64,000 nt of DNA from the NCBI GenBank assembly GCA_038741355.1, contig JAVYLC010000002.1, forward strand, positions 8,738 through 72,737, given 5' to 3'. The DNA is from Nitrososphaerota archaeon. Lineage in GTDB: Archaea; Thermoproteota; Nitrososphaeria_A; Caldarchaeales; Calditenuaceae. This document shows positions 1 to 64,000 of this stretch, piece after piece (the first letter of the stretch is position 1; each line of letters starts with the position of its first letter). The notes below the pieces were generated by a model. That model worked only from the letters and a program-made list of their open reading frames with translations, had not been told where the DNA came from and searched no databases. The position numbers and the translations under genes were made by a program.

Positions 1-107
1 ACACAACTATAACATACAACCCATTCTCGTTCTCGGTAATACTCAGCCAAGTGATAAAGCCATCGCCCTGGGGAAGCTGGGCACCGGAACCCAGTCTGTC
101 CCAATTT

Positions 108-1241
108 CTATGGCTCTGTAACCATTCCGGTCTTTTTGAGGAGACTATATGCTCCCGTGGGCGTGAGGGGGGCGTGGTGTAGTATGGTGTATCTCTCTGG
201 GCGTAGGTTTTTACACTCTAGGAGGGCCTTTAGAGCCACCTCCGAAGAAACCTTGATGTCCGTAATGCTTGTAGGTGCTCCGGCCCGCCCTAAGTAGCTC
301 CTCAGCTCCTGGAATGTCAGCTCGGACCCCTGCTCAGGTAGGGAATCAAAGTCCTCATACCTGGCAGCCATCAATATAGCGCCTATCCCCACCTGCTCGC
401 CGTGCAGCCCACTCCCCTCACCCACCAAGTCGAGATAGTGTGAGAAGAGGTGTTCAGCCCCTGAGCACGGCCTCGAGGACTCCGCGAGGGTCATGGCTAG
501 TCCACACTTCACGGCTGCAGAGGCGAGGAGTAGGACATTGCTACAACCCGCATCGATGAATCTCCTAATATCGAGGAGGGCGGATGCGGTGAGGTTGAAC
601 GTTGTTTTGCAGAAGTATTCGTCCTTGACGAGGTGGCCGAGCAGCCAGTCTCTCAAGGATGTTGTTTTGGCGAGTATGTCGGCGCATCCTGAGGAGATGA
701 GCCGTCTGGGGGAGAGCTTAATCAGCGGCTCTGTTATCACTACTGTCTGGGGCGGTGTAGCCATCAGACTAGTCCTCCTAGAGCCGAGCAGGATTGATGC
801 GACCGGTGAGGATATGCCGTCGTGGGAGATGGTTGTGGGTATTGAGATGAAGGGTATGCCCAGCCTGTGAGCCGCGTATTTGCAGACATCTATAACCGTG
901 CCCCCGCCAACTGCAACAGCGAGCGAGCAGTTTGAGGCGACCCTCTCAAGCTCTGAGACCGTCCCTATATCCGCCCTCTCAACCTCAAACACTACTGAGC
1001 CATAGCCATGCTTGGAGAAGTGTGCTTTAACGAGCTCGCCGGCAATTGATCGCGTTTTATGCCCTGTCACAACTGCTACGGGGCCCCGGGGATCTATCCC
1101 ACTCGTCACAAGGTCCAGAAGCTCGCCCAGTGAGTCGCCGAAAAGGATCTGGCGGGTTGCCACCTTATGCACCCTGCCGCAGCTGCAGTCGAACTTCTCT
1201 CCGAGCCTGATCTCTGGGACAGTCAGCAGGGAGGGTGGCAT
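108..1241 (-). CDS. egsA: NAD(P)-dependent glycerol-1-phosphate dehydrogenase-like (iron-ADH/DHQ-synthase fold)
   Basis: 377 aa. Motifs AVGGGTVIDVCKYAA and ISIPTTISHDGISSP are typical of the G1PDH / glycerol dehydrogenase superfamily. On the minus strand a TATA-like box (tataattttta) lies ~30 bp upstream of the start, at plus-strand positions 1273-1285. Confidence 0.6.
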   Translation of the reverse strand: MPPSLLTVPEIRLGEKFDCSCGRVHKVATRQILFGDSLGELLDLVTSGIDPRGPVAVVTGHKTRSIAGELVKAHFSKHGYGSVVFEVERADIGTVSELERVASNCSLAVAVGGGTVIDVCKYAAHRLGIPFISIPTTISHDGISSPVASILLGSRRTSLMATPPQTVVITEPLIKLSPRRLISSGCADILAKTTSLRDWLLGHLVKDEYFCKTTFNLTASALLDIRRFIDAGCSNVLLLASAAVKCGLAMTLAESSRPCSGAEHLFSHYLDLVGEGSGLHGEQVGIGAILMAARYEDFDSLPEQGSELTFQELRSYLGRAGAPTSITDIKVSSEVALKALLECKNLRPERYTILHHAPLTPTGAYSLLKKTGMVTEP

Positions 1242-1368
1242 GGAGGAGCTAAAGCTTACTATTTATGCGGCTTAAAAATTATAGCTCTAAGACCACCATC
1301 CACAATACGGGCTTCACGAGATATTACGAGATATTAATCATTTATATCCGTTGCGACAGTCTCAATAC

Positions 1369-2334
1369 ATGTCCAAGAACTCGGGCAAAGCTGGGCGGTT
1401 CTATCCGGTAGACTCCCTCAAATCTCCCCGCTTCACTGGCCCCTACACTTTTGCGAGGCTGCCATACACACGGGACTTGGAGGGGGTTGATGCGCTCTTC
1501 ATAGGGGTCCCCTTCGATGGGGGTGTTGTCTTTAGGCCTGGTGCGAGGTTCGGTCCAGCGGCAGTTAGGCAGGCATCGCTACTTCTACGCCTCTACAACC
1601 CATACCTCAAGGTCAAGCCCTTCGACGTTCTAAACGTGGCCGACTACGGCGACATAAGCACCGTGCCCAGCAGCATAGAGTCTACATATCAGAGCATATC
1701 GCGGGAGCTGAGCGCGATCCACGAGAGAAGAATAACGCCACTAGTATGTGGTGGGGACCACTCGATAACACTCCCACTTCTTAGAGAGGCATCAAAAGCC
1801 TATGGGAGGCTAGCGCTAATCCATGTTGACGCTCATCTAGACATGGTTGAACAGCACTTCTCCCAGAAATACACACACGGAACGGTTTTCAGGAGGGCCT
1901 TCGAGGAGGGCCTCGTAGACCCTCACAGGTCGGTTCATGTAGGGATTAGAGGGAGCCTCTTCTCGGAGGACGAGATAAGCGAGACAGAGTCCCTCGGCTT
2001 CAAAGTCATAACCATGGAGACCATCGAGGAGAGGGGGGTAGTGGGCGTCAGCAGCGAGATTAAGAGGAGGGTTGGCGGGGGAGCTGTGTACCTCTCATTC
2101 GATATAGACGCCTGCGACCCATCATGTGCACCTGGAACTGGGACGCCGGAGGTGGGTGGCCTCTCTTCCCGAGAAGCGTTAAGGCTCCTGTACGGCCTCG
2201 CCGGCCTGGAGTTTGTAGGCTTCGACTTGGTAGAGATCGCCCCACCTTACGATCACGGGGAGATAACGGCATTCCTAGCCGCCAACATAATCTATGAATT
2301 CCTATCCCTCAAAGCCTTAAGAAAGACGCGATAA
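1369..2334 (+). CDS. speB: agmatinase (ureohydrolase family)
   Basis: GGDHSITLPLL, DAHLD and SFDIDACDP are arginase/agmatinase Mn-binding motifs. The track ORF starts at a TTG at 1351. The ATG at 1369 is preferred because a TATA-like tttatat sits at 1341-1347, ~25 bp upstream. Confidence 0.8.
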   Translation: MSKNSGKAGRFYPVDSLKSPRFTGPYTFARLPYTRDLEGVDALFIGVPFDGGVVFRPGARFGPAAVRQASLLLRLYNPYLKVKPFDVLNVADYGDISTVPSSIESTYQSISRELSAIHERRITPLVCGGDHSITLPLLREASKAYGRLALIHVDAHLDMVEQHFSQKYTHGTVFRRAFEEGLVDPHRSVHVGIRGSLFSEDEISETESLGFKVITMETIEERGVVGVSSEIKRRVGGGAVYLSFDIDACDPSCAPGTGTPEVGGLSSREALRLLYGLAGLEFVGFDLVEIAPPYDHGEITAFLAANIIYEFLSLKALRKTR

Positions 2335-2354
2335 AAAAATGGTTATGCTGGGTG

Positions 2355-3836
2355 CTAATAGCTAAGTTTAAGGATGCTCTTCCACTCCTTCGTTAGCTCT
2401 GTCGTCGCAGTTACCTCGTCAACATTTCCCGCGACATACTCGGTAATCCACTTGGCTATCGAGTCCTCTAGCATCGGGTTCTCAGGCACGTAGTTTCTGA
2501 ACCCTGCCTTAAGCAGGGAATCTAGGAAGACCTCCTTGAATATTCCAGGATACTTCGGTGCTAGAGACTCTATCACGCTCTTCCTCCCTGGGAAGGAGGA
2601 AGCAACATTCCACTGCTTCACAGCGGACTCCGGCAGGACTAGGAACTGTGTGAACAGCCAAGCCTCGCGCGGATTCTTAGAGTATCTGCTAACACCTATC
2701 TGCCAAGTACCATCGATCGGGACTCCCGGTGGTGGGGAAACCCAGATTTTTCCAGCGGTCTCGGGATAGTTCTGCGCCCCCTTCTCTATGAAGTCTATGA
2801 AGGTTGAGGCCCATGAGCCAGCCCACATGGCAGCCTTTCCCCTGCCTAAGAGCTCCATGCACTCAGACCACTCCGTCTGTGTAGCGTTCGGAACATAGTT
2901 ACAGAGCTCTTTGAATAATCTCGTTATCTTGATGCCCATGTCTGTTATCTCTGGGTCGAAGGCTATTCGGCCATCTTGGGTGAAGAGGTCACCCCATGGC
3001 TCAACCGGCTGACCCAGCTTAGAGACCCCCTCTGGCGACCTCCTCCACTGGGCAAAAAGCCAGGCGTACTCCCAGTGGATCGTGTGTGTCCTCATAGCCA
3101 TTATGGTGTTTCCAGCCTCGACTGGCGAGTCGGGGTTGTATCTCTTGGTGAAGAAGCGCCCTATGGCAAATACGTCTTCAAGAGTCTTGGGGACAACTAG
3201 GCTGGTGGGAATCTTCTTAGGGTCAAGCCCTAGGTCTGGAGCAATTGACTGAAGGTCGGAGAGGTTCCTGTCAATCCACTTGCTATACATGTCCTTTATC
3301 CTGGAGTCTTCCCAGAGGTCTCTCCTGTAAAACATGGCCATTACGTTGGCTGTGATTACATACCCAATCCTCTTCCCCTCCCAGTGCATATATCGCCGAT
3401 CAATGGTCTCGAGGAAGTCACCATACTCCTTGAATATCTCCGCATCAGGGTATCGCGATCTGAGCTCATCTATTGGGTAGCAGTGAGGGCCGAAGGCGCC
3501 AGTATAAATGCAGTCCCACATATAGACATCATACTCGCCCGCTCTTGTTGCGAAGTCGTGGAGCTGTCTATCCCTGCCCGTCTCCCAGTCGAAGAGAAGG
3601 AGCTCAACCTCAATGTTCGGATACTTGATCTTGAAGTCCTCCTCTGCGACGGCCTTCATCCCAGGGGCTGAGTGTGCGATAGCGACGACCCTAATCTTCT
3701 TCTGGGTCGGCTGGAGCGAGCTCCAAGCATATAGGCCCGCGCCAGCAGCCACAGCGGCGATTGCTACGCCTATCCCAACCTTAGCCGCGGTGGAGATGGC
3801 TTCTCGCCTGGTGATAAGGTCTTTCAGGTCGACCAT
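2355..3836 (-). CDS. ABC transporter extracellular solute-binding protein (sugar type) with N-terminal membrane anchor
   Basis: 493 aa. N-terminal hydrophobic anchor followed by an SBP-like fold. Divergently transcribed from the two permease genes. Confidence 0.7.
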   Translation of the reverse strand: MVDLKDLITRREAISTAAKVGIGVAIAAVAAGAGLYAWSSLQPTQKKIRVVAIAHSAPGMKAVAEEDFKIKYPNIEVELLLFDWETGRDRQLHDFATRAGEYDVYMWDCIYTGAFGPHCYPIDELRSRYPDAEIFKEYGDFLETIDRRYMHWEGKRIGYVITANVMAMFYRRDLWEDSRIKDMYSKWIDRNLSDLQSIAPDLGLDPKKIPTSLVVPKTLEDVFAIGRFFTKRYNPDSPVEAGNTIMAMRTHTIHWEYAWLFAQWRRSPEGVSKLGQPVEPWGDLFTQDGRIAFDPEITDMGIKITRLFKELCNYVPNATQTEWSECMELLGRGKAAMWAGSWASTFIDFIEKGAQNYPETAGKIWVSPPPGVPIDGTWQIGVSRYSKNPREAWLFTQFLVLPESAVKQWNVASSFPGRKSVIESLAPKYPGIFKEVFLDSLLKAGFRNYVPENPMLEDSIAKWITEYVAGNVDEVTATTELTKEWKSILKLSY

Positions 3837-3944
3837 AGCTTTTCATATGTATTCGGTTGATGTTTTGATATAAGCTTTTCCACGAGTCTTTTACACTGAG
3901 TGCAATTGATTTTTATATTCCACACCAAGTTTTAATGTGCGGAA

Positions 3945-4844
3945 TTGGGGAGCAGGAGTTCAGGTCTTCTATTCATAGCTCCGGCGACGGTTTACTTGGT
4001 GGCTTTAGTCATCTATCCGACAGTCTATCTCTACTACATGATCTTCCACTCCCTCAACCCTCTCTTCGACGTCACTCCCAGGTTTGTAGGCCTACAAAAC
4101 TTCTATACACTGCTGCAAGACTTGGACGCATCATACGCCATTCTAGCCATGCTCCTGTTGACGGGGATCACCGTCCCTGTCCAACTTGCTCTCGGATCGC
4201 TCTTAGCGCTGCTGTTTACCTCGCCACACCTGAGGGGAAGGCTAGTCCTACGATCCATTATGCTGATACCGTTGAGCATACCTGCCGTGATAGTTGGTCT
4301 AAACTGGAAGATGATCTTCTTCACATACGGGCCGTTGAACACCTTCCTCAGCTCAGTCGGTCTCGAGCCGCAGCCATGGCTTAGCGCGCCCTTCGGCCAC
4401 ACTTTCAACACATTCTTCGTCCTAGCAGTTTTAGATATATGGCAGTGGACCCCCTTTGTGGCCCTAGCTGTTGCCGCCGGCATAGAGAGTATACCACCCT
4501 ATATCCAAGAAGCTGCGGCCTTGGACGGCGCCACACGTCTCCAAATGATCCGGCATATAGTTTTTCCACTGAGCAAAACTGTCATAATCATCGTGTTATT
4601 GTTCAGGCTCATTGATTCTTTAAAGATCTTTGACATAATCTACATGCTGACTTTCGGCGGGCCTGGAAACCTAACAACCACTCTACCATTCTACATCTAT
4701 AAGGTTGGCTTCACCCTGACTGCCGCTAGGGCGGATATCGGATATGCCTCTCTTCTAGCAGTAATTCTACTCCTGATCGCTACTTTCCTCGTCCTGTTTG
4801 TGTTGACGCGTGTCCTCAACGTTAAACGAGTGGTGTGGGAGTGA
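3945..4844 (+). CDS. ABC sugar transporter permease (MalF/UgpA-like)
   Basis: 6 TM segments. EAAALDGAT is the EAA-loop permease signature. Confidence 0.8.
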   Translation: MGSRSSGLLFIAPATVYLVALVIYPTVYLYYMIFHSLNPLFDVTPRFVGLQNFYTLLQDLDASYAILAMLLLTGITVPVQLALGSLLALLFTSPHLRGRLVLRSIMLIPLSIPAVIVGLNWKMIFFTYGPLNTFLSSVGLEPQPWLSAPFGHTFNTFFVLAVLDIWQWTPFVALAVAAGIESIPPYIQEAAALDGATRLQMIRHIVFPLSKTVIIIVLLFRLIDSLKIFDIIYMLTFGGPGNLTTTLPFYIYKVGFTLTAARADIGYASLLAVILLLIATFLVLFVLTRVLNVKRVVWE

Positions 4845-4847
4845 GGG

Positions 4848-5702
4848 GTGTTGGGTTTGGATAAGAGGATTTTAGGACTCGCCATCACGTTCAGCGCATG
4901 GGCCCTCGGAATCATATACTTGCTCCCCTTCATATGGATGATAGGAACGTCTTTTAAGCCAATAGGCGAGTGGGGGCTACCTACACTCTTCCCCCAAAAC
5001 CCCACAGGTACGAACTACTCGGAGATCCTAGTCACGGGCGGTGTCTATGGCGTCAGGGGACACTTCCCTCCCATACTGAGATATCTCCTAAACAGTGTTG
5101 TGGTCTCGGTAACTGTTGCAATCTTGACAAGCCTCTTGGGCGCATTTACCGCCTACGGAATTCTTAGATACCGCGCAGGCGGTACATTCTTCGCCAACTG
5201 GATACTAAGCCTCAGAATGATACCGCCAGTCGTCATACTCTATCCGCTCGTAGTCTTAACGAAGGCAATCAACCTCTATAACACTCTTGGCGGCCTAATA
5301 TTCGTCTACCCGGTGATAACTCTACCTATAGTTACTTGGTTCATGATAGGGGCTTTTAAGAGTGTTCCACGAGAGACTGAGGAGGCCGCGATGCTCGATG
5401 GTTGCACTCCATTCCAAGTCTTCACGAGAATCGCGCTCCCCCAGGCTTCTCTAGGGCTCGCCACCTCGGCGATATTTGCTTTTCTCTTCAGCTGGTCCGA
5501 GTTCCTGATACCTCTCCTCCTAGCCCCCAGTGAGAGCGCCATGCCGCTCACGGCTTTTGCCGGATACTTCTCAAACCAGTATGGAATATTGTGGGGGCCG
5601 CTCTCCGCAGCTGCCGTGATAATATCTCTACCAGTAATAGTGATAGCCATAATGATTCAGAAATATCTGATTAGAGGTCTTACGCTAGGCTTCATACGCT
5701 GA
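4848..5702 (+). CDS. ABC sugar transporter permease (MalG/UgpE-like)
   Basis: EEAAMLDGCTPFQVF EAA loop. Lies 4 bp after the previous permease gene. Confidence 0.8.
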   Translation: MLGLDKRILGLAITFSAWALGIIYLLPFIWMIGTSFKPIGEWGLPTLFPQNPTGTNYSEILVTGGVYGVRGHFPPILRYLLNSVVVSVTVAILTSLLGAFTAYGILRYRAGGTFFANWILSLRMIPPVVILYPLVVLTKAINLYNTLGGLIFVYPVITLPIVTWFMIGAFKSVPRETEEAAMLDGCTPFQVFTRIALPQASLGLATSAIFAFLFSWSEFLIPLLLAPSESAMPLTAFAGYFSNQYGILWGPLSAAAVIISLPVIVIAIMIQKYLIRGLTLGFIR

Positions 5703-5742
5703 GCGGTAAAGGTTAATAGCCGCAGCCGCCGTTTTTAACAAT

Positions 5743-6183
5743 ATGAGCGAGACAAGTATCCCTCGCGACGGCCTCACAGATGAAGAAATTAAAAACATTC
5801 TCATAAAATCGAAGAGGATCGCCGTCGTAGGGATGTCGAGGGACCCTCAGAAGCCCTCAAACTATGTTCCGAGATATCTAATCTCTAAGGGATACATCGT
5901 CGTTCCAGTAAACCCGTCGGCTACTGAGATTCTGGGGTTGAAATCCTATAGAAGCTTGTTGGAGCTTGATACTGTTATTGACGTTGTAGATGTCTTTAGG
6001 CCGTCGGAGGAAGTGTTGGGGGTGGCGGAGCAGGCGCTTAAGATTAGGCCGCAGGTCTTCTGGATGCAGGAGGGAATATACAACGAGGCAGCCGCCAGGC
6101 TCCTCTCGTCCAATGGGATCAAAGTTGTCTGGAACAGGTGTATGATGCGGGAACATATAAGGCTCCTCGGCTCAGGATTGTAG
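5743..6183 (+). CDS. CoA-binding domain protein
   Basis: 146 aa. RIAVVGMSRDPQKPS...PVNP pattern of the CoA_binding_2 family. Confidence 0.55.
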   Translation: MSETSIPRDGLTDEEIKNILIKSKRIAVVGMSRDPQKPSNYVPRYLISKGYIVVPVNPSATEILGLKSYRSLLELDTVIDVVDVFRPSEEVLGVAEQALKIRPQVFWMQEGIYNEAAARLLSSNGIKVVWNRCMMREHIRLLGSGL

Positions 6184-6195
6184 TCGCCACCCCCA

Positions 6196-7776
6196 CTATT
6201 TTTCCTTCACAATCGTCTGGGCCTGCTCTCTCAGGAAGTTCAGCAGATAGTGTGGCCCACCTACGCCTCTACCCGTAGCGCCGCTTGCCTTCCACCCCAC
6301 AAACGTCTGGGCTCCAGGCCATGCTCCCGTCGTTGCGCCGCCGCGCCTATTGGCATAGCAGACGCCGAACTGGATCTCGTCAAAGAAGTACCTGACCTCC
6401 TCCGGGTCTTCAGAGAATATCCCAGCGGTCAAACCGTATTCTGTGTCGTTCGCCATCCTCAGTGCTTCTTGGAGGGTCTTGAAGGGGCAGACCAAGAGTA
6501 TGGGGAGGAAGAGCTCGTCCCTCCATAGGTGATGCTCTGCGGGCAGGTCAGCGATTATGGTGGGCTGGACATAGTAGCCGCGGTCGAAGATTCCGCCGGC
6601 CAGTACCTCGCCGCCAAACAGTATCCTCCCAGCCCTCCGAGCCTCCTCGACGTATTTCTTGAAGTTCTCGAGGGCTCGCTTATTGATGACGGGTCCCATG
6701 AATGTATCTCTCTCGCGGGGGTCTCCCACCCTCAGCCTGCTTGTCTCAGCGACCAGCCTAACAAGGAACTTGTCCATTATAGACTCTTGGACGTAGAGCC
6801 TTGAGGTAGCGGAGCACTTCTGTCCTCCATAACCGAATGCCGCCCTGATAACCCCAGTCACAGCCTTCTCTATGTCCGCCTTCTCAGTTACAATTGTGGG
6901 GTTCTTGCTCCCCATCTCAAGCACGATGGGCTTTGGATATGGCTGGCTCGTGAGGAACCTCCTATAGAGCCTCATACCTACATCCCTCGACCCTGTGAAT
7001 GCTATGCCAGCCACCTTCGTGTTGGTGGTGACCTCCTCCTCAAACACATCGCCCGGCCCAGTGACATAGTTGATAACCCCTGGAGGCACCCCAGCATCCC
7101 TGAAGACCCAGTAGAGTAGCAGGCCCGAAAGAGGCGCCTCACTAGTAGGCTTGAACACGACTGTATTTCCTGTCAAGAGTGCTCCGAGTATCATGCCATT
7201 CGCAAGCATGAATGGAAAGTTGAAGGGGGAGATCACAACCCATGCGCCGTATGGCTTGGCCGCCATCCTGCATTCCTCTCCCGGAGCACCCGGCCCCATC
7301 TCCCTCTCATATCCTTGGTTCTTCTCCATTATGTCCGCATAGTAGCGTAGAGCGTCTATGGCCTCCCAGCACTCGGCCAGCGCCTCAAACCTATTCTTAC
7401 CGACCTCGAGGCATATGACGGCCGCGATCTCGAACTTTCTCTCATCGACAATCTCAGCCGCCCTCCGCATAATAGCTACACGCTCACGCCAACTCCTTCT
7501 AAACCATTGCGCAAAAGCCTTGTCAGCAACCTCAATGGCCCTTGCGACATGCTTCCGCTCAGCCTTCTGGAACTTGCCGATAAGAATTGAGGCGTCTATC
7601 GGGGACCTGTCCTCGAACTCACCCGCCTCTGACCACGCCTCCTCGCCCCCGATATACATTGGATGGCTCTTGCCAAGTTTCTTGGCCGTGACTTCCCTGA
7701 GAGCCTCCTCGAAGGCTGGGTGTATGCTCGGATCACTCATCAGGGTTACATATGTTATTTTGGCTCCACTAGACAT
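6196..7776 (-). CDS. NAD(P)+-dependent aldehyde dehydrogenase family protein
   Basis: 526 aa. Carries the ALDH catalytic motifs LEMGSKNP and GQKCSATSRLYV. Confidence 0.85.
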   Translation of the reverse strand: MSSGAKITYVTLMSDPSIHPAFEEALREVTAKKLGKSHPMYIGGEEAWSEAGEFEDRSPIDASILIGKFQKAERKHVARAIEVADKAFAQWFRRSWRERVAIMRRAAEIVDERKFEIAAVICLEVGKNRFEALAECWEAIDALRYYADIMEKNQGYEREMGPGAPGEECRMAAKPYGAWVVISPFNFPFMLANGMILGALLTGNTVVFKPTSEAPLSGLLLYWVFRDAGVPPGVINYVTGPGDVFEEEVTTNTKVAGIAFTGSRDVGMRLYRRFLTSQPYPKPIVLEMGSKNPTIVTEKADIEKAVTGVIRAAFGYGGQKCSATSRLYVQESIMDKFLVRLVAETSRLRVGDPRERDTFMGPVINKRALENFKKYVEEARRAGRILFGGEVLAGGIFDRGYYVQPTIIADLPAEHHLWRDELFLPILLVCPFKTLQEALRMANDTEYGLTAGIFSEDPEEVRYFFDEIQFGVCYANRRGGATTGAWPGAQTFVGWKASGATGRGVGGPHYLLNFLREQAQTIVKEK

Positions 7777-7873
7777 CGGATTTCAATGGGTTAGAGTCTC
7801 GTAAAAGGGTTACGGATATCCCCGAGCTACTCGCTATACCGCATCCTTATTAACCTGAAAGCCCCCAAAAAAC

Positions 7874-9265
7874 TTGATGGCTCCTATCAAGTTAGCAGTT
7901 ATAGGTGCTGGAAGCGCCGTCTGGTCTATCAGACTGATAGGTGACTTATGCGTCACTAAGGATCTCTGGGGGTCGACAATAGCTCTGATGGATATCGACA
8001 AGAGGAGGCTTAGCGTAGTCTACGAGCTCGCTAAGAGGTATGCAAAGGAGACAGGTGCAGACTATAAGTTTATACATACAGACAATAGGGGTGAGGCGCT
8101 TAAGGATGCTGATTTCGTGATTAACGCAGCTCTTGCGGGAGGCCACCACAACTACGAGGTCCAGAGGAAAGTAGCTGAAGAGCAAGGTTACTACAGGGGC
8201 ATCGATGCAGTAGATCATAACATGGTCTCGGACTACCACGTCTTCGGCGGGTACAACCAGTTCAAACTCTTCACCGACATTCTACTGGACATGGAGCGGC
8301 TCTGCTCGGACGCTTGGCTCATCAACATCGCCAACCCCCTATTCGAGCTATGCACACTCGGAACACGAATTTCCAAGATAAAGATAGTGGGGCTGTGCCA
8401 CGGCCACCTGGGGTATAGAGAGCTGGCCTCGGCCCTTGGGCTTGACTATAGGCGCGTCACATTCGAGGCGCCCGGCATCAACCACTGCATCTGGCTGACA
8501 GACTTTAGGTATGAGGGAGAAAACGCATACCCACTAATTGATGAGTGGATAGAGAAGTATGCGGAGGAGTATTGGCGTAACTGGAAGCCAGAGTTCTGGG
8601 AGACGCAGATGTCTCCAGCATCTGTTGACATGTACCGGAGATACGGGCTCTTCCCTATAGGCGACACCACCCGGAGCGGGGGCTGGAAATACCACTACAA
8701 CCTTGAGACAAAGAAGAGGTGGTATGGACATTTAGGAGGATTCGACTCTGAGCTAGGGTGGGAAGCCTACCTCTCATACCTTCGAAAACGACTGGAGAGG
8801 CTTGAGGAGATTGCCTCAGACCCGTCCAAATCAATCACAGAGGAAGTTCCGCCAGTGCTCAGCGACGAGTCTGTAGTCCCAGTAATAAACTCGATACATA
8901 GCGACAAGGAGGCGATTTACCAGGTGAACGTGCCTAACAATGGCGTCATCCCTGGGATCCCCCATAACGTGGTGGTGGAGGCTCCAGCGGCAGTTTCTGC
9001 CAAGGGTGTTAGGCCGGTGCAGGTTACCCCTCTGCCTAAGAGGGTAGTGGAGATGGTGATCAAGCTGAGGATATTCAGGATGGAGCTTGGGGTTGAGGCC
9101 TTCCTAACCGGTGATAGAGATGTTCTGATTGAGGAGCTGCTCAGCGACCCGAGGACGAAAAGCCTAGAGCAGGCCGAGAGGGTGCTGGACGCCATAATGA
9201 GTCTTGAATTTAACAGGGAGATGGCTGAGCACTACAGGAGGAAAGGGAAGGAGCTCGCGGTTTAG
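7874..9265 (+). CDS. glycoside hydrolase family 4 (NAD/Mn-dependent alpha-glucosidase/galactosidase)
   Basis: N-terminal Rossmann motif KLAVIGAGSAVWS. GLCHGH and CIWLTD motifs are typical of GH4. 463 aa. Confidence 0.8.
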   Translation: MMAPIKLAVIGAGSAVWSIRLIGDLCVTKDLWGSTIALMDIDKRRLSVVYELAKRYAKETGADYKFIHTDNRGEALKDADFVINAALAGGHHNYEVQRKVAEEQGYYRGIDAVDHNMVSDYHVFGGYNQFKLFTDILLDMERLCSDAWLINIANPLFELCTLGTRISKIKIVGLCHGHLGYRELASALGLDYRRVTFEAPGINHCIWLTDFRYEGENAYPLIDEWIEKYAEEYWRNWKPEFWETQMSPASVDMYRRYGLFPIGDTTRSGGWKYHYNLETKKRWYGHLGGFDSELGWEAYLSYLRKRLERLEEIASDPSKSITEEVPPVLSDESVVPVINSIHSDKEAIYQVNVPNNGVIPGIPHNVVVEAPAAVSAKGVRPVQVTPLPKRVVEMVIKLRIFRMELGVEAFLTGDRDVLIEELLSDPRTKSLEQAERVLDAIMSLEFNREMAEHYRRKGKELAV

Positions 9266-9269
9266 AGCA

Positions 9270-9863
9270 CTACCACTCCATAGGCCTCCTCGAAAGTATC
9301 TCAGCACCGATGTGGACATTGTCTATGTGTTTGGATAGCTCGTGCGTCGTTCTGAATCTGGCGCCGCAGTAGGGGCATGAGATAACTTCCTTCTCAACCT
9401 CCGGCAGGATTGATGTTCTAGTGGTTAGTCCTCCTACCAGGGCCATTAGGGTCAAAACGCCCAAGACCTTTTTCCTATCCACGACAACTAGCCGCCTAAC
9501 CTGTCTAGAAGCCATGAGAGCAATTGCCTCGCTCAGCTTAGCCTTCGGGCTAATCGTTATGAGTGGTGAAGACATGATCTCCTTTATCTTCGTGTTATTT
9601 GGATCGCGCCCCTCGGCTACAACTCTGTAGAGGATGTCACGCTCAGTCACTATGCCGACGGGGTAGCCTTCTCGAGCGACTAGGACGCTTGTATGTCCAT
9701 GCGATCTCATCTCTAATGCGACCTCCTTTACGGTGGCCTCCTCCTTAACGACGATAAAGTCAGTTGTCATATACTTCTCGACTGGCTCGTTTAGCGCTTC
9801 CCAGTCCCGCACATGTTGTTGTCCGATACGGTTTAATATCAGCATTACTTTTGCGGCTGCCAT
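9270..9863 (-). CDS. tandem-CBS domain protein with C-terminal C2H2-type zinc finger
   Basis: CBS-pair-like region. C-terminal CPYCGARFRTTHELSKHIDNVH fits the C-x2-C-x12-H-x4-H C2H2 pattern. Confidence 0.6.
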   Translation of the reverse strand: MAAAKVMLILNRIGQQHVRDWEALNEPVEKYMTTDFIVVKEEATVKEVALEMRSHGHTSVLVAREGYPVGIVTERDILYRVVAEGRDPNNTKIKEIMSSPLITISPKAKLSEAIALMASRQVRRLVVVDRKKVLGVLTLMALVGGLTTRTSILPEVEKEVISCPYCGARFRTTHELSKHIDNVHIGAEILSRRPMEW

Positions 9864-10527
9864 GAGGAGGGTGGCCGTCAGCTGGAGTGGTGGAAAAGAC
9901 TCTGCAATGGCATTTCACACACTGGCAAAACAGGTAAATCTACAGGCCGACACCCTACTTACCACGTATAACGAGTCAAACAATAGGGCCAGCATGCATG
10001 GTGTCAGGCTGGAGCTCATAGAGAGGCAGGCTGAGAGTCTGGGGGCCAGGCTCTTAAAAGTCCCCCTACCCCCATATTGCAACAACGAGACGTATTCGGA
10101 GAGGATGAATGCGGCCCTTAAAGCCCTAGAAGCGGAGGGCGTGAAGGAGATAGTCTTCGGCGACATCTTTTTAGAGGATGTACGCAGGTTCAGGGAGGAG
10201 AATCTTGCTAGGGTAAATTTCCGCGGCATCTTCCCGCTCTGGGGTAGAGATACCTGGGAGCTAGCGGGTGAATTTCTTAGACTCGGATTTAAGGCAATCA
10301 TATGTTGCGTTGACACTCAGCAAGCCCCGGCGGACCTAATAGGCCTCGAGTATAGCTGGCAACTCCTAGACAGGCTGCCAAGCGGTGTAGATCCCTGCGG
10401 AGAGAGGGGGGAGTTCCACACATTCGTATACGACGGGCCAATTTTCTCGGAGCCGATACGGGTTGAGAGGGGAGAGACCGTCCTGCGGGAAAACAGGTTT
10501 CTCTTTATAGACCTACTCCCCTACTAA
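9862..10527 (+). CDS. PP-loop ATP-binding domain protein (Dph6 / MJ0570-like)
   Basis: The start was moved to the internal Met at MRRVAVSWSGGKDS, where SGGKDS is the PP-loop. It overlaps the start of the upstream CBS gene by 2 bp. Confidence 0.55.
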   Translation: MRRVAVSWSGGKDSAMAFHTLAKQVNLQADTLLTTYNESNNRASMHGVRLELIERQAESLGARLLKVPLPPYCNNETYSERMNAALKALEAEGVKEIVFGDIFLEDVRRFREENLARVNFRGIFPLWGRDTWELAGEFLRLGFKAIICCVDTQQAPADLIGLEYSWQLLDRLPSGVDPCGERGEFHTFVYDGPIFSEPIRVERGETVLRENRFLFIDLLPY

Positions 10528-10540
10528 GTGTGGATGTGTC

Positions 10541-11095
10541 TTGAGCGTTGAGAGAATAAACTCGGTTCTGAAGGAGATTGAGCGGCGTGTCAATAGTGGA
10601 TACTGGTTTCCCATAATAGGGCCTGTGAAGGGAGAGCTACTCTATGCCTTTACCCTCCTGGCCCGGCCGCTTCGTGTCCTCGAGCTGGGAACGGGTATCG
10701 GATACTCCGGGCTACAGATTGCGCGGGCGCTGAGGCCGGGAGCGAGGATAGTGACAGTAGATGCGGACAAGGAGAACGCGGATGAGGCTCTAGCCAACTT
10801 TAGGAGGGCTGGGGTAGAGGATCTATTAACGGTGGTTGTGGGTGAGGCAGGTAGATTCCTTCAGGGTGACAACTCCCTCTATGATATGATTTTCGTGGAC
10901 ATCGAGAAGTCGCGCTACCTCGACCTGCTGGAAGACTGTATTTCAAGGCTCAGACCAAATGGGATACTAGTCGCTGATAACGTGCTACGGCCAGAGCTCC
11001 GGAAATTTCGTCAGGCCATTGTGACACATCCACAACTAGCCTCTGCAATAATTCATATTGAGGACGGCGTCTCACTGAGCGTTAAGAAGGCCTAA
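10541..11095 (+). CDS. class I SAM-dependent O-methyltransferase (family 3 / CCoAOMT-like)
   Basis: SAM-binding motif VLELGTGIGYSG followed by a DADKEN acidic loop. 184 aa. Confidence 0.7.
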   Translation: MSVERINSVLKEIERRVNSGYWFPIIGPVKGELLYAFTLLARPLRVLELGTGIGYSGLQIARALRPGARIVTVDADKENADEALANFRRAGVEDLLTVVVGEAGRFLQGDNSLYDMIFVDIEKSRYLDLLEDCISRLRPNGILVADNVLRPELRKFRQAIVTHPQLASAIIHIEDGVSLSVKKA

Positions 11096-11974
11096 AACCG
11101 ACTCGATCATAACTGCTAGAAAAAGGATGGCTAGGTAGGGGCTGGTGAACTTGAATAGAATCCAAGCGCTCCTTTGGCTCGGTTTCCGGAGAACCGTTAT
11201 GGAGAGAGCTAAGAGAGAGGCTCCAATTATCGCCGCTGTGGCCAAGTAGGGCCCCCTGAGGAATCTCCCGTCGAATACTGGCAAGAGGAGTGAGGAGATA
11301 AGCAACAATATGACCGTCCCCGCTATGCATCTGATAGCAATCCTCTCAGGGACGACTGTGGGTAGCATCGGTATCCCAGCCCTGATGTAGTCTTCCTTGT
11401 ACTTTAGGGCAAGGCTCCAGACATGGCTTGGAATCCACAGAATCACCAGTAGGCCGAGAATTAACGCGGAGATGTCTATGAAACCGCTTGCGCCGGCGTA
11501 TCCAACTAGGACTGGGGCGGCGCCCGCGGGGCTTCCGAGTATGATGTTCCAGGCCGTCCTTCGCTTCGTCAGGACCACGTAGACTAGGATGTAGTCGAGT
11601 ATTCCTAGAAGCATGGCGAGGAGGGCTGTGAGGTTGAGTAGGAGGGCTGAGATCGCTAGGGAAGCGGATATGAGCACGAGGCCGAGTATCAATGCTTTTT
11701 CAGGTGGTTGAATCAGTCCCCTCGGCAGGGGCCTTCTCCTTGTCCTCTCCATAAGCGCATCTACATCCCTCTCAAGATAGTTTGCTACACTCTCGGCACC
11801 CGCCGATCCACACGCCAAACCCAGGGCCGAGGCCAATAGTGTCACAGGATTTATGGAATCTCTCAAACCTGCGAGATACCCTGCTAGGCCTACAAAGACT
11901 AGGAGCCACCACACATTAGGCTTTGTTAGGCTGAAATATGTGTGGATTGTCTCTGTGATCGTTAGAGTCCTCAA
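11072..11974 (-). CDS. ctaB: protoheme IX farnesyltransferase (heme O synthase), UbiA family
   Basis: 9 TM segments. NYLERDVDALMERTRRRPLPRG matches the CtaB/COX10 pattern N..D..D..M.RT..RP, not the DGGGP-synthase pattern. Confidence 0.7.
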   Translation of the reverse strand: MRTLTITETIHTYFSLTKPNVWWLLVFVGLAGYLAGLRDSINPVTLLASALGLACGSAGAESVANYLERDVDALMERTRRRPLPRGLIQPPEKALILGLVLISASLAISALLLNLTALLAMLLGILDYILVYVVLTKRRTAWNIILGSPAGAAPVLVGYAGASGFIDISALILGLLVILWIPSHVWSLALKYKEDYIRAGIPMLPTVVPERIAIRCIAGTVILLLISSLLLPVFDGRFLRGPYLATAAIIGASLLALSITVLRKPSQRSAWILFKFTSPYLAILFLAVMIESVLGLLNAQ

Positions 11975-12091
11975 TACTTGGGCACCATTGTGATTTAGTG
12001 CTAAGCCACTATTTATCTCGTCTCAATCAACATTTAGTGTAATGCGTCATCATCAAAGTTAAATGCTGCGCGGGGGGCGGTTGTTTTAGAA

Positions 12092-13249
12092 GTGTCACGT
12101 AGTCAAGTCGTAGTTGGTCAAACAGCGAGGCTTTGGGCATCCTTTCTCTGCTATACCATATCCACATCCATGACAGGTCCTCTAATAGGGCTCTATGCTT
12201 ATAGGCTCGGCGCCTCGTCAAGCGAGATTGGAGTGATATATGGCATCGCCGCTCTTACAACCTTTCTCACTAGGCTGCCCTTAGCCTCTCTACAGCAGAG
12301 ACTGGGTTCTAAATCACTAATTAGGGCCGGTGTGATTACCAATTCTACTTCCCTGCTGCTCTATGCGTTCTCACCTTCGATACCTTACATGTATATCGCT
12401 AGTGGGCTCCGAGGAGTTGGCTTCGCAAGTTTTCACCCCCCAGCCCTTTCGGAGGCCGTTAGGCTGTCAGGCAACAACCAGCGGCTTGGATGGGTCATGA
12501 CGGCTCCACCATTAGGGATGACCCTAGGTCCACTTCTATCCTCCACGCTACTGACACTTCTAGGCGCTCGCCTCGAATATAGCCTAACCTACAGCTCCGC
12601 ATTCATGATTGCAACCGCTCTATCCGCGATCGCATTCTTCGCCCCCTCCGGTGGCGATGACACACACGTCGGTCACCCGGCGCGTATGGGCGAACTTTCT
12701 AAGCTCTTGAGCAGGGATATGGTACTGCTGGTCAGCTCGAGGTTCTTGCTCAGCTACGTGGTTGGCGCAGTCACAGCGATGCTTCCAATCTACTTGGTGG
12801 AGAAATCGATTATGTCCGAACCAGAGGTACCTCTGCTTTTTGCATGGGCCTCGATGTTCAATGTTCTTGGAAGGCCGCTCTCATCGCTCCTAAAGTCTCC
12901 AACCCGCGGGATGATGGCGAGCTCTATACTCATCACAGTGGTGGGCATTCTTTTCCTAAGCCCAGCCTTGCCGACACTATTTGCCGGTATGGCCCTCTAT
13001 GGTCTCTCCCTCGGCCTCTTTATACCCTCAAGCCTCCTTGTTGTCCAATCGCTGATAGGGGACTCTTCCCTAACCATGGGGATAGCCATCTTAACCTTAG
13101 CGATCGACATAGGCGCCAGCTCGGGTAGCTTTGGTACAGGCGTCTTGAAAGAGTGGGTCGAGACAGAGTGGATTCTCAGCATCTCCGCGGTTTTAGCCGG
13201 TGTAGGTTCCCTCCTCCTCATGAGGCGATTTATGCCGGATAGGGATTGA
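12092..13249 (+). CDS. MFS transporter
   Basis: 385 aa. About 12 predicted TM segments arranged as two six-helix halves. Confidence 0.65.
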   Translation: MSRSQVVVGQTARLWASFLCYTISTSMTGPLIGLYAYRLGASSSEIGVIYGIAALTTFLTRLPLASLQQRLGSKSLIRAGVITNSTSLLLYAFSPSIPYMYIASGLRGVGFASFHPPALSEAVRLSGNNQRLGWVMTAPPLGMTLGPLLSSTLLTLLGARLEYSLTYSSAFMIATALSAIAFFAPSGGDDTHVGHPARMGELSKLLSRDMVLLVSSRFLLSYVVGAVTAMLPIYLVEKSIMSEPEVPLLFAWASMFNVLGRPLSSLLKSPTRGMMASSILITVVGILFLSPALPTLFAGMALYGLSLGLFIPSSLLVVQSLIGDSSLTMGIAILTLAIDIGASSGSFGTGVLKEWVETEWILSISAVLAGVGSLLLMRRFMPDRD

Positions 13250-13309
13250 GGCTTAATTATACGCTAGACAAAGCTAAAAGCCAGTAACCACTTCGTCTAG
13301 CCTGAGCCC

Positions 13310-13573
13310 TTGGAGCCCGATGAGGTCATATACCTTATACGCATAGTGCTTGCCCTAGCTGTAGGACTCGTTTCAGGAACCTTGCCTATCTACTGGCTTT
13401 ACTCTGTCCTGCTTGGAATCGGAGTTTACGCCCTGTCTATTCCGCTGGTTATAGCGCTATACAGCGGCTCCAGCTTTTTATCTAGGCGGTCTGCTGTGAC
13501 ATCGGGGATGGCTGCCTATGCATTTATCTGGCTTATGGTTTGGGTGCTCTTCTATAATCTCTCATTATTTTAA
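13310..13573 (+). CDS. small membrane protein (2-3 TM)
   Basis: Hydrophobic 87-aa ORF. No recognisable motifs. Confidence 0.3.
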   Translation: MEPDEVIYLIRIVLALAVGLVSGTLPIYWLYSVLLGIGVYALSIPLVIALYSGSSFLSRRSAVTSGMAAYAFIWLMVWVLFYNLSLF

Positions 13574-13956
13574 CTAGCCTCTTGCTGGTTCTCTGACTTC
13601 AGCCGATGTGGCGTCGGGAGATTTTTAATATTCTTCAATATGAATGACCAAACCTCAAAATAGTTGTCAGAACCTAGGTTCAGCAGTTTGAGATGCTGCT
13701 CCAAAGCCTCTAAAACTTCTTTAGCACTTCTCTTGGGGTCTGGATCCATAAAGACGCGATAAATTAGTGAGTCCCGGTCATCAAGCTGGTAAGCGTTAAG
13801 CAGACCACGTAGGGCGTGTATGACGCGCTTTTCCTCAGGGGTCTTAAACTTCTTCTCCATCCTCTCCAAACTCCTCTCGGCCTCGGCGAACCTCCCAGCC
13901 AAGAGAGAGTTCATGAAGTTTAGTATCCCCTTTCCCATATGAGATGTGCTAGCCAT
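13570..13956 (-). CDS. hypothetical alpha-helical protein, co-oriented 8 bp downstream of radA
   Basis: 128-aa ORF 8 bp after the radA stop on the same strand. No recognisable motifs. Confidence 0.4.
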   Translation of the reverse strand: MASTSHMGKGILNFMNSLLAGRFAEAERSLERMEKKFKTPEEKRVIHALRGLLNAYQLDDRDSLIYRVFMDPDPKRSAKEVLEALEQHLKLLNLGSDNYFEVWSFILKNIKNLPTPHRLKSENQQEAS

Positions 13957-13963
13957 CTTCTAT

Positions 13964-14989
13964 CTACCTCGATTTAACCTCAGCCTCCTCGGCGTCCTCT
14001 ATTCCATTCTCTGTGATTTTTATAATTACTTCACCCTCAGGCAGGTGTGGGCTGGAGACAAGCCGCACGATCCTCACATTCTTGCCTGCCGTTTTTCTTA
14101 TGAAGATTCTCATGTGGCTTGTGTGGCCAACTATATGTCCACCGACGGGTGAGACAGCGTTAAATGAGAAGAACTCGTCGGGCCGTGCCATGACCTGGTT
14201 AGTTACGACGGCTGCGAGGTTAAATGCGCGGGAGAGCCTGAGGAGCCGGTGCATGTGTTTGTTCAGCTTTTGCTGACGCTCCGCCAACATCTCTCTTCCG
14301 ATATACTCGCTCCTGAAGTGGGCTGTGAGGGAGTCAATAATTACGAGCTTCACGTTATGCTCCTTGATTATCCTATCTGCCTTCTCGAGTAGCAGTATCT
14401 GGTGGTCGGAGTTGTATGCCTCGGCGTAGATGATCTTCTCAGCAACGCTGTCAAAATCAAGACCCAAGTGTTTAGCCATCTGCTCTATCCGTTCTATCCT
14501 GAATGTGTTTTCGGTGTCGATGTAGAGTGCCGCCCCCTCTAGGCCGCCCCTCTCATAGGGGAGCTGGACATTAACAGCTAACTGATGGCAAATCTGGCTT
14601 TTACCTGAACCAAACTCTCCGAAGAACTCCGTGATGGCCTGGGTCTCAATCCCACCCCCCAGGAGACTATCAAGAGCCCTACTACCAGTTGTGAGGTGTC
14701 TTACGTTGCTTTTGAGAGATGCGAGCTCTTTCGCCGTCACCCAAGATATCTCGATAGACTTTCTGGCCAGGTCTATCAACTCTAAAGCCCTCTTCTCACC
14801 TATACCTGCCGCCTCTAGCTCAGCAACTGTAGCAGTCGCCAAGGCCTCAATAGTGGAGCAGCCTATCTCCCTCAGCCTCTCGACCGTCGCAGGCCCTACA
14901 CCTGGAAGCTCCGAGATGTCACTATACCTCTTCTCCCCCTCCTTCCCCCTCTCCCTCTGAGGCATCCCCAAGTCTAGGCTGGGCTCCAA
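13964..14989 (-). CDS. radA: DNA repair and recombination protein RadA
   Basis: N-terminal HhH region ([17 protein letters not shown]). Walker [10 protein letters not shown]. RecA/Rad51 core. A TATA-like ttataaaaata at 14993-15004 suggests the true start may be the second Met at 14965. Confidence 0.9.
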
Positions 14990-15178
14990 CCCTTATAAAA
15001 ATAAGTGCCCTGAAAATCCGGCTTAAAACTAGGGATGAAGGGGCAAAATTTTATACCTAAGCCTGTTTAGGAGTGTTTCAGCGCAGAAGGATGTTCGGAT
15101 ATGCGTAGTTGGGAAGGTTTTCAAGCCTAACAATCTAAAGGTTCTTGCGTAAACAAAACCCTCAGCGAATTCTTCAGA

Positions 15179-16317
15179 TTGGTTAAATGGTATCTGAGCT
15201 TTAACCCAAAGTCTAAGGGCTTTCTGCATGTGAACTGTTACAGAGATGCTAAGAAGCGGTTTAACTTGAACACTGCGCTGATTCAGACGGCGAGGGATAA
15301 GGCTATCGAAATCCTGAAGAGCTTCGAGAAGAACAGGAAAGAAGGGGGTGTCCTACGCCTTGAAAGGATATCGATACGCTTCGACAAGAGATGCTACAGC
15401 TTCGCCAAAGCGACAAACGCTCTACCCCGTACTGGCTAACTCTAAGCCTAAACAGAGGGGAAAGGATAAGCCTGCCCATAGCCTTCGGAGAGAGGCAAAT
15501 GCAAATGATTGAGGAAGCTTTCAGAGGAGTAGGAGGTTTTCAACGGTTGAAATGGTCAGATGGAAAGGCGAATGGTACGCCCACTTCACTTTAACAAAGA
15601 CCGTTGAGCTCGTAGATGACTTTGAGACTACAGTGGCTCTAGATAGAGGAGAGGTTAATTTAGCCGTTGCTGTTGCGATCTCAAAGAATAACCTAAGTAA
15701 GCCGATGAGGGGGCAGTTTTGGCGGGGCGAAGAGATTAAGAGGCTTAGAGGTCTCTACGGTCATATTAGAAGGAGGCTTCAAGAGAAGAAGATGATAGGA
15801 ATGGTTAAAAAGCTCAGAGATGGGGAAAGACGCAAAGTCTTACAGCAACTAAACACCATAAGCTAATCAGATAGTAGCCTACGCTAAGCAGTTCCACAAG
15901 CCGGTAATCGTCATGGAAGACCTGAATGGAATATGCAGCAACTTTAAAAAGGGGTAAAAAGCTCAATAAGAGATTCCACAACACACCATTTAGAAGACTC
16001 CAAACTATAGTGGAGTATAAGGCAAACCTCGAAGGAATAGGAGTTGAATACCTGACGAGAAGAGAAACAAAGACACTTCTAAGACATGCCATAAATGCGG
16101 GCATGTTGCCCAAGTAAAGGGAAGAGAGATTAGATGCCCAAAATGGGGGCTTATCTATAATAGGGACTTAAACGCATGCGTGAACATAGCCCATGACTTA
16201 ATGAGAGGTGTGGGATGGAGGAGCTGTGAGCCCCTCAAACCAACAGATGAGGGGATAGGCGTAAAGCCTGCCCCAAACGCTGGAATCTCCCGGCTTAGCC
16301 GAGGAGAAGCTCACTAA
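15179..16317 (+). pseudogene. tnpB: IS200/IS605-family OrfB/TnpB (RNA-guided nuclease ancestor) pseudogene, multiply frameshifted
   Basis: Four consecutive ORF pieces lie in different frames (15179-15439, 15391-15594, 15552-15866, 15926-16117). A fifth frame carries the C-terminal Zn ribbon CHKCGH...CPKWGLIYNRDLNACVNIAHD. No tnpA is present. Confidence 0.7.
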
Positions 16318-16346
16318 ACACTTAACACACTTCCTCTATCCTACAA

Positions 16347-16634
16347 TCACTCTCTAGTGGGTCTACTCCTACTTTCTGGGTCGACGAGTCGGAGACATTT
16401 GTCGAGTGCTATTATCCAGCGTAGGAAAGTGTTGAGCCCAGCCCTCAAGGCCACTAGGTCGTCAGCATCGAGGACTAAATCTAGGGCCCCGTCTTTGAGC
16501 TGGATAGAGGCTCTAATCCTCCTTGAGGGCAGAGAGGACAGCTCTGGCTCTACCGCCTTTAAAATCGTATCCGCATGCGGTGTCTGGACTATTAGCCGAA
16601 GACTAGAGACATGTCCCATGAAAACTCTACCCAT
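16347..16634 (-). CDS. pcc1: KEOPS complex subunit Pcc1-like
   Basis: The C-terminal ASIQLKDGALDLVLDADDLVALRAGLNTFLRWIIAL matches the Pcc1 consensus. The start was trimmed from 16742 to an internal Met. Confidence 0.5.
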   Translation of the reverse strand: MGRVFMGHVSSLRLIVQTPHADTILKAVEPELSSLPSRRIRASIQLKDGALDLVLDADDLVALRAGLNTFLRWIIALDKCLRLVDPESRSRPTRE

Positions 16635-16713
16635 CCACGGTGCCCTGATACTTCCGTTGAGAATATATGTGTTAAAAGATATATATGAGAGATAGCTAAG
16701 ATTACGTCTCGGA

Positions 16714-16950
16714 TTGCCGACCGCATACGTGTTAATCAACACAGAAATAGGAGCCGAGGAGGAGGTCTTAAAGCAGCTGAGGCAGATGCCGCCGGTTAAA
16801 GAGGCATACCTAGTCTACGGCGTCTACGACATCGTGGCCAAGGTAGAGGCAGAGTCGATGGATAAACTCAAGGAGACCGTGTCTTGGAATATTAGACGGC
16901 TGGAGAAGGTCAGGTCAACCCTAACCATGCTCGTTATGTCGCCTGAATGA
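16714..16950 (+). CDS. Lrp/AsnC ligand-binding (RAM) domain-only protein
   Basis: 78 aa. The YLVYGVYDIVAKVEAESMDKLKE pattern resembles a stand-alone AsnC C-terminal domain. Confidence 0.45.
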   Translation: MPTAYVLINTEIGAEEEVLKQLRQMPPVKEAYLVYGVYDIVAKVEAESMDKLKETVSWNIRRLEKVRSTLTMLVMSPE

Positions 16951-18216
16951 CTCAAGCTTCAGAGGCATAGTAAGGTGCCTCCGCGCTGAGACTCGAACCT
17001 CAAATACCCCCTCAGTTATCTTCCTCTCAGCCTCTACATAGAGTGGCTTTAGTCCAGGCCGCTTAATCCCGCACTTCTCACACCTGTAGCCCTTATCCCG
17101 CCCCATGCTCTTCATCCTACGGCCGCAGACGTTACAGGTGGGTGCGGCCTTCGATATTGCCCTAGCCAGCTTAATTATTGCGAGCTTCTCTAGGTTCATT
17201 GTTAAGCCGTAGGGCTTCGGCTTGAGTGCCCCATACGCCAGAACCTCGTCACCAACCACCAATCCCTGGACAACCCTCCTGAAACTACCAGTAGGCTCAT
17301 AGGCTGCAAGCGTCACCTCTCCAGTCCCGTCTCTAATCCTGATGAAAACATGCCCACCGGCTATAACGGTGGGGGGTGAGGAGACTACTCCCCTCACAAC
17401 ATACGATGTATTCGGCTTCATGTCGCAAATTCTTGCTGGTGTGTAGTGCAAGTCGCTTGCTTGGTTTGTCTTGAAGACTATGTGGAAGTCGACCGGCTCG
17501 TAGAACCTTACCATACTCAAGCCCTGCTCCGCGTGCTGTGGGGTTATTGCGCGGACACCAGCCAAGACGGGGCAAGGTGTGTGCGGAGTGATCCTGACCT
17601 CTCCCTTCTCATAGTCGTAGTTATCGAAGGTGTATCGCGAGAGTGCCCTATCCATCTCGATTACGCTCTGCTCGTCGACGAGCCTCTCGCGCCCCCACAT
17701 CTCTGGGACGCGGTATGCGATAGCCTCGAAGGTCTTCAACGAATCTGGGTCTGCTCCCACGGCAGCGGCTGCCCCAACAATGCCCCTACCCTCCTTCAAC
17801 CTAATGTAACGGACACCCAAGTCATCACATCTCTGCACAACCTCCTCGGGCTCGATAATCTCCCGAATAGCCCTCCAGTATAGTTCCCTCAACTTCTCAG
17901 CCTGCTCAGTCCACGCATACACGATACCTGGGTCTGTGCCCTCCGACTCGAGGTCCGCCCACCGCTCAACGGTCGAGACCACTATCTCATCGATCCGGGG
18001 TAGGTCGCTTGTGTTGGCTTGTATCGAGAGGCAGATTGCTGCGTTTCCCCGGGTCTTGTAGGGGCAGTTGGGGTTGAGCCTTACGAGCCAGGGGAGGTCT
18101 GCTGTCCTATACCCGTTCCTCTCCAACTCCTTCAGGGCCTGAACCGCGACGTAGGTTGTGCACATGGTGCGCTTCGAGTCCGTATCGTCGATCCCTATCC
18201 GCAGTTCCCTCCCCAA
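16921..18216 (-). CDS. tiaS: tRNA(Ile2) 2-agmatinylcytidine synthetase TiaS
   Basis: N-terminal LRIGIDDTDSKRTMCTTY and RLNPNCPYKTRGN are TiaS kinase-like domain signatures. C-terminal zinc ribbon CNVCGRR...CEKCG. 431 aa. Confidence 0.85.
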   Translation of the reverse strand: MGRELRIGIDDTDSKRTMCTTYVAVQALKELERNGYRTADLPWLVRLNPNCPYKTRGNAAICLSIQANTSDLPRIDEIVVSTVERWADLESEGTDPGIVYAWTEQAEKLRELYWRAIREIIEPEEVVQRCDDLGVRYIRLKEGRGIVGAAAAVGADPDSLKTFEAIAYRVPEMWGRERLVDEQSVIEMDRALSRYTFDNYDYEKGEVRITPHTPCPVLAGVRAITPQHAEQGLSMVRFYEPVDFHIVFKTNQASDLHYTPARICDMKPNTSYVVRGVVSSPPTVIAGGHVFIRIRDGTGEVTLAAYEPTGSFRRVVQGLVVGDEVLAYGALKPKPYGLTMNLEKLAIIKLARAISKAAPTCNVCGRRMKSMGRDKGYRCEKCGIKRPGLKPLYVEAERKITEGVFEVRVSARRHLTMPLKLESFRRHNEHG

Positions 18217-18275
18217 CCTTCTCCCAAGGCAATCCTTAAGACATCGAGTCTATATGGGTATCTTCTCAGGAAGTC

Positions 18276-19373
18276 TTGAGGTACAGGGCTTTACTAGACG
18301 TTTTTGAGCCCTATGGCTGGGAGCCATCCACGGAGCAGATAGCCTCTAGCTTGGGAATCAAGCCTGGCAGGATTCTTCGGCTGGACCTCAACACCTCTCC
18401 CACACCACCCTCCGCCTCGCTCAAGGCTGCCTCGAAAAAACTCCCAGGAATCAAGATCAACCTCTACCCGAATACGAGTTACACATCCTTGAGGCAGGCC
18501 ATCTCGGACTACACTTCGCACGACCCTGAAGCCATAATCCCGACCAATGGGGCTGACGAGGCAATCGACATAGTGGCTAGGGTTTTTCTGGAGAATGACA
18601 TGACAGCCTTGGCATCAGCGCCTACCTATAGCTACTTCAGAATAGCCTCTGAGCTCCAAGGGGCCAGGTTCATCGGGGTCCCACGCCTAGGGAATCTCCA
18701 AGACGACGTCGACGGTATTCTCTCACGCGTAGACGACAGTACCGGTGTGGTATTCCTCTGCAGCCCCAATAATCCGACCGGCAACATAACCCCGATACGA
18801 GATGTCGAGCGGCTGTGCGCTGAGACAGAGGCCTGCATAGTTGTGGATGAGGCCTACTACGAGTACTGTGGAGTCTCTGTACAGCCACTCCTCCAAAAGT
18901 ACAGCAACCTCATAGCCATCAGGACGCTCTCAAAGGGGTTCGGCTTGGCTGGAGCAAGGATAGGATACATCCTCGCGTGCGAGGAGACTGTGAAGCTGGT
19001 CAATAAGGCAAGGCCGCCTAACAGCCTCGGCACAGTAAATATAGAGATCGCCCACCACGCCCTGACACATCGGAACTACATGTACCGCTCAGTCAAGAAC
19101 GTAGTCAACGAGCGCGAGAGGATGCAAGCTGTCTTATCACGCATGGACGGATTGGAGGTCTACCCCTCACACGCAAACTTCCTCCTCATCCGCTTCACAG
19201 AGTTAGACGCCAACCAAGTCTATGCCGAGCTGTTGAAGAGGGGAATAGTCGTAAGAAACCTCTCCCAGAACCCGCTCACAAAGAACTGTCTCAGAGTCAC
19301 AGTCGGCCTGAGGGGTCAGAATAACAGATTTCTCAACGCCTTGAAATCTATTCTAACACTATTGAGGAGATAA
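18276..19373 (+). CDS. hisC: histidinol-phosphate aminotransferase-like class II aminotransferase
   Basis: PLP-lysine motif LSKGFGLAGARIGY. 365 aa. Confidence 0.7.
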   Translation: MRYRALLDVFEPYGWEPSTEQIASSLGIKPGRILRLDLNTSPTPPSASLKAASKKLPGIKINLYPNTSYTSLRQAISDYTSHDPEAIIPTNGADEAIDIVARVFLENDMTALASAPTYSYFRIASELQGARFIGVPRLGNLQDDVDGILSRVDDSTGVVFLCSPNNPTGNITPIRDVERLCAETEACIVVDEAYYEYCGVSVQPLLQKYSNLIAIRTLSKGFGLAGARIGYILACEETVKLVNKARPPNSLGTVNIEIAHHALTHRNYMYRSVKNVVNERERMQAVLSRMDGLEVYPSHANFLLIRFTELDANQVYAELLKRGIVVRNLSQNPLTKNCLRVTVGLRGQNNRFLNALKSILTLLRR

Positions 19374-20837
19374 TCTATTATATGCGTCGCGGAGCTCGGC
19401 TTGGAAGCGGCGGTGCCATGCCTCAAAGCCGCTCGGATCCTCTGGATACTTCTCGTATAAGGCTATCAGGCGCCTACTCTTCTCCGCGGTAAGCCTAAGC
19501 CCCTTTGCGAGCGTGGGGTCCTCTTTTATTCTCCTTCTCAACTCTCCATCGAGGAGATAGCGTGTCAGACTGGTGAGGAGTGGGAACCGCGGATGCTCAC
19601 GCCTCTTAATACTCTCAACATCCTCCTGCGAGAGGAAATACTTCATGCCAAAGCTGATCCTCTCGTTTGTGAGCCCTTGGAGATAGCGTCTAAGCACTTC
19701 AAAACTAGCCATCTGGTAACCGCGCCTCCTCACGTATTCAACATTATATTTCCATAGGCCCTTTTGGCTGACGTCTCCTGACTCGATGGCCTCTACGAGG
19801 CAACGCCCCAAAATAATACTCGCCTCGAGGGCAGGCCCAATCCCTCCTGCATCAATCGGTCTCGGCATCCACGCGGCGTCACCAACGATCGCAAAGCCGT
19901 TGGCTACGAGGCAGTCGTTTTGGCGTCGCACGGGAACCTGCCAGATGTTGAAGGTGTTGTTCTCGTCTAGGGGTGAGGTGGAGGGCCTCGGATTTTGCAC
20001 GGCACGGTTCAGGCTTAGATACTTCTCTATCAGGTCTTGGAGGCCTTCGTTGACGCCGAGGGCTGTGTTTCTCTTGTTGAGTAGGCGTCTCAGCACGCCG
20101 AGGCCTATGTTGGCTTTATTCTCCCCTTTTGGGAAGACCCAGGAGTAGCCGCCCGGGGCTAGGACTTGGTCTAGGTGTATGATGCAATAGCGGGGGTCAA
20201 ACCATGTCTCGTCCTCCTCTCCATGCTCAAACTCCACGATGTATCTACCTGTACCTATGATGTCGTTTTCCTTATCTATCTCCCTCTCGATGAAGCTAGG
20301 TATAGAAAGGTTAGAGCGAAGCTTTGAAGCAGAACCAGACGCATCAACTACCACTTTGGCGTAGAAGCTCAACTCCGCACCAGAGGCTAAGTCTTTACAT
20401 TTAACCCCCCGCACATACCCGTTATCGGCTATCAGTGTTTGGGCGTCTAGCCCGTGCCTCACCTCCACGCCGAATTTCTCGAGATACTCGAGCTGGCGTG
20501 CGGCCCAGACCCGCCTATTCAGAATGTAGCCCTCGCCGTCGAACAAGACCCTTGACTCGTGGTCGGGTGAGTAAACCAAGACGCCTTCAACCTTATGCTC
20601 GATCTCGGGGAAGCCATAAGAGATTCCGAGATTATTGCATGCGTAGTCCATGCTTTTCTTGCTGACCGCATCCCCACACGACCAGCCTGTCCGAGTCTTC
20701 TTACCAAACTCTTTTGAATCGTTTCTGTCGATCAGGAGTACTCTCAGCTGGCCTTTGGAGAATCGCTCCACAGCCATAGCGGTGTGGGCGCCCGCGACGC
20801 CTCCCCCGACAACTATAACGTCGTAGTCTATGTCCAC
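19359..20837 (-). CDS. FAD-dependent oxidoreductase, geranylgeranyl reductase family
   Basis: N-terminal dinucleotide fold YDVIVVGGGVAGAHTA. 492 aa, with a C-terminal extension beyond typical GGRs. Confidence 0.65.
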   Translation of the reverse strand: MDIDYDVIVVGGGVAGAHTAMAVERFSKGQLRVLLIDRNDSKEFGKKTRTGWSCGDAVSKKSMDYACNNLGISYGFPEIEHKVEGVLVYSPDHESRVLFDGEGYILNRRVWAARQLEYLEKFGVEVRHGLDAQTLIADNGYVRGVKCKDLASGAELSFYAKVVVDASGSASKLRSNLSIPSFIEREIDKENDIIGTGRYIVEFEHGEEDETWFDPRYCIIHLDQVLAPGGYSWVFPKGENKANIGLGVLRRLLNKRNTALGVNEGLQDLIEKYLSLNRAVQNPRPSTSPLDENNTFNIWQVPVRRQNDCLVANGFAIVGDAAWMPRPIDAGGIGPALEASIILGRCLVEAIESGDVSQKGLWKYNVEYVRRRGYQMASFEVLRRYLQGLTNERISFGMKYFLSQEDVESIKRREHPRFPLLTSLTRYLLDGELRRRIKEDPTLAKGLRLTAEKSRRLIALYEKYPEDPSGFEAWHRRFQAELRDAYNRLSPQ

Positions 20838-20903
20838 GCCTAATCCACTCTGGGAGCCCTTATTTAAAACGCTCTCACCCCTACAAACGAATTGAGGTGG
20901 AAG

Positions 20904-21515
20904 CTACAGTCTTTTCATTCTACCCCTGATTATCCTCTCGGCTCGCTTGGCGTCAGAGCTGTTCGCAACCCTGAAGAGGATATTCATTTTCTGGTCAAAG
21001 ACCTTTAGGGCTCCGATGTATATATACAGGACATTCTTTATGTGCTTAGTTATCTCGCCAATCTCCTCGCTCCCAGAGGCACTGCACGCCTCCAGAAAGG
21101 GCGTCTTTCTATAGGCTGAGAAGAGGTATTCAGCTCTCCCCTCAGCGTCCCTCAGAATTGCAGCCGAGAATTTCCTACAAGACTCAAGGATAAACGTCGT
21201 GAACTCTTGACTAACAAGGGGGGCGTCGCAGGGGAGTATCAAGAACCTGTCAGACTCTGAGAGGGGCATGTAAGATTTCAGCGCACTCCCCAGTCCCGCC
21301 TTGCTGACGTGTATCCTCGCCATATACTTCTCGGCAGTCTCAGAGTACGCCTCTTTCCCCGCCTCATCACCCACCCAGATCACCAGCTCATCCACCTCAT
21401 CGGGCAGGGAATCCAAGACATACTCGATCAATGGCTTATCGAGAATCCGGTAAAGCCCCCTCTGAACTCGGCCTATCTCCGTAAAATCGGTCAAAACTAT
21501 TGCAGTGGATGTCAA
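20904..21515 (-). CDS. MobA-like NTP-transferase domain protein with degenerate nucleotide-binding loop
   Basis: ILDKPLIEYVL and FLILPCDAPLV resemble MobA. The N-terminal GG.S.RMG loop is replaced by LTDFTEIG. Confidence 0.4.
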   Translation of the reverse strand: MTSTAIVLTDFTEIGRVQRGLYRILDKPLIEYVLDSLPDEVDELVIWVGDEAGKEAYSETAEKYMARIHVSKAGLGSALKSYMPLSESDRFLILPCDAPLVSQEFTTFILESCRKFSAAILRDAEGRAEYLFSAYRKTPFLEACSASGSEEIGEITKHIKNVLYIYIGALKVFDQKMNILFRVANSSDAKRAERIIRGRMKRL

Positions 21516-21661
21516 GGTCTTGACATTGAACTTAATGGGTCTGCTCTAATTAAGATTATTTAGAGACTAGTATTGGAGTTTCAGAGTATTGCGCCTATAG
21601 TCTCCGAGCGGGGGGCCCTACGAAACCTAAATACCTTCCTGAGGGGTTTGCCACTTGATAC

Positions 21662-22279
21662 ATGTTGAAAAACCCCTTCAAGAGGGATGTTGGACACGGG
21701 AGAGGGATAGTCGGCTCTGATAGCAGGTACCTAGAGATAGTCACAGCCCTGAAGATTCAGTCTGAGAAGCTGAACAGGACGGCGCAGAGGCTCATGTCAA
21801 GGGGCAAAGAGCTATTCGAGCAGTGTGTTAGGGCGCAGCAGGAGGGAGACACAGGACGCGCGACAATCTATGCCAACGAGATTGCACAGCTTAGGAAGAT
21901 GTCCAGAGTGGTTGTCCGGAGCCAGCTTTCACTCGAAAAGGTCATCTTGAGGCTTGAGACCGTAAAGGAGTTTGGTGACGTTATGCACGTCCTCGGCCCC
22001 GCTACCGCCATTATAAAGCACGTCCAGTCAGACTTGGCAGGGGTTGTGCCCGAGGTTGCGGAGAATCTACGATATGTAGACGAGATGCTCGAGGGCTTGA
22101 TCATCGAGGCCGGATCAGTCACCGGGTCCATAACAAGCGTCTCTGTAAGCGACGGTGAAGCCCAGAAGATACTCCAAGAAGCCTCGGAGATTGCGGCGCA
22201 GAGAATGAAGACAGCATTCCCAGAGATTCCTGAGTCACTCAAGGTAAGCGAGGCCGGTTCCGAGACGAAGACGATCTGA
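21662..22279 (+). CDS. Snf7/ESCRT-III-like (CdvB-like) coiled-coil protein
   Basis: 205 aa. Basic N-terminus and acidic C-terminus. Heptad-rich helices in an Snf7-like arrangement. No CdvA or Vps4 homolog occurs in this window. Confidence 0.4.
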   Translation: MLKNPFKRDVGHGRGIVGSDSRYLEIVTALKIQSEKLNRTAQRLMSRGKELFEQCVRAQQEGDTGRATIYANEIAQLRKMSRVVVRSQLSLEKVILRLETVKEFGDVMHVLGPATAIIKHVQSDLAGVVPEVAENLRYVDEMLEGLIIEAGSVTGSITSVSVSDGEAQKILQEASEIAAQRMKTAFPEIPESLKVSEAGSETKTI

Positions 22280-22382
22280 TAAAGCTTCGACTCGAAGTCC
22301 ATTACATACATAGCCTAATTTTTATCTATCCCGAAAACCTTACCTTCAGTCATAGAGTTAGCTGTAAGGGTGGTTAGAGGGA

Positions 22383-22802
22383 GTGTCTGAGGAGAGGCGG
22401 GCAATAGCTGCGGCCAGCGCGCTTGTCGAGAAAGAGGGGAAGGTGCTGCTAGTGAGGCGTGGAAGAATGCCAGCCCGCGGGAAATGGGCCCTACCAGGGG
22501 GTGCCGTCCGGTGGGGTGAGCCGATTAGAGACGCAGCTGTGAGGGAGGTCTTAGAGGAGACCAGCGTCCTGATAGAAGTGGGTCAGATCCTAGATGTCGT
22601 CGACGTCTTCTATAGAGAAGGTGGCGAGCTTCTATACCACTACGTGGTCGTCTGCTTTGCCGGCAGGTATCTTGGAGGAGATTTGAAGCCGGGAACAGAT
22701 GCCGAGGATGCTAGATGGGTCCCGATAAATGAGCTGAGAAACTACGATATCACGCCTACCGCTTGGAAAGTAATTGCGCGGGTATTTGGCATCAAACAAT
22801 GA
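22383..22802 (+). CDS. NUDIX hydrolase
   Basis: Nudix box GGAVRWGEPIRDAAVREVLEETSV. Confidence 0.75.
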   Translation: MSEERRAIAAASALVEKEGKVLLVRRGRMPARGKWALPGGAVRWGEPIRDAAVREVLEETSVLIEVGQILDVVDVFYREGGELLYHYVVVCFAGRYLGGDLKPGTDAEDARWVPINELRNYDITPTAWKVIARVFGIKQ

Positions 22803-23703
22803 AGAGCGGCTCTGAATCCCTTATGACGCGAGGCTCCACGCTCCTAAGTCCCACATAGTGCCTCGTCAATTCTCGAAGAGCCTCGTGCGTGGCCCCTCCA
22901 TAGAACCTGAGACCTCTGACCCCCGCCCTTATAAGAATTCTATCGACCTCTACCCCTCCAAGCGACTCTAGGCCTCTCTTCTTAGAGCCGTAGAGGAAAC
23001 CCCATACAGAAGAGAACGATATGATGAAGGTAGCCAGCTCGGAGACATTGGTAAAGGCTGTTTGCATCGTCTTTTTTATAGACTGGTATGCTAGCGGTGT
23101 GTGGGTGGGGGATGTGGCGTGGGTGGCTACAACGCCGTTCTCTGAGAGTTTTGAGTGCAGGAGTGAGTAAAACTCTGAGGTGTAGAGAAGGTAGGATGGG
23201 CCGTGCTCGAGGGGGTCGGTGACATCCACTATAAAGACATCTACGTTACCCGCTAGTTTCTCAGCCACCCAATTCCTCCCATCCTCAAAGAAAAGCCTCA
23301 CTCGTGGGTCATGAAACGCGCCCGAGGAAAGTTGGGGCAAATATTTCTGACAAAGCTCTACCACCTCCCTATCTAGATCTATTAAGAACACCTCCTCAAC
23401 TGTCTGCCATCTGAGAACCTCCCTGAGGGCTGCCCCCTCTCCACCTCCTATAATGACCACGCGTCTAGGCTCTCCACTTAGACACATGGCTGGATGGACG
23501 AGTGTTTCATGGTAGATGTGCTCGTCTAGTAGGGATGACTGCATTTTGCCGTCTAGGAGTAGGCAGGGGCCGTAGGGCTCTGTCTCCAGTATTTCAAGCC
23601 TCTGATAACTCGTCCTACCCCTATAAAATGGCTTAATAACCCTAAATGACTCGACTACTCCATCAGAGATCCATTCTGTATACCAGTAGGCCAGCTCATC
23701 CAC
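22792..23703 (-). CDS. speE: polyamine aminopropyltransferase (spermidine synthase family)
   Basis: VVIIGGGEGAALREV followed by DLD and DVTDP. 303 aa. Overlaps the upstream decarboxylase gene by 8 bp. Confidence 0.8.
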   Translation of the reverse strand: MDELAYWYTEWISDGVVESFRVIKPFYRGRTSYQRLEILETEPYGPCLLLDGKMQSSLLDEHIYHETLVHPAMCLSGEPRRVVIIGGGEGAALREVLRWQTVEEVFLIDLDREVVELCQKYLPQLSSGAFHDPRVRLFFEDGRNWVAEKLAGNVDVFIVDVTDPLEHGPSYLLYTSEFYSLLHSKLSENGVVATHATSPTHTPLAYQSIKKTMQTAFTNVSELATFIISFSSVWGFLYGSKKRGLESLGGVEVDRILIRAGVRGLRFYGGATHEALRELTRHYVGLRSVEPRVIRDSEPLFIV

Positions 23704-24166
23704 CTCTAAGCCTCTCTCCTTGGGCCTGAAGATTCACATGCCTATTCCTGTAAACGTTTAGTCCGCGTATTATCTCAAATGCCCCCACGTTCGCCGGCTC
23801 AAGCCTACCCACTATCAGCTCATAGGCCTTCCAAGGATCCACGCCCTCCCCACATGTGTAGATGTCGAGCGCCGCGTAGCCGAGCTCTGGCCACGTATGT
23901 ATTGAGATGTGGCTTTCCTTAATCACAACTATTGCCGAGACTCCCCCGCCCCCGCTAAACCTCTCAGAATACTTGCCCACTATGGTGGCGCCGCTATAGA
24001 GGGCCGCCTCAGTCAAAAGCTCGTTTAGCAGATCTGCATCACTTAAAATGCGGGGGTCACATCCGAATAACTCTACGATTAGGTGTCTGCCAAGGCCCTT
24101 TGAATTTGAAACGGGGTGTCCAGCCCGGCTCCCACCCCTCATCTCGGCAATATTTTCATTTAACAA
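23696..24166 (-). CDS. speH: pyruvoyl-dependent S-adenosylmethionine decarboxylase proenzyme (or its arginine decarboxylase paralog)
   Basis: The self-cleavage motif ESHISIHTWPE is present. 156 aa. Confidence 0.8.
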   Translation of the reverse strand: MLNENIAEMRGGSRAGHPVSNSKGLGRHLIVELFGCDPRILSDADLLNELLTEAALYSGATIVGKYSERFSGGGGVSAIVVIKESHISIHTWPELGYAALDIYTCGEGVDPWKAYELIVGRLEPANVGAFEIIRGLNVYRNRHVNLQAQGERLRGG

Positions 24167-24243
24167 TCTAAATATTAAGTTTTGTCGATTCTAAGTGGTT
24201 AGTGAAGTAAAGATTTTATGGTTGATGGCTCCTTAATTGTTAG

Positions 24244-26415
<2,172 letters not shown>

Positions 26416-26459
26416 ACCTGGCCTCAGGTTAAATAGAAGGCGTTGGGGTTGGATTTCTG

Positions 26460-27116
26460 ATGGACTCGACCTCGACGTGGATAGGTGTGGTAATGATCCT
26501 TCTGGGGGTGGTGGGCATATTCCTGACGTATTCAGGAATCTCCCACACCTTCGAGCTTGGGCTCCAGGCCCTATCCTCCCTACTCTTATTCATGGGTGTC
26601 ATAATCTTCGCGGGGGGTCTTGCGAGAGGCGGATTCCCAAACGTGAAGCCAGTACACATCGCAGCCATAGGGCTAGTGGTCTTCATTTCCACCGCAGGCC
26701 TCACGGTCTCCGCCGTCACATACACAGGACCCTTCAAGCTTCTAAAGGCTAAAGAGGAGTTCAAGGAATCCCCCATAAAGGTCATAGTAAACATTATCCC
26801 CGGCTCTTGGGACCCAAATCAGCAAGACAATTTTGTGCCAAAGAGCATTCGTGTTGTGTTAAACATCAACCACACGATAGTCTGGATTAATAGGGAGAAC
26901 ATAGATGTCTCCCACACGGTCACACATGTCAACAGGCTATTCGACTCGGGCCTCTTCGGGCCAGGGATAAACTGGAGCTACTCCTTCAGAGACCCTGGCT
27001 CGTACCAGTACTTCTGTATTCCACACCCATGGATGAGAGGGTCGGTTGAGGTAGTCCAACTCCCGGACGAGGAGGTCCAGCAAATCCTCTCCTCCCTCGG
27101 ATTAGGGAGTGAATAA
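26460..27116 (+). CDS. membrane-anchored type-1 copper protein (amicyanin/sulfocyanin-like cupredoxin)
   Basis: 3 N-terminal TM helices. Copper ligands: an H in VSHTVTHV, then YQYFCIPHPWM, which gives C-x2-H-x2-M (amicyanin-like spacing). Confidence 0.7.
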   Translation: MDSTSTWIGVVMILLGVVGIFLTYSGISHTFELGLQALSSLLLFMGVIIFAGGLARGGFPNVKPVHIAAIGLVVFISTAGLTVSAVTYTGPFKLLKAKEEFKESPIKVIVNIIPGSWDPNQQDNFVPKSIRVVLNINHTIVWINRENIDVSHTVTHVNRLFDSGLFGPGINWSYSFRDPGSYQYFCIPHPWMRGSVEVVQLPDEEVQQILSSLGLGSE

Positions 27117-27787
27117 TGGGTAGCGTTGAGCAGCCTATAGCCATCTTGGGTGGAACCGCTGGGTTAGGGAGGGCACTTGCCGTAAGGCTCGCGCTGGCCG
27201 GACGCAGGGTAATTATAGGCTCACGGAGCGAAGATAGAGCGGTGAAGGCCGCGGAAGAGGTTAACAGGATTACATCTACGAATTTGGCTTCGGGTGGCTT
27301 AAACGAGTCAGCTGCCGCAAAGGCCGACCTTGTCTTCTACGCCATCCCCTTCTCCGGTCTCTACCAGCTTGCTAAGAGCGTTAAAAGGGTCATGAAGGTG
27401 GGATCCATAGCTGTTTCCTGCGTCGTTCCCCTGGAATCCGAGTTAGGCGGCGGACCCGAATATTTGGAGCCCTCCACCGGGTCTGCGGCCGAGGCCCTCC
27501 AAGCAATCTTGGGAGATGGGGTGAAGGTTGTGTCGGCGCTGACCTACGTGTCGGCCAATGCGCTCGAGGATTTGAACAGTCCGGTCGACTGTGACGTGGT
27601 GGTCTGTGGCGAGAAGGAGGCTTCTAGGGAGGTCATGGATGTCCTATCGCTGATTAAGGGTGTCAGGCCACTCTACGCAGGCGGACTGAAATACTCCAGA
27701 ATCACCGAGAGGCTGACAGTGCTACTGATAAGGCTGAACCGGCAATATAGCTCTGACAGGGCTGGAATAAGGTTTACATATATCTGA
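27116..27787 (+). CDS. NADP-binding Rossmann oxidoreductase, F420-dependent NADP reductase (Fno/NpdG)-like
   Basis: IAILGGTAGLGRALAVRLALAGRRVIIGSR. Its ATG overlaps the cupredoxin stop (TAATG). Confidence 0.5.
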   Translation: MGSVEQPIAILGGTAGLGRALAVRLALAGRRVIIGSRSEDRAVKAAEEVNRITSTNLASGGLNESAAAKADLVFYAIPFSGLYQLAKSVKRVMKVGSIAVSCVVPLESELGGGPEYLEPSTGSAAEALQAILGDGVKVVSALTYVSANALEDLNSPVDCDVVVCGEKEASREVMDVLSLIKGVRPLYAGGLKYSRITERLTVLLIRLNRQYSSDRAGIRFTYI

Positions 27788-27809
27788 GGTAGGCCGCGGG
27801 TATTGTAGG

Positions 27810-29168
27810 TTGAGGGAAGCAAGCCAGGCGATCTTCAGGGCATACGACATCCGTGGAAGATATCCGGCAGACCTAGACGAGGCCATCGCTTATCGCGTCG
27901 GCCTATCCTTTGCGAAGATGCTTGGTGGTGAGGGCAGGGTCCTCGTTGGGAGGGATGTCAGGCTAAGCGGTCTAAGCCTCTCACAGGCAGTGATGGCAGG
28001 CCTTTTTGATGGAGGTGTTGAGGTCGAAGATGCCGGCATGGTTCCTACACCTGTCCTATACTTCGGTGTTGTTGAGCTGGGCTACAATGGTGGAGTACAA
28101 GTCACGGCGAGCCACAACCCTCCCGAGTGGAATGGCTTCAAGCTAGTGTTGGGCGACGGCGAGACTGTATCAGAACTACGCGGGATGAGCACGCTCAAGA
28201 AAATATTCTTCGAGGGGGTTAGAGTGGACCGGGCCTGGAAGGCGGAGGCAGAGGAGGTAGATATCATCTCACACTACATCGAGAGGGTTAAAGGTCTTGT
28301 AAGACCTCGGAAGAAGGTCAGGCTGCTTGTAGATTTCTCGAACGGCGCGGGGGGCGTCATAGGACCAAGGCTCCTGAGAGAGGTTGGATGCGACTTGATA
28401 CCACTTAACGAGGAGCCTGATGGAAGTTTCCCAGCCCACCCGCCGGAGCCTACACCCGAGACCCTCAAACAGCTCGTAGAAACCATGAGGCGAGGGGAGG
28501 CGGATCTGGGGGCCGGACTGGACGGAGATGCAGACCGATCAGTATTTCTAGATGAAAAGGGAAGGTTTCTCGAGGGCGACCTCACACTAGCGGTCTTCCT
28601 CCACGGACTCGATAAGAAGGGTAAGATAGTCTATGATGTGAGCTGTAGCTCTGTTGTAGAAGAGGTCGGTAGGAGGCTCGGATTCGAGCCAGTTCTGAGC
28701 AGGACAGGACGCGCCTTCATGCTCAGCAAGGTTAGAGAGGTTGGAGCCGTTATAGGCGGTGAGAAGAGCAATCACATATACTTCTCAGAACTTCACGGTT
28801 TTGACGACGGCATCTACGCCGTAGCAAAGATGGCTGAGCTCGTCTCAAGGCTCGACCAGCCCCTATCCAAGCTGGTGGATAGCCTCCCAAAATACTATGC
28901 ATCCAGCATCAGAGTTGTAGAGGTTCCAGACGAGCTGAAGCAGAGGGTCGTCGAGAAAGTGGCTGAGATGCTCCGCCCCAAGGCCCTAAAAATCATAGAC
29001 ATCGACGGCTTCAAGGCCTTCTTCAAGGATGGCTGGGTTCTCGTCAGACCCTCAAACACGATGCCCCAGGTAAAATATACGGCCGAGTCAACGACGCCGG
29101 ACGGTCTCAACAGGCTCACCCGGATGGCGGAAGAGGCCATCAAAGAGGTGCTGAAGACGGGTGTCTGA
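27810..29168 (+). CDS. phosphoglucomutase/phosphomannomutase family protein
   Basis: Active-site serine loop TASHNPPEWNGFK and metal loop DGDADR. Confidence 0.8.
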   Translation: MREASQAIFRAYDIRGRYPADLDEAIAYRVGLSFAKMLGGEGRVLVGRDVRLSGLSLSQAVMAGLFDGGVEVEDAGMVPTPVLYFGVVELGYNGGVQVTASHNPPEWNGFKLVLGDGETVSELRGMSTLKKIFFEGVRVDRAWKAEAEEVDIISHYIERVKGLVRPRKKVRLLVDFSNGAGGVIGPRLLREVGCDLIPLNEEPDGSFPAHPPEPTPETLKQLVETMRRGEADLGAGLDGDADRSVFLDEKGRFLEGDLTLAVFLHGLDKKGKIVYDVSCSSVVEEVGRRLGFEPVLSRTGRAFMLSKVREVGAVIGGEKSNHIYFSELHGFDDGIYAVAKMAELVSRLDQPLSKLVDSLPKYYASSIRVVEVPDELKQRVVEKVAEMLRPKALKIIDIDGFKAFFKDGWVLVRPSNTMPQVKYTAESTTPDGLNRLTRMAEEAIKEVLKTGV

Positions 29169-29850
29169 CTTCTCGGCGCTGAGCGACTTCTTTAGGCAGC
29201 TTGAAGTCTATGCGGTTAGGACCGGGTATCCGGGAGTCTTCCTACTCTCTCTGCTTGGGAGTGCGATACCCTTTCTCCCCTTCCCCTACCTATTCATAGT
29301 AGTTATCCTCTCAGGTGTCCTCGACCCTCTCCTGCTCGGACTCGTCTCGGGCCTTGGTGGAGCGATCGGGAAGATCACTTCCTATCTACTCGGCAGATTG
29401 GGGTACAGATTTCTTGGACGTGAAAAGAGGCGGAGCATGGATGCGCTTAACAGGCTGATAGGGAGGTATGGCTCCATAGGTGTATTCATATTCGCCCTAA
29501 CACCACTCCCCGACGACGTCTACTACATACCCATCGGCATGACAAGATACTCCTTCGCAAAATTCATGATCTACAGCACGGCAGGCAAGGTGCTCCTGGC
29601 AATCTTTGTCGCATATGCCGGGCGGACATACATGGAGGCGTTAGATGTACTTCTAAATGGAGGTCCTGGCGCAACTATCATCTCAATAGCTGCGCTTGTG
29701 GCAATAACAATCATCATTTTGAGAGTCGACTGGGAGCTGCTTGCACACCATCTCGAAAAGGGTGGTGTGAGGGCTGTCCTAGCCAATCTGGCAGAGATAC
29801 TTTCCTTGAGGCGGAACAAGACAAAGGTGGGAGACTCTGGTCCAAAGTAG
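29161..29850 (+). CDS. DedA/VTT-domain membrane protein
   Basis: 229-aa multi-TM protein with a DedA-like G-rich reentrant motif. Confidence 0.6.
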   Translation: MSDFSALSDFFRQLEVYAVRTGYPGVFLLSLLGSAIPFLPFPYLFIVVILSGVLDPLLLGLVSGLGGAIGKITSYLLGRLGYRFLGREKRRSMDALNRLIGRYGSIGVFIFALTPLPDDVYYIPIGMTRYSFAKFMIYSTAGKVLLAIFVAYAGRTYMEALDVLLNGGPGATIISIAALVAITIIILRVDWELLAHHLEKGGVRAVLANLAEILSLRRNKTKVGDSGPK

Positions 29851-29905
29851 CAGATGCCTTATTCGCTGATAAGGTTTTAGACTCTGCCAAGTCAATATAA
29901 GTTCT

Positions 29906-31138
29906 GTGGGAGAGGGGAAGCTGCTCTCAGGCCGCCAGTATAAGAGCTACGAGATCGGAATAATCGATGAGAACTCTGCATACCTCGGTGTCGAGAGGAG
30001 AATCCTAATGGAGAACGCGGGAGCGGCCGTGGCTAGGGTGGTGGCTAGAGAGGTGCCAGAGCTCGCAGCCGCCAGAGTACTCGTTGTTGCAGGCCCCGGG
30101 AATAATGGCGGTGACGCCTTTGTTGCCGCACGCCACCTAGCTGGCAGGGTCTCTAGACTATCTGTTGTCCTGCTGGCTAGGCCTGACCAGATAAGGACCC
30201 CTGAGGCGGCAGCCAACTGGGAGGCGATTTGCAGAATGAGGCGGAGCGTCGACTATTATATCGTGGACACACTTGAGGCTCTAGGCAGGCTCCAGCAACT
30301 CTTCAAACAGGCCGACGTCATAATAGACGGTATATTCGGAACCGGCATCCGAGGGGAGATCAGAGAACCGTACAAAACAGCCATCAACCTCATCAACTCC
30401 TCCGGTGCTAGGGTCTTCTCAATAGACGTTCCGTCCGGCATGGACCCGGACACGGGGAAATACACCACCACCGTCAGGCCGAGTGTCACGATTACACTCC
30501 ACGGCGCCAAGCCCTTCATGACTTTTCAACATGAGCTGGCGGGCAAAACCTACGTCGAGCCAATCGGTGCACCACCTGATGCCGAGACTATAGCCGGCCC
30601 AGGCGACCTATTCTACTCCCTGTCAAGGTTGAAGCAGCCCATGTCGGCTAGTGTGAGGGGTGGTGCTGAGGAGGCTCGGGGAGCGACCGAGGCCTTGAAG
30701 ATACTCGGCATGGATCCGTGGATGGAGGTGCTTGGAGAAGGGTTGACTGTGACGGTTGGCGGTCTTCTGGCCGGCTACGGGGTCGGAGGAAGCGTTAGAA
30801 TCCTTGGAGCCCTAGTAAAGCCAGTCCAAGAGCAGGTTGTAGCGGATGCGGCAGGCCTCGCGAAGACCCTTGGAAAGCCTGTCTACCTAGTGGGTGGTAG
30901 TGACTCAATCTCGGACGGCGTCTACCAGAAGTCCAACTGGATCGAGCCGCCAGTCAGCTCAAAATTCGTCCTAGGCGTGGCCACCTCCCTCTCAGCAGCC
31001 TTCCTAGCGAGTGGTGTTGAGCCGATCTACGCCCTAGGAGCGGCGTGCTATGCGGCTCGGAGACCGCTGAGGGGTAGAGGCCTAGAGGACTGGGGGGCAT
31101 ACCTTGATGGGCTTAGACGACTCCTCCTGATGAAATAG
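29906..31138 (+). CDS. nnr: NAD(P)H-hydrate repair enzyme (YjeF_N epimerase domain plus dehydratase-like C-terminus)
   Basis: ENAGAAVARVVARE and VVAGPGNNGGDAFVAARHL are YjeF_N motifs. The C-terminal half has a G-rich kinase-like fold. Confidence 0.55.
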   Translation: MGEGKLLSGRQYKSYEIGIIDENSAYLGVERRILMENAGAAVARVVAREVPELAAARVLVVAGPGNNGGDAFVAARHLAGRVSRLSVVLLARPDQIRTPEAAANWEAICRMRRSVDYYIVDTLEALGRLQQLFKQADVIIDGIFGTGIRGEIREPYKTAINLINSSGARVFSIDVPSGMDPDTGKYTTTVRPSVTITLHGAKPFMTFQHELAGKTYVEPIGAPPDAETIAGPGDLFYSLSRLKQPMSASVRGGAEEARGATEALKILGMDPWMEVLGEGLTVTVGGLLAGYGVGGSVRILGALVKPVQEQVVADAAGLAKTLGKPVYLVGGSDSISDGVYQKSNWIEPPVSSKFVLGVATSLSAAFLASGVEPIYALGAACYAARRPLRGRGLEDWGAYLDGLRRLLLMK

Positions 31139-31141
31139 TGG

Positions 31142-31951
31142 TCAGACATCCTTCAGTCTGGAGAGAATGCTGAGGAGGCCTTTGAAAGACTCGGTTGTGC
31201 CATCCTCTTTTGTACCGCCCCGCGGAATATAGTGCGTCTCGAGCGAGACTACGCCGTCGAATGCTCTGTCCAGATCCTGGAGCTGTCCGAAATAGTCTAT
31301 CATGCCGGCGCCTATCGGCTTAAACTTGAATACTCCGTTCTCCACGGCAGCATCCTTCAAGTGGACGTGGATGATATCGTCTCTTACATGCTCGTGGCCC
31401 TGGGGGTATGGATCCTCCCTTGCGAAGAAGGCGTTGCCGGGGTCCCAGAGAACTTTTAGCCAAGGGCTCTTGACGGTGTCAAGTAGCATTCTGGCCTCCC
31501 AGCCAGTCCCGATCATGCAGCTATACTCGTTCTCAACGGCGAGTACGACACCCTCGTCGGAGGCAAGGTCTATGGCAGGGCTTAGAAGCTCGGCAATACG
31601 GTCGAGATACCTATTCACACCACCCTGCCACCAGAAAGTGAATATCCTCGTGAATCTCAGGTCGAGGAGCTTTGTGAGCTCTATCGCCCTCCTCAGAATC
31701 CTAAGGCTCTGAGCATGCCCCTCCCTGTCATCAATGTAGACTTTGAAGGCGTAGGAATCTATATTGGATATCTCGAGCCCGTGCTCCTGTGCAGTCTTTT
31801 TGAGCTCGAGGACTTCGCTATCGCTCAGTCCACAGACATTTTTACCCCAGACATCGCGTATCTCGACATGTGTCGCTCCTAGACGCTTGACAACCTTGAA
31901 TGCGTGGTCCGGATCCTGAGATATCTCGTCAGAGATTATTCCCAGCCTCAT
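31142..31951 (-). CDS. sugar phosphate isomerase/epimerase (xylose-isomerase-like TIM barrel)
   Basis: 269 aa with a TIM-barrel pattern. Overlaps the next gene by 4 bp. Confidence 0.6.
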   Translation of the reverse strand: MRLGIISDEISQDPDHAFKVVKRLGATHVEIRDVWGKNVCGLSDSEVLELKKTAQEHGLEISNIDSYAFKVYIDDREGHAQSLRILRRAIELTKLLDLRFTRIFTFWWQGGVNRYLDRIAELLSPAIDLASDEGVVLAVENEYSCMIGTGWEARMLLDTVKSPWLKVLWDPGNAFFAREDPYPQGHEHVRDDIIHVHLKDAAVENGVFKFKPIGAGMIDYFGQLQDLDRAFDGVVSLETHYIPRGGTKEDGTTESFKGLLSILSRLKDV

Positions 31952-32721
31952 ATCAGCCGCCTCAGATAATCGCGATACAGGGGTAGGATGATGTCTCCAC
32001 TCACCAAATACCTATGCCAGAACCTCTCCCACTCCACGGAAAGATAACCCACGTACCCCGACAGCCTTAGGTCAGAGACTATTTCTCGGAGGGGGACTAC
32101 ACCCTCCCCCGGGCGCGTAAAAACCCGCTTACCCTCCCTCACAATAAAATCCTTCAAATGCACATGCCCTATCCGCCCCCTCAGGAGCTCGAAAGCCTCA
32201 CCATGTGACCCTCCCGCAAAGATTATGTTGGCCGGGTCGTAAAGGAATAGAGGTTCGTCCGAGAGGTCTAATAGCTCCGCGATGTTAGACGTATCAGCTA
32301 GGTGGTCGTGGGTCTCAATTAATATTCTGACGCCATGGTCTCCCGCGACTCGGGCCAAGAGCTTGTATCCATTAACCACACATTCTGAGGCTTTAGGAAA
32401 CTCGCCTCCATAAACCCTTAAGCCTGATGCGCCAATCTCTGCGGCCAGTTTGACCAAGTTATTCGCCAACGAGAGGGCCGGGTCCCTATCATCGCCGCGC
32501 ATTTCGGAGAGTCTGAGATAACTTGAGAGGACGGGGACTGGTATGTTGTAGGACTTTAGGAGCTCAAGCTGTGTGTGCGGGATAGGCGAGACTGGTCTCA
32601 CGTGAATCCCGTCGTCAGATACCCTCAGCTCGACGCCATCAAAACCCATCCTGACCGCCCGCTCCAAAACATCGGCCAAACTAAGCTCAGGATAGGCCAA
32701 GCTCGTAAAACACAGCCTCAA
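31948..32721 (-). CDS. sugar phosphate isomerase/epimerase (xylose-isomerase-like TIM barrel), paralog
   Basis: 257 aa, same fold. Overlaps its neighbours by 4 bp on each side. Confidence 0.6.
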   Translation of the reverse strand: MRLCFTSLAYPELSLADVLERAVRMGFDGVELRVSDDGIHVRPVSPIPHTQLELLKSYNIPVPVLSSYLRLSEMRGDDRDPALSLANNLVKLAAEIGASGLRVYGGEFPKASECVVNGYKLLARVAGDHGVRILIETHDHLADTSNIAELLDLSDEPLFLYDPANIIFAGGSHGEAFELLRGRIGHVHLKDFIVREGKRVFTRPGEGVVPLREIVSDLRLSGYVGYLSVEWERFWHRYLVSGDIILPLYRDYLRRLI

Positions 32722-33848
32722 AGAGGCACACCACCCAGCCTGAGCGGCAGTGAAACCTTCACACCCCTCTCGGAGCTCAGATAAATAGCCTTGATCAGCT
32801 CGAGGCTTTTAATACCCTCATCACCACTCACTGGAAACTCCCTCCCACTCCTGACACAGTCTGCGAAGTCCGCTAGGAGGGCCCTGTGGAGGTCTCCAAA
32901 GGCTACTCCGCTGCCTTCGACTTGGGCTTCACCCTCATCCATCCATATTCTAAGGGAGAGGTCATGTATCTCCGCAAACCCTTTGGTGCCTAGCACTCGT
33001 ATCTTCCTATACTGCCTGTTCGTCGGCCTCATATTCACTGTGGCTGAGATTATCCCGAGAGCCCCGCTTCTGAACCTTATTGCCGCCGTGGCCACATCCT
33101 CCACTTCTATCGATGGATGCGACGCGTTGGAGATAAATCCCGAAACCTCCTCCACATCTCCACCCAGCCAGAGGACGAGGTCTAGCGTGTGTATTGCCTG
33201 GTTCATCAAGACCCCGCCACCCTCCGTCTCCCAATAACCCCTCCAACTCCGTGCAATCTCGTCACTCCTGTAATACTCGCTCTCACCTCTCCACCACTTA
33301 AGCTCCGCCTCAACCAGGTAGACTCTTCCCAGACCACCGTCTGAGACCAACTCCATAAGCCGCCTCGCCGCTTCTAAGTATCTCTCCTGAAAAACAACCC
33401 CTAGCCTAAGCCCCATCTCTTTCGCGGTATCAGAGATCAGGCGCGCCCCCCGGAGCGTCGTGGCTATGGGCTTCTCCACTAGGACGTGTTTGCCATGTTG
33501 TAGGGCGTAGAGTGTCTGGGGCGCGTGGAGGTAGGATGGCGTCGCAACCACCACAGCCTCCACCTCCGGGTCTTTAACCACCTCATCTATCGAGGCGTAA
33601 GCCTTAGCGCCATACTGCCGCCCAACCACCTCAGCCCTCTCCCTCACCTGATCCGCCACAGCGACAAGCCGGCAACTCTCAAGCATCGAGATGTTTCTGG
33701 CATGGATCTGCCCAATAACCCCAGCCCCCACAACGGCAAACCCAACTCCATCCAAGCCGAGAACAAGACCACTATAGGCCAGTGATAAATCCTCCCCCAC
33801 CCATGTTATAAAAACAGCGCGGCCACCGAGTGTTGGCCCCCCACTCAT
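32718..33848 (-). CDS. Gfo/Idh/MocA family NAD(P)-dependent oxidoreductase
   Basis: N-terminal Rossmann motif FAVVGAGVIGQIHA. The C-terminal alpha/beta domain is typical of inositol/glucose-fructose dehydrogenases. Confidence 0.8.
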   Translation of the reverse strand: MSGGPTLGGRAVFITWVGEDLSLAYSGLVLGLDGVGFAVVGAGVIGQIHARNISMLESCRLVAVADQVRERAEVVGRQYGAKAYASIDEVVKDPEVEAVVVATPSYLHAPQTLYALQHGKHVLVEKPIATTLRGARLISDTAKEMGLRLGVVFQERYLEAARRLMELVSDGGLGRVYLVEAELKWWRGESEYYRSDEIARSWRGYWETEGGGVLMNQAIHTLDLVLWLGGDVEEVSGFISNASHPSIEVEDVATAAIRFRSGALGIISATVNMRPTNRQYRKIRVLGTKGFAEIHDLSLRIWMDEGEAQVEGSGVAFGDLHRALLADFADCVRSGREFPVSGDEGIKSLELIKAIYLSSERGVKVSLPLRLGGVPL

Positions 33849-33925
33849 TATAGTAACTCGTATGTTTGTAGAATTCTGCCTGTGGCCGTGAATCTTTATA
33901 AGCGGCTTAAGCCTGCCCCATATGC

Positions 33926-34954
33926 GTGGAGTACGTTCGTCTGGGATGGTCTGGGCTTAAGGTCTCTAGAATATGTGTGGGCTGTATGTCGTTCGGCGAC
34001 CCTAGACGTCAGCCGATGGGGGGTGGGGGATGGGTTGTAGGCAGAGAGGAGGCATTCAGGGTGCTGAACAGGGCGTGGGACTTAGGGATAAACTTCTATG
34101 ATACGGCAAACGTCTACTCAGCGGGCCTGTCTGAAGAGATTCTCGGCGAATTCCTTCAGGGCAGGAGAGACGACGCAGTAGTGGCCACAAAGGTCTTCTT
34201 CCCAATGAGCGACAAGCCAAACGACCGAGGATTGTCGAGGAAACACGTAATGAAGCAGATAAGGGACTCCCTCCGCAGACTCAAGACCGACTATGTGGAC
34301 CTCTACCAGACGCATAGGTGGGACCCGGAGACACCGGTTGAGGAGACCCTCTCAGCCCTCACGGACCTGGTCAGGCAAGGTTTGGTAAGATACATTGGGG
34401 GGTCAAGTATGTGGACGTGGCAGTTTGCTAAAGCCTTCTTCACCGCCGAGTTTAAGGGCTATGAGAAGTTCACAAGCACCCAGACACCCTATAACCTCCT
34501 CTACAGGGAGGAGGAGCGAGAAATGATTCCGTTCTGCAAGGCACACAACATCGGATACATGGTGTATAGCCCAACTGCGGTGGGAGTCCTCTCAGGAAAA
34601 TATTACAAGGATGGCAAACTCCTGGTTGGTTCGGATGCGCCTGATCGTCTTAGACCTGAGATAGGCTTCTACGCCTATAATGCATACATTGAACCGCCAG
34701 AAAACGCGGAGATAGTTAGGAGAGTCATAGAGGTGGCTGAGCATAAGGGCGTCAAGCCGGCCCAGATAGCCCTGGCTTGGCTCCTCCACAAAGGCGTCAC
34801 ATCCGTCATAATAGGCACCAGCAAAACAGAGCATCTCGAAGAAGCTGTCGAATCGCTCGAAATCACGCTGACAGACGAGGAGACCAAATACTTGGAGGAG
34901 CCCTACAGACCCAAACCGGTCATCCACATAACACAGCCCGCAACCACTCGGTGA
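33926..34954 (+). CDS. aldo/keto reductase
   Basis: AKR catalytic tetrad context (FYDTANVYS...VVATK...HRWD). 342 aa. Confidence 0.85.
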   Translation: MEYVRLGWSGLKVSRICVGCMSFGDPRRQPMGGGGWVVGREEAFRVLNRAWDLGINFYDTANVYSAGLSEEILGEFLQGRRDDAVVATKVFFPMSDKPNDRGLSRKHVMKQIRDSLRRLKTDYVDLYQTHRWDPETPVEETLSALTDLVRQGLVRYIGGSSMWTWQFAKAFFTAEFKGYEKFTSTQTPYNLLYREEEREMIPFCKAHNIGYMVYSPTAVGVLSGKYYKDGKLLVGSDAPDRLRPEIGFYAYNAYIEPPENAEIVRRVIEVAEHKGVKPAQIALAWLLHKGVTSVIIGTSKTEHLEEAVESLEITLTDEETKYLEEPYRPKPVIHITQPATTR

Positions 34955-34999
34955 CAGCCACGAGCGAAAGGTTATATCGTCACACTCTATTGGTGATGT

Positions 35000-35278
35000 A
35001 TGCCCCACCGCATTGAGCTCTTCGTCGGCAGGTGCCCCCTGTGTGAGGAGGCGCGCAACATTTTGGAGGTGGGGAAGTGTTCTGGCTGCAGACTCGACAT
35101 ATACGACTTAGCGGTACAGTACGCCTCTATCCGAGAGAAGATCCGAGAATACGATATAAGATGTGTCCCAACCATCGTGATAGACGGGAAAATTAAGGTC
35201 GAAGGGCTTCCTCAATTCACATTTATCTGCAGCGAAGAGCTATACCGGCAACTAGAAATGAACTATCGTTTCAGATAG
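35000..35278 (+). CDS. glutaredoxin/thioredoxin-like small protein
   Basis: CPLC redox motif near the N-terminus. RCVPTIVIDGK is a Trx-fold cis-Pro loop. Confidence 0.55.
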   Translation: MPHRIELFVGRCPLCEEARNILEVGKCSGCRLDIYDLAVQYASIREKIREYDIRCVPTIVIDGKIKVEGLPQFTFICSEELYRQLEMNYRFR

Positions 35279-35387
35279 TATATCTGCTTGGAATCTGGCC
35301 CACTATGGCTTCCATACCGAGCAGAGAGGTAAGCACTGCCTGCAAGTTCTCTTCAGCGTGGCGCAATAACGGCTTTTACAGGAAGGC

Positions 35388-36533
35388 CTAACTCGATACG
35401 CTGTGCATGGTGGACCGGCTAGGCTCATATATGCATGCTGGATCAGTAGCTAATGGGTCCCCGCATTCAGCGTAGGCCCTTGCCCTAGAGCCGCCACATA
35501 TTGACTTATACTCACATACACCACAGCGTCCAGTGAACAATCCCTGGCGCATCTTAACGAGTAGGGGGTGCATCCTATATATCTCTACGAGGTTCCTAAC
35601 CCTGATATTACCAAGAGGGAAGGGTAGGAAACCTGAAGGGTAAACAATCCCGTTGTGGGAAACAAATACTATTCCAAAGCCGTCTCTCGTTGGTGTTATG
35701 GTCTGGGCGGGGCCGCGTTTAGGATCACCCATAAGTGAATGTAGCCTATCCACCAACTCGTTATAGAGCGGGCCCTCATACTTTGCCCCATTAGCCCTCT
35801 CCAGCATAGCCCTCCGGTAGAATGGCGCCTCTACGGTACGCAGCTGCAAACCATATCTCGATACGTCGACCAGAAATTGAACCACATCCTCATATTCTTG
35901 CGGCGTTATGTCGAGCTCCTTTACGGCGCGTCCAGTCACAATAAGGAAGAAGACCTCCCAAATCCTCACCCCTAAGTCCGTGATCAGTTTTACGATCATT
36001 GGAAGTTCTCTAAGATTCTTCCTCCAGATAACTGTGTTGACCTGTACTACAAGTCCAGCTTTAACAGCTCTTGATATTGCCTCTACTGTGGCTCCAAAGT
36101 TACCGGGTGTTTGCCTCATCTCTTCATGTGTTTCGGCGGTTGCACCATCAAGACTTATAGATATGCTCCTCACACCTGCCTCCTTGAGCCTATTTAGGAT
36201 CTCATCCGATAGGTTTGATGATACGGCCGGCGAGACTGCCACAGGAACACCATACGAGTTTGCATAGTCAATCAATTCGAAGAGGTCTTTGCGCATCAGA
36301 GGGTCGCCACCTGTTATCACAAGGAATGGTGAGGGGTGTCCAAAGGCAGCTACCTGTTCGATAAGGAGCTTCCCTTCACTAGTTGTTAGCTCACCCGGCA
36401 GGGGCTTAAGTATTGCATCGGCGCGACAGTGCTTACATGCTAACGGGCAGGCCTTGGTCGACTCCCAGAAGACCAAGAGAGGTGCTTCATGAAACCTGCT
36501 TATCCAATCTTCAATCCTCATAAACACATACAC
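35388..36533 (-). CDS. radical SAM protein with C-terminal SPASM/twitch domain (AhbD/NirJ-like heme-pathway radical SAM)
   Basis: CPLACKHC is the radical-SAM CxxxCxxC motif. ITGGDPLM follows. A C-terminal Cys cluster CGVCEYKSICGGSRARAYAECG...ACIY is present. It is the last gene of the heme operon. Confidence 0.75.
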   Translation of the reverse strand: MYVFMRIEDWISRFHEAPLLVFWESTKACPLACKHCRADAILKPLPGELTTSEGKLLIEQVAAFGHPSPFLVITGGDPLMRKDLFELIDYANSYGVPVAVSPAVSSNLSDEILNRLKEAGVRSISISLDGATAETHEEMRQTPGNFGATVEAISRAVKAGLVVQVNTVIWRKNLRELPMIVKLITDLGVRIWEVFFLIVTGRAVKELDITPQEYEDVVQFLVDVSRYGLQLRTVEAPFYRRAMLERANGAKYEGPLYNELVDRLHSLMGDPKRGPAQTITPTRDGFGIVFVSHNGIVYPSGFLPFPLGNIRVRNLVEIYRMHPLLVKMRQGLFTGRCGVCEYKSICGGSRARAYAECGDPLATDPACIYEPSRSTMHSVSS

Positions 36534-36536
36534 ACC

Positions 36537-37025
36537 TCATGAGAACCTGAGTAGTGTACCCATCGCAATAATAGCGAGGGTCAGACATAGGGTAGCCCAT
36601 CCAACCACCAACATCTTTAACCTATCCCTAGAGTATTCTGGCCCATCCTCCATCTCGTAGAGCCTTCTACCTAGTCTCGAGTGTAGAGGGAGCATAAGGA
36701 GCACGGCTACGGTTAAGATCATCTTGATCAGCAAAATCATGCCCAAGTGTGTTGCATAGAAGGCCAGACTTGTAAGCAACTGGACTCCAAACCCCCGTGT
36801 TAAAAGGATGAACAGCCCAGACACCACGGCTAGGTAGAGAGAGTACCTCATAGGTCTCTGAATAGCTCTCCCAACAACTCCCAGCATCTTCGTGGCCTCT
36901 ACAGGGGGGTAGGTCTTTCTTAAACGCCTGTTTACAATCACGGTGAAGAGTATTCCCCCAACCCACAATGATGCGCTGACTATGTGAACTAGCTTAATAA
37001 TTGTTAGAACAGTTAGGATGCTCAA
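36537..37025 (-). CDS. 4-TM membrane protein, HemJ-like (protoporphyrinogen oxidase HemJ / CopD-like)
   Basis: 162 aa. The N-terminal helix carries KLVHIVSASLWVGGILF, which resembles the HemJ signature (H...W.GG.F). Its coordinates overlap hemE (37022-37025) on the same strand. Confidence 0.4.
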   Translation of the reverse strand: MSILTVLTIIKLVHIVSASLWVGGILFTVIVNRRLRKTYPPVEATKMLGVVGRAIQRPMRYSLYLAVVSGLFILLTRGFGVQLLTSLAFYATHLGMILLIKMILTVAVLLMLPLHSRLGRRLYEMEDGPEYSRDRLKMLVVGWATLCLTLAIIAMGTLLRFS

Positions 37026-38065
37026 CCCTCCTCTCCTCTCCCCCCGTATTCGTGGACAAACTCTACAAGGGCTGCCACGTTGTCGGGCGGAGTCTCTGGG
37101 AGTACCCCATGGCCCAGGTTGAAGATGTGTCCAGGCCTATCTCTCGTCGCATCTATTATCTTGCCCGCCCTTGATACAATAATATGCCGGTCCGCTAGGA
37201 GGACGGCGGGGTCTAGGTTGCCCTGTATCCCCACATCGTATCCTATGCTTCGCCAAGCCCGGTCTATCTCTATGCGCCAGTCAATACCTATCACGTCGGC
37301 GCCCGTTCTCTTCAAAAGCTCAGGCATCCCCGCACTGCAGGTAGTGAAGTATATCACTGGCACCCCTCGATTTTTTATATCTTCGACAAGAGTCTTCACG
37401 TATGGAAGAACACTCTCTCTGTAGTCTGACGGCGACAGACTCCCAGCCCAGCTATCGAAGAGCTGGATAACCCGAGCACCTGCAGCAACCTGTAATTTAC
37501 AGTATTGCGACACAGCCTCACTGACGGTCTCCATAAGCACCTTCCAGAGGTATGGTCTCCTATACATTAGGGACCTCGCTAAGGGAAAATCTCTGGACAC
37601 CACATCGCCTACCATGTAACAAGCGGTGGTGAATGGCCCGCCCGCAAAGCCTATTATTGGTACTCTATCATTAAGGATTGACCTGGCGAGACGTATCGTC
37701 TCGTAGACGTAGCCGACCTTAGAGCTGTCAAAGTTCTGTATATCTTTGACGTCTCCCTCATCCCTAATGGGTTTCTCGACCACTGGGCCTTCACCATCAA
37801 CTATTCTAAACGACACGCCTAAACCCTCTAGGGGGACGGCTATGTCGGCGAATAGTATTGCTGCATCCACACCGAATTTTAAAACTGGAAGAGCGGTTAG
37901 CTCCGCAGCGGCTTCTGAGTCTTTGCATAGTGATAGTAGGTCCCGATCCCTCCTCAACCCCCTATACTCGGGAAGGTATCTCCCAGCCTGTCTCATCAGC
38001 CAGATGGGCTTCTTATCTGTCTTTTCCAGCCTACACGCTCTAAGAAGCCTGTCATTCACGCCCCT
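37022..38065 (-). CDS. hemE: uroporphyrinogen decarboxylase
   Basis: NDRLLRA...PIWLMRQAGRYLPEY is the HemE N-terminal signature. The start was trimmed to a GTG near 38065. The track ORF extends to 38113. Confidence 0.85.
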   Translation of the reverse strand, partial: RGVNDRLLRACRLEKTDKKPIWLMRQAGRYLPEYRGLRRDRDLLSLCKDSEAAAELTALPVLKFGVDAAILFADIAVPLEGLGVSFRIVDGEGPVVEKPIRDEGDVKDIQNFDSSKVGYVYETIRLARSILNDRVPIIGFAGGPFTTACYMVGDVVSRDFPLARSLMYRRPYLWKVLMETVSEAVSQYCKLQVAAGARVIQLFDSWAGSLSPSDYRESVLPYVKTLVEDIKNRGVPVIYFTTCSAGMPELLKRTGADVIGIDWRIEIDRAWRSIGYDVGIQGNLDPAVLLADRHIIVSRAGKIIDATRDRPGHIFNLGHGVLPETPPDNVAALVEFVHEYGGRGEEG

Positions 38066-39371
38066 CACCGATGACGCGCAGGGCTTCAGTGAACGCTTCA
38101 ATCGATCGCTCAATTACTGCTTCTTCGTGTGAGGCTGAAACGAATATCGTCTCGAATGGTGAAGGTGGGAGTAGAACTCCTCTCCTAGCCATTTCCCAGA
38201 AGAGCCGCGTGAAGCTCCCCCTATTACTGCTTAGCACATCACTGTAATTCTCGATCTTCTGTCTGTCTGTGAAGAATAAGCTAATCATCGAGCCAACCCT
38301 ATTTATGAGCATGGTGACGTTTGAGTTATTTGCAGCCTCGACTATCCCCCGCTCCAGCATCGAAGATAGTCGCTCAAGCTTCTCATACACGTGGGGTGTG
38401 AGGAGGTCGATGGTGGCTATGCCGGCCGACATAGAGATAGGGTTCCCTGAAAATGTCCCCGCTTGATATACTCTCCCAGTCGGAGCCAAAAGCTTCATTA
38501 TTTCTTCTCTACCACCAACAGCTCCTATCGGGAATCCCCCACCAATGATTTTCCCCAAGCAAGTAAGATCGGGGTGGACACTGTAAAGCTCTTGGACCCC
38601 ACCCCTTGTAATCCTGAACCCTGTTATGACCTCGTCGAATATTAGCAGGGAGCCGTACTTCTCCGTTATATCTCTGAGTGCCTCAAGAAAACCTTGTTTA
38701 GGAGGTACCACCCCCATATTTCCCGCTATGGGTTCAACTATTACACAGGCGATCTCGGGCCCGGCTTGTCTGAAGACTCTTTCCACCACGCTGGTATCGT
38801 TATAGGGAACTGTTATCGTGTCCTTGGTTATCTCTTCGGGGATACCGTCTGAGGCCGGCAGCGAGTAAGTCGCTAGCCCTGAGCCGGCCTTTGTCAGGAG
38901 GTAGTCAACGTGGCCGTGGTAGCATCCGTCGAACTTCAGGACCTTCCTCCTGCCGGTGTAGGCCCTCGCCAGGCGGATTGCCGTCATGGCTGCCTCAGTC
39001 CCCGAATTAACGAATCTGACAAGCTCGATCGATGGGAAAGCCTCGGCTATCCGCTCAGCTAGCTCTATTTCGAGCTCGTTTGTAAGACCGAGGATCGATC
39101 CACGCTCTAATGCCTCCTGCACAGCCAGTAAAACCTCTCTTCTAGCATGGCCGAGTATGAGGGACCCCCACCCGCAGATTAAGTCCACGTATTCGTTCCC
39201 GTCAGCGTCGTAGATGTAGGGGCCCTCCCCTCTCCTTACAATCAGGGGCTCACCCCCAACAGACATGAAGGACCTTACCGGACTGTTGACCCCCCCAACA
39301 AGGATTTTCATGGCTCTCTTATACTTCCTGTGGGATTCCTCTATCCGTGGGCTAGATCCTTGGGCGGTCAT
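38052..39371 (-). CDS. hemL: glutamate-1-semialdehyde 2,1-aminomutase
   Basis: Class III aminotransferase fold. The PLP-lysine region FDEVITGFR is present. 439 aa. Confidence 0.9.
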
Positions 39372-40360
39372 GCCTTAAGCCACCCCGCAACTTGCGGCGC
39401 AAAATATGTGATTATTATGTCGGCTCCAGCTCTCTTTATGGAGGTCAAAAACTCCATGACCACTCGCTTTTCATCAATCCACCCCTTCTCCGCCACCGCC
39501 TTTATCATTGAATACTCCCCACTTACGCTGTATGCGGCTATCGGCACATTGAACTTGGAGCGCGCCCTAACGATCACGTCCAAGTAGGCTAGGGCCGGTT
39601 TAACCATAACAATGTCCGCCCCCTCTCTCAAGTCTAACTCTATCTCCCGCATGGCCTCTCTGATGTTTGACGGATCCATCTGGTAGCTACTCCTGTCGCC
39701 GAATGATGGTGAGGAGTATGCTGCCTCCCTGAAGGGGCCGTAGAGTGCGGAGGCATACTTGGCGCTATAACTCATTATAGCTACATCGGTGAATCCAGCT
39801 TTGTCGAGGCCCTCCCTGATCGCGAGTACCTGGTGATCCATCATGGCACTTGGCGCCACAACATCGACACCAGCTTCCGCGTGGGAGACGGCTATTCTCG
39901 CCAAGATCTCGATGCTCTCATCATTGGCGACGCGCCCCTCCTTTATTACTCCGCAATGTCCATGAATTGTGTACTGACATAAACAGACATCAGTTGCCAC
40001 TAGTAGGTCCCCAACATTCTCTTTAACTGCCCTCACAGCCTTTTGAACTATCCCATCCGCCCTGTATGCACTCGAGCCTAGCTCATCCTTGGACGATGGA
40101 ATGCCGAAGACGAGGATTCCAGGGATTCCAAGCCTCTTTGCTCTGGAAGCCTCTACAACTAACTCGTCTAACGAAAGGCGGTAGATGCCCGGCATAGAAG
40201 GTATCTTCTCCCTCCCAACCAGTGCCTCCTTGACGAAGACTGGGTAGATTAGATCGTTTACCGAGAGCTCCGTCTCTCTGATCATCTCCCGTATCTGAGC
40301 GGTCCTTCTAAGCCTCATCGGCCTCGCACGGCCCCTTCTCTCGGCGATTCTTTTTAGCAT
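39368..40360 (-). CDS. hemB: porphobilinogen synthase (delta-aminolevulinate dehydratase)
   Basis: Catalytic Lys regions VKPA and MSYSAKYAS are present. 330 aa. Confidence 0.9.
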
Positions 40361-41112
40361 GGGTTCAGCCCCCTCACTAGCGCCTCAACAACCCCCCCGG
40401 CAGTGTGTCTTTCGGCTACTATGTGAGCCCTCAAACCGAGTTCCTCGGCAGCCATAGCCGTCACAGGTCCTATGCAACACACTATCACATCTTCTCTGAG
40501 GGCCCCACCATGTGAGTCTAAAGCTCTCTTCAACGCCTCAGCGGTTGAGGGGCTCGTCAATATCACCACGTCAAACTGGGGGAGCGTTGCTGGGCAGTCT
40601 ACTGTGCTGACTTTATATGCAGGCACCTGCTCTACAACAGCGCCCCTCATTTCAAATATCCTTGCCATTAGATCGTCCACACCCTCGCTCCTCACGAGTA
40701 ATACCCTCTTACCGGAAACGTCCGGTAGCTGTTCCGCCAAAGTTTTTGTCAGGTATTTGGAGGGAGTGAAGGAGACTTTTAGGCCTTTCTTTTCAGCCTC
40801 TTTCGCCGTGGCTGGGCCAACTGCTGCAACCCTACCCCTTATTCGACTGAGGTCTACGCCCCTATTGGTAGCCCTCTCTACGAATGCCCTAACACCTGCC
40901 TTACTGGTGAAGACTATCCAGTCATAGCCGTCCAGCCTGCTGAGAACGCTCTCTAGAGCAGACCAATCAGTCGGCGGCCCCCTTTGTATAAGTTCGAGGT
41001 GAATAGGCTCCCCTCCCAGCTCGTAGATGATTCTGCTCAGCTCATCTGCTTCCTCCCTTGGTCTTAGGAAGAGGACCCTTCTGCCCCTGAGCGGTTTTAT
41101 CAATGCTCCCAC
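40354..41112 (-). CDS. hemD: uroporphyrinogen-III synthase
   Basis: 252 aa with the two-lobe HemD pattern. Located between hemC and hemB. Confidence 0.7.
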
Positions 41113-42044
41113 CCTTTTGACGCTACTTGTGCCTTCAACGTCACGATGCGTTCGGCAAGCCTGTAGCCAATCGCCGCCGCCTCTGAAACCTCACCACACT
41201 CGACAAGCCTGATGATTTCCCAAGAGTCAGGTAGAGAAACCATACCATCCAATAACAGCCTTCCATCCTCTATACGCGCGTAAGCCGCTACAGGAATGTC
41301 GCATCCACCCCCAATTCTAGCCATGAAGGCCCTCTCTGCCTCAACGCAGATCCTGGTCTCGCGGTGATCTATTCGTTCCAATACTTGGAGGATGTTCGCG
41401 TCATCCTCCATGGCTTCTACAGCGAGGGCACCCTGACCGGGAGCTGGTAGTACCGATTGAACTGGTAAGAATTCCGACACCAAGTCAGCTAGACCGAGCC
41501 TCTTTAACCCCGCGAATGCAAGCACGATGGCATCTAAATTAAGTTCCGAAAGCTTCCTTATCCGGGTGTCAACATTCCCCCTAATCTCTACAATATGCAG
41601 GTCAGGTCTTATGGATAGGAGCTGAACCTTTCTCCTAATACTGCTGGTTCCGACCCTTGCGCCTTCAGGAAGCTCTGATAATCTTTTCCCCTGCCTCGAA
41701 ATTAATACGTCACGAGGATCCTCCCTAGGGGGGACGGCGGCGATTATCAACCCCTTTGGCAGCTTAGCCGGCATATCCTTCATACTATGTACCGCGAAGT
41801 CTATCTCTCCCTCTAAGAGTCGCACTTCTATTGCCTTGACGAAGGCATCCTTGCCCTTCTTGGGCCGACCCTCCTTGAAGTCCTCGTCACCCTCAGTAGC
41901 AATGGGTACGATCTCGAACCTCAGGCCAGGCGAGATCGATCGGAGAGTCTCCACTACCGATTCAGTCTGGTTGATTGCGAGTCTACTCCTCCTACACCCA
42001 ACCCTAATTACTCGGCTCAGCAAGCCCGAACAAATCCCTAGCAA
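41100..42044 (-). CDS. hemC: hydroxymethylbilane synthase (porphobilinogen deaminase)
   Basis: LRIGCRRSRLA...SIRRKVQL matches HemC N-terminal motifs. The dipyrromethane cofactor Cys region GGGCDIPV is present. Confidence 0.9.
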   Translation of the reverse strand: MLGICSGLLSRVIRVGCRRSRLAINQTESVVETLRSISPGLRFEIVPIATEGDEDFKEGRPKKGKDAFVKAIEVRLLEGEIDFAVHSMKDMPAKLPKGLIIAAVPPREDPRDVLISRQGKRLSELPEGARVGTSSIRRKVQLLSIRPDLHIVEIRGNVDTRIRKLSELNLDAIVLAFAGLKRLGLADLVSEFLPVQSVLPAPGQGALAVEAMEDDANILQVLERIDHRETRICVEAERAFMARIGGGCDIPVAAYARIEDGRLLLDGMVSLPDSWEIIRLVECGEVSEAAAIGYRLAERIVTLKAQVASKGWEH

Positions 42045-43251
42045 GCTTCACGTAAAGCTCCCCCTTCTCTGATGCTGCCAGCCTCCTGAGCCGTACAGTG
42101 GGTTCATGTAACAGCTTGTTGACTATGCTCTTTGACAGTGCCTCCAACACGCTAGCATCTCTTTCTTGAGACCCTGTTAGGAGTCTGAGAGCCTTAGAAA
42201 GTTCCCTCTGCCTCAACATCTCCGCCCTCACTCTCACTGATCTAATTATATCATCCGCACTAATGGCACGCAGCCATGCAAAAAGCCTATCAGCCTCCTT
42301 CTCTAACATCTCATCCACGTCCACATTACCGTTAGAGAATCTGGGCGCAGGGGCAAGCGCTTTCAAGTCTTCTATATCGTATAGCTCGACAAAATCATTC
42401 GTGGAAAGGGTAGGGTCGATGTTTCTCGGAACCGAGAGGTCAATCATCACGAGCCTTTTCCCGTCAGCGAAGCCGTTTAACACTCTATCGTCTATCACGT
42501 AGTTTTTTGACGACGTGGCTACTATCACACCATCAACCATGCCTAAGATTTCATGAATGGAGTCTAACCCCGTGACGGACCTCACAAGCCTCTTCGCGTG
42601 CTGAGGCACCGATGATGGATTCCTCGTCGCGACGTATACCTCTTCAAACCCGGCCTGGGCAAGCCCCTCGATTACGGCCTTTCCAATCTTCCCCGCACCT
42701 ACAACTAATACTGGCCGTGACGCGCCGAGCCTTGCCTTCAATAACTGGATCGCGAGTGTGCCTATGTTTATCGAGTCATCTATTCCCACAGCCCTCCTTA
42801 TACGTCTAGCCGCGTTGTAGGATCTGACAAAGAGTTCTTTCACGACCTGACTGTACTTGCCTACGCCATGAAATTTCGCGTCCCTAACTTGTTGAAGTAT
42901 TTGTGTCTCGCCCGGCGCAAGTGAGTCGAGCCCACATGCCACTTCTATCAGATGTTTTATCGCTTCCCTCCCCTCCATCATGTAAAACTGGCATTCCGAC
43001 ACGCCCACCCCAGCGAAAAGTGCTACGATTCTGCGTCGCGGCGCGTCCAGCTTATCAGTAACCAAATAAATCTCAAACCTATTACACGTGAATAGTATGG
43101 AAAGTCCGTAGCTGTCGCAGACCGTATATAAAGCTTGAATCACTCTGTCAAGCGTAAGATCGATGGCTAACCTTTCTAGCACATCCAATGAACAAGTCCT
43201 AAAATTTGATCCTATGAGAAGTATATCTAGCCTAGACTCCTCCACAGCCAT
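42004..43251 (-). CDS. hemA: glutamyl-tRNA reductase
   Basis: The catalytic motif FTCNRFEIY (CNR.E) is present. Rossmann motif VVGAGKIGK. 415 aa. Confidence 0.85.
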   Translation of the reverse strand: MAVEESRLDILLIGSNFRTCSLDVLERLAIDLTLDRVIQALYTVCDSYGLSILFTCNRFEIYLVTDKLDAPRRRIVALFAGVGVSECQFYMMEGREAIKHLIEVACGLDSLAPGETQILQQVRDAKFHGVGKYSQVVKELFVRSYNAARRIRRAVGIDDSINIGTLAIQLLKARLGASRPVLVVGAGKIGKAVIEGLAQAGFEEVYVATRNPSSVPQHAKRLVRSVTGLDSIHEILGMVDGVIVATSSKNYVIDDRVLNGFADGKRLVMIDLSVPRNIDPTLSTNDFVELYDIEDLKALAPAPRFSNGNVDVDEMLEKEADRLFAWLRAISADDIIRSVRVRAEMLRQRELSKALRLLTGSQERDASVLEALSKSIVNKLLHEPTVRLRRLAASEKGELYVKLARDLFGLAEPSN

Positions 43252-43757
43252 GCAGGATAAGTACTTCCACTGTTCCTATATTACTTTTCACTTTCAACAA
43301 AAAAATTCAGTGTTGTTGTGGAATCCACAACACAACTACCTATCTACTTACCCATGAATAAAGAATGAGGACCTAAATATTGAGGGAAGGTTAAGGTGTT
43401 TCGGCCCGTTATACCTCTACGCTTCTCATAGAGCTTTAAAAATATATTTGGTGAACTTCAGGTTGGTTGTCCCTCCAGTTTATAAGAGGTCGGCCCACAA
43501 AAAGTCTAGACCAGCCTTTCACACCGCCGGGGCTTCTCAAAGAGAGCGACCATGGCTCCAGAGCATGGGTAAAGTAGAATACAGATAGAAGTGAGCAGAG
43601 CAGAATATATCAGACTAGGCTGGATGGTCTGGAACCCGTCTATCGTTGGGCTGCTTATCGTCTTTTAGCCATGTCTGCCAGCGGTATTCATGTGGGCAGA
43701 TTTTGAGTGGCTTTAGCGTTAGGGGGGTTGTAAAGGTTATATAACAGGCCCAATAGT

Positions 43758-44231
43758 TTAAGGACTAAAAACTCTTCCCCGTGTTCTAAGAAAGGTGGCG
43801 ATGATGATTATTTGAATTATGATAAGTAGATCATATGAGACGATGAACGGTGGACAGAGAAATGGACAGCTGAACTGCGGAGTGCTTGCTATTGGAGTTA
43901 TGCCGAAGAGGTATAGGGCAAAAGCCTCTACAGGTATTCCTATAGACGGCCCCGTGAGAGGATTGAGCAAGAGGAGGATAAGATACAACATAGCCCAGTA
44001 AAAAGCCAGCCTATAACCTGTACGGGGCTTGAAAAACAGAAGACCGCCTATAGACACTTGGATGATTATAAAAGCGATCAACGCTGTGGCATGGTGTGTC
44101 TTAGGATTGTCAAACCACAATAGTCCATCGAATGCAAGAATAACAAAACTTACTAAAATGGATAGAGCTAACAAAACTCTAATAAGAGTAAAAGTTTTGC
44201 TGAGGCTCATTAGGTTACCAACCTGATCCAC
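43758..44231 (-). CDS. hypothetical 4-TM membrane protein (low GC)
   Basis: 157-aa hydrophobic ORF. It is the first low-GC gene after hemA. Confidence 0.35.
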   Translation of the reverse strand: MDQVGNLMSLSKTFTLIRVLLALSILVSFVILAFDGLLWFDNPKTHHATALIAFIIIQVSIGGLLFFKPRTGYRLAFYWAMLYLILLLLNPLTGPSIGIPVEAFALYLFGITPIASTPQFSCPFLCPPFIVSYDLLIIIQIIIIATFLRTRGRVFSP

Positions 44232-44505
44232 TAATATAAATTTTTCCCGTGATCTAACTTTTAAGAATCACACCATTTTTATATGCGTAGATATTGTGCG
44301 TAAATCCTCTAGTTTACTAGTTACAAAAACTCCGGCTAACCATATTTCAGTGGGATGCTGGTCCAACCCAAGACTCACTATGCTGACTTACATAGGGAAG
44401 ACAGGGAGTTATAACAAATATGCGCGCTGGAGCATATATTGAAGAAATTGTTAAATAATCCAATGTGTAATGACGGTATCCCGGTCTTAAGGACATAGCC
44501 ATCTT

Positions 44506-45107
44506 TAACATTGGCTCTGTTAACTTAAGGCTTTTGGTCTAGGGCTGTGGTTGTTTGGTCATGTTTGTTGGGCAGAGGACGGCTTTACCCGTGGTCCTCT
44601 ACGGGCTTTACCTCGTAGCCCTAGGCCTAGGCTTCGGGAGTGCAGCTATGGCTCTTAAACCTTTCGTAGACAGGAGTCATGTGGCTGTCTGGAAGTGGGT
44701 TCAGAGGCTTCTAGGATTCAGGAGGATCTTCGGGGCTAGGTGCAGGGTATCCCTATCCTCTTGGATGAGACGGCTGTCATGGTTAAAGGCCTCCTAGCAT
44801 GGGTGTGGGTTGCATATGAGCCTTTCAGCAAAAGAACCCTGGTATATTGGAGCATGCGCTAGGCTTGGTCTAACCCATCACAGATACAGGTTTGGGGATT
44901 GGCTCTTCCAAGCAATTGAGAGGGCTGTACAGATGCTCAAGGACAGGACGGAAAACTTCGACGACTACTTCCCATGCAGAAAGAAAGCATGCATTCTAGG
45001 GCATGTATGGAGCTGGCTGAACCTATTCCACATATTCAACCAGCCAGAGACGCTACATCTGATGAAGACCATAACAGGGGTGATAGAGATGGCTTAAGTT
45101 AACAGAG
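44506..45107 (+). mobile_element. degenerate IS6-family insertion sequence, copy 1
   Basis: Imperfect terminal inverted repeats: ggctctgttaacttaagg at 44508-44525 and cttaagttaacagagcc at 45090-45106. Flanked by TTAACATT at 44498-44505 and 45111-45118. Confidence 0.6.
44555..45097 (+). pseudogene. IS6-family transposase, frameshifted (two ORF pieces)
   Basis: The pieces 44555-44797 and 44810-45097 align with the intact neighbouring transposase (FVDRSHVAVWKWVQR versus FRVSHQSVRGWFLR). This is the IS6 HTH signature VS/DHSTIyRWVQk. Confidence 0.6.
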
Positions 45108-45118
45108 CCCTTAACATT

Positions 45119-45768
45119 GGGACTGTCAACTTAAGGCCACCCATGACCTTATCCACTTCTCTGATACCTTAGGCCTGTATGTTGGGGAGCATGTGTTGAA
45201 CTGTTTTATTCTTCTCTTGAGCTTGCTGAACCAAGACTCTATCGCGTTCCTCCTGCCGAATGTCTCTACCCTCCTCCTAAAGCCCAGAATCTTCATGGGC
45301 CATCGGTACCATGGAGCCCTATCCGTGTAGACGGTAGGGTTATTAGCGCACCTATCCCTAACCACCTCAAGGAACCTTATACACTCGGCTATCCCCCTAC
45401 CCCTAGATACCTGGACTGCCATCACCTCCCTAGCAGCCCATAGATAGGCCCTCCTGACGAGATTACGGATTACTATCGGCCCACGCCTACGCCTATCTAC
45501 AAGTGAGAAGGCCTCACCAGCCCTAAGGAACCAACCCCTAACAGACTGATGGCTCACCCTGAATCCTAGCTCTCCTAAGACCTCTGCAACCCCTCTAAGA
45601 CTGAGCCCCCTCCACATACATCCTGACAGCAAGCCCCCTAACCCATGAAGGATAACGCATACGAGGAAAGACACTTCTATCACCAAAGAAACCCATAAGA
45701 CGGCCTAGGCCGACCCCAACTCTATCCACCCCCAACTAATGGGAAGGCCCAGACCATAGACCTTAAGT
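45119..45768 (-). mobile_element. IS6-family insertion sequence, copy 2 (intact)
   Basis: Perfect 18-bp terminal inverted repeats: GGGACTGTCAACTTAAGG at 45119-45136 and CCTTAAGTTGACAGTCCC at 45751-45768. An 8-bp direct repeat TTAACATT flanks both sides, which is the TSD length typical of IS6. Confidence 0.7.
45126..45686 (-). CDS. IS6-family DDE transposase (short form, 186 aa)
   Basis: HTH motif LGFRVSHQSVRGWFLRAGE. TDRAPWY. C-terminal RRNAIESWFSKLKRR resembles the IS6 N.IE..H..IKRR catalytic E/K region. Confidence 0.65.
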   Translation of the reverse strand: MVIEVSFLVCVILHGLGGLLSGCMWRGLSLRGVAEVLGELGFRVSHQSVRGWFLRAGEAFSLVDRRRRGPIVIRNLVRRAYLWAAREVMAVQVSRGRGIAECIRFLEVVRDRCANNPTVYTDRAPWYRWPMKILGFRRRVETFGRRNAIESWFSKLKRRIKQFNTCSPTYRPKVSEKWIRSWVALS

Positions 45769-45827
45769 TGACAGTCCCTTAACATTTGAAGAAAAGCTTA
45801 AATCATAATGCAGAGGGATAGTTAAGT

Positions 45828-46163
45828 ATGGCTGACAAACCTATAAAGAGGCTGTTCTCATGGCTTTTACTAAGCACGAGGGGTGGACCTACACGTCTTC
45901 TAATACTTTTACTTCTCCGGAAAGGGTCAGCCAACGCTAATCAGATAGCGAATTCGCTTCATCTCCACTATAAAACTGTTCAATATCACTTGGAGGTTTT
46001 ATTGGAGAATAAGCTAGTCGAAGCTGATGACGTGAAATATGACGTAAAATATAGGTTATCCCCGCTCGTCCTTGCAAACATGGATGTTTTCGAGTCATTA
46101 ATAGATGAGATTTTCTCACATAGAGAAGAGAAGGTGAGTATAGTGTGGGACCTCTCTGGATAA
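45828..46163 (+). CDS. winged helix-turn-helix transcriptional regulator (ArsR-like)
   Basis: 111 aa. NQIANSLHLHYKTVQYHLEVLLENKLV is an HTH recognition-helix pattern. Confidence 0.5.
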   Translation: MADKPIKRLFSWLLLSTRGGPTRLLILLLLRKGSANANQIANSLHLHYKTVQYHLEVLLENKLVEADDVKYDVKYRLSPLVLANMDVFESLIDEIFSHREEKVSIVWDLSG

Positions 46164-46429
46164 CTAATATTGTAGTATCTATCATGATTGTTTTAGGTCT
46201 TTTATACTCGCTAAGAAACTATCTAATAACGCGAAGGCTTGCCAGAACCAAATTTACAAACGCTCTTGTCGCATTAACGGCGATTTTCTTACTCCAAAAC
46301 GTTTACGCTGCATACATGTTCTACGTGCTCTCTTGGAGCTATGATGTGGAGATAGCTTATCCTCTTCTAATGCTAAATCTTCTCGGCCTAGCTGGCTTCA
46401 GCATATTCGTATATCTTTCACACGTATAA
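46145..46429 (+). CDS. small membrane protein (3 TM)
   Basis: Hydrophobic 94-aa ORF. Overlaps the regulator gene by 19 bp. Confidence 0.3.
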   Translation: MGPLWITNIVVSIMIVLGLLYSLRNYLITRRLARTKFTNALVALTAIFLLQNVYAAYMFYVLSWSYDVEIAYPLLMLNLLGLAGFSIFVYLSHV

Positions 46430-46790
46430 AGCCAGTATTTGACAGAAACATTACAAAACTCGGGCCAGTATGGCGGCTCATCACTAATTTTCAAAGACGC
46501 AGGAACAATTAGGGTGAGACCTACATAGAGAGGATGGGGTTTATAGGTGTGATGGAGAGTGGGGAATGTATTCGTCTGTCCTTGGACCTCCTAATTGGAA
46601 GCTTTCGTTTATATGTGTCGCAGTGTCGATAAGACTTCGCAGGCACTATCGTAATAGATCAGCTAGCACGTATGCTCACTACAGCCCGGCCCACTACATC
46701 TCAAGCCAAGGATACGCTGTATGTCATACATTTTTAAGGTTTTGAAGATTTGGGGGAAAGATTAACTTTAGGTCTGAAGTTTTATCTGAG

Positions 46791-47942
46791 ATGTTGAATT
46801 ACTTAAAGAAGCGTGAAGTGTTTATCTCTGTTCTACTTCAGCTCGCTCTAGCATTCTTCTTCGCTCATGGATATGATTTCCGTGTAAACTATCTGGCTGG
46901 AAGAAATATTGTTTTAGGTTTGTCTCCTTACCAGGGCGGATATTTAGAGGGGCCGTTGGCTGTAGGGTATGGCCCGTATGTGCAGGGTTTGGGTGAAACT
47001 CCTTTGTGGGCCCTTTACGCAGGACTAGCGTACATTGCATCAGCAGGCAACTTATTCCTCTTTAACTTGATTCTAAAGATACCTATCATCATTGCGAATG
47101 TAGCCCTCAGCTTTCTTACAATGAAAAAAGGTGGCGACAGTTTCTTCTTCCTCTACAATCCATACCTTCTCTTAGTCTCTGCAGTATGGGGAAAACCTGA
47201 TAATGTGGCAGTATTGCTCGCAGTAGCATCAATTACCATATTGCATAGATACTATGGCTCTTTGTCGGTGGCTGTATCGGTGATGATCAAGCCGCTGGCT
47301 CTTGTAATGGCGCCATCATTCATACTGGCTTGGTGGAAAGAGAAGGAAAAAATATTCATCGCTTTTGTAGCGTTGGTTCTGATGTTTTTTACACCTTTCG
47401 TCTTATTGAACTGGAGGTTGGAGACTGTCGTCTATGGATTTCCTAACTGGTTTAGATCAGTTGGTGGGATATCTCCGTTTGATTTTGTAGAAGCAGTTTA
47501 CGGGACATCAACCGTACCCACGTGGCTTGAGCCTATATCATATCTTTCGGCGGTCTCTCTAGCGGTTATGGTTATGTTGGCGATTAAGCGCCCACCGACG
47601 AGTATTGATGGTATATTCCGTCTAGGTCTTGTCTCTGCATCTCTTTTCTTTAGCCTTCGCCCATGGGTGTCGGAGCAAAACCTTCTCATCATTTTGTCGC
47701 TTTTTATCATTGTCTGCGGCAGACTGCCTTCCCGGCTGCTTTGGATAATTCCTTTGATATTCGCTGGTCTTAATCTATCGATACCACAACAGCTATATCT
47801 TTTATATCCCTCAATAATTGAGGATCTTATTGCTTTAAATCATCCTATCAGGTACTGGCTTAAGTTCGTAGTGTCGGTAGCCTGGGTTATTGTTCTATGG
47901 ACGGTGCTGGTTAAAAAGTGTCTGTGGAAGTGGTGGATTTAA
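46791..47942 (+). CDS. polytopic membrane protein, possible GT-C-type glycosyltransferase (DUF2029/PMT-like)
   Basis: 383 aa with ~10 TM segments. An acidic first loop (HGYDF) and W-rich periplasmic loops are present. No definitive motif was found. Confidence 0.35.
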   Translation: MLNYLKKREVFISVLLQLALAFFFAHGYDFRVNYLAGRNIVLGLSPYQGGYLEGPLAVGYGPYVQGLGETPLWALYAGLAYIASAGNLFLFNLILKIPIIIANVALSFLTMKKGGDSFFFLYNPYLLLVSAVWGKPDNVAVLLAVASITILHRYYGSLSVAVSVMIKPLALVMAPSFILAWWKEKEKIFIAFVALVLMFFTPFVLLNWRLETVVYGFPNWFRSVGGISPFDFVEAVYGTSTVPTWLEPISYLSAVSLAVMVMLAIKRPPTSIDGIFRLGLVSASLFFSLRPWVSEQNLLIILSLFIIVCGRLPSRLLWIIPLIFAGLNLSIPQQLYLLYPSIIEDLIALNHPIRYWLKFVVSVAWVIVLWTVLVKKCLWKWWI

Positions 47943-48595
47943 AGATAGTCGTTAGAGGATTAGCGGCTGTACATATTTTATGGGGGCTATCCCTTCTACT
48001 AGAGCCTACTAGGTATGTTTCTAAACCTATCATACCTGCTTTATTCGCGTCTATACATTTTATAATCTTCCTCCTACTGTTGACTCATGAGAAGTACGGA
48101 GCTGTTTTGGGGTCTGTTTTTCTAACCTACTATTGGTTTTTTGTTAAACCTATCGCGCCGATAGCTGAGCCTCAAACAGTTGGGATACTTAGCATCACAC
48201 TATCCATTCTAACACCATATGCCCCAAAACTGTCGCCAGATAAACATGGAACAATTCAGGATGCTCTACTGAGACTTGGCTTGGCCTATCCCTTTATTGA
48301 GTGGGGGTTAGATGCTTTCCGTAACCCTCTTCATTTCAAATCATATCTTTCTGGAAATGTTATAACATCTTTTCTTATACCGACAGGTCTCCTCGACCTG
48401 GCTGTATTATGTCTTGGTTTATTTGAAGTTTCTCTATCGCTTCTAATTTTGACAGGTTTTAAGAGGCGTGTAGTCTCGTTCCTGACATTCTCTGTATTGA
48501 TTGTTTTTTCCTTAGTGGCCGGCTATCCACTCGCGCTACCTCAGAACATAGCTCTCATGGGCGTTGCATATATTTGGCTTAAGCCATCTTCTTGA
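47918..48595 (+). CDS. membrane protein (DoxX-like, 5-6 TM)
   Basis: 225-aa hydrophobic ORF. Overlaps the upstream gene by 25 bp. Confidence 0.35.
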   Translation: MSVEVVDLKIVVRGLAAVHILWGLSLLLEPTRYVSKPIIPALFASIHFIIFLLLLTHEKYGAVLGSVFLTYYWFFVKPIAPIAEPQTVGILSITLSILTPYAPKLSPDKHGTIQDALLRLGLAYPFIEWGLDAFRNPLHFKSYLSGNVITSFLIPTGLLDLAVLCLGLFEVSLSLLILTGFKRRVVSFLTFSVLIVFSLVAGYPLALPQNIALMGVAYIWLKPSS

Positions 48596-49958
48596 ACTTA
48601 TGATCTGTGTAGAATTCCCATGGCTTCAGCAATATATAAAATGGTCCAATCTTTTTCCTCAGCTTGGCTTGGGTCACAGCTTTCCACATGCCATACTTGA
48701 GTTTCTCTATGCTGAAGTCGTGTTTAAAGAGTAGGCGATGGTCATAGCCGTGAAGGGGTTTCTCCCATTCCTCTACAAGCATCTTATCTTTTACCATTTC
48801 ATAAAGTTTGGTTCCAGGAAGCGGGTAAGGTACTGTCATGGAGAAATAGTCAAGGGGGAGGCTTGACGCCATTTTTATTGTTTTTAGCATTGTCTCGTTT
48901 GTCTCACCAGGATATCCGAGTATGAAAAACGCGCCAACTTTTATGCCGGCCTTAACACCCGTATAAACAGCTTTCTTAGACTGCTCAACTGTCAGTCTTT
49001 TATTCATGAGTTGAAGCGTCCTATCATCGCCTGCCTCGAGTCCGAAAATTATTTTATGGCATCCTGCGCGTTTCATGGCTTTAGCGACCTCTGCGTCGAA
49101 CAGATCAGCCCTAGCCAGACACTCCCATAGGATGTCCAGCTTCCTATCCATTATTTCGCGACATAGCCGTAGAACATGTCTTTTATTGGCTATAAACAGC
49201 TCATCAGCAAACCATATCCTTTCATAGCCAAACTTATACCGTATCTCCTCCATCTCGTCGACTATGTTTTCAGGGCTTCTTGTACGATAAACGCGGCCGT
49301 AGTCTGGCCGCCAGCAAAAACCGCATGAAAAAGGGCAGCCCCGCGAGGCTATCATCGAGGTCATGGTGTATCCGTAGTTTCGGAGATAGTACCGCTTATA
49401 GTGATCGTTATCATATAGATCCCTAGCCGGGAAGGGTAGGTCGTCTAAGTTTTTTATGAGAGGCCTTTGCCCCGTGAAGAAGTGACTGTCACTGTTGGCT
49501 GGAACAGCTTGGGTGGTCTTTTTTAAAAATTGCCCAGAAATGTGCAGGCCTTTAACACGCTGGAATTTCATGCTGTTATCTAATTCGGTCATTAGCTCAA
49601 GCATTGCTTCCTCACCTTCACCCTGAACAGCGATATCGAATAGGCCGAGGAATTTTGCCGGATATGCTGAAGGCATGGGTCCACCGGCGACAAGTAGCTC
49701 TACCTTCTCCCTTAGCGCAGAGGCTATATCCAATGCCGGCTTCACCATCGAAAGCATGCTGTAGATGCCTACTACCCTTGACTGCGCCGCTTCTCTTATA
49801 ACGTCTTCTATTTTTTTGAATGTACAGTCAATGATTTTGACTTTGTATCCATGCATTCTAATATACGATGCAATATATCCTATGCCCAGCGGTGGAAACT
49901 TAAAAGATCTAGACCTACCGTCATCGAAGTATGGAAAGATGAGCGCTAAGTCATTCAA
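48579..49958 (-). CDS. B12-binding domain radical SAM protein (class B rSAM)
   Basis: N-terminal cobalamin-binding Rossmann-like region (LGIGYIASYIRMHGYKVKIID). The radical-SAM motif CPFSCGFC follows. 459 aa. Confidence 0.8.
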   Translation of the reverse strand: MNDLALIFPYFDDGRSRSFKFPPLGIGYIASYIRMHGYKVKIIDCTFKKIEDVIREAAQSRVVGIYSMLSMVKPALDIASALREKVELLVAGGPMPSAYPAKFLGLFDIAVQGEGEEAMLELMTELDNSMKFQRVKGLHISGQFLKKTTQAVPANSDSHFFTGQRPLIKNLDDLPFPARDLYDNDHYKRYYLRNYGYTMTSMIASRGCPFSCGFCWRPDYGRVYRTRSPENIVDEMEEIRYKFGYERIWFADELFIANKRHVLRLCREIMDRKLDILWECLARADLFDAEVAKAMKRAGCHKIIFGLEAGDDRTLQLMNKRLTVEQSKKAVYTGVKAGIKVGAFFILGYPGETNETMLKTIKMASSLPLDYFSMTVPYPLPGTKLYEMVKDKMLVEEWEKPLHGYDHRLLFKHDFSIEKLKYGMWKAVTQAKLRKKIGPFYILLKPWEFYTDHKFKKMA

Positions 49959-50730
49959 GCTGTTTAAACACCAGCCGGTAACGAAGTGTGTCCTTCTCTT
50001 CCGGAAATTCTAAGCTTACGCCGGCCCAGTCGAGGCGGTTACCAAGCACCTCCCTGCCGGCAAAGGACTTAACATCATCTGGCCTATCAATAATCATCGA
50101 AAGTTTTAGAGAAGGTGAAACTAGTTCGACAACACCGTTTTCAAGTTTCATCCAAGGCGGCAGGTTCTTCTTTACGCCCTCAATTCTCATGTATGTGAAC
50201 AACCTCCCTGAGAGCTCATTTGCGACAAGAACGCGCATATTCTTGGGTGTATCTCGCCTAGCAGTAACTTCTACCTCGGATCCATTTATTCTGTACATCA
50301 GATGTACTGATCCATATGCCTTTAGTTGTATGTAGCGGCTTTTTACACCTAAGAGTGTACGTCCAGTCATTAACATGAAGTATAGTGGCCTAAGCGCCTT
50401 GCTCTGTAAGTAGAGAGGTGACAACAGTCTCTTTAGCTTCCTATAGAGTTTATCGATACACGCTTTTGAGAGGTATTTTACTGATACGCCGTCTAGCTGG
50501 ATTTTTCTGGCTATGAATCCATTATTAATTTGACGTGTCTCAGCCGTGAGTGGGAAAAGGGTCCTCCTACCTAATATTCCCACAACACCTCCTAACCCTA
50601 TCCCCTCGCCAATCAAAGCTAAGCCATCTAAAACTGGCACAAGACCACGTACAACACCCTCGATCTCATGTGAAGGGGTAGAAGGTGTGTTAAATGTAAA
50701 GAAAAGTCTCTCGACTAGTCTACTCATCAA
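49951..50730 (-). CDS. hypothetical protein, 8-bp overlap with the B12-rSAM gene (probable partner)
   Basis: 259-aa ORF immediately upstream of the rSAM gene on the same strand. No recognisable motifs. Confidence 0.4.
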   Translation of the reverse strand: MMSRLVERLFFTFNTPSTPSHEIEGVVRGLVPVLDGLALIGEGIGLGGVVGILGRRTLFPLTAETRQINNGFIARKIQLDGVSVKYLSKACIDKLYRKLKRLLSPLYLQSKALRPLYFMLMTGRTLLGVKSRYIQLKAYGSVHLMYRINGSEVEVTARRDTPKNMRVLVANELSGRLFTYMRIEGVKKNLPPWMKLENGVVELVSPSLKLSMIIDRPDDVKSFAGREVLGNRLDWAGVSLEFPEEKDTLRYRLVFKQLE

Positions 50731-50881
50731 GCAGCGGCTCCTGTCTTTAGTAGATAATGTTTTTCCGAAATTTCACGATGTTAAAAATGTTTAAACATCG
50801 TTTAAATGCAGATGCCCTCATTTTCTATTACTCCTAATTTGGGAAAACTCTTTTGTCCTCCCTTCCTCCATTACAGCGTTA

Positions 50882-52804
50882 ATGATGTTTTTACAGTCTA
50901 TGATAACTTTAGCTTTCATGGCTATTTCAGTCATTCTCCCCCTCTATATCGTGGCATATGTTCATCTACTCATTCTATCGCGACGATATACACAGCCATC
51001 AAGAACGACACTTCAGCGATACCCTAAAGTCTCTGTCCATCTACCAATCTTTAATGAGAAACATGTTGTCGGGAGGCTGATAGAAGCTGTGTGCAACTTA
51101 ATCTATCCATCAGACAGGCTTGAGATAATAATCATAGACGACTCTGTAGATGAAACATCATCTATATGTGAAGAACTAGTCAGAAAGTATAGAGCCAAAG
51201 GGATAAACATTGTTCACATCAAGCGTAATGATAGGAAAGGGTTCAAGGCAGGCGCCCTCCAGTATGCTCTCCAAAACTCAAGCGGCGAGTTTATAGCAAT
51301 TTTTGACGCAGATTTTATCCCGCAACCAAGCTTTCTAATACAAATCCTCCCCTACTTCACAGATAGCCGGATTGGGGTAGTTCAAGCAAGGTGGGGGCAT
51401 CTAAACAGATACTACTCCCCTTTAACAGCCGCACAAGCGCTCAGCCTAGACCTCCATTTCACCATTGAGCAGAGAGGGCGTTCATCTAGATACTTTTTGA
51501 ATTTCAACGGCACGGCTGGTGTTTGGAGAAGAGCATGCATAGAGGACGCTGGCGGATGGATAGACTCTCTAGCCGAGGACCTTGACCTGAGTTATAGGGC
51601 CCAGCTAAAAGGTTGGCGTATTGTTTACATCGATGATTTAGTCGTTCCAGCCGAGGTTCCCGTGCAGATGAAAGCGGTGCGCAGACAGCAATATAGATGG
51701 GCTTACGGATCAATTCAAACAGCTATAAGATACATGTCTCAAATTCTCCTATCACATCTTCCCAGCCTCGTCAAGATACATGCCATAATTCATCTTACTA
51801 GGCATTTACCTCAGTTACTCTTAACTGTCCAAGTTTTAATGATTCCTTTAGTTGTAAGTTCGGGGGTTCAAGCTCGCTTTGACATAATGCTTGGATGGGT
51901 GGTGTTGTATCCATTGTTATTAACATCATCACTTCTTCTCACAGCTGAAAACCATCTTAAAAAAACATACAGCAGCCTGCTAAAATTTGTTAAAGATGTG
52001 CTACTGATGTTTTTATGGGGGATGGGCATGTCAGTTAACAACTCATTGGCTGTCATCCATGCTTTTTTGAAAAAAGATTTAGAGTTTGAGAGGACTCCGA
52101 AGTTTGGCATAGTGGGTAAAAAAGGCAACTGGCGATGGAGTAGCTATGCTCTATTGAATGAACCCAACATCGTCTTTGACCTCGCAATGGGAGTATACAG
52201 CCTTTACGCTTCTCTATACTGTTTCTATACGAGGGCCCTTTACTTCCTACCTCTAACCACATTATATTCTAGCTCCCTATTCTACACTGTTTTCGCCTCA
52301 ATAATCCAGACAGCACGTCGAGGTAGGCAAACACACCGATGGCCACGCACTGATGTCCTTGCTATCATTTTAGCGGCGGTGTTTGTAGTAATTTCTTTCC
52401 ATTCATTTGCGATGATCGTGTATCCATTAGAGACGGCTATCGCAGCTATTGAAAAAGCCTCAACTTCAGTCGATAACGTTTACATGGTTAAACAACTTGA
52501 TGATGCACTTGCCCACCTCCCATCGCAAGGTAACCCTGTATGGGTGCTGCCGACTGCAAACACGGACTATCAGCTCATTAGATACGATTTGCAATCCATT
52601 AAAATAAGGCTCTTAAATGTATACAAAAACGATTACTTCACATATCACTCTGTCACAGAGGATGCTAGATACGCCTTAGAAGTAGTAGTCGGCCAGTTGC
52701 GACGAATACAACCGTTTGCATGGCTTAGTGTCTGGAACCTATCAGCATCACTTATTGTAGTATATTCAGTGTTTTATTTCGTGGTGAAAGAAAGTCATGC
52801 CTAG
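50882..52804 (+). CDS. processive family-2 glycosyltransferase (cellulose/chitin/hyaluronan-synthase-like) with C-terminal membrane extension
   Basis: GT-A motifs in order: IIIIDDSVDET, FDADF, and RRQQYRWAYG (Q-x-x-R-W). TM helices flank the catalytic domain. A ~250-aa C-terminal extension carries additional TM helices. Confidence 0.8.
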   Translation: MMFLQSMITLAFMAISVILPLYIVAYVHLLILSRRYTQPSRTTLQRYPKVSVHLPIFNEKHVVGRLIEAVCNLIYPSDRLEIIIIDDSVDETSSICEELVRKYRAKGINIVHIKRNDRKGFKAGALQYALQNSSGEFIAIFDADFIPQPSFLIQILPYFTDSRIGVVQARWGHLNRYYSPLTAAQALSLDLHFTIEQRGRSSRYFLNFNGTAGVWRRACIEDAGGWIDSLAEDLDLSYRAQLKGWRIVYIDDLVVPAEVPVQMKAVRRQQYRWAYGSIQTAIRYMSQILLSHLPSLVKIHAIIHLTRHLPQLLLTVQVLMIPLVVSSGVQARFDIMLGWVVLYPLLLTSSLLLTAENHLKKTYSSLLKFVKDVLLMFLWGMGMSVNNSLAVIHAFLKKDLEFERTPKFGIVGKKGNWRWSSYALLNEPNIVFDLAMGVYSLYASLYCFYTRALYFLPLTTLYSSSLFYTVFASIIQTARRGRQTHRWPRTDVLAIILAAVFVVISFHSFAMIVYPLETAIAAIEKASTSVDNVYMVKQLDDALAHLPSQGNPVWVLPTANTDYQLIRYDLQSIKIRLLNVYKNDYFTYHSVTEDARYALEVVVGQLRRIQPFAWLSVWNLSASLIVVYSVFYFVVKESHA

Positions 52805-53288
52805 GAAACTACTCTATGTATCTGTATATTTGTTTGTAGGTGTGGCCCTCATATCTGCTGCGTACATTCTAGACGTATACCCACTTGAGCAGGCGGCCGG
52901 CTTCCTCAGCAGAGCGCAGTCGGCTGGATACGCAGAAGACATGGCTGCATACGTTGCTCAAGCCTTGCACTTCATACCCCGTGAAGGGAATCCCGTCTGG
53001 CTATTCCCCACACAGAGAACTGACTTCGCCCTGATAAGAAACGACATTTTTGCCATAATTGACAGATTGAATAGCCTAACTGATATTCCACGCCAGAGTG
53101 CTGCATACGCACAGACTCTAAACGATATAAGGGGAAAAATTGCTGTATTAACCAGCCAGCTCTACGAAGCAATGCCCTACATGTTTTTTAAACCAATCAA
53201 TATAATAGCCGCAATAGCCTATCTGCTTACACCCATTATCATACAAACAAAAATTAACAGACAAAAAAGTCACGCTAAAAAGGCTTAA
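52797..53288 (+). CDS. membrane protein paralogous to the C-terminal module of the upstream GT2 synthase
   Basis: VYPLEQAAGFL...REGNPVWLFPTQRTDFALIRNDIFAIIDRL aligns with the GT2 C-terminus VYPLETAIAAI...SQGNPVWVLPTANTDYQLIRYDLQSIKIRL. Its coordinates overlap the GT2 gene by 8 bp. Confidence 0.5.
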   Translation: MPRKLLYVSVYLFVGVALISAAYILDVYPLEQAAGFLSRAQSAGYAEDMAAYVAQALHFIPREGNPVWLFPTQRTDFALIRNDIFAIIDRLNSLTDIPRQSAAYAQTLNDIRGKIAVLTSQLYEAMPYMFFKPINIIAAIAYLLTPIIIQTKINRQKSHAKKA

Positions 53289-53393
53289 GTAAGAGTTGCC
53301 AATTACTGATCATAAATGGTTTTTAAAGCATTTTCCCGACACTTCCATTTATTGGTAGTTTCAGAATTTTTTTAAGCCTCAAAGCAGTAACCA

Positions 53394-56300
53394 TTGATGA
53401 ATTTGATTGATGGAAGATTTCTGAAGGAGCGAGGATACGATGTTTATAATGGAAACGAACTAGTAGTAAAAGGCGCACTAGAGGCCGGCATACCAATAGC
53501 ATCTGGCTATCCGGGTTCTCCAGTTGCTGAGTTTTTCACATTTACTGAGAAATACGCAGATTGGCTTGCAGAAAATGGATTTTATTGGGAAGCTGCAAAA
53601 AACGAGGCCGAAGGAGCAGGTAGGCTCAATGGCGCAAGAATTATCAACAAAGATGCAATGGTTGTCATGAAGAGTGTCGGATTAAACGTCGCTACTGACC
53701 CCTTGGAAATTTCTAATTATCAAGCAGCTGCAACTATTGGATGGGGTGGAGTTGTTGTAGTTGGGGATGATCCGCATGCTTCTAGCACACAGATTGCTTC
53801 CAGCTCAAGACTTCTGCTAAAGAAGCTTAGGATACCAATTTTAGAGCCTAGTACTCCGCAAGAAGTGAAAGATTACATTGGAGAAGCATTGGAATTATCA
53901 CGGTCATCGCAGTTAATAGCCGGATATATCATCCAATCATGGCAAGCTGATGGAATAGGGTCGGTGGAACTCTATAAAAACAAATATCCGACTAGAGTGA
54001 AAGAAAGGATTGATATAAGTAAAATAAATGTGGAGAAAGAAGTAAGCCTTCCTCCGGTTACTGCGGAGTTAGAAAAAGATATTGTTATAAGGAGGTTTCC
54101 GGCCGCGGTAAGTCATGCAAGAAGAAGGAATCTGAATCGAATACTTTATTCGGATGGTGGAAAAAGGAAGATTGGATTCGTTACCTCTGGTCTGGCTTAT
54201 AACTATCTCGAACAAGCATTGTATGAGTTGGGAATGCAGGGAAGACTTCCTATTCTAAAACTGGGACTGGTTTATCCACTTGATGAGAATTTAGTGAAAG
54301 ATTTTGCAAGACAAGTTGAAAACATTTATGTCGTAGAGGAAAAAGAGCCTTTCATAGAGTCTGAGATTTCTCTTATTCTGAGAGACGCTTACCAAAACAA
54401 AGAAATCGAATATGTTAACGTTTGGGGCAAAAGATTCCCTAACGACAGGGAGGGCTTCCCTGAACACGGCGGTCTGAGTCCCACTATTGTGATTAAGATA
54501 ATAGGTGAAGAGCTACTCAATGCTTTAGATGATTTGTCTTATGAAGAGAAAAGTAGAATTAATAAGGTCCTCGAACTAGTCGAGGACGCTAACAAATATT
54601 CCTTACAGCCTCCAAAAAGGATTCCTACCTATTGTGCAGGCTGCCCACACAGGGGGACTAGTAGTGTTCTTAAATATTTGAGGAGGTCTCCTGGAAATGA
54701 TTTCCTCACAGTACCAGACATCGGGTGCTATTCAATGTCGGCTTTTACTCCGTGGAAGGAGGCCCACGCTTTCAATGCAATGGGTCGTGCAGGAGCCTCT
54801 GCATATTCCATGGGGGTAGTAGAAAACAAGAAAGTTCTTCTCGTTGGTGATGGAACTTTCGTCCACGGCGGCTATGTGTCTGTACAGGAAGCTATAGACA
54901 AAAATCTAGACGCCATCATAGTTATACTTTATAATCACTATGTGGCCATGACCGGGCATCAAAAAGTTCAGATAAAGGATGCAAAAGATATAGAGGAAAA
55001 AGTAAAAGCGATGGCGAGAGGAAAGGATGTCTATGTAAGAATAATAGATCCAGATGATAGGAAAGGCTACATTGAAGAAATGAAAAAACTGATGAATAGA
55101 AAAGGTACAGCTGTACTGATCTCGGATAAGGAATGCGGTATAACTAGGGAAAGGAGAAGGAGGGCTGAGAGGGCGGGAAAACCTAAGACGGAATTCATAA
55201 ACATAACTAACGAAGTATGTGAGAACTGCAGGGAGTGCACCATGAACACAGGCTGCCCAGGGTTAACTCTTGTAAACACGCCGTATGGCGAAAAAGTTGC
55301 GATAGACATGTCAATATGCACAGAGGATGAGTACTGTGCGAAAATAGAAGCCTGCCCCTCATTCGAAAGAGTTAGGGTGCACTACGCAGGAGGGAAACCA
55401 AAGGAGAGATTGCTTGATTCAGAACTGGATGGTGTGCCAGAACCTGATAATAAGGTAGAGTTTAACGATACTTACTCTATTTACACCGCAGCTGTTGGCG
55501 GTATGGGTGGTGGGCTGCTCTCCGTGATTTTGGCTCGAGCTGGAGCGAAAAGCGGCTATAATATAGGTAGATGGATAGGACACGATAAAAAAGGATTAGC
55601 CATAAGAAATGGCGGTGTTTACAGTCATATAATATTTTCTAAAAACGATGCACAATTATCTCCTGTTATTGTAGCCGGCAAAGCTGATCTAATAATTGGT
55701 CTTGACAAGCTTGAAGGCTCAAAGGGGTTAAAGTATGCTAACGCTAGTACAAAATTTGTTTCAAATCAAACAGAGCTACCTACCATACCTATGCTCATAG
55801 GAGAGGAGGAATATCCACACGATATTGACGAAAAAATTAAAAATAGGTTGACATCATATAATAATTATGGGCTGCCGATTTCGGAGCTTGCAGAGTTTTA
55901 CTTAGGAAACAAACTATTTTCCAACATAGTCATGCTGGGAGTCTGCTATCAGCTCGGCCTATTACCATTGGACTCTAAAAATATAGAGGATGCGATAATT
56001 GAATCAGTCAAAGCAGAGCGGGAGAAAAATCTAAGGGCTTTCAAGTTTGGAAGGAAGCTTGTGTATGACAGTACTTTTTTGGATAAGCTAATAAACAATC
56101 CTCATTTCCTAAGAATATACCATGAACACATGTGGTTTTCAAGAAGATCTCTGGAAGAGGTACTCTATGAGAAGAAGGACTATCTGAAAGATTACTATTT
56201 GATAAAGTCTAGGGGGTTGAAAATTGCTAATATGTATGAAAAACTAATAAAAGATTTTAAGAATGATAAAAAGTTGGATGAAGATGCCTTGAAACATTTT

Positions 56301-57041
56301 GCTATAAGGGTTTATGACTTGATAAAATGGGGCGGCATAGACTATGCTAAAAAATATGTGGAGTTGGTCTCCAAGGTTTATTATAAGGATAAAGAGGAAA
56401 AAGGATTTGCGGCTACCAAAGCTGTTATAGAAAATTTATACAAGGTAATGGCTATAAAGGATGAGTTATGGGTTTCCGAGCTACTATTAAGCAGAGAGAA
56501 GCTGGAGAGAGACAAGATTAAGTACAATGTACATGAGGAGCGAGGTGATAGTATAGAGTATATTCATTTAACAAGGCCGCAGATAGTTATAAGTGTTGGG
56601 AAACCTTTGGGAAAAATCATAAAATTCTTGAAAAAGAACTTGCCAAATTTGGCAAACAAAAAGATTGAGCTAGACGTTGAAGATGGCATGCTCAAAGTCA
56701 AATTAGTTATGAATACCAAAAATTGGCAGCTCCGAATCATCAGGAGGATGAAGTTTCTCCGGAAATATTTGTTTAGACATAAGAAGGAAGAAGAATTCAG
56801 AGACTGGTATGTTGAAAGGGTCATAAGTTACTTCCTCGAAAATTCTGAACAAAATTATGAGCTTGCTGTAGAGTTTCTTAAGATGCCGCTTAGTTTTAAT
56901 GTTCCAGCACATGCTAAGGGCATTACTGGATTCAGGGAAGTTATATATCCTAAAATGGACTTAGCGAGAAAAACTTTTGAGAACCTAACTTCTACCTCGA
57001 ACCTTGTTTCCGAGTTAGAGCCTGTCGGCAAAAAGCAATGA
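53394..57041 (+). CDS. fused indolepyruvate:ferredoxin oxidoreductase-family protein (2-oxoacid:Fd oxidoreductase, bacterial long form)
   Basis: 1215 aa. N-terminal IorA signature GNELVVKGALEAG...GYPGSP. TPP/Fe-S region CAGCPHRG and CENCRECTMNTGCPG. IorB/POR-gamma-like AVGGMGGGLLS. ~350-aa K-rich C-terminal extension. Low GC. Confidence 0.8.
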   Translation: MMNLIDGRFLKERGYDVYNGNELVVKGALEAGIPIASGYPGSPVAEFFTFTEKYADWLAENGFYWEAAKNEAEGAGRLNGARIINKDAMVVMKSVGLNVATDPLEISNYQAAATIGWGGVVVVGDDPHASSTQIASSSRLLLKKLRIPILEPSTPQEVKDYIGEALELSRSSQLIAGYIIQSWQADGIGSVELYKNKYPTRVKERIDISKINVEKEVSLPPVTAELEKDIVIRRFPAAVSHARRRNLNRILYSDGGKRKIGFVTSGLAYNYLEQALYELGMQGRLPILKLGLVYPLDENLVKDFARQVENIYVVEEKEPFIESEISLILRDAYQNKEIEYVNVWGKRFPNDREGFPEHGGLSPTIVIKIIGEELLNALDDLSYEEKSRINKVLELVEDANKYSLQPPKRIPTYCAGCPHRGTSSVLKYLRRSPGNDFLTVPDIGCYSMSAFTPWKEAHAFNAMGRAGASAYSMGVVENKKVLLVGDGTFVHGGYVSVQEAIDKNLDAIIVILYNHYVAMTGHQKVQIKDAKDIEEKVKAMARGKDVYVRIIDPDDRKGYIEEMKKLMNRKGTAVLISDKECGITRERRRRAERAGKPKTEFINITNEVCENCRECTMNTGCPGLTLVNTPYGEKVAIDMSICTEDEYCAKIEACPSFERVRVHYAGGKPKERLLDSELDGVPEPDNKVEFNDTYSIYTAAVGGMGGGLLSVILARAGAKSGYNIGRWIGHDKKGLAIRNGGVYSHIIFSKNDAQLSPVIVAGKADLIIGLDKLEGSKGLKYANASTKFVSNQTELPTIPMLIGEEEYPHDIDEKIKNRLTSYNNYGLPISELAEFYLGNKLFSNIVMLGVCYQLGLLPLDSKNIEDAIIESVKAEREKNLRAFKFGRKLVYDSTFLDKLINNPHFLRIYHEHMWFSRRSLEEVLYEKKDYLKDYYLIKSRGLKIANMYEKLIKDFKNDKKLDEDALKHFAIRVYDLIKWGGIDYAKKYVELVSKVYYKDKEEKGFAATKAVIENLYKVMAIKDELWVSELLLSREKLERDKIKYNVHEERGDSIEYIHLTRPQIVISVGKPLGKIIKFLKKNLPNLANKKIELDVEDGMLKVKLVMNTKNWQLRIIRRMKFLRKYLFRHKKEEEFRDWYVERVISYFLENSEQNYELAVEFLKMPLSFNVPAHAKGITGFREVIYPKMDLARKTFENLTSTSNLVSELEPVGKKQ

Positions 57042-57165
57042 AGTGACAATTATCCTCTCCTCGCTAACTGAAAGATGGTAGACCTCTAGCAAGCCCAGTG
57101 CGCTAAACCAATTTTCTCAACTCTTTCACCACACATATTAACCCTCTTGGAATCGTTTGGGGTGG

Positions 57166-57193
57166 GGGATTGGCATCCCCCACCCGACAAGGC
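57166..57193. repeat. GC-rich perfect hairpin (11-bp stem, 4-nt loop)
   Basis: ggggtgggggat tggc atcccccacccg. Lies 125 bp downstream of the IOR stop, at the island boundary. Confidence 0.4.
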
Positions 57194-57364
57194 CGGGCTG
57201 CCGAGAAGTAGGGTGAGAAGATGTCCACATCTTCTTCCTAGAGAACTGAGGATAGAACTGTACTATGAGGTTGGAGGGCTGAGGAGGCAGGGACTATCAT
57301 ACTGAAGAATCATAGGCTCTGTGAGGGAGAGATATGGTGTTGTATTACAAAAATCCCACATTAG

Positions 57365-58237
57365 CTACTGGGTCAGAGGAATACACAGCCCATACAACTG
57401 CATAGAATACCTTCAATAAAGTTTCTAAAACCTTCTGAGGAGCCTGCGTATGTTGTAGGTGTAGTTGCTGGAGAAGGTTATGTCCTGCGGCGGCGACGGC
57501 TTCGAAAATCATACCACGAAGTGTATGTAGGGTTGAAAGTTAGGGATAGGGAGTTTGCTGAGGAGTTCTCAAGATGTCTTGCAGTAGTCTTGAAGAGAGA
57601 ACCGCCTAAACCTGCTGATCCTAGGTCGTCGGGAGGACGATTCGTCGTCGAACTAGAAAGTAAGGTCCTCTACGAGCTGCTGAAGAAGCCTTTAAGGCTG
57701 GAGAAGATCAAAAAGTTTATAGAACACTCTAACCGATGTAAATCGGCCTTCCTGAGAGGCTTCTTCGACAGCGAAGGAAGCGTAGATGAGGACGGAGAAG
57801 TAACAGTCTATAACACCGACTTAGCCCTGCTTAGATACGTCAAACAACTTCTCTCTTCTCTAGGGATAGAGACTACAGGACCACATCTCTACTCAAGGCG
57901 TGGAACGGCCTTCAGAGACCCGAGGACGGGAAAAACATATAGGACTAAGAAGGACGCATATGGGTTATATGTTACCGCTGGCTCTCGGCTGATGTTCTAC
58001 AATCGCGTAGGATTCACGGTGAGAAGAAAACAGCAGAGGCTGGAGAACTACCTCACAAGGACTGGACGGCTAAAACCCCCAGCCAACCCACCCCCCATCT
58101 CTTCCCAACCACATCACGATCACGATAATAATGTACAAGGTACGGGCCCGCTGGGACTTGAACCCAGGACCTTCGGCTCCGGAGGCCGACGTACCAGAGA
58201 TATTACATGCATAATATCTTCTCTGTGTCCATGCTGA
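57365..58237 (+). CDS. double-motif LAGLIDADG homing-endonuclease-like ORF; no canonical start codon upstream of motif 1 (possibly decayed)
   Basis: Motif 1 PAYVVGVVAGEGY at 57443-57481. Motif 2 SAFLRGFFDSEGS at ~57737-57775. Their ~99-aa spacing resembles I-DmoI-type enzymes. The frame is open from 57365, but the first ATG/GTG/TTG is the GTG at 57521. The 3' end runs antisense through the tRNA. Confidence 0.55.
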   Translation, partial: LLGQRNTQPIQLHRIPSIKFLKPSEEPAYVVGVVAGEGYVLRRRRLRKSYHEVYVGLKVRDREFAEEFSRCLAVVLKREPPKPADPRSSGGRFVVELESKVLYELLKKPLRLEKIKKFIEHSNRCKSAFLRGFFDSEGSVDEDGEVTVYNTDLALLRYVKQLLSSLGIETTGPHLYSRRGTAFRDPRTGKTYRTKKDAYGLYVTAGSRLMFYNRVGFTVRRKQQRLENYLTRTGRLKPPANPPPISSQPHHDHDNNVQGTGPLGLEPRTFGSGGRRTRDITCIISSLCPC

Positions 58238-58248
58238 GCTACGGGCCC
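58143..58248 (-). tRNA. tRNA-Arg (anticodon CCG) with a ~30-nt intron at a non-canonical position (D-arm/anticodon-stem junction)
   Basis: The minus-strand reading is GGGCCCG-UA-GCUC...[intron with palindrome AGAUAUUA-UGCAUG-UAAUAUCU]...UCGGC-CUCCGGA-GCCGA-AGGUC-CUGGG-UUCAAGU-CCCAG-CGGGCCC-G. It shows a perfect 7-bp acceptor stem, a 5-bp anticodon stem, U33, and a canonical T-arm. The D-stem closure is imperfect, so the exact intron boundaries are uncertain. Confidence 0.7.
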
Positions 58249-58289
58249 AACGAAAACAACAATTTCCCATATATATGTTTAAGAGGAAA

Positions 58290-58445
58290 ATAGGGGGAGA
58301 GTTTGGCTGGAGGCCCGTCATCTGACAACGTCTGGGAAGCCGGATGAAAACCGTGCATTGGCTGCGGAATCGCCGTAAAGCGTTCGACGCCCTATTGCCC
58401 GGCCTTCATCCGGTTTTTCCCCACTGTCAGGCCGGGCCTCCAGCT
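58290..58445. other. ~150-nt block of nested inverted repeats (candidate structured RNA or terminator region)
   Basis: Outer 12-bp pair gctggaggcccg / cgggcctccagc. Middle pair ctgaca / tgtcag. Inner 9-13-bp pair gaagccggatgaa / ttcatccggtttt. The block sits immediately upstream of the tRNA on the minus strand. Confidence 0.3.
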
Positions 58446-58657
58446 CTGACGTAATTCTTGATTTTCTTCAGCAGTTCTCGGGCTTCTCTGGCTTTAACGC
58501 TGTTCATCCTGTAGTAGCTGATTGCAATGGAATGAACAGCCTGTTTCAGTCGATGGTTGTATTTGCCGATGTTTGGTTTATAAAGTCCGACGTAGCACAA
58601 AATCCTCCTCAGCTTCGCCGTAAAGTTCACGTGTAGAAGAATGTCTGCGAAAGCCAC
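58427..58657 (-). CDS. hypothetical small basic protein (uncertain)
   Basis: 76-aa ORF. No motif recognised. The region is structure-rich and could be non-coding. Confidence 0.2.
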   Translation of the reverse strand: MAFADILLHVNFTAKLRRILCYVGLYKPNIGKYNHRLKQAVHSIAISYYRMNSVKAREARELLKKIKNYVRAGGPA

Positions 58658-58826
58658 CTTACCGTACAGACAGTCATCCGATAAGCCAAGAGGTTCGCAT
58701 AAAGGCCTGTATATGCTTATTGTGTTCGTCGCGATGTTTATTATCTGCCGTGCCAGCCTATATTTTTCTCTACGAACGGTGTTGATGGATTCCAGGATTC
58801 TCCCCGCTGTTTCATCATCTTGAGCA

Positions 58827-59066
58827 GTGCTTGTTTCGCATAGTACTTCACCATTATCTTCATCAGCTCTATTTGGTCAGTGGATACTTCGACGAAGATT
58901 CACTTATAAAGATTATGAAGAGCCTCCGTCTATCCCTTCAGGCGTTCAGCCACAGTATGACAGGGGACAGTCATTCTGTAGCGTGTGTCATGAAACATTC
59001 GAGAACAGGGATAGATGTCCCCATTGTAACAGAGTATTAAGAAAAAAGAAATACAAACAACCCTAA
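58827..59066 (+). CDS. hypothetical small zinc-ribbon protein (uncertain)
   Basis: C-terminal CSVCHETFENRDRCPHC (CxxC-x10-CxxC). An alternative overlapping frame 58831-59040 also exists. Confidence 0.25.
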   Translation: MLVSHSTSPLSSSALFGQWILRRRFTYKDYEEPPSIPSGVQPQYDRGQSFCSVCHETFENRDRCPHCNRVLRKKKYKQP

Positions 59067-59147
59067 CAGACCAAGATAATAGTCGATATTATCTTAGGCC
59101 AGCGCCCTATCCATTCTAGGCCACGGGCCCGCCAACCCCATCCTAAG

Positions 59148-59885
59148 CTATCCTTTTCTCAAATAGTTAATCATGATATCTGGATAATCTGTGACAATGA
59201 CGTCCGCTCCCATACCCATCAGCCTCTCGGCCTCCTCCACCTCGTTGACCGTCCATACGGCAACGGTAAGTAGCCTCTGATGGGCTCGATAGATAATCTC
59301 TTTACATACGCGGCCCTGGTAGAGCGCGAGCGCGGTAGCTCCACATTCTAAGGCCCAGTATACTGGTAGCTCCTTACTGACTTCCTCGACTTCGTTGAGC
59401 CACCCAACTATCAGGCTCCTCCCAACCCTAGGCTCGATAGAGTAAGTATTCTTGATGACTTGTGGGTGGAAGCTTGAGATCAAGACCCAGTCTAAGGCTC
59501 CGCATTCTTTGATGACTTTTAGGACTGCCTCCTCATCACCCGGCTCCTTCACCTCGACGTGTAGCACAACCCTCCCACCCGTCTCGGCCAACACATCCTC
59601 CAGCCTAGGGACAGGCTCACCCCTAAACTCCTCACCCTTCCATGAGCCTGCATCGAGCCTCCTTATCACGGGCCAGGTCAAGTCCCTAACCCTTCCGCCC
59701 CCATTCGTTGTTCTCTCTACCGTTTCGTCGTGCATCAAGACAACTATGCCATCCTTAGTGGTCCGCGCATCTACCTCGATGCCGTCGACTCCCAGCCTCA
59801 ATGCTTCCTTAACGGCCCTCAAGGTATTCTCGGGGAATCTGCCTGAGAATCCTCTATGCGCGGTTATGAGGGGCTTAAGGGGCAT
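59148..59885 (-). CDS. ugpQ: glycerophosphodiester phosphodiesterase
   Basis: AHRGFSGRFPENTLRA...EVDARTTKDGIVVLMHDETVERTT is the GDPD catalytic signature (H-R...E.D...HD). Confidence 0.85.
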   Translation of the reverse strand: MPLKPLITAHRGFSGRFPENTLRAVKEALRLGVDGIEVDARTTKDGIVVLMHDETVERTTNGGGRVRDLTWPVIRRLDAGSWKGEEFRGEPVPRLEDVLAETGGRVVLHVEVKEPGDEEAVLKVIKECGALDWVLISSFHPQVIKNTYSIEPRVGRSLIVGWLNEVEEVSKELPVYWALECGATALALYQGRVCKEIIYRAHQRLLTVAVWTVNEVEEAERLMGMGADVIVTDYPDIMINYLRKG

Positions 59886-59944
59886 GCCTCAAGCCGCGGT
59901 CATGTTTCTCAGGCTTTTAGGCTTTTGCCATCCGTATACCAGAA

Positions 59945-60679
59945 TTACTCTACGAGTAGGAGCTCCGGCCTGGAGTTTATTCTCGGCTGTAGGCGCATCT
60001 GCCCGAGGCCTCGTGAGACATAGAGCCGGATTCCTCTGGCTAGGTGGTAAATCCCTCTACTGTACTTTGAGTTGGAGTAGAGTGTCACGCCGAATAAATT
60101 TATGCCACCGTGGGTGTGCCCCGCCAGCACTAGAGAGGCTTCCTCAACACTGTCTGCAGCGTTAGGGTCATGGGAGGCTATAAGACCATCGAAAGTTATG
60201 CGGGGATAAGCTCTATTTTCACTCCAGTCGTAGCCGTATACTCTGCCAATCGAGGTCTCTGTGAACTTGTTGAATAGTATTTTAAAGCCGCTCCTCCTCA
60301 GCAAAGTTACCGCTCTGCCCGCGTAGCCGCTCCAGTATTCATGGTTGCCCATAACAGCTATATCCTCACCACAGCAGATCATACCCAAGAACTCCTCTAA
60401 CCCCTCAAAGTCTCTTGTCTCCTCATCAACTAAGTCACCTCCTAAAACTATGATGTCTGGCTCAGCCCTTATTATCGCATCTGTCGCAGATTCAACACGC
60501 TTCTCTCCACGCGAGTAGTAGTGTAGGTCTGGGACAAAAGCTAGCCTTGCTCCAAGCCCTATTTCTAGACGTGTTATATCTAGCTCATTGTTGAGAGATG
60601 CAGCGGAGGATGCGGTCGCCCCAGCGGCAATTCCAAGGAGGGCTACACCTATGAAACCCCTTCTGGATAGGCGGCGCAA
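59945..60679 (-). CDS. secreted metallophosphoesterase (calcineurin-like), Tat-type signal
   Basis: The N-terminal RRGFIGVALLG is a twin-arginine motif. The GDLVD...GNHEY metallophosphatase motifs are present. Confidence 0.7.
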   Translation of the reverse strand: MRRLSRRGFIGVALLGIAAGATASSAASLNNELDITRLEIGLGARLAFVPDLHYYSRGEKRVESATDAIIRAEPDIIVLGGDLVDEETRDFEGLEEFLGMICCGEDIAVMGNHEYWSGYAGRAVTLLRRSGFKILFNKFTETSIGRVYGYDWSENRAYPRITFDGLIASHDPNAADSVEEASLVLAGHTHGGINLFGVTLYSNSKYSRGIYHLARGIRLYVSRGLGQMRLQPRINSRPELLLVE

Positions 60680-60684
60680 ATAGG

Positions 60685-62181
60685 CTAGCCCTTGACGACG
60701 CCTATTGGAACTAGCCTAGCAACTTTTGAGCTGATGCCTACATTGTGCGCGACCTCAACCACATCGTCAGGATTCTTATAGGCCTCCGGAACCTCTTCGA
60801 CGATTGTATCTATTGTGTCGCCCTTAACATATATTCCTCTGCTCTCGAGGGCGCGGACCACCTGGTCGCCTCGGTACTGTCTCTTCGCTCCTGCCCTGCT
60901 CATCTGCCTCCCGGCTCCATGTACGGTGCTGCCGAAGGTTAGGTCAAGTGACCCGGCTACACCCCTCAGGATCCAGCTTGCAGTCCCCATGCTTCCTGGA
61001 ACAAAGACTGGTTGGCCGAGACCCCTATAGGTTTCTGGAATCATGTCGGAGTAGTATGTTACGCCGCCTGGGAAGCTCCTCGTTGCGCCTTTCCTATGGA
61101 CAAAGACGTCTCTAGTTTCGCCATCAATCTTATGCCTTTCGAGCTTTACGATGTTGTGGCATACGTCGTACACTATTCTCAGATCCATCTCCTCTGCGGG
61201 TCTCTTGAAGACCTGCTCGAAGCTCTGTCTAACCCAGTGGCTTATCGCTTGCCTATTGGCGAATGCGAAGTTGACGGCGCAGCCAAAAGCCTTGAGGTAC
61301 TGAGCCGCTTCGGGACTACTGGCTGGGGTGCAGGCCAGCTCCCTATCCGGTAGCCTGATATTATATTTGGAGACAGCCCGCTCCATTACTTTTAGATAGT
61401 CGCTGCAGATCTGATGCCCGTATCCTCGGCTCCCACAGTGTATCAGTATTGTTATCTGGCCTTCAGTGTAAATCCCCATGGCCTCGGCCGCCTCCCTATC
61501 AAAGATTCTATCAACCTTCTGGATCTCGAGGAAATGGTTTCCACTTCCAAGCGTGCCTATCTGGGACTCTCCCCTGCTTTTTGCCTCTCGCGAGACGACA
61601 GAGGGATCTGGGTCTGGTATGTTTCCTGTACGATATCTCGGGTATTTTCCCTCTTCCTCGATGTGTTTATAGTCTTCATGCCATCCAAGGCCGTATCTCT
61701 CAACAACATACCTCGCGCCCTCAACAGCTATTCTGTCTAAGTCAGAGTGGGTGACGACGAAGTCTCTTCTCCTTGACCCCAGCCCTGCGGGGACGTTTCT
61801 GAAAATAGTGTTGATAAGCTCCGTGATCTTGGGTCTAACATCCTTCTCTGTAAGGCTCGTCACCATAAGCCGGACACCGCAGTTGATATCATAGCCCACC
61901 CCGCCAGGCGATATCACCCCCTCCACCGAATCCATCGCCGCGACACCCCCAATCGGGAATCCATATCCTTCATGGGCGTCTGGGAGCACTGCGACGTGTT
62001 TTTGGACACCGGGCAGAGTGGCCACGTTCACCCCCTGGAGAAGCGTACGGTCACCCTGCATTTTCTGGAGCAGTTTCTCCGATGCGAGGACATAGACAGG
62101 CACCCTCATGTCACTCCGGTGGTCCTGTGGTATGAGCCAGATATACTCGCCGATCCTTTGTAGTGGTATTCGCGCGCTCAT
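60685..62181 (-). CDS. rtcB: RNA-splicing ligase RtcB (tRNA exon ligase)
   Basis: 498 aa. The LPDAHEGYGFPIGGVAA metal-site motif and the conserved RtcB C-terminal region are present. Confidence 0.9.
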   Translation of the reverse strand: MSARIPLQRIGEYIWLIPQDHRSDMRVPVYVLASEKLLQKMQGDRTLLQGVNVATLPGVQKHVAVLPDAHEGYGFPIGGVAAMDSVEGVISPGGVGYDINCGVRLMVTSLTEKDVRPKITELINTIFRNVPAGLGSRRRDFVVTHSDLDRIAVEGARYVVERYGLGWHEDYKHIEEEGKYPRYRTGNIPDPDPSVVSREAKSRGESQIGTLGSGNHFLEIQKVDRIFDREAAEAMGIYTEGQITILIHCGSRGYGHQICSDYLKVMERAVSKYNIRLPDRELACTPASSPEAAQYLKAFGCAVNFAFANRQAISHWVRQSFEQVFKRPAEEMDLRIVYDVCHNIVKLERHKIDGETRDVFVHRKGATRSFPGGVTYYSDMIPETYRGLGQPVFVPGSMGTASWILRGVAGSLDLTFGSTVHGAGRQMSRAGAKRQYRGDQVVRALESRGIYVKGDTIDTIVEEVPEAYKNPDDVVEVAHNVGISSKVARLVPIGVVKG

Positions 62182-62309
62182 TTTAGAATCCTGAGGTAAA
62201 AAGCCCAGTTGTCTTATTTAAGTTGGAATTTTTGACACGTCTGCCTAAAAGTTTCTATATAGTCTATATATAAGAATATAGGATATATCTTGCCACATAG
62301 CCTATTTAC

Positions 62310-63011
62310 ATGATGGCCATGCCCCAGTCTGAGTTAACTATACCACTAGCAGGGGCTTTAGCCGGGCTCGTATATGGGCTGGTGGGACTGGGCTGGGGTG
62401 GCGTTGTATTTAGGACTCTACTCTTGACGGGTGTAGCTCCTAGGCAGGCCCTCTCAACCGCCCTTCTCTCAGATGTTATCCTTAACGTGGGTGGAAAACT
62501 ATACCCAGTCGGGAAAACTGAGGAGAAGGGCTCTGCAAAAGATGCCACATTCTCTGGCCTGACACTATTAACGACTCTACTGGTCAGCGCAGCGACCATA
62601 GGCTACATAGAGACACCCTATGAGAAGCATTTGGGCGCCGCGCTAAATCTGCTTCTTGCATTCCTCCATGCCACACAATGGAATGGAGGAAAGGGAGGTG
62701 TATCAGTACTCTCACATAGTTCTTCATGTGTTGCCTTGGGCAGGAGTGGTTGGCGGCTAAACCTGTATCCCCGTCTTATTCAGCGCTCAAGACCTTTGCA
62801 ACTATTGACCATCTTGCCCAGAATACTCATCCTCGAACTTCTGCTACCACTACATGAGGAGAACGTGCTCCATGCTCTTTTGCTATCAGCTCCGGCACTA
62901 CCCACGCTATGGATAGCAAGGAGAGTAAGAGAATGGATTGGTGAAGAAGTGCTGGGCTGGCTGGCGGTGATAGCCTTCGCCCTCAAAGGGTTAACTAGCC
63001 TCATCACATAA
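62310..63011 (+). CDS. hypothetical membrane protein (first ~120 aa convincing; remainder low complexity)
   Basis: The N-terminal TM helices are G/A-rich. The C-terminal half is L-rich and may be out of frame. AT-rich promoter-like sequence ctatatataag lies at ~62262. Confidence 0.25.
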   Translation: MMAMPQSELTIPLAGALAGLVYGLVGLGWGGVVFRTLLLTGVAPRQALSTALLSDVILNVGGKLYPVGKTEEKGSAKDATFSGLTLLTTLLVSAATIGYIETPYEKHLGAALNLLLAFLHATQWNGGKGGVSVLSHSSSCVALGRSGWRLNLYPRLIQRSRPLQLLTILPRILILELLLPLHEENVLHALLLSAPALPTLWIARRVREWIGEEVLGWLAVIAFALKGLTSLIT

Positions 63012-63087
63012 CCTTACAGTCTGTATAATGGGTGGGCTGGCCCGCGGTTTATCAAGCATAAATATTGCCGCATGTCATCTCCTGTCT

Positions 63088-63252
63088 GTGGCAAAGATCC
63101 GGACGCCAAAGAAGCGGAAGTTTGGGAAAGGTGTGGCAACCTGTAGGCGTTGTGGTACTAGTGTAGGGGTGATCAGAAAGTATAAGCTATACCTTTGTAG
63201 GCGTTGCATAAACGAGGTTGCCCCCGCGATAGGGTTCAAAGTCTACAACTAG
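63088..63252 (+). CDS. rps14: 30S ribosomal protein uS14 (S14 type Z, zinc-binding)
   Basis: From the GTG at 63088 it is 54 aa: AKIRTPKKRKFGKGVATCRRCGTSVGVIRKYKLYLCRRCINEVAPAIGFKVYN. This matches the archaeal S14 CxxC...CxxC pattern and length. The track ORF starts at 63028. Confidence 0.6.
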   Translation: MAKIRTPKKRKFGKGVATCRRCGTSVGVIRKYKLYLCRRCINEVAPAIGFKVYN

Positions 63253-63991
63253 GCAAGGGTGGCGGCCTCAACCCCTCAAAGATATAGGATAGCTCAAGCT
63301 CCTTTATCGAGCCTTCAACCGCCCTCCTAGCAACATCAAGGAACATATTCGACCTCGCAGTTAGCTCAGTCAAATAGGCTAGCAGGCTCTGGCTACGGTC
63401 TCCCTTGCTCAGCCAATTCTCAGCTATCTTGACACTTAGAAGGGCAGAAGCTGTTAAGTGGTCTCCTATCCAGGGCGGCTTCACAAGCCCGCTCCGCATC
63501 CCGGCATATAGTAGGGGCATTATGCCCAAATCGACATCTTTGCCTAGTGGGAGTGTGGTTCTGCATAGGCCGCTGGGGCGTCTAATCTCTCCGCCTACTT
63601 GGACATGTGTCTTTAGCCTACTATGAGGCACGGTGAGGAGAATGGATGGTCCCGAGAGGTCCAAGAGAGCATCCTTCCCCGTTGACAGTGAAGTATGAAT
63701 AACAACATCCCCACCTGTCACCTTCTCCTGTTCAGTATCTATCAATACTTTGGCGGAGCCTTCGAGCCTTTCACCAGCCCTAGTCAAGACTACGTACTCA
63801 ACGCCTTCCCCCTTCTTCCGCCATCTTACATCCCTGCACCAATTCTCTACCACCCCCCCACCAATCGACAATAATTGCTCAGAGATCTTTCTAGCATCCC
63901 CTACACAGACCTTAATGGCTGGATAAAATCTGCCGCAAAAACTCTCCGAGGTCCTAAGCAAAATTTTATGCTCCTCTGAAAACTCATTCAC
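63236..63991 (-). CDS. hypothetical protein (possibly truncated by the window end)
   Basis: 251-aa ORF running to the window edge. No motif recognised. Overlaps the rps14 3' end convergently. Confidence 0.3.
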   Translation of the reverse strand: MNEFSEEHKILLRTSESFCGRFYPAIKVCVGDARKISEQLLSIGGGVVENWCRDVRWRKKGEGVEYVVLTRAGERLEGSAKVLIDTEQEKVTGGDVVIHTSLSTGKDALLDLSGPSILLTVPHSRLKTHVQVGGEIRRPSGLCRTTLPLGKDVDLGIMPLLYAGMRSGLVKPPWIGDHLTASALLSVKIAENWLSKGDRSQSLLAYLTELTARSNMFLDVARRAVEGSIKELELSYIFEGLRPPPLPSCRL

Positions 63992-64000
63992 ACCCAGCTT

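What the first reader, a model, noticed from the sequence alone, without database searches (positions are those of the whole stretch)
50882..53288. Processive GT2 synthase whose C-terminal TM-plus-~100-aa module is duplicated as a separate downstream gene
The 640-aa GT2 protein has the DDS, DAD and QQYRW motifs of processive beta-glycan synthases such as cellulose, chitin and hyaluronan synthases. After the catalytic and TM core comes a C-terminal module: TM helix, VYPLETAIAAI..., SQGNPVWVLPTANTDYQLIRYDLQSIKIRL, then a terminal TM helix. The next gene overlaps by 8 bp and encodes a 163-aa protein with the same module in the same order: VYPLEQAAGFL..., REGNPVWLFPTQRTDFALIRNDIFAIIDRL, then a terminal TM helix. 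The conserved core GNPVW-(L/V)-(L/F)-PT--TD(Y/F)-LIR-D is alignable by eye. I do not recognise this module as a described domain. It could be a regulatory, polymer-translocation or oligomerisation domain of an archaeal processive synthase, present once fused and once free. That arrangement hints at hetero-oligomer formation between the two proteins.
Basis: seen in the sequence. Interest (0 to 1): 0.7.

Follow-up and report, generated by a model that had tools for sequence, protein, structure and literature searches.

The report
Archaeal sugar-polymer synthase with duplicated outer module
A cellulose-synthase-like membrane enzyme found in nearly all ammonia-oxidising archaea and their relatives needs a previously undescribed small outward-facing helical module, which is fused to the enzyme, encoded as a separate gene just downstream, or (as here) both.

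Summary
The 640-aa GT2 (50882-52804) and the overlapping 163-aa ORF (52797-53288) share a TM / ~105-aa domain / TM module: BLASTP E=9e-16, profile-profile E=1e-27, ectodomain-only p~2e-14.

The module matches no Pfam, NCBIfam or PDB family. AlphaFold models it as an extracytoplasmic four-helix bundle between two TM helices, with the GNPVW-x-FPT-x-x-TDF motif on a loop.

The module is not a local oddity. It is the signature partner of one BcsA-like GT2 family across the whole phylum Nitrososphaerota.

- It is usually fused to the GT2.
- It is often a separate gene directly downstream of a core-only GT2 (gap -44 to +8 nt).
- It is sometimes an orphan gene.
- In the Caldarchaeales loci recovered (this window is one) it is usually present twice. 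The free copy keeps the canonical motif. The fused copy is derived and evolves faster. Both are under purifying selection.

Best reading: the module is an accessory ('co-polymerase-like') subunit, analogous but not homologous to BcsB or PgaD. Hetero-oligomerisation of the two copies is plausible but untested. The enzyme's product is unknown.

Verdict: a new variant of a known kind, of moderate to high interest.

The parts
50882..52804 (+). BcsA-like membrane-integrated GT2 (640 aa) with a fused C-terminal module. The core is residues 1-~480: N-terminal TM, GT-A domain, interface helices, four further TM helices, and the gating-loop-like FERTPKF at 402-408.
   Evidence: ORF. Pfam PF13641, PF00535, PF13632 and PF13506. 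Invariant motifs in 115 homologues. AF2 pLDDT 89.4, pTM 0.85. Foldseek best match BcsA 4p00_A, E=1.2e-18.
52349..52801 (+). Fused copy of the module (residues 490-640): TM helix 495-513 continuous with alpha1, then alpha2, a loop, alpha3, alpha4 and TM helix 617-639. A disordered, Arg-rich cytoplasmic linker (478-489) precedes it.
   Evidence: Hydropathy. AF2 helices H490-527, H532-545, H563-578, H585-614, H617-639, with pLDDT <50 at 482-487. Conserved in all orthologues.
52529..52570 (+). Loop motif of the fused copy, GNPVWVLPTANTDY (residues 550-563). This is the derived form of the family motif.
   Evidence: G550, N551, P552, V553 and W554 are nearly invariant in 115 homologues. Motif comparison across loci.
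52797..53288 (+). Free copy of the module (163 aa): TM 6-24, four-helix ectodomain 25-130, TM 131-151, basic cytoplasmic tail.
   Evidence: ORF. Homologues. AF2 pLDDT 97.1, pTM 0.87. dN/dS 0.13-0.19 against L001.
52986..53027 (+). Loop motif of the free copy, GNPVWLFPTQRTDF (residues 64-77). This is the canonical form of the family motif.
52797..52804 (+). 8-bp overlap between the GT2 stop codon and the small-protein start codon. Translational coupling is likely.
   Evidence: Sequence. The same kind of junction (8-bp, or 4-bp ATGA) occurs in L001, L004, L007 and L012.
46791..50730 (.). Conserved neighbours, given as context. They are not shown to belong to the same system. They are a 383-aa unknown (46791-47942 +), a DoxX-like 225-aa membrane protein (47918-48595 +), a B12-binding radical SAM protein (48579-49958 -) and a 259-aa unknown (49951-50730 -).
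   Evidence: Pfam and NCBIfam. The same gene set lies beside the GT2 in L001 and L004-L008 and, rearranged, in deep-branching Nitrososphaerota L087 and L098. It is absent beside the GT2+small pair in L012/L013.

Best explanation
The 640-aa protein belongs to one family of BcsA-like, membrane-embedded GT2 enzymes that is conserved across the phylum Nitrososphaerota. Members occur in Caldarchaeales/'Aigarchaeota' and in ammonia oxidisers such as Nitrososphaera, Nitrosopumilaceae, Nitrosopelagicus and Nitrosocaldus.

This family has an obligate partner: a two-TM hairpin carrying a ~105-residue four-helix bundle on the outer face of the membrane. A nearly invariant loop, G-N-P-V-W-x-F-P-T-x-x-T-D-F, lies between helices 2 and 3.

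Shown:
- The partner is encoded as a C-terminal fusion, as a separate gene directly downstream of a core-only GT2, or as an additional free paralogue.
- In the window's lineage both a fused and a free copy exist, and both are kept by purifying selection.
- The free copy keeps the canonical motif. The fused copy has diverged.

Inferred:
- The module acts as an accessory or 'co-polymerase-like' subunit. Its TM hairpin would pack against the five-TM core of the synthase and help complete or stabilise its membrane part.
- Its ectodomain would sit at the outer mouth, where the conserved aromatic and polar loop could contact the emerging sugar product.
- This would be analogous to BcsB (tail anchor plus periplasmic domain) or PgaD, but not homologous to them.

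Further inferred and weaker: in Caldarchaeales the functional unit contains at least two non-identical modules (fused plus free). These would form a hetero-oligomer that arose by duplication and subfunctionalisation.
For: Paralogy.

Topology:
- Basic residues flank the outer ends of both TM pairs, namely RRGRQTHRWPR before TM 495-513, MPRK at the N-terminus and KINRQKSHAKKA at the C-terminus of the small protein. These stretches are read from the translations; one search gives only the TM segments.
- In BcsA-like enzymes the GT domain and gating loop are cytoplasmic. This places the bundle outside.

Fold: AF2 gives pLDDT 97.1 for the free protein and 89.4 for the GT2, with the same helix pattern in both copies.

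Core: the GT2 core resembles BcsA in sequence and structure, including the TM region and all motifs.

Rosetta-stone evidence:
- About 100 of the 120 best GT2 homologues carry the fused module.
- All 246 genome hits are in Nitrososphaerota.
- Of the 80 genome loci kept, 58 are fused only, 11 are fused plus an adjacent free copy, 2 are split and 9 are orphan free copies.
- In 16 of 31 metagenome loci the free module follows a core-only GT2 of the same family. The gap was measured for 15 of them and is -44 to +8 nt.
- The split form in L150 lies in the same synteny as the fused forms of Nitrososphaerales.
- The GT2+small pair persists where the other neighbours change.

Selection and asymmetry:
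- dN/dS is 0.13-0.19 for both ectodomains. The fused ectodomain's dN is 1.4-1.9 times that of the free one.
- In the loci tabulated, single-copy lineages and the free copy of nearly all two-copy loci keep the canonical motif. The fused copy is derived in most two-copy Caldarchaeales. L040 is mixed (fused LFPT..TDY, free ..TDY).
- The fused Caldarchaeales modules form a clade (95% bootstrap). The free ones form a separate clade.

Recurrence: Nitrososphaera MAGs carry a fused GT2 plus an unlinked free paralogue.

Precedent: synthase-dependent systems need small inner-membrane co-polymerases. BcsB is sometimes fused to BcsA. E. coli has up to six BcsB per BcsA (PMC8892547).
Against: - The packing of the module against the core, the position of the loop relative to any channel, and any fused-free contact are therefore unobserved.
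- The product, and hence processivity, is unknown.
- Orphan free copies exist far from any GT2 (L042, L047, L053 and others). More distant family members sit next to ClpB or in runs of small unannotated ORFs. The module may therefore have roles independent of the GT2.
- The deep branches of the module tree are poorly supported (11-29% bootstrap). The timing and origin of the free copy are not resolved.
- Four Nitrososphaerota loci (L056 and L080, which are Caldarchaeales, plus L087 and L098) show only the fused copy. A second module is therefore not generally required.
Confidence: 0.55

Rival explanations
1. The module is an extracytoplasmic sensor domain. It would resemble the TM / four-helix-bundle / TM sensor modules of chemoreceptors and histidine kinases, and would gate the synthase in response to an external ligand. 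The free copy would act as a co-sensor or decoy.
Confidence: 0.15
2. The GT2 is not a polymer synthase. It is a lipid glycosyltransferase acting on hexosyl-archaeol/GDGT or a polyprenyl-phosphate sugar. The outer module would help present or translocate the glycosylated head group. This rival concerns the product, not the partnership.
For: - The family is retained even in streamlined marine ammonia oxidisers such as Nitrosopelagicus (L089, L093). That suggests a core envelope or lipid function.
- One source names the HR02 orthologue 'Beta-monoglucosyldiacylglycerol synthase'.
- PF13506 (GT21, ceramide glucosyltransferase) matches, and there is a weak HpnI match.
- In Caldarchaeales and deep lineages the GT2 sits beside a B12-binding radical SAM protein. 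This is the broad class that contains the GDGT ring synthases GrsA/B (PMC13459092).
- In a Methanofastidiosia MAG the core-only GT2 is followed by an MptA/B-family GT-C. Such enzymes use lipid-linked sugars.
Against: - The best sequence and structure matches are BcsA, then PgaC, HAS and CesA. The BcsA alignment spans 522 columns, which may extend into the TM region, and the gating-loop motif is present in the sequence.
- All NCBIfam scores are far below the cut-offs, so none of the names is reliable.
- Orthology of the radical SAM neighbour to Grs or Cds was not tested.
- That neighbourhood is absent in L012/L013 and in Nitrososphaerales.
Confidence: 0.3
3. The free copy has no functional tie to the neighbouring GT2. 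It would be a leftover of a fission or duplication event, or it would serve another partner, and the adjacency would be historical.
For: Orphan free copies and distant members occur in unrelated contexts. The free copy is more similar to the modules of other lineages than to the neighbouring fused copy.
Against: The overlapping stop/start junction is conserved in every junction examined, in five loci including the window. The 11 two-copy loci show adjacency but their junctions were not all checked. The pair stays together when the other neighbours change. There is strong purifying selection. The same position is occupied by the only module copy in split lineages.
Confidence: 0.1

Closest known systems
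BcsA-BcsB bacterial cellulose synthase (synthase plus tail-anchored co-polymerase)
   Same: - The GT2 core shares the fold and the motifs DxD, KAG, (T)ED, QxxRW and the FxVTxK-like loop.
- A membrane-anchored partner with an extracytoplasmic domain is encoded directly downstream, or fused in one polypeptide. BcsB is likewise sometimes fused to BcsA (PMC8892547).
- The number of partner copies per synthase can exceed one: up to six BcsB in E. coli, and fused plus free here.
   Different: - The module is a ~105-aa four-helix bundle between two TM helices. BcsB is a ~700-aa protein of jellyroll and flavodoxin-like domains with a single C-terminal anchor. No sequence or fold relationship was found.
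- There is no PilZ domain and no other c-di-GMP module.
- The core has five TM helices, not eight.
- The organisms are archaea without an outer membrane, and the product is unknown.
PgaC-PgaD and IcaA-IcaD (PNAG synthases with a small two-TM partner)
   Same: A GT2 synthase with few TM helices depends on a small integral-membrane partner encoded next to it. This is stated for PgaC-PgaD in PMC8892547. IcaA-IcaD rests on my own knowledge. PgaC is the second-best NCBIfam match of the core.
   Different: PgaD senses c-di-GMP at a membrane-proximal composite site with PgaC (PMC8892547), which I read as cytoplasmic. To my knowledge it has no sizeable outer domain. Here the conserved part is an outward-facing helical bundle. 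No homology was detected.
PcManGT of Pyrobaculum calidifontis (PDB 6yv7), an archaeal GT2 labelled mannosyltransferase in the PDB
   Same: An archaeal GT2 that matches the core of this family in sequence and structure (E=2.5e-12; Foldseek E~6e-14, TMt 0.77).
   Different: It is 346-356 aa and matches only the core region. It has no C-terminal module. Whether it has a gating-loop motif was not examined here.
Four-helix-bundle periplasmic sensor domains (chemoreceptor and histidine-kinase type)
   Different: There is no sequence relationship or Pfam match. The resemblance is no better than to cytochrome b562 or designed bundles. The module is attached to a glycosyltransferase, not to a signalling output.

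Membership tests
Membrane-integrated processive GT2 synthases (BcsA/CesA/HAS/Chs/PgaC type) | GT-A catalytic domain of family 2 with DxD-type motifs | tested here: met
   PF13641 at 6e-32, PF00535 and PF13632. D86, D87, D142 and D144 are invariant in 115 homologues.
Membrane-integrated processive GT2 synthases (BcsA/CesA/HAS/Chs/PgaC type) | Q-x-x-R-W acceptor-binding motif and the (T)ED catalytic motif | tested here: met
   Q269, Q270, R272, W273 and E232, D233 are invariant.
Membrane-integrated processive GT2 synthases (BcsA/CesA/HAS/Chs/PgaC type) | Gating loop (FxVTxK in BcsA) between an interface helix and the last TM pair | tested here: met
   F402-x-R404-T405-P406-K407 is invariant. It lies in the loop at 397-428 between H384-396 and H429-449. 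That it functions as a gate is not shown.
Membrane-integrated processive GT2 synthases (BcsA/CesA/HAS/Chs/PgaC type) | Catalytic domain packed on a TM bundle that forms the translocation channel (overall fold) | tested here: inconclusive
   Foldseek to BcsA 4p00_A gives E=1.2e-18, 522 aligned columns, TMq 0.56 and rmsd 5.2. The core has only five TM helices.
Membrane-integrated processive GT2 synthases (BcsA/CesA/HAS/Chs/PgaC type) | Processive synthesis and export of a polysaccharide | not testable with these tools
   This needs biochemistry. NCBIfam scores for CelA, PgaC and NodC are far below their cut-offs, so no product can be assigned.
BcsB / PgaD / IcaD co-polymerase families (homology) | Sequence or fold similarity to one of these proteins | tested here: not met
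4HB_MCP-type sensor domains | Match to the family profile, and attachment to a signalling output | tested here: not met
   No Pfam hit at E<=10 or E<=1. The only domain ever attached is the GT2.
DUF2937 (label given by UniRef to P0006) | Match to the Pfam model of DUF2937 | tested here: not met
   P0006 scanned against Pfam at E<=10 gives only DUF6453 at 0.059. The label appears unfounded.
The new module family itself (TM / four-helix bundle / TM with a GNPVW-x-FPT-x-x-TDF loop) | Architecture plus loop motif, and association with the Nitrososphaerota BcsA-like GT2 | tested here: met
   Both window copies match the family HMMs, at 3e-52 and 3e-25. There are 243 cluster representatives at E<=1e-3. 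Fused, split and adjacent arrangements are documented.

The most novel reading that the evidence does not exclude
The GT2 plus its outward-facing module could be the so far unidentified machinery that makes the glycosidic head groups of tetraether (GDGT/crenarchaeol) lipids in Nitrososphaerota. It would also deliver them to the outer face of the membrane. A BcsA-like enzyme would add hexose from a cytoplasmic nucleotide sugar and thread the head group through its own TM conduit. The GNPVW bundle would receive it outside. The duplicated module of Caldarchaeales would adapt this to their lipids, next to a B12-radical-SAM lipid-modifying enzyme.
Probability: 0.1. Interest if true: 0.85.

Novelty: new variant of a known kind. 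Interest (0 to 1): 0.6.

Why it matters
Nitrososphaerota include the ammonia-oxidising archaea, among the most abundant microbes in oceans and soils. No published study of this enzyme family was found in the searchable literature.

This work defines a phylum-wide, apparently core, cellulose-synthase-like enzyme. It also defines a new, undescribed partner domain for it. Natural fusion, fission and duplication events give unusually clear genomic evidence that enzyme and module work together.

It points to an archaeal counterpart of the bacterial 'synthase plus co-polymerase' principle, built from a different fold.

It also provides concrete constructs for biochemistry and cryo-EM: fused forms, split forms, and fused plus free forms. 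Finding the product, whether an envelope polysaccharide or a glycolipid head group, would fill a gap in the cell biology of these organisms.

Tried and rejected
1. Searching the 5.8-billion-protein set with the fused module alone found nothing, not even the protein itself. This is a limit of the word-index step. The full-length query and the exhaustive profile search solved it.
2. A viral origin for the distant free members was not supported.
   - A DNA-pattern scan of IMG/VR gave 21 loci, all chance matches by HMM.
   - A second IMG/VR scan with alignment A9 found none.
   - tblastn against 50,697 phage records found none.
   - BFVD fold search gave nothing significant.
   - The virus-like look of L010, L115 and L117 therefore stays unconfirmed. 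Only weak PHROG hits to neighbours were found.
3. The search for related loci with very diverse alignments failed because no conserved stretch was available. Narrower alignments worked.
4. The afdb50 fold library was not available.
5. A recent tandem duplication of the neighbour's tail was rejected. The free copy is 32% identical to its neighbour's module but 38-48% identical to modules of other lineages. The two Caldarchaeales sets form separate clades.
6. P0009 (240 aa) first looked like a longer free form. It is the cut C-terminus of a fused GT2 at a contig edge.
7. The 'DUF2937' label was rejected.
8. Literature searches for this GT2 family in Thaumarchaeota, or for a GDGT glycosyltransferase, found nothing relevant.
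9. A complex prediction was not attempted. The structure tool returns no coordinates or contact data, and both jobs were needed for the two monomers.
Full report
**1. What is in the window**

Two same-strand ORFs occupy the stated coordinates. One is a 640-aa protein (50882-52804). The other is a 163-aa protein (52797-53288) that starts 8 bp before the first one ends. The window comes from a Nitrososphaerota (Caldarchaeales/'Aigarchaeota') metagenome-assembled genome. The small protein is 100% identical to NCBI 'QXM16_00875 [Nitrososphaerota archaeon]' and 79% identical to a protein of Calditenuaceae archaeon HR02.

**2. The similarity is real**

- BLASTP aligns GT2 residues 500-624 with residues 12-140 of the small protein at 33% identity, E=9e-16.
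- A profile of the fused modules of four orthologues against a profile of nine free proteins gives hhalign probability 99.8 and E=1.2e-27 over 128 columns.
- With the TM helices removed, the two ectodomains score 135 by Smith-Waterman, against 25.8 +/- 4.5 for 5000 shuffles (p~2e-14).
- The window holds one GT2 core and exactly these two module copies.

**3. The enzyme**

The N-terminal 480 residues match the GT2 Pfam families. Their best NCBIfam matches are CelA, PgaC and MftF, all far below the curated cut-offs. The best solved relatives by sequence are BcsA and the Pyrobaculum GT2 6yv7.

In an alignment of 115 homologues the following are invariant: D86-D87-S88, K122-A123-G124, D142/D144, E232-D233, Q269-Q270-x-R272-W273 and F402-x-R404-T405-P406-K407. 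The last resembles the BcsA gating-loop motif FxVTxK.

The AlphaFold model (pLDDT 89.4, pTM 0.85) is most similar to BcsA: 4p00_A, E=1.2e-18, 522 aligned columns, TMq 0.56. E. coli BcsA, PcManGT, hyaluronan synthases, plant CesA and chitin synthases follow.

The core has one N-terminal and four further TM helices, fewer than the eight of BcsA. The protein is therefore a BcsA-like membrane-integrated GT2. Processivity and product are not established.

**4. The module**

Hydropathy and the positions of basic residues place both ends of each TM pair in the cytoplasm (hydropathy; basic stretches read from the translations). So the ~105 residues between the TM helices face outward.

Both AlphaFold models show the same pattern (the free protein has pLDDT 97.1, pTM 0.87):
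- a TM helix running straight into alpha1;
- a short alpha2;
- a 16-residue loop with the motif GNPVW-x-(F/L)PT-x-x-TD(F/Y);
- alpha3 and a long alpha4;
- a kink, then the second TM helix.

Neither copy, nor any of 14 relatives tested, matches Pfam, NCBIfam or PHROGs. A 98-sequence profile finds nothing in the PDB. The UniRef label 'DUF2937' on one relative is not supported. The module is therefore an undescribed family.

**5. Distribution: the main new result**

*Fused forms.* A search with the whole GT2 shows that about 100 of the 120 best homologues carry the same C-terminal module with the GNPVW motif. They are 620-770 aa long and come from Caldarchaeum, Nitrosocaldus, Nitrososphaera, Nitrosopolaris and others. 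A minority of 476-505 aa lack it.

*Profile search.* An exhaustive profile search with the module finds 243 cluster representatives, 110 of them at E<=1e-10. Most of the 150 listed are free-standing proteins of 150-190 aa with the same architecture.

*Genome scan.* A scan of one genome per species finds 246 places, all in Nitrososphaerota. They include the marine Nitrosopelagicus, Nitrosopumilaceae and Cenarchaeum. The 80 loci kept fall into four classes:
- 58 have the fused form only;
- 11 have a fused GT2 plus an adjacent free copy, all from the Caldarchaeales group;
- 2 have a core-only GT2 followed by a free module;
- 9 have an orphan free copy with no GT2 within 5 kb.

*Metagenome scan.* In 16 of 31 loci the free module follows a core-only GT2 of the same family (HMM E down to 1e-218). 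The gap was measured for 15 of them and is -44 to +8 nt. The short GT2s (P0104, P0126 and relatives) are these split forms.

*Synteny.* On a 2.4-Mb contig the split pair lies in the same synteny as the fused genes of Nitrososphaerales: NAD kinase, rhodanese, a 4Fe-4S protein, then the GT2.

*Tree.* In a neighbour-joining tree of the modules, free and fused forms interleave, with 80-93% bootstrap at several nodes.

Fusion and fission of this pair have therefore happened repeatedly. This is classical 'Rosetta stone' evidence that the two parts work together.

**6. What is special about the window's lineage**

Most Caldarchaeales loci recovered carry both a fused and an adjacent free copy. The stop/start overlap is conserved in all five junctions examined: 8 bp in the window, L001 and L004, and 4 bp (ATGA) in L007 and L012. 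The pair stays together where the other neighbours differ (L012/L013).

The free copy is not a recent copy of the neighbouring tail:
- It is 32% identical to the neighbouring tail, but 38-48% identical to modules of other lineages.
- The fused Caldarchaeales modules form their own clade (95% bootstrap). The free ones form another.

Selection and motif asymmetry:
- Window against HR02 gives dN/dS of 0.14 (core), 0.19 (fused ectodomain) and 0.13 (free ectodomain).
- The fused ectodomain accumulates 1.4-1.9 times more amino-acid change than the free one in three comparisons.
- In the loci tabulated, single-copy lineages (fused or split) and the free copy of nearly all two-copy loci keep GNPVW-x-FPT-x-x-T(D/N)F.
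- The fused copy of most two-copy Caldarchaeales has changed to forms such as ..LPT..TDY or ..SDL. L040 is mixed: its fused copy reads LFPT..TDY and its free copy ends TDY.
- Two Caldarchaeales loci without a free copy (L056, L080), and two unclassified Nitrososphaerota MAGs (L087, L098), have the canonical motif in the fused copy.

This is the pattern expected after duplication with subfunctionalisation.

A second, independent case exists. Nitrososphaera MAGs carry a fused GT2 with the canonical motif plus an unlinked free paralogue with a derived one (L060/L095 and L054/L081).

**7. How it most likely works**

Shown: the paralogy, the outward-facing helical-bundle architecture, the obligatory association with this GT2 family, and the maintenance of both copies by selection.

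Inferred:
- The module is an accessory subunit whose TM hairpin adds to the small (five-helix) membrane part of the synthase.
- Its bundle sits at the outer mouth.
- The invariant aromatic and polar loop is the natural candidate for contacting the emerging sugar.

Bacterial synthase-dependent systems offer the precedent. BcsB, PgaD, Alg44 and PelE are inner-membrane co-polymerases needed for activity or stability. The BcsB tail anchor completes the BcsA membrane domain. BcsB is sometimes fused to BcsA. E. coli assembles up to six BcsB per BcsA (PMC8892547).

The module is not homologous to any of these. I put about 0.85 on a functional partnership of module and GT2. I put about 0.5 on a fused-free hetero-oligomer in this lineage, and about 0.35 on the specific 'outer cap or product contact' role.

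**8. Rivals**

- An external sensor role fits the topology but rests only on generic fold similarity.
- A lipid-glycosylating rather than polymer-forming enzyme is a serious alternative for the product. Supporting points are retention in streamlined genomes, the GT21 match, a source name 'monoglucosyldiacylglycerol synthase', a B12-radical-SAM neighbour of the class that includes GrsA/B (PMC13459092), and an MptA/B-type GT-C downstream in a Methanofastidiosia MAG. This alternative does not change the conclusion about the module.
- Independence of the free copy from the GT2 is unlikely given the conserved coupling.

**9. Limits**

- The tree is a bootstrapped neighbour-joining tree on 106 columns, with weak deep nodes.
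- Some 'free' metagenomic proteins may be fragments of fused genes. The split state is nevertheless secured by complete adjacent ORFs in long contigs (L049, L119, L128, L132, L134, L150).

**10. Verdict**

It is a new, phylum-wide accessory module of an uncharacterised BcsA-like archaeal enzyme. This window shows the two-copy (fused, derived plus free, canonical) state. It is a new variant of the known 'synthase plus co-polymerase' theme, with product and mechanism still open.

Noticed in passing
window 46791-50730; L001, L004-L008, L087, L098: A set of four genes travels with the GT2 in Caldarchaeales and, rearranged, in deep-branching Nitrososphaerota. They are a B12-binding radical SAM protein (459 aa), a 259-aa unknown, a DoxX-like 225-aa membrane protein and a ~383-aa unknown. 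The set is absent in L012/L013 and in Nitrososphaerales. It may be a lipid or head-group modification cluster. In some Caldarchaeum loci a PF04240 (carotenoid-synthesis-type) gene is inserted.
   Followed up: partly
window ~42000-58000; L001 1-6000: GC content is 0.40-0.47 across the cluster and the adjacent 1215-aa gene, against 0.50-0.56 elsewhere in the window. The HR02 orthologous locus shows the same drop. Caldarchaeum loci (L004, L007) do not. This is unexplained.
   Followed up: partly
L010/L011, L115/L116, L117, L138: Distant free-standing members of the module family (motif GNPxWWFPT ... YQQGLDDxRGK) sit in long same-strand runs of small ORFs without Pfam matches. A TFIIB-like gene, an AAA clamp-loader-like ATPase or a sigma-like protein lies nearby. 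The context looks like a mobile element or virus. No match was found in IMG/VR, phage genomes or BFVD.
   Followed up: partly
L137 5154-5645; L145 3076-3495: Two other orphan members lie directly beside a ClpB-type chaperone. In L137 there is also an HtrA-like protease and a small GT2. In L145 a Polysacc_synt flippase lies a few genes away.
   Followed up: no
L005 4068-5912: In one Caldarchaeum MAG the GT2 is called as two genes (459 + 153 aa). Near-identical loci L004 and L006 have an intact 640-aa gene. This is probably a frameshift or assembly error. If real, that genome would have two free modules.
   Followed up: no
L085 3287-5462 and L078 (same 52.6-kb contig): A Nitrososphaeraceae contig carries two copies of the system with the identical loop motif GNPVWIFPNPSTDF. 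One is an intact fused GT2. The other has its GT2 broken into two ORFs followed by a separate module gene. The second may be a decaying paralogue or a fission in progress.
   Followed up: no
L149 1160-3837: In a MAG labelled Methanofastidiosia, the closest core-only GT2 (476 aa, 42% identical) has no module downstream. Instead it is followed by a 415-aa MptA/B-family GT-C membrane glycosyltransferase. This hints at a lipid-linked sugar pathway outside Nitrososphaerota.
   Followed up: no
L059, L089, L103, L150 (upstream of the GT2): In Nitrososphaerales the GT2 is always preceded by a conserved 319-345-aa protein with a C-terminal 2x[4Fe-4S] ferredoxin domain, and further upstream by a rhodanese and NAD kinase. 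The link between an Fe-S protein and the synthase is unexplained.
   Followed up: no
window 53394-57041: A 1215-aa single-chain indolepyruvate:ferredoxin oxidoreductase family protein (fused alpha and beta parts) lies directly downstream of the small gene. In orthologous loci this position is occupied by unrelated genes.
   Followed up: no
window 50882 (start of the GT2): The NCBI gene model for this protein is 628 aa and starts 12 codons downstream. The conserved N-terminus M-x-F-L-Q-S-x-I-T of the orthologues supports the 640-aa start used here.
   Followed up: partly

Follow-up and report, generated by a model that had tools for sequence, protein, structure and literature searches.

A single-polypeptide IOR-like 2-oxoacid:ferredoxin oxidoreductase with a DUF6537 extension, probably gained laterally, in a Nitrososphaerota archaeon

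The 64,000-nucleotide stretch of Nitrososphaerota DNA analysed here (the window) encodes a genuine single-polypeptide member of the 2-oxoacid:ferredoxin oxidoreductase (OFOR) superfamily, belonging to the branch that resembles indolepyruvate ferredoxin oxidoreductase (IOR) and has DUF6537. Judging from its motifs, the protein likely converts 2-oxoacids derived from amino acids to acyl-CoA by an oxidative decarboxylation that depends on TPP and Fe-S clusters. The explanation we favour, and hold to be somewhat better than even, combines OFOR identity, a catabolic 2-oxoacid role and lateral gain of the gene from an archaeal donor. We rate the gene as an ordinary member of an annotated, biochemically uncharacterised family; to our knowledge, no DUF6537-type IOR, including those of the window subfamily, has been characterised biochemically.

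The gene is complete and uninterrupted

The gene and the elements at its 5' end are as follows.

53397..57041, forward strand: complete IOR-like gene, stop codon 57039-57041; 1214-aa single-chain IOR-like 2-oxoacid:ferredoxin oxidoreductase
TTG 53394, forward strand: alternative start of the same gene, one codon 5' of the ATG
53367..53376, forward strand: candidate TATA box TTTTTTTAAG, ~25 nt 5' of the ATG, with a putative promoter role

The ORF list and translation contain an open reading frame at 53394..57041 of the forward strand, in which TTG 53394 lies directly 5' of ATG 53397. The ATG is the likely start, yielding 1214 residues, and residue numbers given below count from it. The product of this start matches a 1214-aa NCBI MAG protein (P0001), recorded as "DUF6537 domain-containing protein", with 100% identity over 100% of its length. 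The TTTTTTTAAG box is the same in the window and in the related locus L007 and differs at one base in a second, L001 (final G to A), while the sequence 5' of it is unconserved among the three; read as an archaeal TATA box, it would mean that the mRNA has no leader or a very short one. The two ORFs directly upstream, of 640 and 163 aa, are a GT2 glycosyltransferase and a membrane protein rather than IorA and IorB.

As the contig comes from a MAG and the GC content of the gene is sharply unlike that of its flanks, one might suspect a sequencing frameshift or chimeric assembly that fused separate genes, or a foreign gene misplaced in the contig. However, independent NCBI and JGI assemblies hold the ORF at the same locus, one of them on a 1.55-Mb contig, and homology to L001 is unbroken over the promoter, the gene and both junctions. 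Moreover, three independent assemblies carry the ORF intact (85-88% identity), and its length of ~1200 aa recurs in over 100 distant homologues, which excludes a frameshift artefact and bears out the single ORF on which the earlier, sequence-only reading had relied. For practical purposes the artefact is refuted, and we give it next to no weight.

Domain layout and cofactor motifs

The protein divides into five regions, all encoded on the forward strand.

53397..54596, forward strand: IorA-like Pyr domain (domain I) plus transketolase-C-like domain II; residues 1-400, with GYPGSP (37-42) and E70
54597..55196, forward strand: TPP-binding (PP) domain; residues 401-600; PF02775, E 1.3e-9
55197..55391, forward strand: ferredoxin-like insert; residues 601-665, from alignments
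55464..56066, forward strand: IorB/POR-gamma domain (domain III); residues 690-890, with the G701-G-M-G704 loop; PF01558, E 6e-20
56067..57038, forward strand: C-terminal extension with DUF6537; residues 891-1214 (~325 aa); PF20169, 69 bits

The motifs named in the sequence-only reading all lie where it placed them: GYPGSP at 37-42, CAGCPHRG at 413-420, the ferredoxin-like Cys cluster at 608-653 and AVGGMGGGLL at 699-708. Its proposed layout, in which IorA, ferredoxin-like and IorB regions are fused and followed by a C-terminal extension, likewise agrees with the domain order found with Pfam (TPP_enzyme_C 442-575, POR 702-887, DUF6537 969-1166) and NCBIfam. The top NCBIfam model is the long 'IOR family protein' NF009589 (residues 36-1033), followed by IOR_alpha (20-651) and IorB models (~693-890), and the window protein stays below the curated cut-off of each NCBIfam IOR model. 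On the N-terminal third alone, TIGR03336 IOR_alpha scores 184 bits; the IorB models reach 66-96 bits, all below their cut-offs.

Within the PP domain, C413, C416, C444 and C580 are four candidate ligands of a proximal [4Fe-4S] cluster, and G484-D485-G486...N513 forms the diphosphate/Mg motif. The family profile aligns with PFOR-beta (9bt4_C) and OOR-beta (5c4i_C) over the GC and GDG...N motifs, and also matches the alpha subunit of Pyrococcus 2-ketoacid:ferredoxin oxidoreductase (1yd7; E 1.3e-12). E70 and the PP-domain residues C413, C416, C444, D485, N513 and C580 are each invariant in 52/52 family sequences. The ferredoxin-like insert holds two motifs, C608-x2-C611-x2-C614-x5-C620-P and C641-x2-D644-x2-C647-x5-C653-P, whose pattern of seven Cys and one Asp is kept in 52/52 sequences; these residues are putative Fe-S cluster ligands. 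Domain III is presumed to bind CoA. An AF2 model of the full protein (pLDDT 81.9, pTM 0.83) finds its best PDB matches among PFOR structures (E ~1e-16).

The C-terminal extension

The extension is mainly helical with a small beta-sheet subdomain, and includes an insert at residues ~1070-1100 confined to the clade of the window protein and Conexivisphaerales. Although it was modelled well on its own (AF2 of residues 895-1214: pLDDT 84.8, pTM 0.83), a Foldseek search against the PDB returned no significant match (best E 0.03, TM 0.13). A phmmer search with the extension against 1.84 billion representative proteins gave 218 matches at E<=1e-3, and the best 150 of these measure ~1200, ~800 or ~500-660 aa, or are shorter still; we read them as fused, split and long-IorB forms together with fragments. 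The extension had been described as Lys-rich, and residues 891-1214 indeed contain 13.9% Lys; in the L001 orthologue, however, the same region has 9.7% Lys and 10.0% Arg, so that it is the basic character of the C-terminus that is conserved, the excess of Lys being a by-product of low GC. A literature search found no mention of DUF6537.

Proposed reaction and its direction

The following scheme rests on conserved motifs and established OFOR chemistry, from which we infer activity, substrate and cluster content. A 2-oxoacid, derived from an aromatic or branched-chain amino acid by transamination, would add to TPP bound by domain I (E70) on one side and the PP domain (GDG...N) on the other, with subsequent release of CO2. 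Two electrons would then pass one by one to the proximal [4Fe-4S] cluster (C413, C416, C444, C580) and onward via a pair of clusters in the ferredoxin-like insert, of which one may be held by three Cys and the invariant Asp644, to an external ferredoxin as final acceptor. The acyl group would be transferred to CoA on the IorB-like domain III, yielding acyl-CoA.

Gene neighbourhoods bear on the direction of this reaction. OFOR reactions are reversible, and an anabolic role has been proposed for IOR in some methanogens; the enzyme might thus work reductively, carboxylating aryl- or acyl-CoA so that the resulting 2-oxoacids feed amino-acid synthesis, or else act on a 2-oxoacid unrelated to amino acids. 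In keeping with this, no pathway partner was found in the gene neighbourhood in the window, in Bathyarchaeia or in the bacterial sister clade, an adjacent catabolic partner being missing from the first two, and in the third the gene sits amid housekeeping genes (e.g. NAD kinase, RecN and GltX), with shikimate dehydrogenase adjoining it in 6/27 loci. The Conexivisphaerales homologues, by contrast, are consistently found near an ADP-forming acyl-CoA synthetase (ACS; in three or more species at a distance of 1.5-3 kb from the split gene) and an AsnC/Lrp regulator, a catabolic pairing in which the ACS fits the classical archaeal route from 2-oxoacid through acyl-CoA to acid and ATP. Furthermore, a Cupriavidus family member lies in a leucine-catabolism cluster. 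We therefore regard the reductive or non-amino-acid alternative as rather improbable.

Relatives and phylogeny

The closest relatives of the window protein come from two Nitrososphaerota MAGs (88% and 85% identity), followed by Conexivisphaerales (60%), Bathyarchaeia (43-44%) and bacteria (37-40%). Each third of the protein, taken separately, gives this same ranking. In neighbour-joining trees with simple distance correction, rooted on the bacterial two-gene form and with both sampled outgroup clades bacterial and drawn from a plasmid collection dominated by bacteria, an archaeal clade containing Bathyarchaeia received bootstrap support of 90% over the full length and 92% over the core (residues 1-890). 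The N-terminal and middle thirds gave 92% and 78%, while the C-terminal third alone leaves the clade unresolved (15%). This clade is sister to the nearest bacterial clade rather than nested within it, contrary to the bacterial placement foreseen in the sequence-only reading. Nor does its description of the architecture as bacterial hold: in many Bathyarchaeia the fused, full-length protein is the norm, and the split form of Conexivisphaerales is derived. A 13-aa insert after CxGCPHR is absent from the window clade and Bathyarchaeia and present in bacteria and Woesearchaeota.

Locus, composition and origin

Orthologues at 85-88% identity occupy the same hemA / tRNA-Arg-GDPD locus, and the order hemA / IOR / tRNA-Arg-GDPD-MPE-RtcB is kept in three related loci (L001-L003). 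Between the window and L001, the gene is 82.6% identical in nucleotide sequence (flanks 79-83%) and its product 84.9% in amino acids (neighbouring genes 73-96%). This synteny and neighbour-like divergence argue for vertical inheritance since the gene was gained. Two insertions specific to the window flank it.

43337..53320, no strand assigned: ~10-kb low-GC insertion separating hemA from the IOR promoter (blastn against L001)
57045..59095, no strand assigned: ~2-kb insertion separating the IOR stop codon from the GDPD gene (blastn against L001)

By Pfam, the larger insertion contains membrane proteins, an IS element, ArsR, DoxX, a B12-radical SAM enzyme and GT2, with gene GC of 0.42-0.45; the smaller holds a LAGLIDADG-like ORF fragment (PF14528) and, as read from the sequence and from tRNA tests, an intron-bearing tRNA-Arg(CCG) copy. 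In blastn against L001, the flanks of the larger insertion are colinear and the insertion itself has no match; it lies outside the IOR unit. The gene had been placed inside an island, which its syntenic position and neighbour-like divergence in L001, where the 10-kb insertion is missing, contradict.

The gene is nevertheless a compositional outlier. Its GC of 0.402 is the lowest among all 51 window ORFs of >=150 aa, as the sequence-only reading had stated, and its GC3 is 0.383, against 0.530 +/- 0.021 and 0.602 +/- 0.046 for core genes. In RSCU it correlates with core genes at 0.26 in the window and 0.30 in L001, compared with a mean of 0.73 (minimum 0.40) among core genes themselves. GC and GC3 of the gene are 0.40/0.38 in the window, 0.43/0.44 in L001 and 0.40/0.39 in L007, in hosts with values of ~0.49-0.56 and ~0.54-0.65. 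This anomaly is common to these three and absent from every other archaeal lineage that carries the gene; in Conexivisphaerales, Bathyarchaeia and Woesearchaeota, gene GC matches host GC. Such outlier status suggests a foreign origin. We note that the low GC is unameliorated despite ~18% nucleotide divergence.

The gene also adjoins the 3' end of the tRNA-Arg gene, and tRNA-gene 3' ends are classic integration sites. Given this adjacency and an odd codon usage confined to three close genomes, the gene was probably acquired laterally, with an archaeon as the probable donor. The protein falls within an archaeal clade of fused enzymes (Nitrososphaeria and Bathyarchaeia), and the host is apparently related to Caldarchaeales/'Aigarchaeota'. 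The donor would most likely be an unsampled low-GC archaeon, and the gain beside tRNA-Arg would predate the divergence of the window, L001 and L007 genomes, with vertical inheritance thereafter.

An inter-domain transfer had originally been proposed, of which the foreign origin is supported and the bacterial donor is not, the nearest relatives all being archaeal. Direct or recent transfer of the whole fused oxidoreductase from a bacterium, as part of an island, would suit the marked GC and codon-usage deviation, the mobile-element debris around the gene (IS element, LAGLIDADG fragment, disrupted tRNA gene) and the bacterial dominance of the wider DUF6537 family, including both tree outgroup clades. 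There is also a precedent for IOR transfer into Nitrososphaerota in Ca. Nitrosocaldus islandicus, whose canonical iorAB reportedly groups with bacterial genes (PMC5817080). It is nonetheless disfavoured, and in our view very improbable: top matches are archaeal down to 43% identity, bacteria appearing from 40%; the archaeal clade is supported as sister to the bacterial one; the window clade has indels in common with Bathyarchaeia, e.g. the missing 13-aa insert; and the gene is syntenic in relatives while the adjacent island is strain-specific. An ancient transfer from bacteria to archaea, at the base of the archaeal clade, is possible.

A stronger contender, though well short of probable, involves no lateral transfer at all, with an old vertical Nitrososphaeria/Thermoproteota gene lost in other Caldarchaeales and its AT-richness kept by selection (e.g. 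slow translation for cofactor insertion) or local mutational bias. The archaeal clade does include Conexivisphaerales, another order of the same class, in three genomes the gene keeps its site and diverges at a neighbour-like level, and selection acting on a long-resident gene could account equally well for the persistence of low GC3. Against this, the codon anomaly is missing wherever else the gene occurs, Conexivisphaerales differ in site and structure (split, next to carboxyltransferase and ACS), and the gene abuts a tRNA 3' end. No Caldarchaeales- or Aigarchaeota-named protein is among the best 120 matches, and genomes nearer by RtcB lack the gene at the locus: the next-closest (L103, 86%) has GDPD-tRNA-Arg followed by unrelated genes, and L104 (84%) has no IOR there. 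A clean empty site, with hemA directly abutting tRNA-Arg, was sought and none was found. Lateral gain from an archaeal donor thus remains the preferred reading.

Comparison with known systems

In overall structure, the best matches are single-chain PFORs (Desulfovibrio africanus 1B0P/2C3Y, Moorella thermoacetica 6CIN), which are likewise one-chain OFORs with TPP and three Fe-S clusters (predicted for the window protein). They are, however, only 11-12% identical and lack DUF6537, and their different domain order limits the global TM-score to ~0.3.

The canonical archaeal IOR (IorA ~640 aa plus IorB ~200 aa; TIGR03336/TIGR03334) has the same domain order, IorA corresponding to domains I-II, TPP and ferredoxin-like insert and IorB to domain III. 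The two are expected to share their chemistry, and IOR_alpha is the best-scoring model for the N-terminal third of the window protein. Unlike the window protein, the canonical enzyme consists of two chains without the ~325-aa DUF6537 extension, and window scores stay far below its equivalog cut-offs (IorA 311 versus 651; IorB 66-94 versus 206-238). The canonical IorA insert has eight Cys, whereas that of the window protein has seven Cys and an Asp. This two-subunit type is represented by the enzyme from Pyrococcus furiosus (Mai & Adams 1994, cited in PMC5817080).

The long bacterial single-chain family (NF009589/PRK13030 and NF009588/PRK13029; e.g. Rhodococcus, Cupriavidus, Rhizobium and Pseudosulfitobacter) is colinear with the window protein throughout (domains I-II, TPP, ferredoxin-like insert, III, DUF6537; ~1150-1200 aa) and shares the four proximal-cluster Cys and the C-x2-C-x2-C...C / C-x2-D-x2-C...CP pattern. 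The extension had been likened to that of this family, yet its members are only 25-29% identical and form a separate deep clade, and the window protein scores 440 and 324 bits against NF009589 and NF009588, below their cut-offs of 816 and 952. They also have CPHN, GGxG and Q(E/T/V)CA where the window protein has CPHR, GGMG and KECG (around C580). In the two-gene bacterial form of Sulfitobacter and Alloyangia plasmids (IorA ~716 aa plus an 'IorB family protein' of ~513 aa; NF006179/PRK08312), DUF6537 ends the long beta subunit and the cofactor residues are the same; this model is the best-scoring one for the C-terminal third of the window protein. The two-gene form differs in being split at the IorA/IorB boundary and in carrying the Asp in motif 1 instead of motif 2, and lies farthest away in the tree.

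Closest outside the window's own group, at 60% identity, are the split homologues of Conexivisphaerales (379-387 aa plus 790-836 aa), which have the same domains and share clade-specific inserts in domain III and DUF6537. Here the region equivalent to residues 1-400 is a separate gene, the split thus lying between domain II and the TPP domain rather than at the IorA/IorB boundary, and in some species a genuine gap of 62-140 nt separates the two genes. In contrast to the window gene, these homologues have host-like GC and neighbour carboxyltransferase and ADP-forming ACS genes.

Gene and protein composition

The open reading frame proposed in the sequence-only reading at 53394..57041 (+) is present in the ORF list, with a TTG at 53394 followed by an ATG at 53397. 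Translation from this ATG gives a protein of 1214 aa, which a protein database search found to be identical over its full length to the deposited 'MAG: DUF6537 domain-containing protein [Nitrososphaerota archaeon]'. With a GC content of 0.402 and a GC3 of 0.383, the gene does have, as had been claimed, the lowest GC of the window's 51 ORFs that reach 150 aa, and core genes average 0.530 +/- 0.021 (GC) and 0.602 +/- 0.046 (GC3). The C-terminus had also been described as Lys-rich, and Lys indeed accounts for 13.9% of the last 324 residues, but this excess is not itself conserved: the same stretch of the orthologue in the sister genome (L001, a 1.55-Mb contig) contains 9.7% K and 10.0% R. Judged from these sequences, the conserved trait of the C-terminus is its basic character, with the Lys surplus stemming from the low GC.

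Domain organization and candidate cofactor residues

The fused architecture that had been proposed is borne out, with domains I-II, the TPP domain, a ferredoxin-like insert, domain III and DUF6537 following one another in a single chain. All of the quoted motifs are present, at residues 37-42 (GYPGSP), 413-420 (CAGCPHRG) and 699-708 (AVGGMGGGLL), as is the ferredoxin-like Cys cluster, a Cys-rich stretch at 608-653. Pfam matches delimit three of the domains:

53397-57041, forward strand: the IOR-like gene, within whose product lie
residues 442-575: TPP_enzyme_C (PF02775), E 1.3e-9
residues 702-887: POR (PF01558), domain III (POR gamma), presumed to bind CoA, E 6.4e-20
residues 969-1166: DUF6537 (PF20169), 69.1 bits against a gathering threshold of 27

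The standard set of residues in 2-oxoacid:ferredoxin oxidoreductases (OFORs) comprises a TPP-activating Glu in domain I, a GDG...N motif and four ligands of the proximal [4Fe-4S] cluster. When conservation was scored on an alignment of 52 family members, E70, C413, C416, C444, D485, N513 and C580 proved invariant in all 52. E70 is the conserved Glu of Pyr domain I, with a presumed catalytic role in TPP activation; in this region, at residues 12-172, the family profile finds the alpha subunit 1yd7 with E 1.3e-12. D485 and N513 belong to the GDG...N diphosphate/Mg motif of the TPP domain (G484-D485-G486...N513), which aligns in the family profile with PFOR-beta and OOR-beta chains, and the four Cys, arranged as CxxC, GC and a late C, are candidate ligands of the proximal cluster. 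The intact, invariant cofactor motifs make it very probable that the window protein acts as an OFOR.

The ferredoxin-like insert has the form C608-x2-C611-x2-C614-x5-C620-P ... C641-x2-D644-x2-C647-x5-C653-P, and its pattern of seven Cys and one Asp is kept in all 52 aligned sequences; 11 of the 12 Cys in the whole protein thus occupy conserved positions of the proximal cluster and the insert. An ordinary 2x[4Fe-4S] ferredoxin has an eighth Cys where the fused protein has Asp. In fused proteins across the whole DUF6537-associated family the Asp lies in motif 2 (C-x2-D-x2-C), whereas the two-gene bacterial form, consisting of IorA and a long IorB (L090 2965-6653, L091 2863-6568), has it in motif 1 (CTGDHAC) and a normal CxxCxxC as motif 2. 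Pyrococcus furiosus ferredoxin provides a precedent for reading C-x2-D-x2-C as an Asp-ligated or [3Fe-4S]-convertible cluster, and by this analogy the motif around Asp644 suggests a cluster of that kind.

Predicted structure

A confident AlphaFold2 model of residues 1-1195 (pLDDT 81.9, pTM 0.83) has a fold like that of solved OFORs, its top Foldseek matches being the PFOR structures 7plm, 2c3y, 1b0p and 6cin (E 6e-17 to 1e-15). Compared with these single-chain pyruvate:ferredoxin oxidoreductases, identity is only 11-12%, and a different domain order keeps the global TM-score low. Against PDB sequences, the single full-length sequence found nothing at E<=0.01, and the family profile gave weak matches to OFOR alpha and beta chains. 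Residues 895-1214 modelled alone (pLDDT 84.8, pTM 0.83) are largely helical with a small beta subdomain, and a Foldseek search of this C-terminal extension against the PDB returned no significant match (best E 0.03, TM 0.13). No solved IOR structure was found in these PDB sequence, profile and Foldseek searches.

Relatives and phylogeny

Nearest to the window protein are those of two Nitrososphaerota MAGs, with identities of 88% and 85%. These are followed by Conexivisphaerales proteins of 790-836 aa (~60% identity across two thirds of the query), then by dozens of Bathyarchaeia proteins of ~1202 aa at ~44%, and then by a Woesearchaeota protein and bacterial proteins at 37-40% (Poribacteria, Latescibacterota, Omnitrophota, Chlamydiota, Verrucomicrobiota, Elusimicrobiota). 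In contrast, classical long bacterial IOR-family proteins from plasmids (Rhodococcus, Cupriavidus, Rhizobium, Pseudosulfitobacter) are just 25-29% identical to the window protein. The Conexivisphaerales have a true two-gene version, in which a 379-387-aa gene coding for domains I-II lies upstream of the remainder, with a 7-nt overlap or a 62-140-nt gap depending on the species. The split falls between domain II and the TPP domain rather than at the IorA/IorB boundary, in the following loci:

L004, 8844-12511: split homologue
L100/L101, 4721-8373: split homologue
L102, 4793-8448: split homologue

We built a neighbour-joining tree of 52 sequences and 1157 columns with a simple, and thus crude, distance correction and 100 bootstraps, rooted on the bacterial IorA plus long-IorB form; the outgroups come from a bacteria-dominated plasmid collection. 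The window protein groups with those of L007 and L008 (100% bootstrap), then with the Conexivisphaerales (100%) and then with the Bathyarchaeia (90%). This archaeal clade is sister to a bacterial clade, and the long bacterial PRK1303x proteins form a separate deep clade. In these trees the core does not nest within bacteria, the archaeal clade being recovered at 92% for residues 1-890. Taken in separate partitions, the protein gives the archaeal clade at 92% for residues 1-400 and at 78% for residues 401-890, and leaves it unresolved (15%) for the C-terminal third. The relatives rank in broadly the same order in all partitions (Conexivisphaerales, Bathyarchaeia/Woesearchaeota, bacterial sister clade, with PRK1303x far beyond), Bathyarchaeia and Woesearchaeota trading places in the C-terminal third, and the protein is therefore not a chimera put together from pieces of separate ancestry. 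The tree is matched by shared indels; for example, a 13-aa insert after CxGCPHR is found in bacteria and Woesearchaeota and is missing in the window clade and Bathyarchaeia. The architecture, which had been called bacterial, is not specific to bacteria, as full-length Bathyarchaeia proteins of ~1202 aa have it too. An ancient transfer from bacteria to archaea at the base of this clade is nonetheless plausible, as both outgroup clades are bacterial.

Two records are placed at odds with their labels. The Woesearchaeota sequence (L019, JACPNI010000049.1) nests among bacterial sequences in the tree, which points to an independent transfer from bacteria to archaea or else to a binning error. Conversely, a MAG labelled only 'bacterium' (L021, JAJPJY010000158.1, Centralia_MAG_577) carries an IOR, 44% identical to that of the window, inside the Bathyarchaeia clade, and this record is probably archaeal or mis-binned.

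Synteny and the question of transfer

The window is archaeal, with RadA, TiaS, CdvB/Snf7, CDC48, geranylgeranyl reductase, diphthamide synthase and RtcB among its genes. Its RtcB is nearest (75-84%) to that of MAGs named Ca. Calditenuis, Aigarchaeota and Ca. Caldarchaeum, and the host is therefore probably related to Caldarchaeales. In L001, as in two other assemblies, the IOR gene has hemA directly on one side and tRNA-Arg(CCG)-GDPD-metallophosphoesterase-RtcB on the other. By blastn the window and L001 are colinear, with nucleotide identities of 82-83% in the hem operon, 82.6% in the IOR gene and 79% on the GDPD side; at the amino acid level the IOR proteins are 84.9% and those of neighbouring genes 73-96% identical. 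Two stretches are specific to the window, at 43337-53320 (~10 kb) and 57045-59095 (~2 kb). Since the IOR gene is syntenic and diverges like its neighbours, it has been inherited vertically since the two genomes split and stands outside the strain-specific island. The proposal that it lies inside an island does not hold, the 10-kb block being missing from L001, where the IOR gene is in place.

The IOR gene is nevertheless compositionally foreign in all three close genomes, with GC/GC3 values of 0.40/0.38 (window), 0.43/0.44 (L001) and 0.40/0.39 (L007), compared with a GC of 0.49-0.56 and a GC3 of 0.54-0.65 in flanking genes. Its RSCU correlates with that of core genes at 0.26 in the window and 0.30 in L001, whereas core genes compared with the pooled core RSCU give a mean of 0.73 and a minimum of 0.40. 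As the homologues of Conexivisphaerales, Bathyarchaeia and Woesearchaeota match the GC of their hosts, low GC is not intrinsic to the gene family. The distance between the IOR stop codon and the 3' end of tRNA-Arg is ~40 nt in L001. Most probably, the gene was acquired laterally beside this tRNA gene in the ancestor shared by the genomes of the window, L001 and L007, from a donor that would be an unsampled low-GC organism with an enzyme of the archaeal fused type. Of the inter-domain transfer suggested from the sequence, the foreign origin is thus likely to stand on the grounds of composition and RSCU, but the bacterial donor is not supported, given the archaeal clade and the archaeal nearest relatives.

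As to an empty insertion site, loci reached through RtcB homologues give no more than a hint: the next-closest genomes, L103 and L104, keep GDPD-tRNA-Arg or RtcB-MPE and have other genes in place of the IOR gene, within rearranged loci, and a third sequence (L105) ends 46 nt past tRNA-Arg. The hemA homologues led to just two relatives, neither of them informative, one of 53% identity on a contig that starts at hemA and one of 38% with a different upstream synteny. Because no clean empty site was found via hemA and RtcB homologues, vertical descent with AT-rich codons maintained by selection is still a live reading, although we consider it rather unlikely beside lateral acquisition. Upstream of the ATG by ~25 nt is a TTTTTTTAAG box, identical in the window and L007 and different by one base in L001, which is a candidate archaeal TATA box and would serve a leaderless transcript.

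Insertions and mobile elements near the gene

The block at 43337-53320, with a GC of 0.42-0.45, codes for several membrane proteins, an ArsR regulator, a DoxX protein, a B12-binding radical SAM enzyme, a 259-aa protein without a Pfam match and a 640-aa GT2 glycosyltransferase. Its codon usage correlates with that of the IOR gene at r = 0.64 and with that of core genes at r = 0.32 (RSCU), and no direct repeats were found flanking it. Two ORFs just upstream of the IOR gene, of 640 and 163 aa, have sizes that fit a canonical IorA/IorB pair; we rejected them as such, since translation and Pfam show them to encode a GT2 glycosyltransferase and a membrane protein, respectively. The C-terminal tail of the glycosyltransferase (52500-52804) and the 163-aa ORF that follows (52797-53288) have a motif in common (GNPVWVLPTANTDYQLIRYDL versus GNPVWLFPTQRTDFALIRNDI), which suggests a duplicated domain that has no Pfam match. 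Two adjoining elements lie in the same block:

45119-45778: IS-like element of ~660 bp, bounded by perfect 18-nt terminal inverted repeats (GGGACTGTCAACTTAAGG), whose 186-aa ORF gives a weak IS240-type DDE match and has a host-like GC of 0.52
44513-45109: element of ~600 bp whose inverted repeats, perfect over 17 nt, are related to those above (GGCTCTGTTAACTTAAG); it lacks any ORF of 100 aa or more and looks like a MITE derived from the IS-like element

Elsewhere in the window, at ~15180-16120, a low-GC patch (0.47-0.48) has no long ORF and several short overlapping ORFs in different frames, whose translations, such as WYAHFTLTKTVELVDDFETTVALDRGEVNLAVAVAIS and NKRFHNTPFRRLQTIVEYKANLEGIGVEYL, resemble by eye pieces of an IS200/IS605-type TnpB; this is probably a decayed transposon-associated gene.

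The ~2-kb insertion relative to L001, at 57045-59095, separates the IOR stop codon from GDPD; it holds the first two of these features, and the third begins just past its end:

57521-58237, forward strand: ORF with a LAGLIDADG_3 match at residues 73-120 only
58143-58248, reverse strand: apparent tRNA-Arg(CCG) gene whose D-arm carries a hairpin insert of ~30 nt
59096-59130, reverse strand: orphan fragment of 35 nt, corresponding to the 5' part of the intron-less tRNA-Arg(CCG) found here in L001 (13684-13761)

The ORF overlaps the opposite-strand tRNA, and its C-terminus is therefore spurious. Neither ARAGORN nor Rfam at its gathering threshold called a tRNA in the window; the 58143-58248 gene scores 26.7 bits with the Rfam tRNA model (threshold 29), and ARAGORN calls tRNA-Arg(CCG) after in silico deletion of 28-36 nt. 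It seems likely that this tRNA-Arg has a non-canonical intron or is an element-borne replacement copy. L007 has, upstream of its IOR gene, an inverted copy of 58006-58249 at 71% identity, which suggests a mobile or rearranging segment.

Proposed reaction and gene neighbourhoods

Following established OFOR chemistry, a 2-oxoacid would add to TPP and then lose CO2, electrons would travel by way of the proximal cluster and then both clusters of the ferredoxin-like insert before reaching an external ferredoxin, and CoA at domain III would give acyl-CoA. We know of no specificity determinants for a preference for arylpyruvates (indolepyruvate, phenylpyruvate, 4-hydroxyphenylpyruvate).

In the Conexivisphaerales, the closest relatives outside the window's own group, an ADP-forming acyl-CoA synthetase is always near the homologue, at a distance of 1.5-3 kb in at least 3 species; of these three, one has an AsnC/Lrp regulator and two have a carboxyltransferase (L004, L100/L101). 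This context fits amino-acid or peptide catabolism with ATP formed by substrate-level phosphorylation, a pathway from 2-oxoacids that has been described (PMC5817080). A Cupriavidus member lies beside HMG-CoA lyase, isovaleryl-CoA dehydrogenase and a carboxyltransferase, which suggests a branched-chain (leucine) role for at least some of the family. A search for a pathway partner yielded no informative gene in the window neighbourhood, and the one recurrent gene in the Bathyarchaeia loci is GtrA-like. Members of the bacterial sister clade often have the gene amid same-strand housekeeping genes, with NAD kinase adjacent in 13 of 27 loci and RecN, Glu/Gln-tRNA synthetase (GltX) and shikimate dehydrogenase each adjacent in 6; it was not found in a catabolic operon in any of the 27.

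If the assignment is right, a Caldarchaeales-like archaeon has gained a one-gene route from amino-acid keto acids to acyl-CoA and reduced ferredoxin, which bears on the heterotrophic living of non-ammonia-oxidising Nitrososphaeria. The DUF6537-type IOR family is large and occurs in both domains, and literature and PDB searches gave no characterised or solved member: searches for a characterised fused IOR found none, and one on 'DUF6537' found no paper. Phaeobacter 'ior1' may be a genetically studied member and was kept out of the evidence. Two features stand out, namely the invariant Asp in place of one cluster Cys and a confidently predicted C-terminal domain unmatched among solved structures. 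It is conceivable, though we think it improbable, that the single-chain DUF6537 clade of Nitrososphaeria and Bathyarchaeia is a functionally distinct OFOR class, in which the unmatched domain and the apparent Asp-ligated cluster might adapt the enzyme (e.g. through oxygen tolerance or another electron partner) to (micro)aerobic, haem-making heterotrophs without 2-oxoacid dehydrogenase complexes, and whose gene may travel between archaea as single-gene cargo beside tRNA genes.

Comparison with known enzymes

The exact protein is already deposited, its family is annotated and its relatives are routinely labelled 'indolepyruvate ferredoxin oxidoreductase' in databases; this is no new kind of system but a member of a known, uncharacterised enzyme family, of modest interest. 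Canonical IOR has two subunits, an alpha of ~640 aa and a beta of ~200 aa, whereas the window protein is a single chain of 1214 aa. It falls short of the curated cut-offs for canonical IorA (TIGR03336; 311 bits versus 650.9) and IorB (TIGR03334, IOR_beta; 66 versus 205.8), and the best IorB model gives 94.5 versus 230. The top NCBIfam model, NF009589 (PRK13030, the long 'indolepyruvate ferredoxin oxidoreductase family protein'), is colinear over residues 36-1033 and is followed by IOR_alpha (residues 20-651) and several IorB models (~693-890), every IOR match lying below its curated cut-off; for the long fused models the scores are 440.5 versus 816 bits (NF009589) and 323.7 versus 952 (PRK13029, NF009588). 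By model scores, IorA is the nearest match for the N-terminal third, and the long IOR family and IorB are the nearest for the middle third. DUF6537 occurs in this data set in fused, split and long-IorB IOR-like proteins, judged by protein lengths. The window protein has all the testable sequence and fold features of the OFOR superfamily together with DUF6537, and its single-chain domain layout is that of the long fused IOR family proteins. It is best filed as a member of a distinct, unnamed subfamily among the DUF6537-type fused IOR-like enzymes, one that consists of the archaeal (Nitrososphaeria and Bathyarchaeia) clade and its bacterial sister clade.

Follow-up and report, generated by a model that had tools for sequence, protein, structure and literature searches.

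What is a long reading frame with two LAGLIDADG motifs and no recognisable start codon doing at the end of an intron-bearing tRNA gene in an archaeal chromosome? The frame in question occupies positions 57365-58237 of the window, by which we mean the whole 64,000-nucleotide stretch of Nitrososphaerota DNA that was analysed. It is open for 873 nt, from just after a TAG (57362-57364) to a TGA (58235-58237), and, as an earlier note on this DNA had remarked, it holds no ATG, GTG or TTG ahead of the first motif, the earliest being the GTG at 57521. The two motifs, VVGVVAGEGY (57452) and LRGFFDSEGS (57752), had been placed about 99 residues apart; the measured spacing is 100 aa on a single chain, and the likeness to LAGLIDADG proteins stands up to formal comparison, Pfam LAGLIDADG_3 matching the ORF with an E-value of 2.5e-16 and 60 bits (cut-off 22.5). 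A sequence search of the PDB with the window protein returns I-DmoI as its top match (E 0.003), and I-DmoI is again the top match in a fold search (TM 0.75, E 8e-11, identity 22-23%), a comparison made with the AlphaFold model (pLDDT 83) of the intact homologue P0003, which is 60% identical to the window protein and stands in for it. Both window motifs end with an acidic residue, the E of GEG and the E of SEG, so that the catalytic acidic residues are kept. Positions 57365-58237 encode a two-motif LAGLIDADG protein of the I-DmoI kind, whose frame continues in antisense into a tRNA-Arg(CCG) gene with an intron; the overlap, likewise reported earlier, spans 58143-58237, and the tRNA is recovered once its intron is removed.

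The apparent lack of a start is accounted for by the DNA immediately upstream. The missing N-terminal stretch of about 64 residues, a helix-turn-helix (HTH) domain, is found there in another frame by tblastn and homologue alignment, beginning at the GTG at 57213, and the locus can be read as follows.

57150-57212, forward strand: 5' leader of the cassette, with a G/C hairpin GGGGTGGGGGATTGGCATCCCCCACCC (about 57159-57185), recognised by nucleotide similarity upstream of other copies.
57213-57404, forward strand: N-terminal HTH domain (MRRCPHLLPRELRIELYYEV...GIHSPYNCI), with a GTG start, from tblastn and alignment covering residues 1-64 and from the helices of the P0003 model.
57303-57305, forward strand: lesion 1, an in-frame TGA within the HTH domain, from frame translation; homologues have AGT, AGC, GGT or CGG at this codon.
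57402-57405, forward strand: lesion 2, a 1-nt deletion (frameshift) between ...SPYNCI and RIPSIKFLKP, where two tblastn segments in different frames overlap.
57404-58119, forward strand: LAGLIDADG core, with motif 1 at 57452-57481 and motif 2 at 57752-57781, from Pfam LAGLIDADG_3 and the family alignment.
58070-58142, forward strand: 3' tail of the cassette, with a C-rich motif CCCAGCCAACCCACCCCCC and an A/T-rich end ...CACGATAATAATGTACAAGGTA abutting the tRNA discriminator base, shared with L175, L042 and L046.
58120-58237, forward strand: unconserved read-through of the ORF into the tRNA in antisense, ending at the TGA at 58235-58237, from frame translation and copy comparison.

The long ORF seems startless because the TGA and the 1-nt deletion split the HTH part from the core, and, since the N-terminal part lies upstream in the other frame, the non-canonical initiator that the earlier note had entertained is not needed. 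The region forms three helices in the P0003 model, the family consensus at lesion 2 reads SPYNGxRIPSI, and the window protein, once repaired, aligns over more than 90% of its length with intact homologues. Because its HTH domain carries both a stop codon and a frameshift, we regard the window gene as a pseudogene, a free-standing gene for a LAGLIDADG homing endonuclease that has recently decayed; decay of such a gene had been among the explanations first offered, and it is the one that the present data favour.

The unit to which this gene belongs measures only about 1.0-1.2 kb where it is conserved. On the right, nucleotide similarity of the window core to other copies ends at 58096-58119, and the tail that follows is conserved in three of them (L175, L042, L046) to within 6 nt or less of different tRNAs; stopping only within the tRNA, as the window frame does, is seen in 13 of the 45 tabulated copies. 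On the left, the border falls between 57042 and about 57160, the preceding IorA-like gene ending at 57041, and similarity to other copies starts at about 57160 (L003/L010 type) or at 57191-57210 (L175, L073, L004). Alignments of this side show alternative upstream modules that are repeated separately, making the border a mosaic across copies, and no single left border could be set. Relatives of the IorA side reach at most 55% identity in a metagenome scan and at most 59% in a protein search, so that the left flank offers no usable orthologue, and synteny is lost at the cassette.

A search with the repaired protein returned 642 matches in Caldarchaeales (Aigarchaeota) and Nitrososphaerales; the best of them, named LAGLIDADG family homing endonuclease, shares 69% identity over 94% coverage. 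The family is free-standing, has housekeeping genes as neighbours, and is multi-copy: 187 stretches were confirmed by tblastn in genome representatives, with 1 to at least 17 copies per genome (the latter figure from the loci of one MAG). Within a Caldarchaeales genome the copies are 67-87% identical whatever tRNA they adjoin, and between genomes they are at most 66% identical, with the exception of a near-duplicate MAG pair (L042/L046, 91%); copies thus cluster by genome and not by tRNA. In Nitrososphaerales one lineage stays at tRNA-Cys in 5 genomes. The genome-wise clustering need not mean recent transposition, since gene conversion among old copies passed on vertically could produce it too. 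Recent transposition had been considered for P0016, which occurs on 22 contigs, and was rejected: these are assembly variants of one locus and therefore provide no evidence of it. Viral contigs scanned for the family gave one weak match only, NCBIfam holds intein-containing enzymes and no dedicated model for the family, and the literature searched contains neither a characterised member nor a description of a LAGLIDADG plus HTH gene family occupying tRNA 3' ends.

That position is what sets the family apart. Downstream of the family gene a convergent tRNA ends about 75 nt past the conserved core in 54 of the 71 assessable loci, a count made up of 45 matches of a tRNA detector and 9 cases found by ARAGORN, Rfam and inspection. 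Across 80 loci the detector placed 45 of its 62 matches (median distance 75 nt) in the convergent window 20-200 nt downstream, which represents 1.6% of the search space (P about 2e-66); in the whole 64-kb window the same detector finds just one tRNA. Roughly 12-15 loci are without a tRNA beside the gene. In the MAG PSS.bin.6 the cassettes, 76-86% identical in nucleotides to reference copies, all end in ...CTCAAAATAATAACTAAT, and this same end is joined precisely to different targets: 13 different tRNAs within the one genome have it 2-5 nt from their discriminator. Introns are lacking in about 60% of the tRNAs so flanked. To meet a tRNA 3' end tail to tail with the right end of the cassette is the defining habit of the family, independent of any tRNA intron, and the earlier impression that a LAGLIDADG gene beside an intron-containing tRNA is something unusual gives way to a rule about tRNA 3' ends in which the intron is not required.

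The tRNA at the window locus has a history of its own, and its parts, as recovered here, are the following.

58143-58248, reverse strand: tRNA-Arg(CCG), a chimeric gene, from ARAGORN after intron removal, a partial Rfam match and intronless relatives.
58249-59095, reverse strand: 847-nt insert between the orphan fragment and the present tRNA, defined against the empty orthologous loci L176-L181.
58287-58314: cassette-end motif within the insert (28 nt).
58300-58445: 145-nt long hairpin within the insert.
58899-59066, forward strand: 3' fragment of a zinc-ribbon ORF within the insert.
59071-59095: intron-like hairpin within the insert.
59096-59130, reverse strand: orphan 5' tRNA fragment F, positions 1-33 of the ancestral tRNA-Arg, from comparison with the empty loci.

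Neither default ARAGORN nor Rfam at its gathering threshold finds a tRNA in the window. With the intron removed, ARAGORN scores the gene at 120; a partial Rfam match of 26.7 bits and alignment to intronless relatives also support it. The intron measures 29-31 nt (about 58192-58222) and sits at position 24/25, as is seen when the gene is aligned with the Arg(TCG) of L013, which has no intron; in the minimum-free-energy fold it forms a hairpin without a clear bulge-helix-bulge. Run with introns allowed, ARAGORN proposed a tRNA-Leu with an 892-nt intron, which was discarded as a spurious junction of the orphan 5' fragment with the 3' half of the tRNA-Arg, and it was through this artefact that the orphan fragment was noticed. 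The fragment starts 17 nt after a GDPD gene, the very place where relatives have a whole tRNA: in L176-L181, whose GDPD genes are 75-78% identical, an intact, intronless and cassette-free tRNA-Arg(CCG) follows. The orthologous site is therefore occupied in the window and empty in relatives, a contrast that, given the 75-78% identity, holds between species and not within a population. The 5' part of the present tRNA (positions 1-33) is of the Arg(TCG) type and carries the intron, the 3' part does not differ from that of the ancestral tRNA-Arg(CCG), and a tRNA 5' part stands on either side of the 847-nt insert, the two having diverged from each other. Sequence comparison thus presents the window tRNA-Arg as a chimera: its 5' half has been exchanged, an intron has been gained, and a 5' fragment is left as an orphan. 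Pfam returned nothing above threshold for the zinc-ribbon ORF of the insert or for small neighbouring ORFs, and a second LAGLIDADG remnant, sought at 58250-59100 by HMM search of the six-frame translation, was not found there, the 28-nt end motif being the only trace.

Positions 57213-58142 are a decayed cassette of about 1 kb encoding a monomeric, I-DmoI-like LAGLIDADG protein with an N-terminal HTH domain, and we propose that cassettes of this kind home to, and spread among, tRNA 3' ends. The nuclease would introduce a double-strand break at the 3' boundary of tRNA genes that lack a cassette, or immediately past it, probably recognising features that tRNA genes have in common, such as the T-arm and acceptor at a fixed distance, with the HTH domain possibly reading such features. 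Repair from a copy elsewhere would then install the cassette at the cut gene, and in this manner it would pass from one tRNA gene of a genome to others and later decay, as the window copy has done. If breaks were repaired ectopically between tRNA loci, this would also account for the rearranged tRNA-Arg, with its orphan 5' fragment, swapped half and new intron. LAGLIDADG enzymes are normally highly sequence-specific, and the targeting of many tRNAs would therefore need an unusual mode of recognition. We put the probability of this explanation at about 0.7, a figure that covers the whole of it, including the tRNA targeting that we infer.

A further-reaching version, which we hold only tentatively and consider doubtful as it stands, is that the cassette homes to tRNA 3' boundaries in general by way of T-arm and acceptor geometry, perhaps with help from the HTH domain, that its breaks drive the disruption of tRNA genes, and that introns of the 24/25 type shield the donor. 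If this were true, ectopic repair between tRNA loci would create orphan halves, chimeric tRNAs and non-canonical introns, and introns such as the one at 24/25 could protect the donor allele, amounting to an archaeal form of collaborative homing based on bulge-helix-bulge (BHB) introns. Short of that, the family may mark rearrangements of tRNA genes and possibly causes them.

Among the alternatives, the one that survives best, although we think it unlikely, is that an integrase-type element resembling pNOB8 or SSV, which integrates into tRNA genes, carries the LAGLIDADG gene as a passenger. The orphan 5' fragment and the reconstituted tRNA do form a direct repeat around the 847-nt insert, tRNA fragments also adjoin three other copies (L004, L053, L175), and integration is the published interpretation of the comparable a-b insertion (Sugahara et al. 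2012, PMC3293823). Such an element should, however, be accompanied by its integrase, and none lies within 5 kb of the copies inspected, integrase Pfam families being absent from the neighbours of P0001, P0005 and P0016 and from window positions 57042-59147. Moreover, of 37 loci searched over the 2.5 kb upstream, only L029 contains a 14-mer of the tRNA 3' part, the conserved unit is short, and the cassette end meets the end of the tRNA and not a crossover point inside it.

Distinctly less probable is a domesticated, WhiA-like DNA-binding host factor, combining LAGLIDADG fold and HTH, that acts on tRNA genes without being a selfish nuclease. WhiA is indeed among the fold matches, and both the architecture and the tRNA linkage are kept across two orders, but so are the catalytic acidic residues (in the family alignment the motif 1 D is nearly invariant and the motif 2 E invariant), whereas about a quarter of the copies are degraded, copy number varies widely between genomes and the orthologous tRNA-Arg site of relatives is empty. 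We judge it just as improbable that the lesions are assembly or sequencing errors in a gene that is really intact. Both are known from one assembly, a metagenome-assembled genome; no other assembly covering them was found, the 238-aa ORF has no database record, and an independent Logan contig of the same strain ends at about 58393, short of the gene. Against error stand the two independent kinds of lesion, 100 nt apart, a TGA at least 2 bases removed from each homologous codon, and the frequency of decay across the family.

Very improbable is an origin as a remnant of a mobile BHB intron or as a transposed rRNA-intron endonuclease gene, both of which the earlier note had raised. Among solved structures the nearest are two rRNA-intron enzymes, I-DmoI and I-Tsp061I, and the adjacent tRNA does have an intron, but the cassette is located beside the tRNA, against its 3' end, and not within it, most flanked tRNAs are intronless, identity to I-DmoI is low and the family has an additional HTH domain; an Rfam scan confirms that the window is free of rRNA, as had been stated, and none of 20 related copies is near an rRNA either. 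Equally remote is a functional gene using a non-canonical start, or programmed frameshifting with stop read-through, for although the 873 nt of open frame and the 19 of 80 relatives that are likewise split between frames might conceivably point to recoding, the HTH domain is interrupted by a stop as well as a frameshift, 44 of the 80 copies are plain uninterrupted ORFs, and the shifts in other copies fall at differing residues (about 66, 96, 131, 168, 190 and 209), so that there is no conserved recoding site.

Taken alone, then, the window ORF is an ordinary pseudogene; it is its family that is unusual, a free-standing LAGLIDADG plus HTH gene found in two archaeal orders at the exact 3' end of tRNA genes, up to 13 or more different ones in a single genome. 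At this locus a candidate DNA-cutting enzyme sits beside a freshly rearranged tRNA whose ancestral state is intact in relatives, and since the two states can be compared, the origin of split or fragmented tRNAs and of non-canonical introns becomes testable. A LAGLIDADG scaffold that recognised a structural class of targets instead of a single sequence would also be of interest to nuclease engineers.

Several known systems resemble the one described here in part. The archaeal rRNA-intron enzymes I-DmoI, I-Tsp061I, I-PorI and I-ApeI are likewise monomers with two motifs about 100 aa apart, and the I-DmoI group shares the pseudo-dimeric alpha-beta-beta-alpha-beta-beta-alpha fold (the TM of 0.75 being that of the homologue model) and the motif 1 Asp and motif 2 Glu as metal ligands. 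In contrast to them, the window family is free-standing and multi-copy at tRNA 3' ends, the window gene lying in neither an rRNA nor a tRNA intron, it carries an extra N-terminal HTH domain of about 60 aa, and its identity to I-DmoI is only 22-23%. The bacterial transcription factor WhiA also unites a LAGLIDADG scaffold with an HTH; it has lost the catalytic residues, carries its HTH at the C-terminus, and is single-copy and essential, whereas the window family keeps the acidic residues, has its HTH at the N-terminus, and is multi-copy and decaying.

In their way of life, the free-standing homing endonucleases of phages come close, among them T4 SegB in a tRNA gene cluster and F-CphI/mobE with their collaborative or intronless homing. 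Their genes lie beside the target and spread by break repair and co-conversion of flanks, and in collaborative homing an intron in the nearby target can make the donor immune. These are, however, phage enzymes of the GIY-YIG or HNH type with one target each, while the window family is of the LAGLIDADG type, resides in cellular chromosomes and adjoins many tRNA genes. The SSV/pNOB8 integrative elements and the retrotransposons Ty3 and Dictyostelium TRE, for their part, take their bearings from tRNA genes, which offer safe and conserved landmarks, and land at set distances from these genes. They do so with integrases or reverse transcriptases, together with Pol III factors in the eukaryotic cases; neither an integrase nor a reverse transcriptase accompanies the window-type cassette.

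The nearest parallel is the a-b insertion sequence of the Caldiarchaeum subterraneum tRNA-Thr(GGU) (Sugahara et al. 2012, PMC3293823), in which ORF b (813 bp, about 271 aa) has seven paralogues beside tRNAs and a repeated region a upstream; an SVM predictor was the sole basis for labelling it a putative DNA recombinase, and an origin from a pNOB8-type plasmid was proposed. That insertion shares with the window locus the host clade, an orphan 5' fragment upstream of a reconstituted tRNA, and a 24/25 intron in the new 5' part; it differs in that b is co-oriented upstream of its tRNA, whereas the window gene and most loci are convergent at the 3' end. On size and clade, ORF b is likely a member of the present LAGLIDADG family, and this putative recombinase would then be the only likely earlier sighting of it.

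The reading frame at 57365-58237 of the forward strand opens right after a TAG (57362-57364), closes at a TGA (58235-58237) and, as the earlier note had stated, offers no ATG, GTG or TTG before the GTG at 57521. Its motifs, VVGVVAGEGY from 57452 and LRGFFDSEGS from 57752, stand 100 residues apart, in keeping with the I-DmoI-like spacing of about 99 first noticed, and formal comparison bears the kinship out: the ORF matches Pfam LAGLIDADG_3 at 60 bits (E 2.5e-16; cut-off 22.5), and its top solved relatives by sequence in the PDB are I-Tsp061I and I-DmoI (E 0.0008-0.003). The missing N-terminus was found in another frame upstream, MRRCPHLLPRELRIELYYEVGGLRRQGLSY*RIIGSVRERYGVVLQKSHISYWVRGIHSPYNCI, starting at GTG 57213. 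When this upstream frame was joined to the ORF as a query, 642 protein matches were obtained (the top one with 69% identity over 94% coverage), usually named "LAGLIDADG family homing endonuclease" or "intein-encoded DNA endonuclease-like protein" and mostly from Caldarchaeum, Aigarchaeota and Nitrososphaerota assemblies. In the alignment the homologues begin with MxxxYLPRELRIKLY and continue through SPYNGxRIPSI. Two lesions mark the window copy: at 57303-57305 it has a TGA in frame, against AGT, AGC, GGT or CGG in relatives, and at about 57402-57405 one base is absent. Judged by its sequence, the gene is a pseudogene, which makes an unusual initiator unnecessary. Among the explanations first offered, a remnant of a mobile bulge-helix-bulge (BHB) intron and a non-canonical initiator are both unsupported, and a recently decayed homing-endonuclease gene proves right.

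An AlphaFold model of an intact homologue, P0003 (pLDDT 83), predicts a three-helix N-terminal domain followed by a double alpha/beta LAGLIDADG core whose top PDB match is I-DmoI (TM 0.75, E 8e-11, 22-23% identity). The acidic residue that ends each motif is conserved across the family, and the window copy has E in both. The gene in the window is a decayed member of an HTH-LAGLIDADG family whose genes are free-standing. What the earlier note described is accurate and, as an event, ordinary: a homing-endonuclease pseudogene. The interest lies in a habit of the family as a whole and in the rearranged tRNA gene that adjoins this copy.

Because the C-terminal tails of several homologues, e.g. GPAGFEPAT and GGTRTHD, read like antisense tRNA 3' ends, we examined 80 genomic loci, many of them at contig ends. 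A T-arm-plus-acceptor detector gave 62 matches, 45 of which lay on the opposite strand with the tRNA 3' end 20-200 nt past protein residue 285, a convergent zone that makes up 1.6% of the search space (binomial P ~2e-66); the median distance from that residue was 75 nt (interquartile range 66-91). ARAGORN with introns, Rfam and inspection added nine loci (L001, L006, L022, L026, L057, L060, L063, L071 and L074), bringing convergent tRNAs to 54 of 71 assessable loci. A tRNA 3' remnant is all that is left at two or three further loci (L004, L053, perhaps L073); one (L014) has its tRNA co-oriented with the LAGLIDADG gene, and about 12-15 have no tRNA beside it. Over loci L001-L022, independent support came from Rfam, whose tRNA model confirmed each of the ten convergent tRNAs visible to it and whose scan returned no rRNA. 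The flanked tRNAs span more than 20 identities and about 60% are intronless, so the family is linked to tRNA genes and not to introns. It is also multi-copy, with at least 17 loci from a single MAG (PSS.bin.6) and 3-7 from several others. Among the 80 copies, 44 are apparently intact and 19 are frameshifted, at various positions. Neighbouring genes are of the housekeeping kind (HypF, ABC transporters), no integrase was present among the genes beside the inspected copies, and viral contigs contain almost no members of the family. At one locus (L008, 1879-2277) a second, partial LAGLIDADG copy converges on a second tRNA.

The right end of the roughly 1-kb LAGLIDADG gene unit, or cassette, sits at tRNA 3' ends, with one and the same end joined to many different tRNAs. 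PSS.bin.6 cassettes share mostly 76-86% nucleotide identity with reference copies over about 1.0 kb in pairwise alignment, and 13 of 13 junctions read, in tRNA orientation, acceptor, discriminator, 2-5 variable bases and then TTAGTTATTATTTTGAG..., the tRNAs being Pro-CGG, Pro-TGG, Thr-GGT, Ser-GCT, Ser-CGA, Ser-GGA, Asn, Met, Ile-GAT, Lys-TTT, Arg-GCG, Gly-CCC and Glu-TTC. Likewise, the window copy has an end in common with P0001 (locus L175), the intact relative closest to it, and this end, ...CACGAT(A/G)ATAATGTA.., stops at most 6 nt short of two different tRNAs. In L175 (2012-2350) a tRNA 3' half directly follows the cassette, with another tRNA 230 nt further on. Nucleotide similarity of the window to other copies covers 57210-58119, i.e. 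the gene itself, with weaker leader similarity back to about 57160; across the family, cassettes have a mosaic left end of at least two alternative upstream modules, themselves repeated, which give no single border. A copy of the tRNA 3' part upstream of the cassette was absent from 36 of 37 loci tested, L029 being the exception.

Within a Caldarchaeales genome, a copy's nearest tRNA-flanked relative has 59-87% protein identity (mostly 65-87%), and the best match in another genome 45-66%, except for the near-duplicate MAG pair L042/L046 (91%); in 34 of 42 comparisons that best match flanked another tRNA. In Nitrososphaerales, one lineage keeps to tRNA-Cys across five genomes. By these sequence comparisons, copies cluster within genomes, whichever tRNA they flank. 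Alternatively, old copies may have been kept alike by gene conversion (concerted evolution) instead of recent transposition.

The intron-bearing tRNA reported antisense to the window ORF is real. This tRNA-Arg(CCG), at 58143-58248 (minus strand), has 95 of its 106 bases overlapped by the ORF and is missed by default-setting tools; it is recovered when 29-31 nt are cut from the D-arm (ARAGORN score 120), has a partial Rfam tRNA match (26.7 bits) and is the sole match of the T-arm-plus-acceptor detector in 64 kb. The intron (~58192-58222) lies exactly between positions 24 and 25, and the minimum-free-energy fold of the tRNA gave no clear BHB. The neighbouring GDPD gene (59148-59885, minus strand) is 75-78% identical to its orthologues, and in six related loci (L176-L181) an intact intronless tRNA-Arg(CCG), GGGCCCGTGGCCTAGCATGGATAGGGCGCCGGCCTCCGGAGCCGGA.GTC...CGGGCCCG, lies ~17 nt past it, with no LAGLIDADG gene at that site. 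The smaller features of the locus are as follows.

Features between the cassette and the GDPD gene, with zinc-ribbon counterparts at other loci
58287-58314, minus strand: solo 3'-terminal motif of LAGLIDADG cassettes, CCTCCAGCCAAACTCTCCCCCTATTTTCC, matching L004 at 26/28
58300-58445: near-perfect 145-nt hairpin just upstream of the tRNA (-85 kcal/mol, z-score -7.1)
58899-59066, plus strand: zinc-ribbon ORF, 3' fragment only, inside the 847-nt insert
59071-59095, minus strand: hairpin AAGATAATATCGACTATTATCTTGG, directly after F, resembling the 24/25 intron
59096-59130, minus strand: F, an orphan 5' tRNA fragment (first 35 bases of the ancestral tRNA, standard positions 1-33), where relatives have the whole tRNA
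L002 2201-2788 and L051 2833-2991, minus strand: zinc-ribbon ORF at other loci (tRNAs Ser-GCT and Ser-TGA)

In the window, F is followed by 847 nt of other DNA, an insert that holds the first four features listed, and then by the present tRNA-Arg, whose 3' part, from the anticodon onward, is identical to the ancestral sequence in relatives and whose 5' part follows the Arg(TCG) type seen in locus L013; this makes the tRNA a chimera and F its displaced original 5' part. The new T27 is matched by A43. F also occurs in another locus, L003, with an identical truncation point and 28/28 identical bases versus only about 72-75% in the flanks; it may have been kept by gene conversion or be functional, e.g. 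as a split-tRNA half. Left of the cassette lies a 1215-aa indolepyruvate/2-oxoacid:ferredoxin oxidoreductase-like gene (53394-57041, plus strand) that lacks a close orthologue (identity no higher than 59%); on the other side, genes have 75-78% orthologues in conserved order, so that synteny with relatives breaks at the cassette/tRNA locus. The site of the cassette is empty in these relatives, and decay is frequent in the family. In an HR02 relative (L180, 1294-4191), the RtcB gene carries an intein (965 aa, Intein_splicing; 498 aa in window-type relatives), another selfish endonuclease-type element in that neighbourhood.

The zinc-ribbon ORF, which has no Pfam family above threshold, is complete in L002 and L051 (about 165 aa), where it lies just upstream of the LAGLIDADG copy and converges on the tRNA 3' end; it often adjoins LAGLIDADG copies and, like them, is convergent on tRNA 3' ends. 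The solo motif, just upstream of tRNA-Arg and in the same orientation, suggests a trace of a second, almost wholly deleted cassette. The 145-nt hairpin has no Rfam family, and neither the window nor the loci contain another copy of it; a Logan contig assembled independently from the same strain terminates inside it. The hairpin after F matches the tRNA intron, AAGATATTATGCATGTAATATCTCTGG, at 21 of ~29 positions, a likeness that may be coincidental, as between any A/T-rich palindromes, or may point to a common origin of intron and element end.

We infer that a putative active endonuclease would cut unoccupied tRNA genes at their 3' boundary or just beyond it, and that break repair would then copy the cassette in. 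Because relatedness among copies follows the genome, not the tRNA, whatever determines the site should be common to all tRNA genes. The T-loop box lies a fixed 13-16 bp from the tRNA 3' end, and LAGLIDADG-type enzymes are usually highly specific; speculatively, a tethered N-terminal HTH might read the T-loop box while the LAGLIDADG core cuts at a set distance, one way to reconcile many-tRNA targeting with such specificity. Breaks near tRNA genes, if repaired from other tRNA loci, would also leave orphan halves, chimeric tRNAs and remnants of the kind seen in the window, L004, L053 and L175. The data show only that cassette and tRNA rearrangement co-occur, not causation.

Generic database annotation of the family's proteins already exists; the precise, general association with tRNA 3' ends and the HTH fusion appear undescribed. 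A literature search on LAGLIDADG or homing endonucleases with Aigarchaeota, Caldiarchaeum, Thaumarchaeota and tRNA, incomplete in coverage and no proof of absence, found no tRNA-flanking LAGLIDADG family. A probable earlier sighting comes from Caldiarchaeum subterraneum, in which a tRNA-Thr 5' fragment is accompanied by an "insertion sequence" of 1,868 bp comprising region a (545 bp, repeated) and ORF b (813 bp, seven paralogues), and the adjoining tRNA-Thr has a new 5' part with an intron at 24/25 (Sugahara et al. 2012, PMC3293823). That study relied solely on an SVM predictor to class b as DNA-binding or recombination-related, and it proposed that the sequence came from a pNOB8-type plasmid. 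ORF b probably belongs to the LAGLIDADG family of the window, given its length of 271 codons, its clade, its copy number and its tRNA context, and region a probably corresponds to the zinc-ribbon region. The window closely parallels this insertion in structure, and the intron of its tRNA-Arg(CCG) occupies the same position, 24/25, as the element-associated intron of C. subterraneum tRNA-Thr-II.
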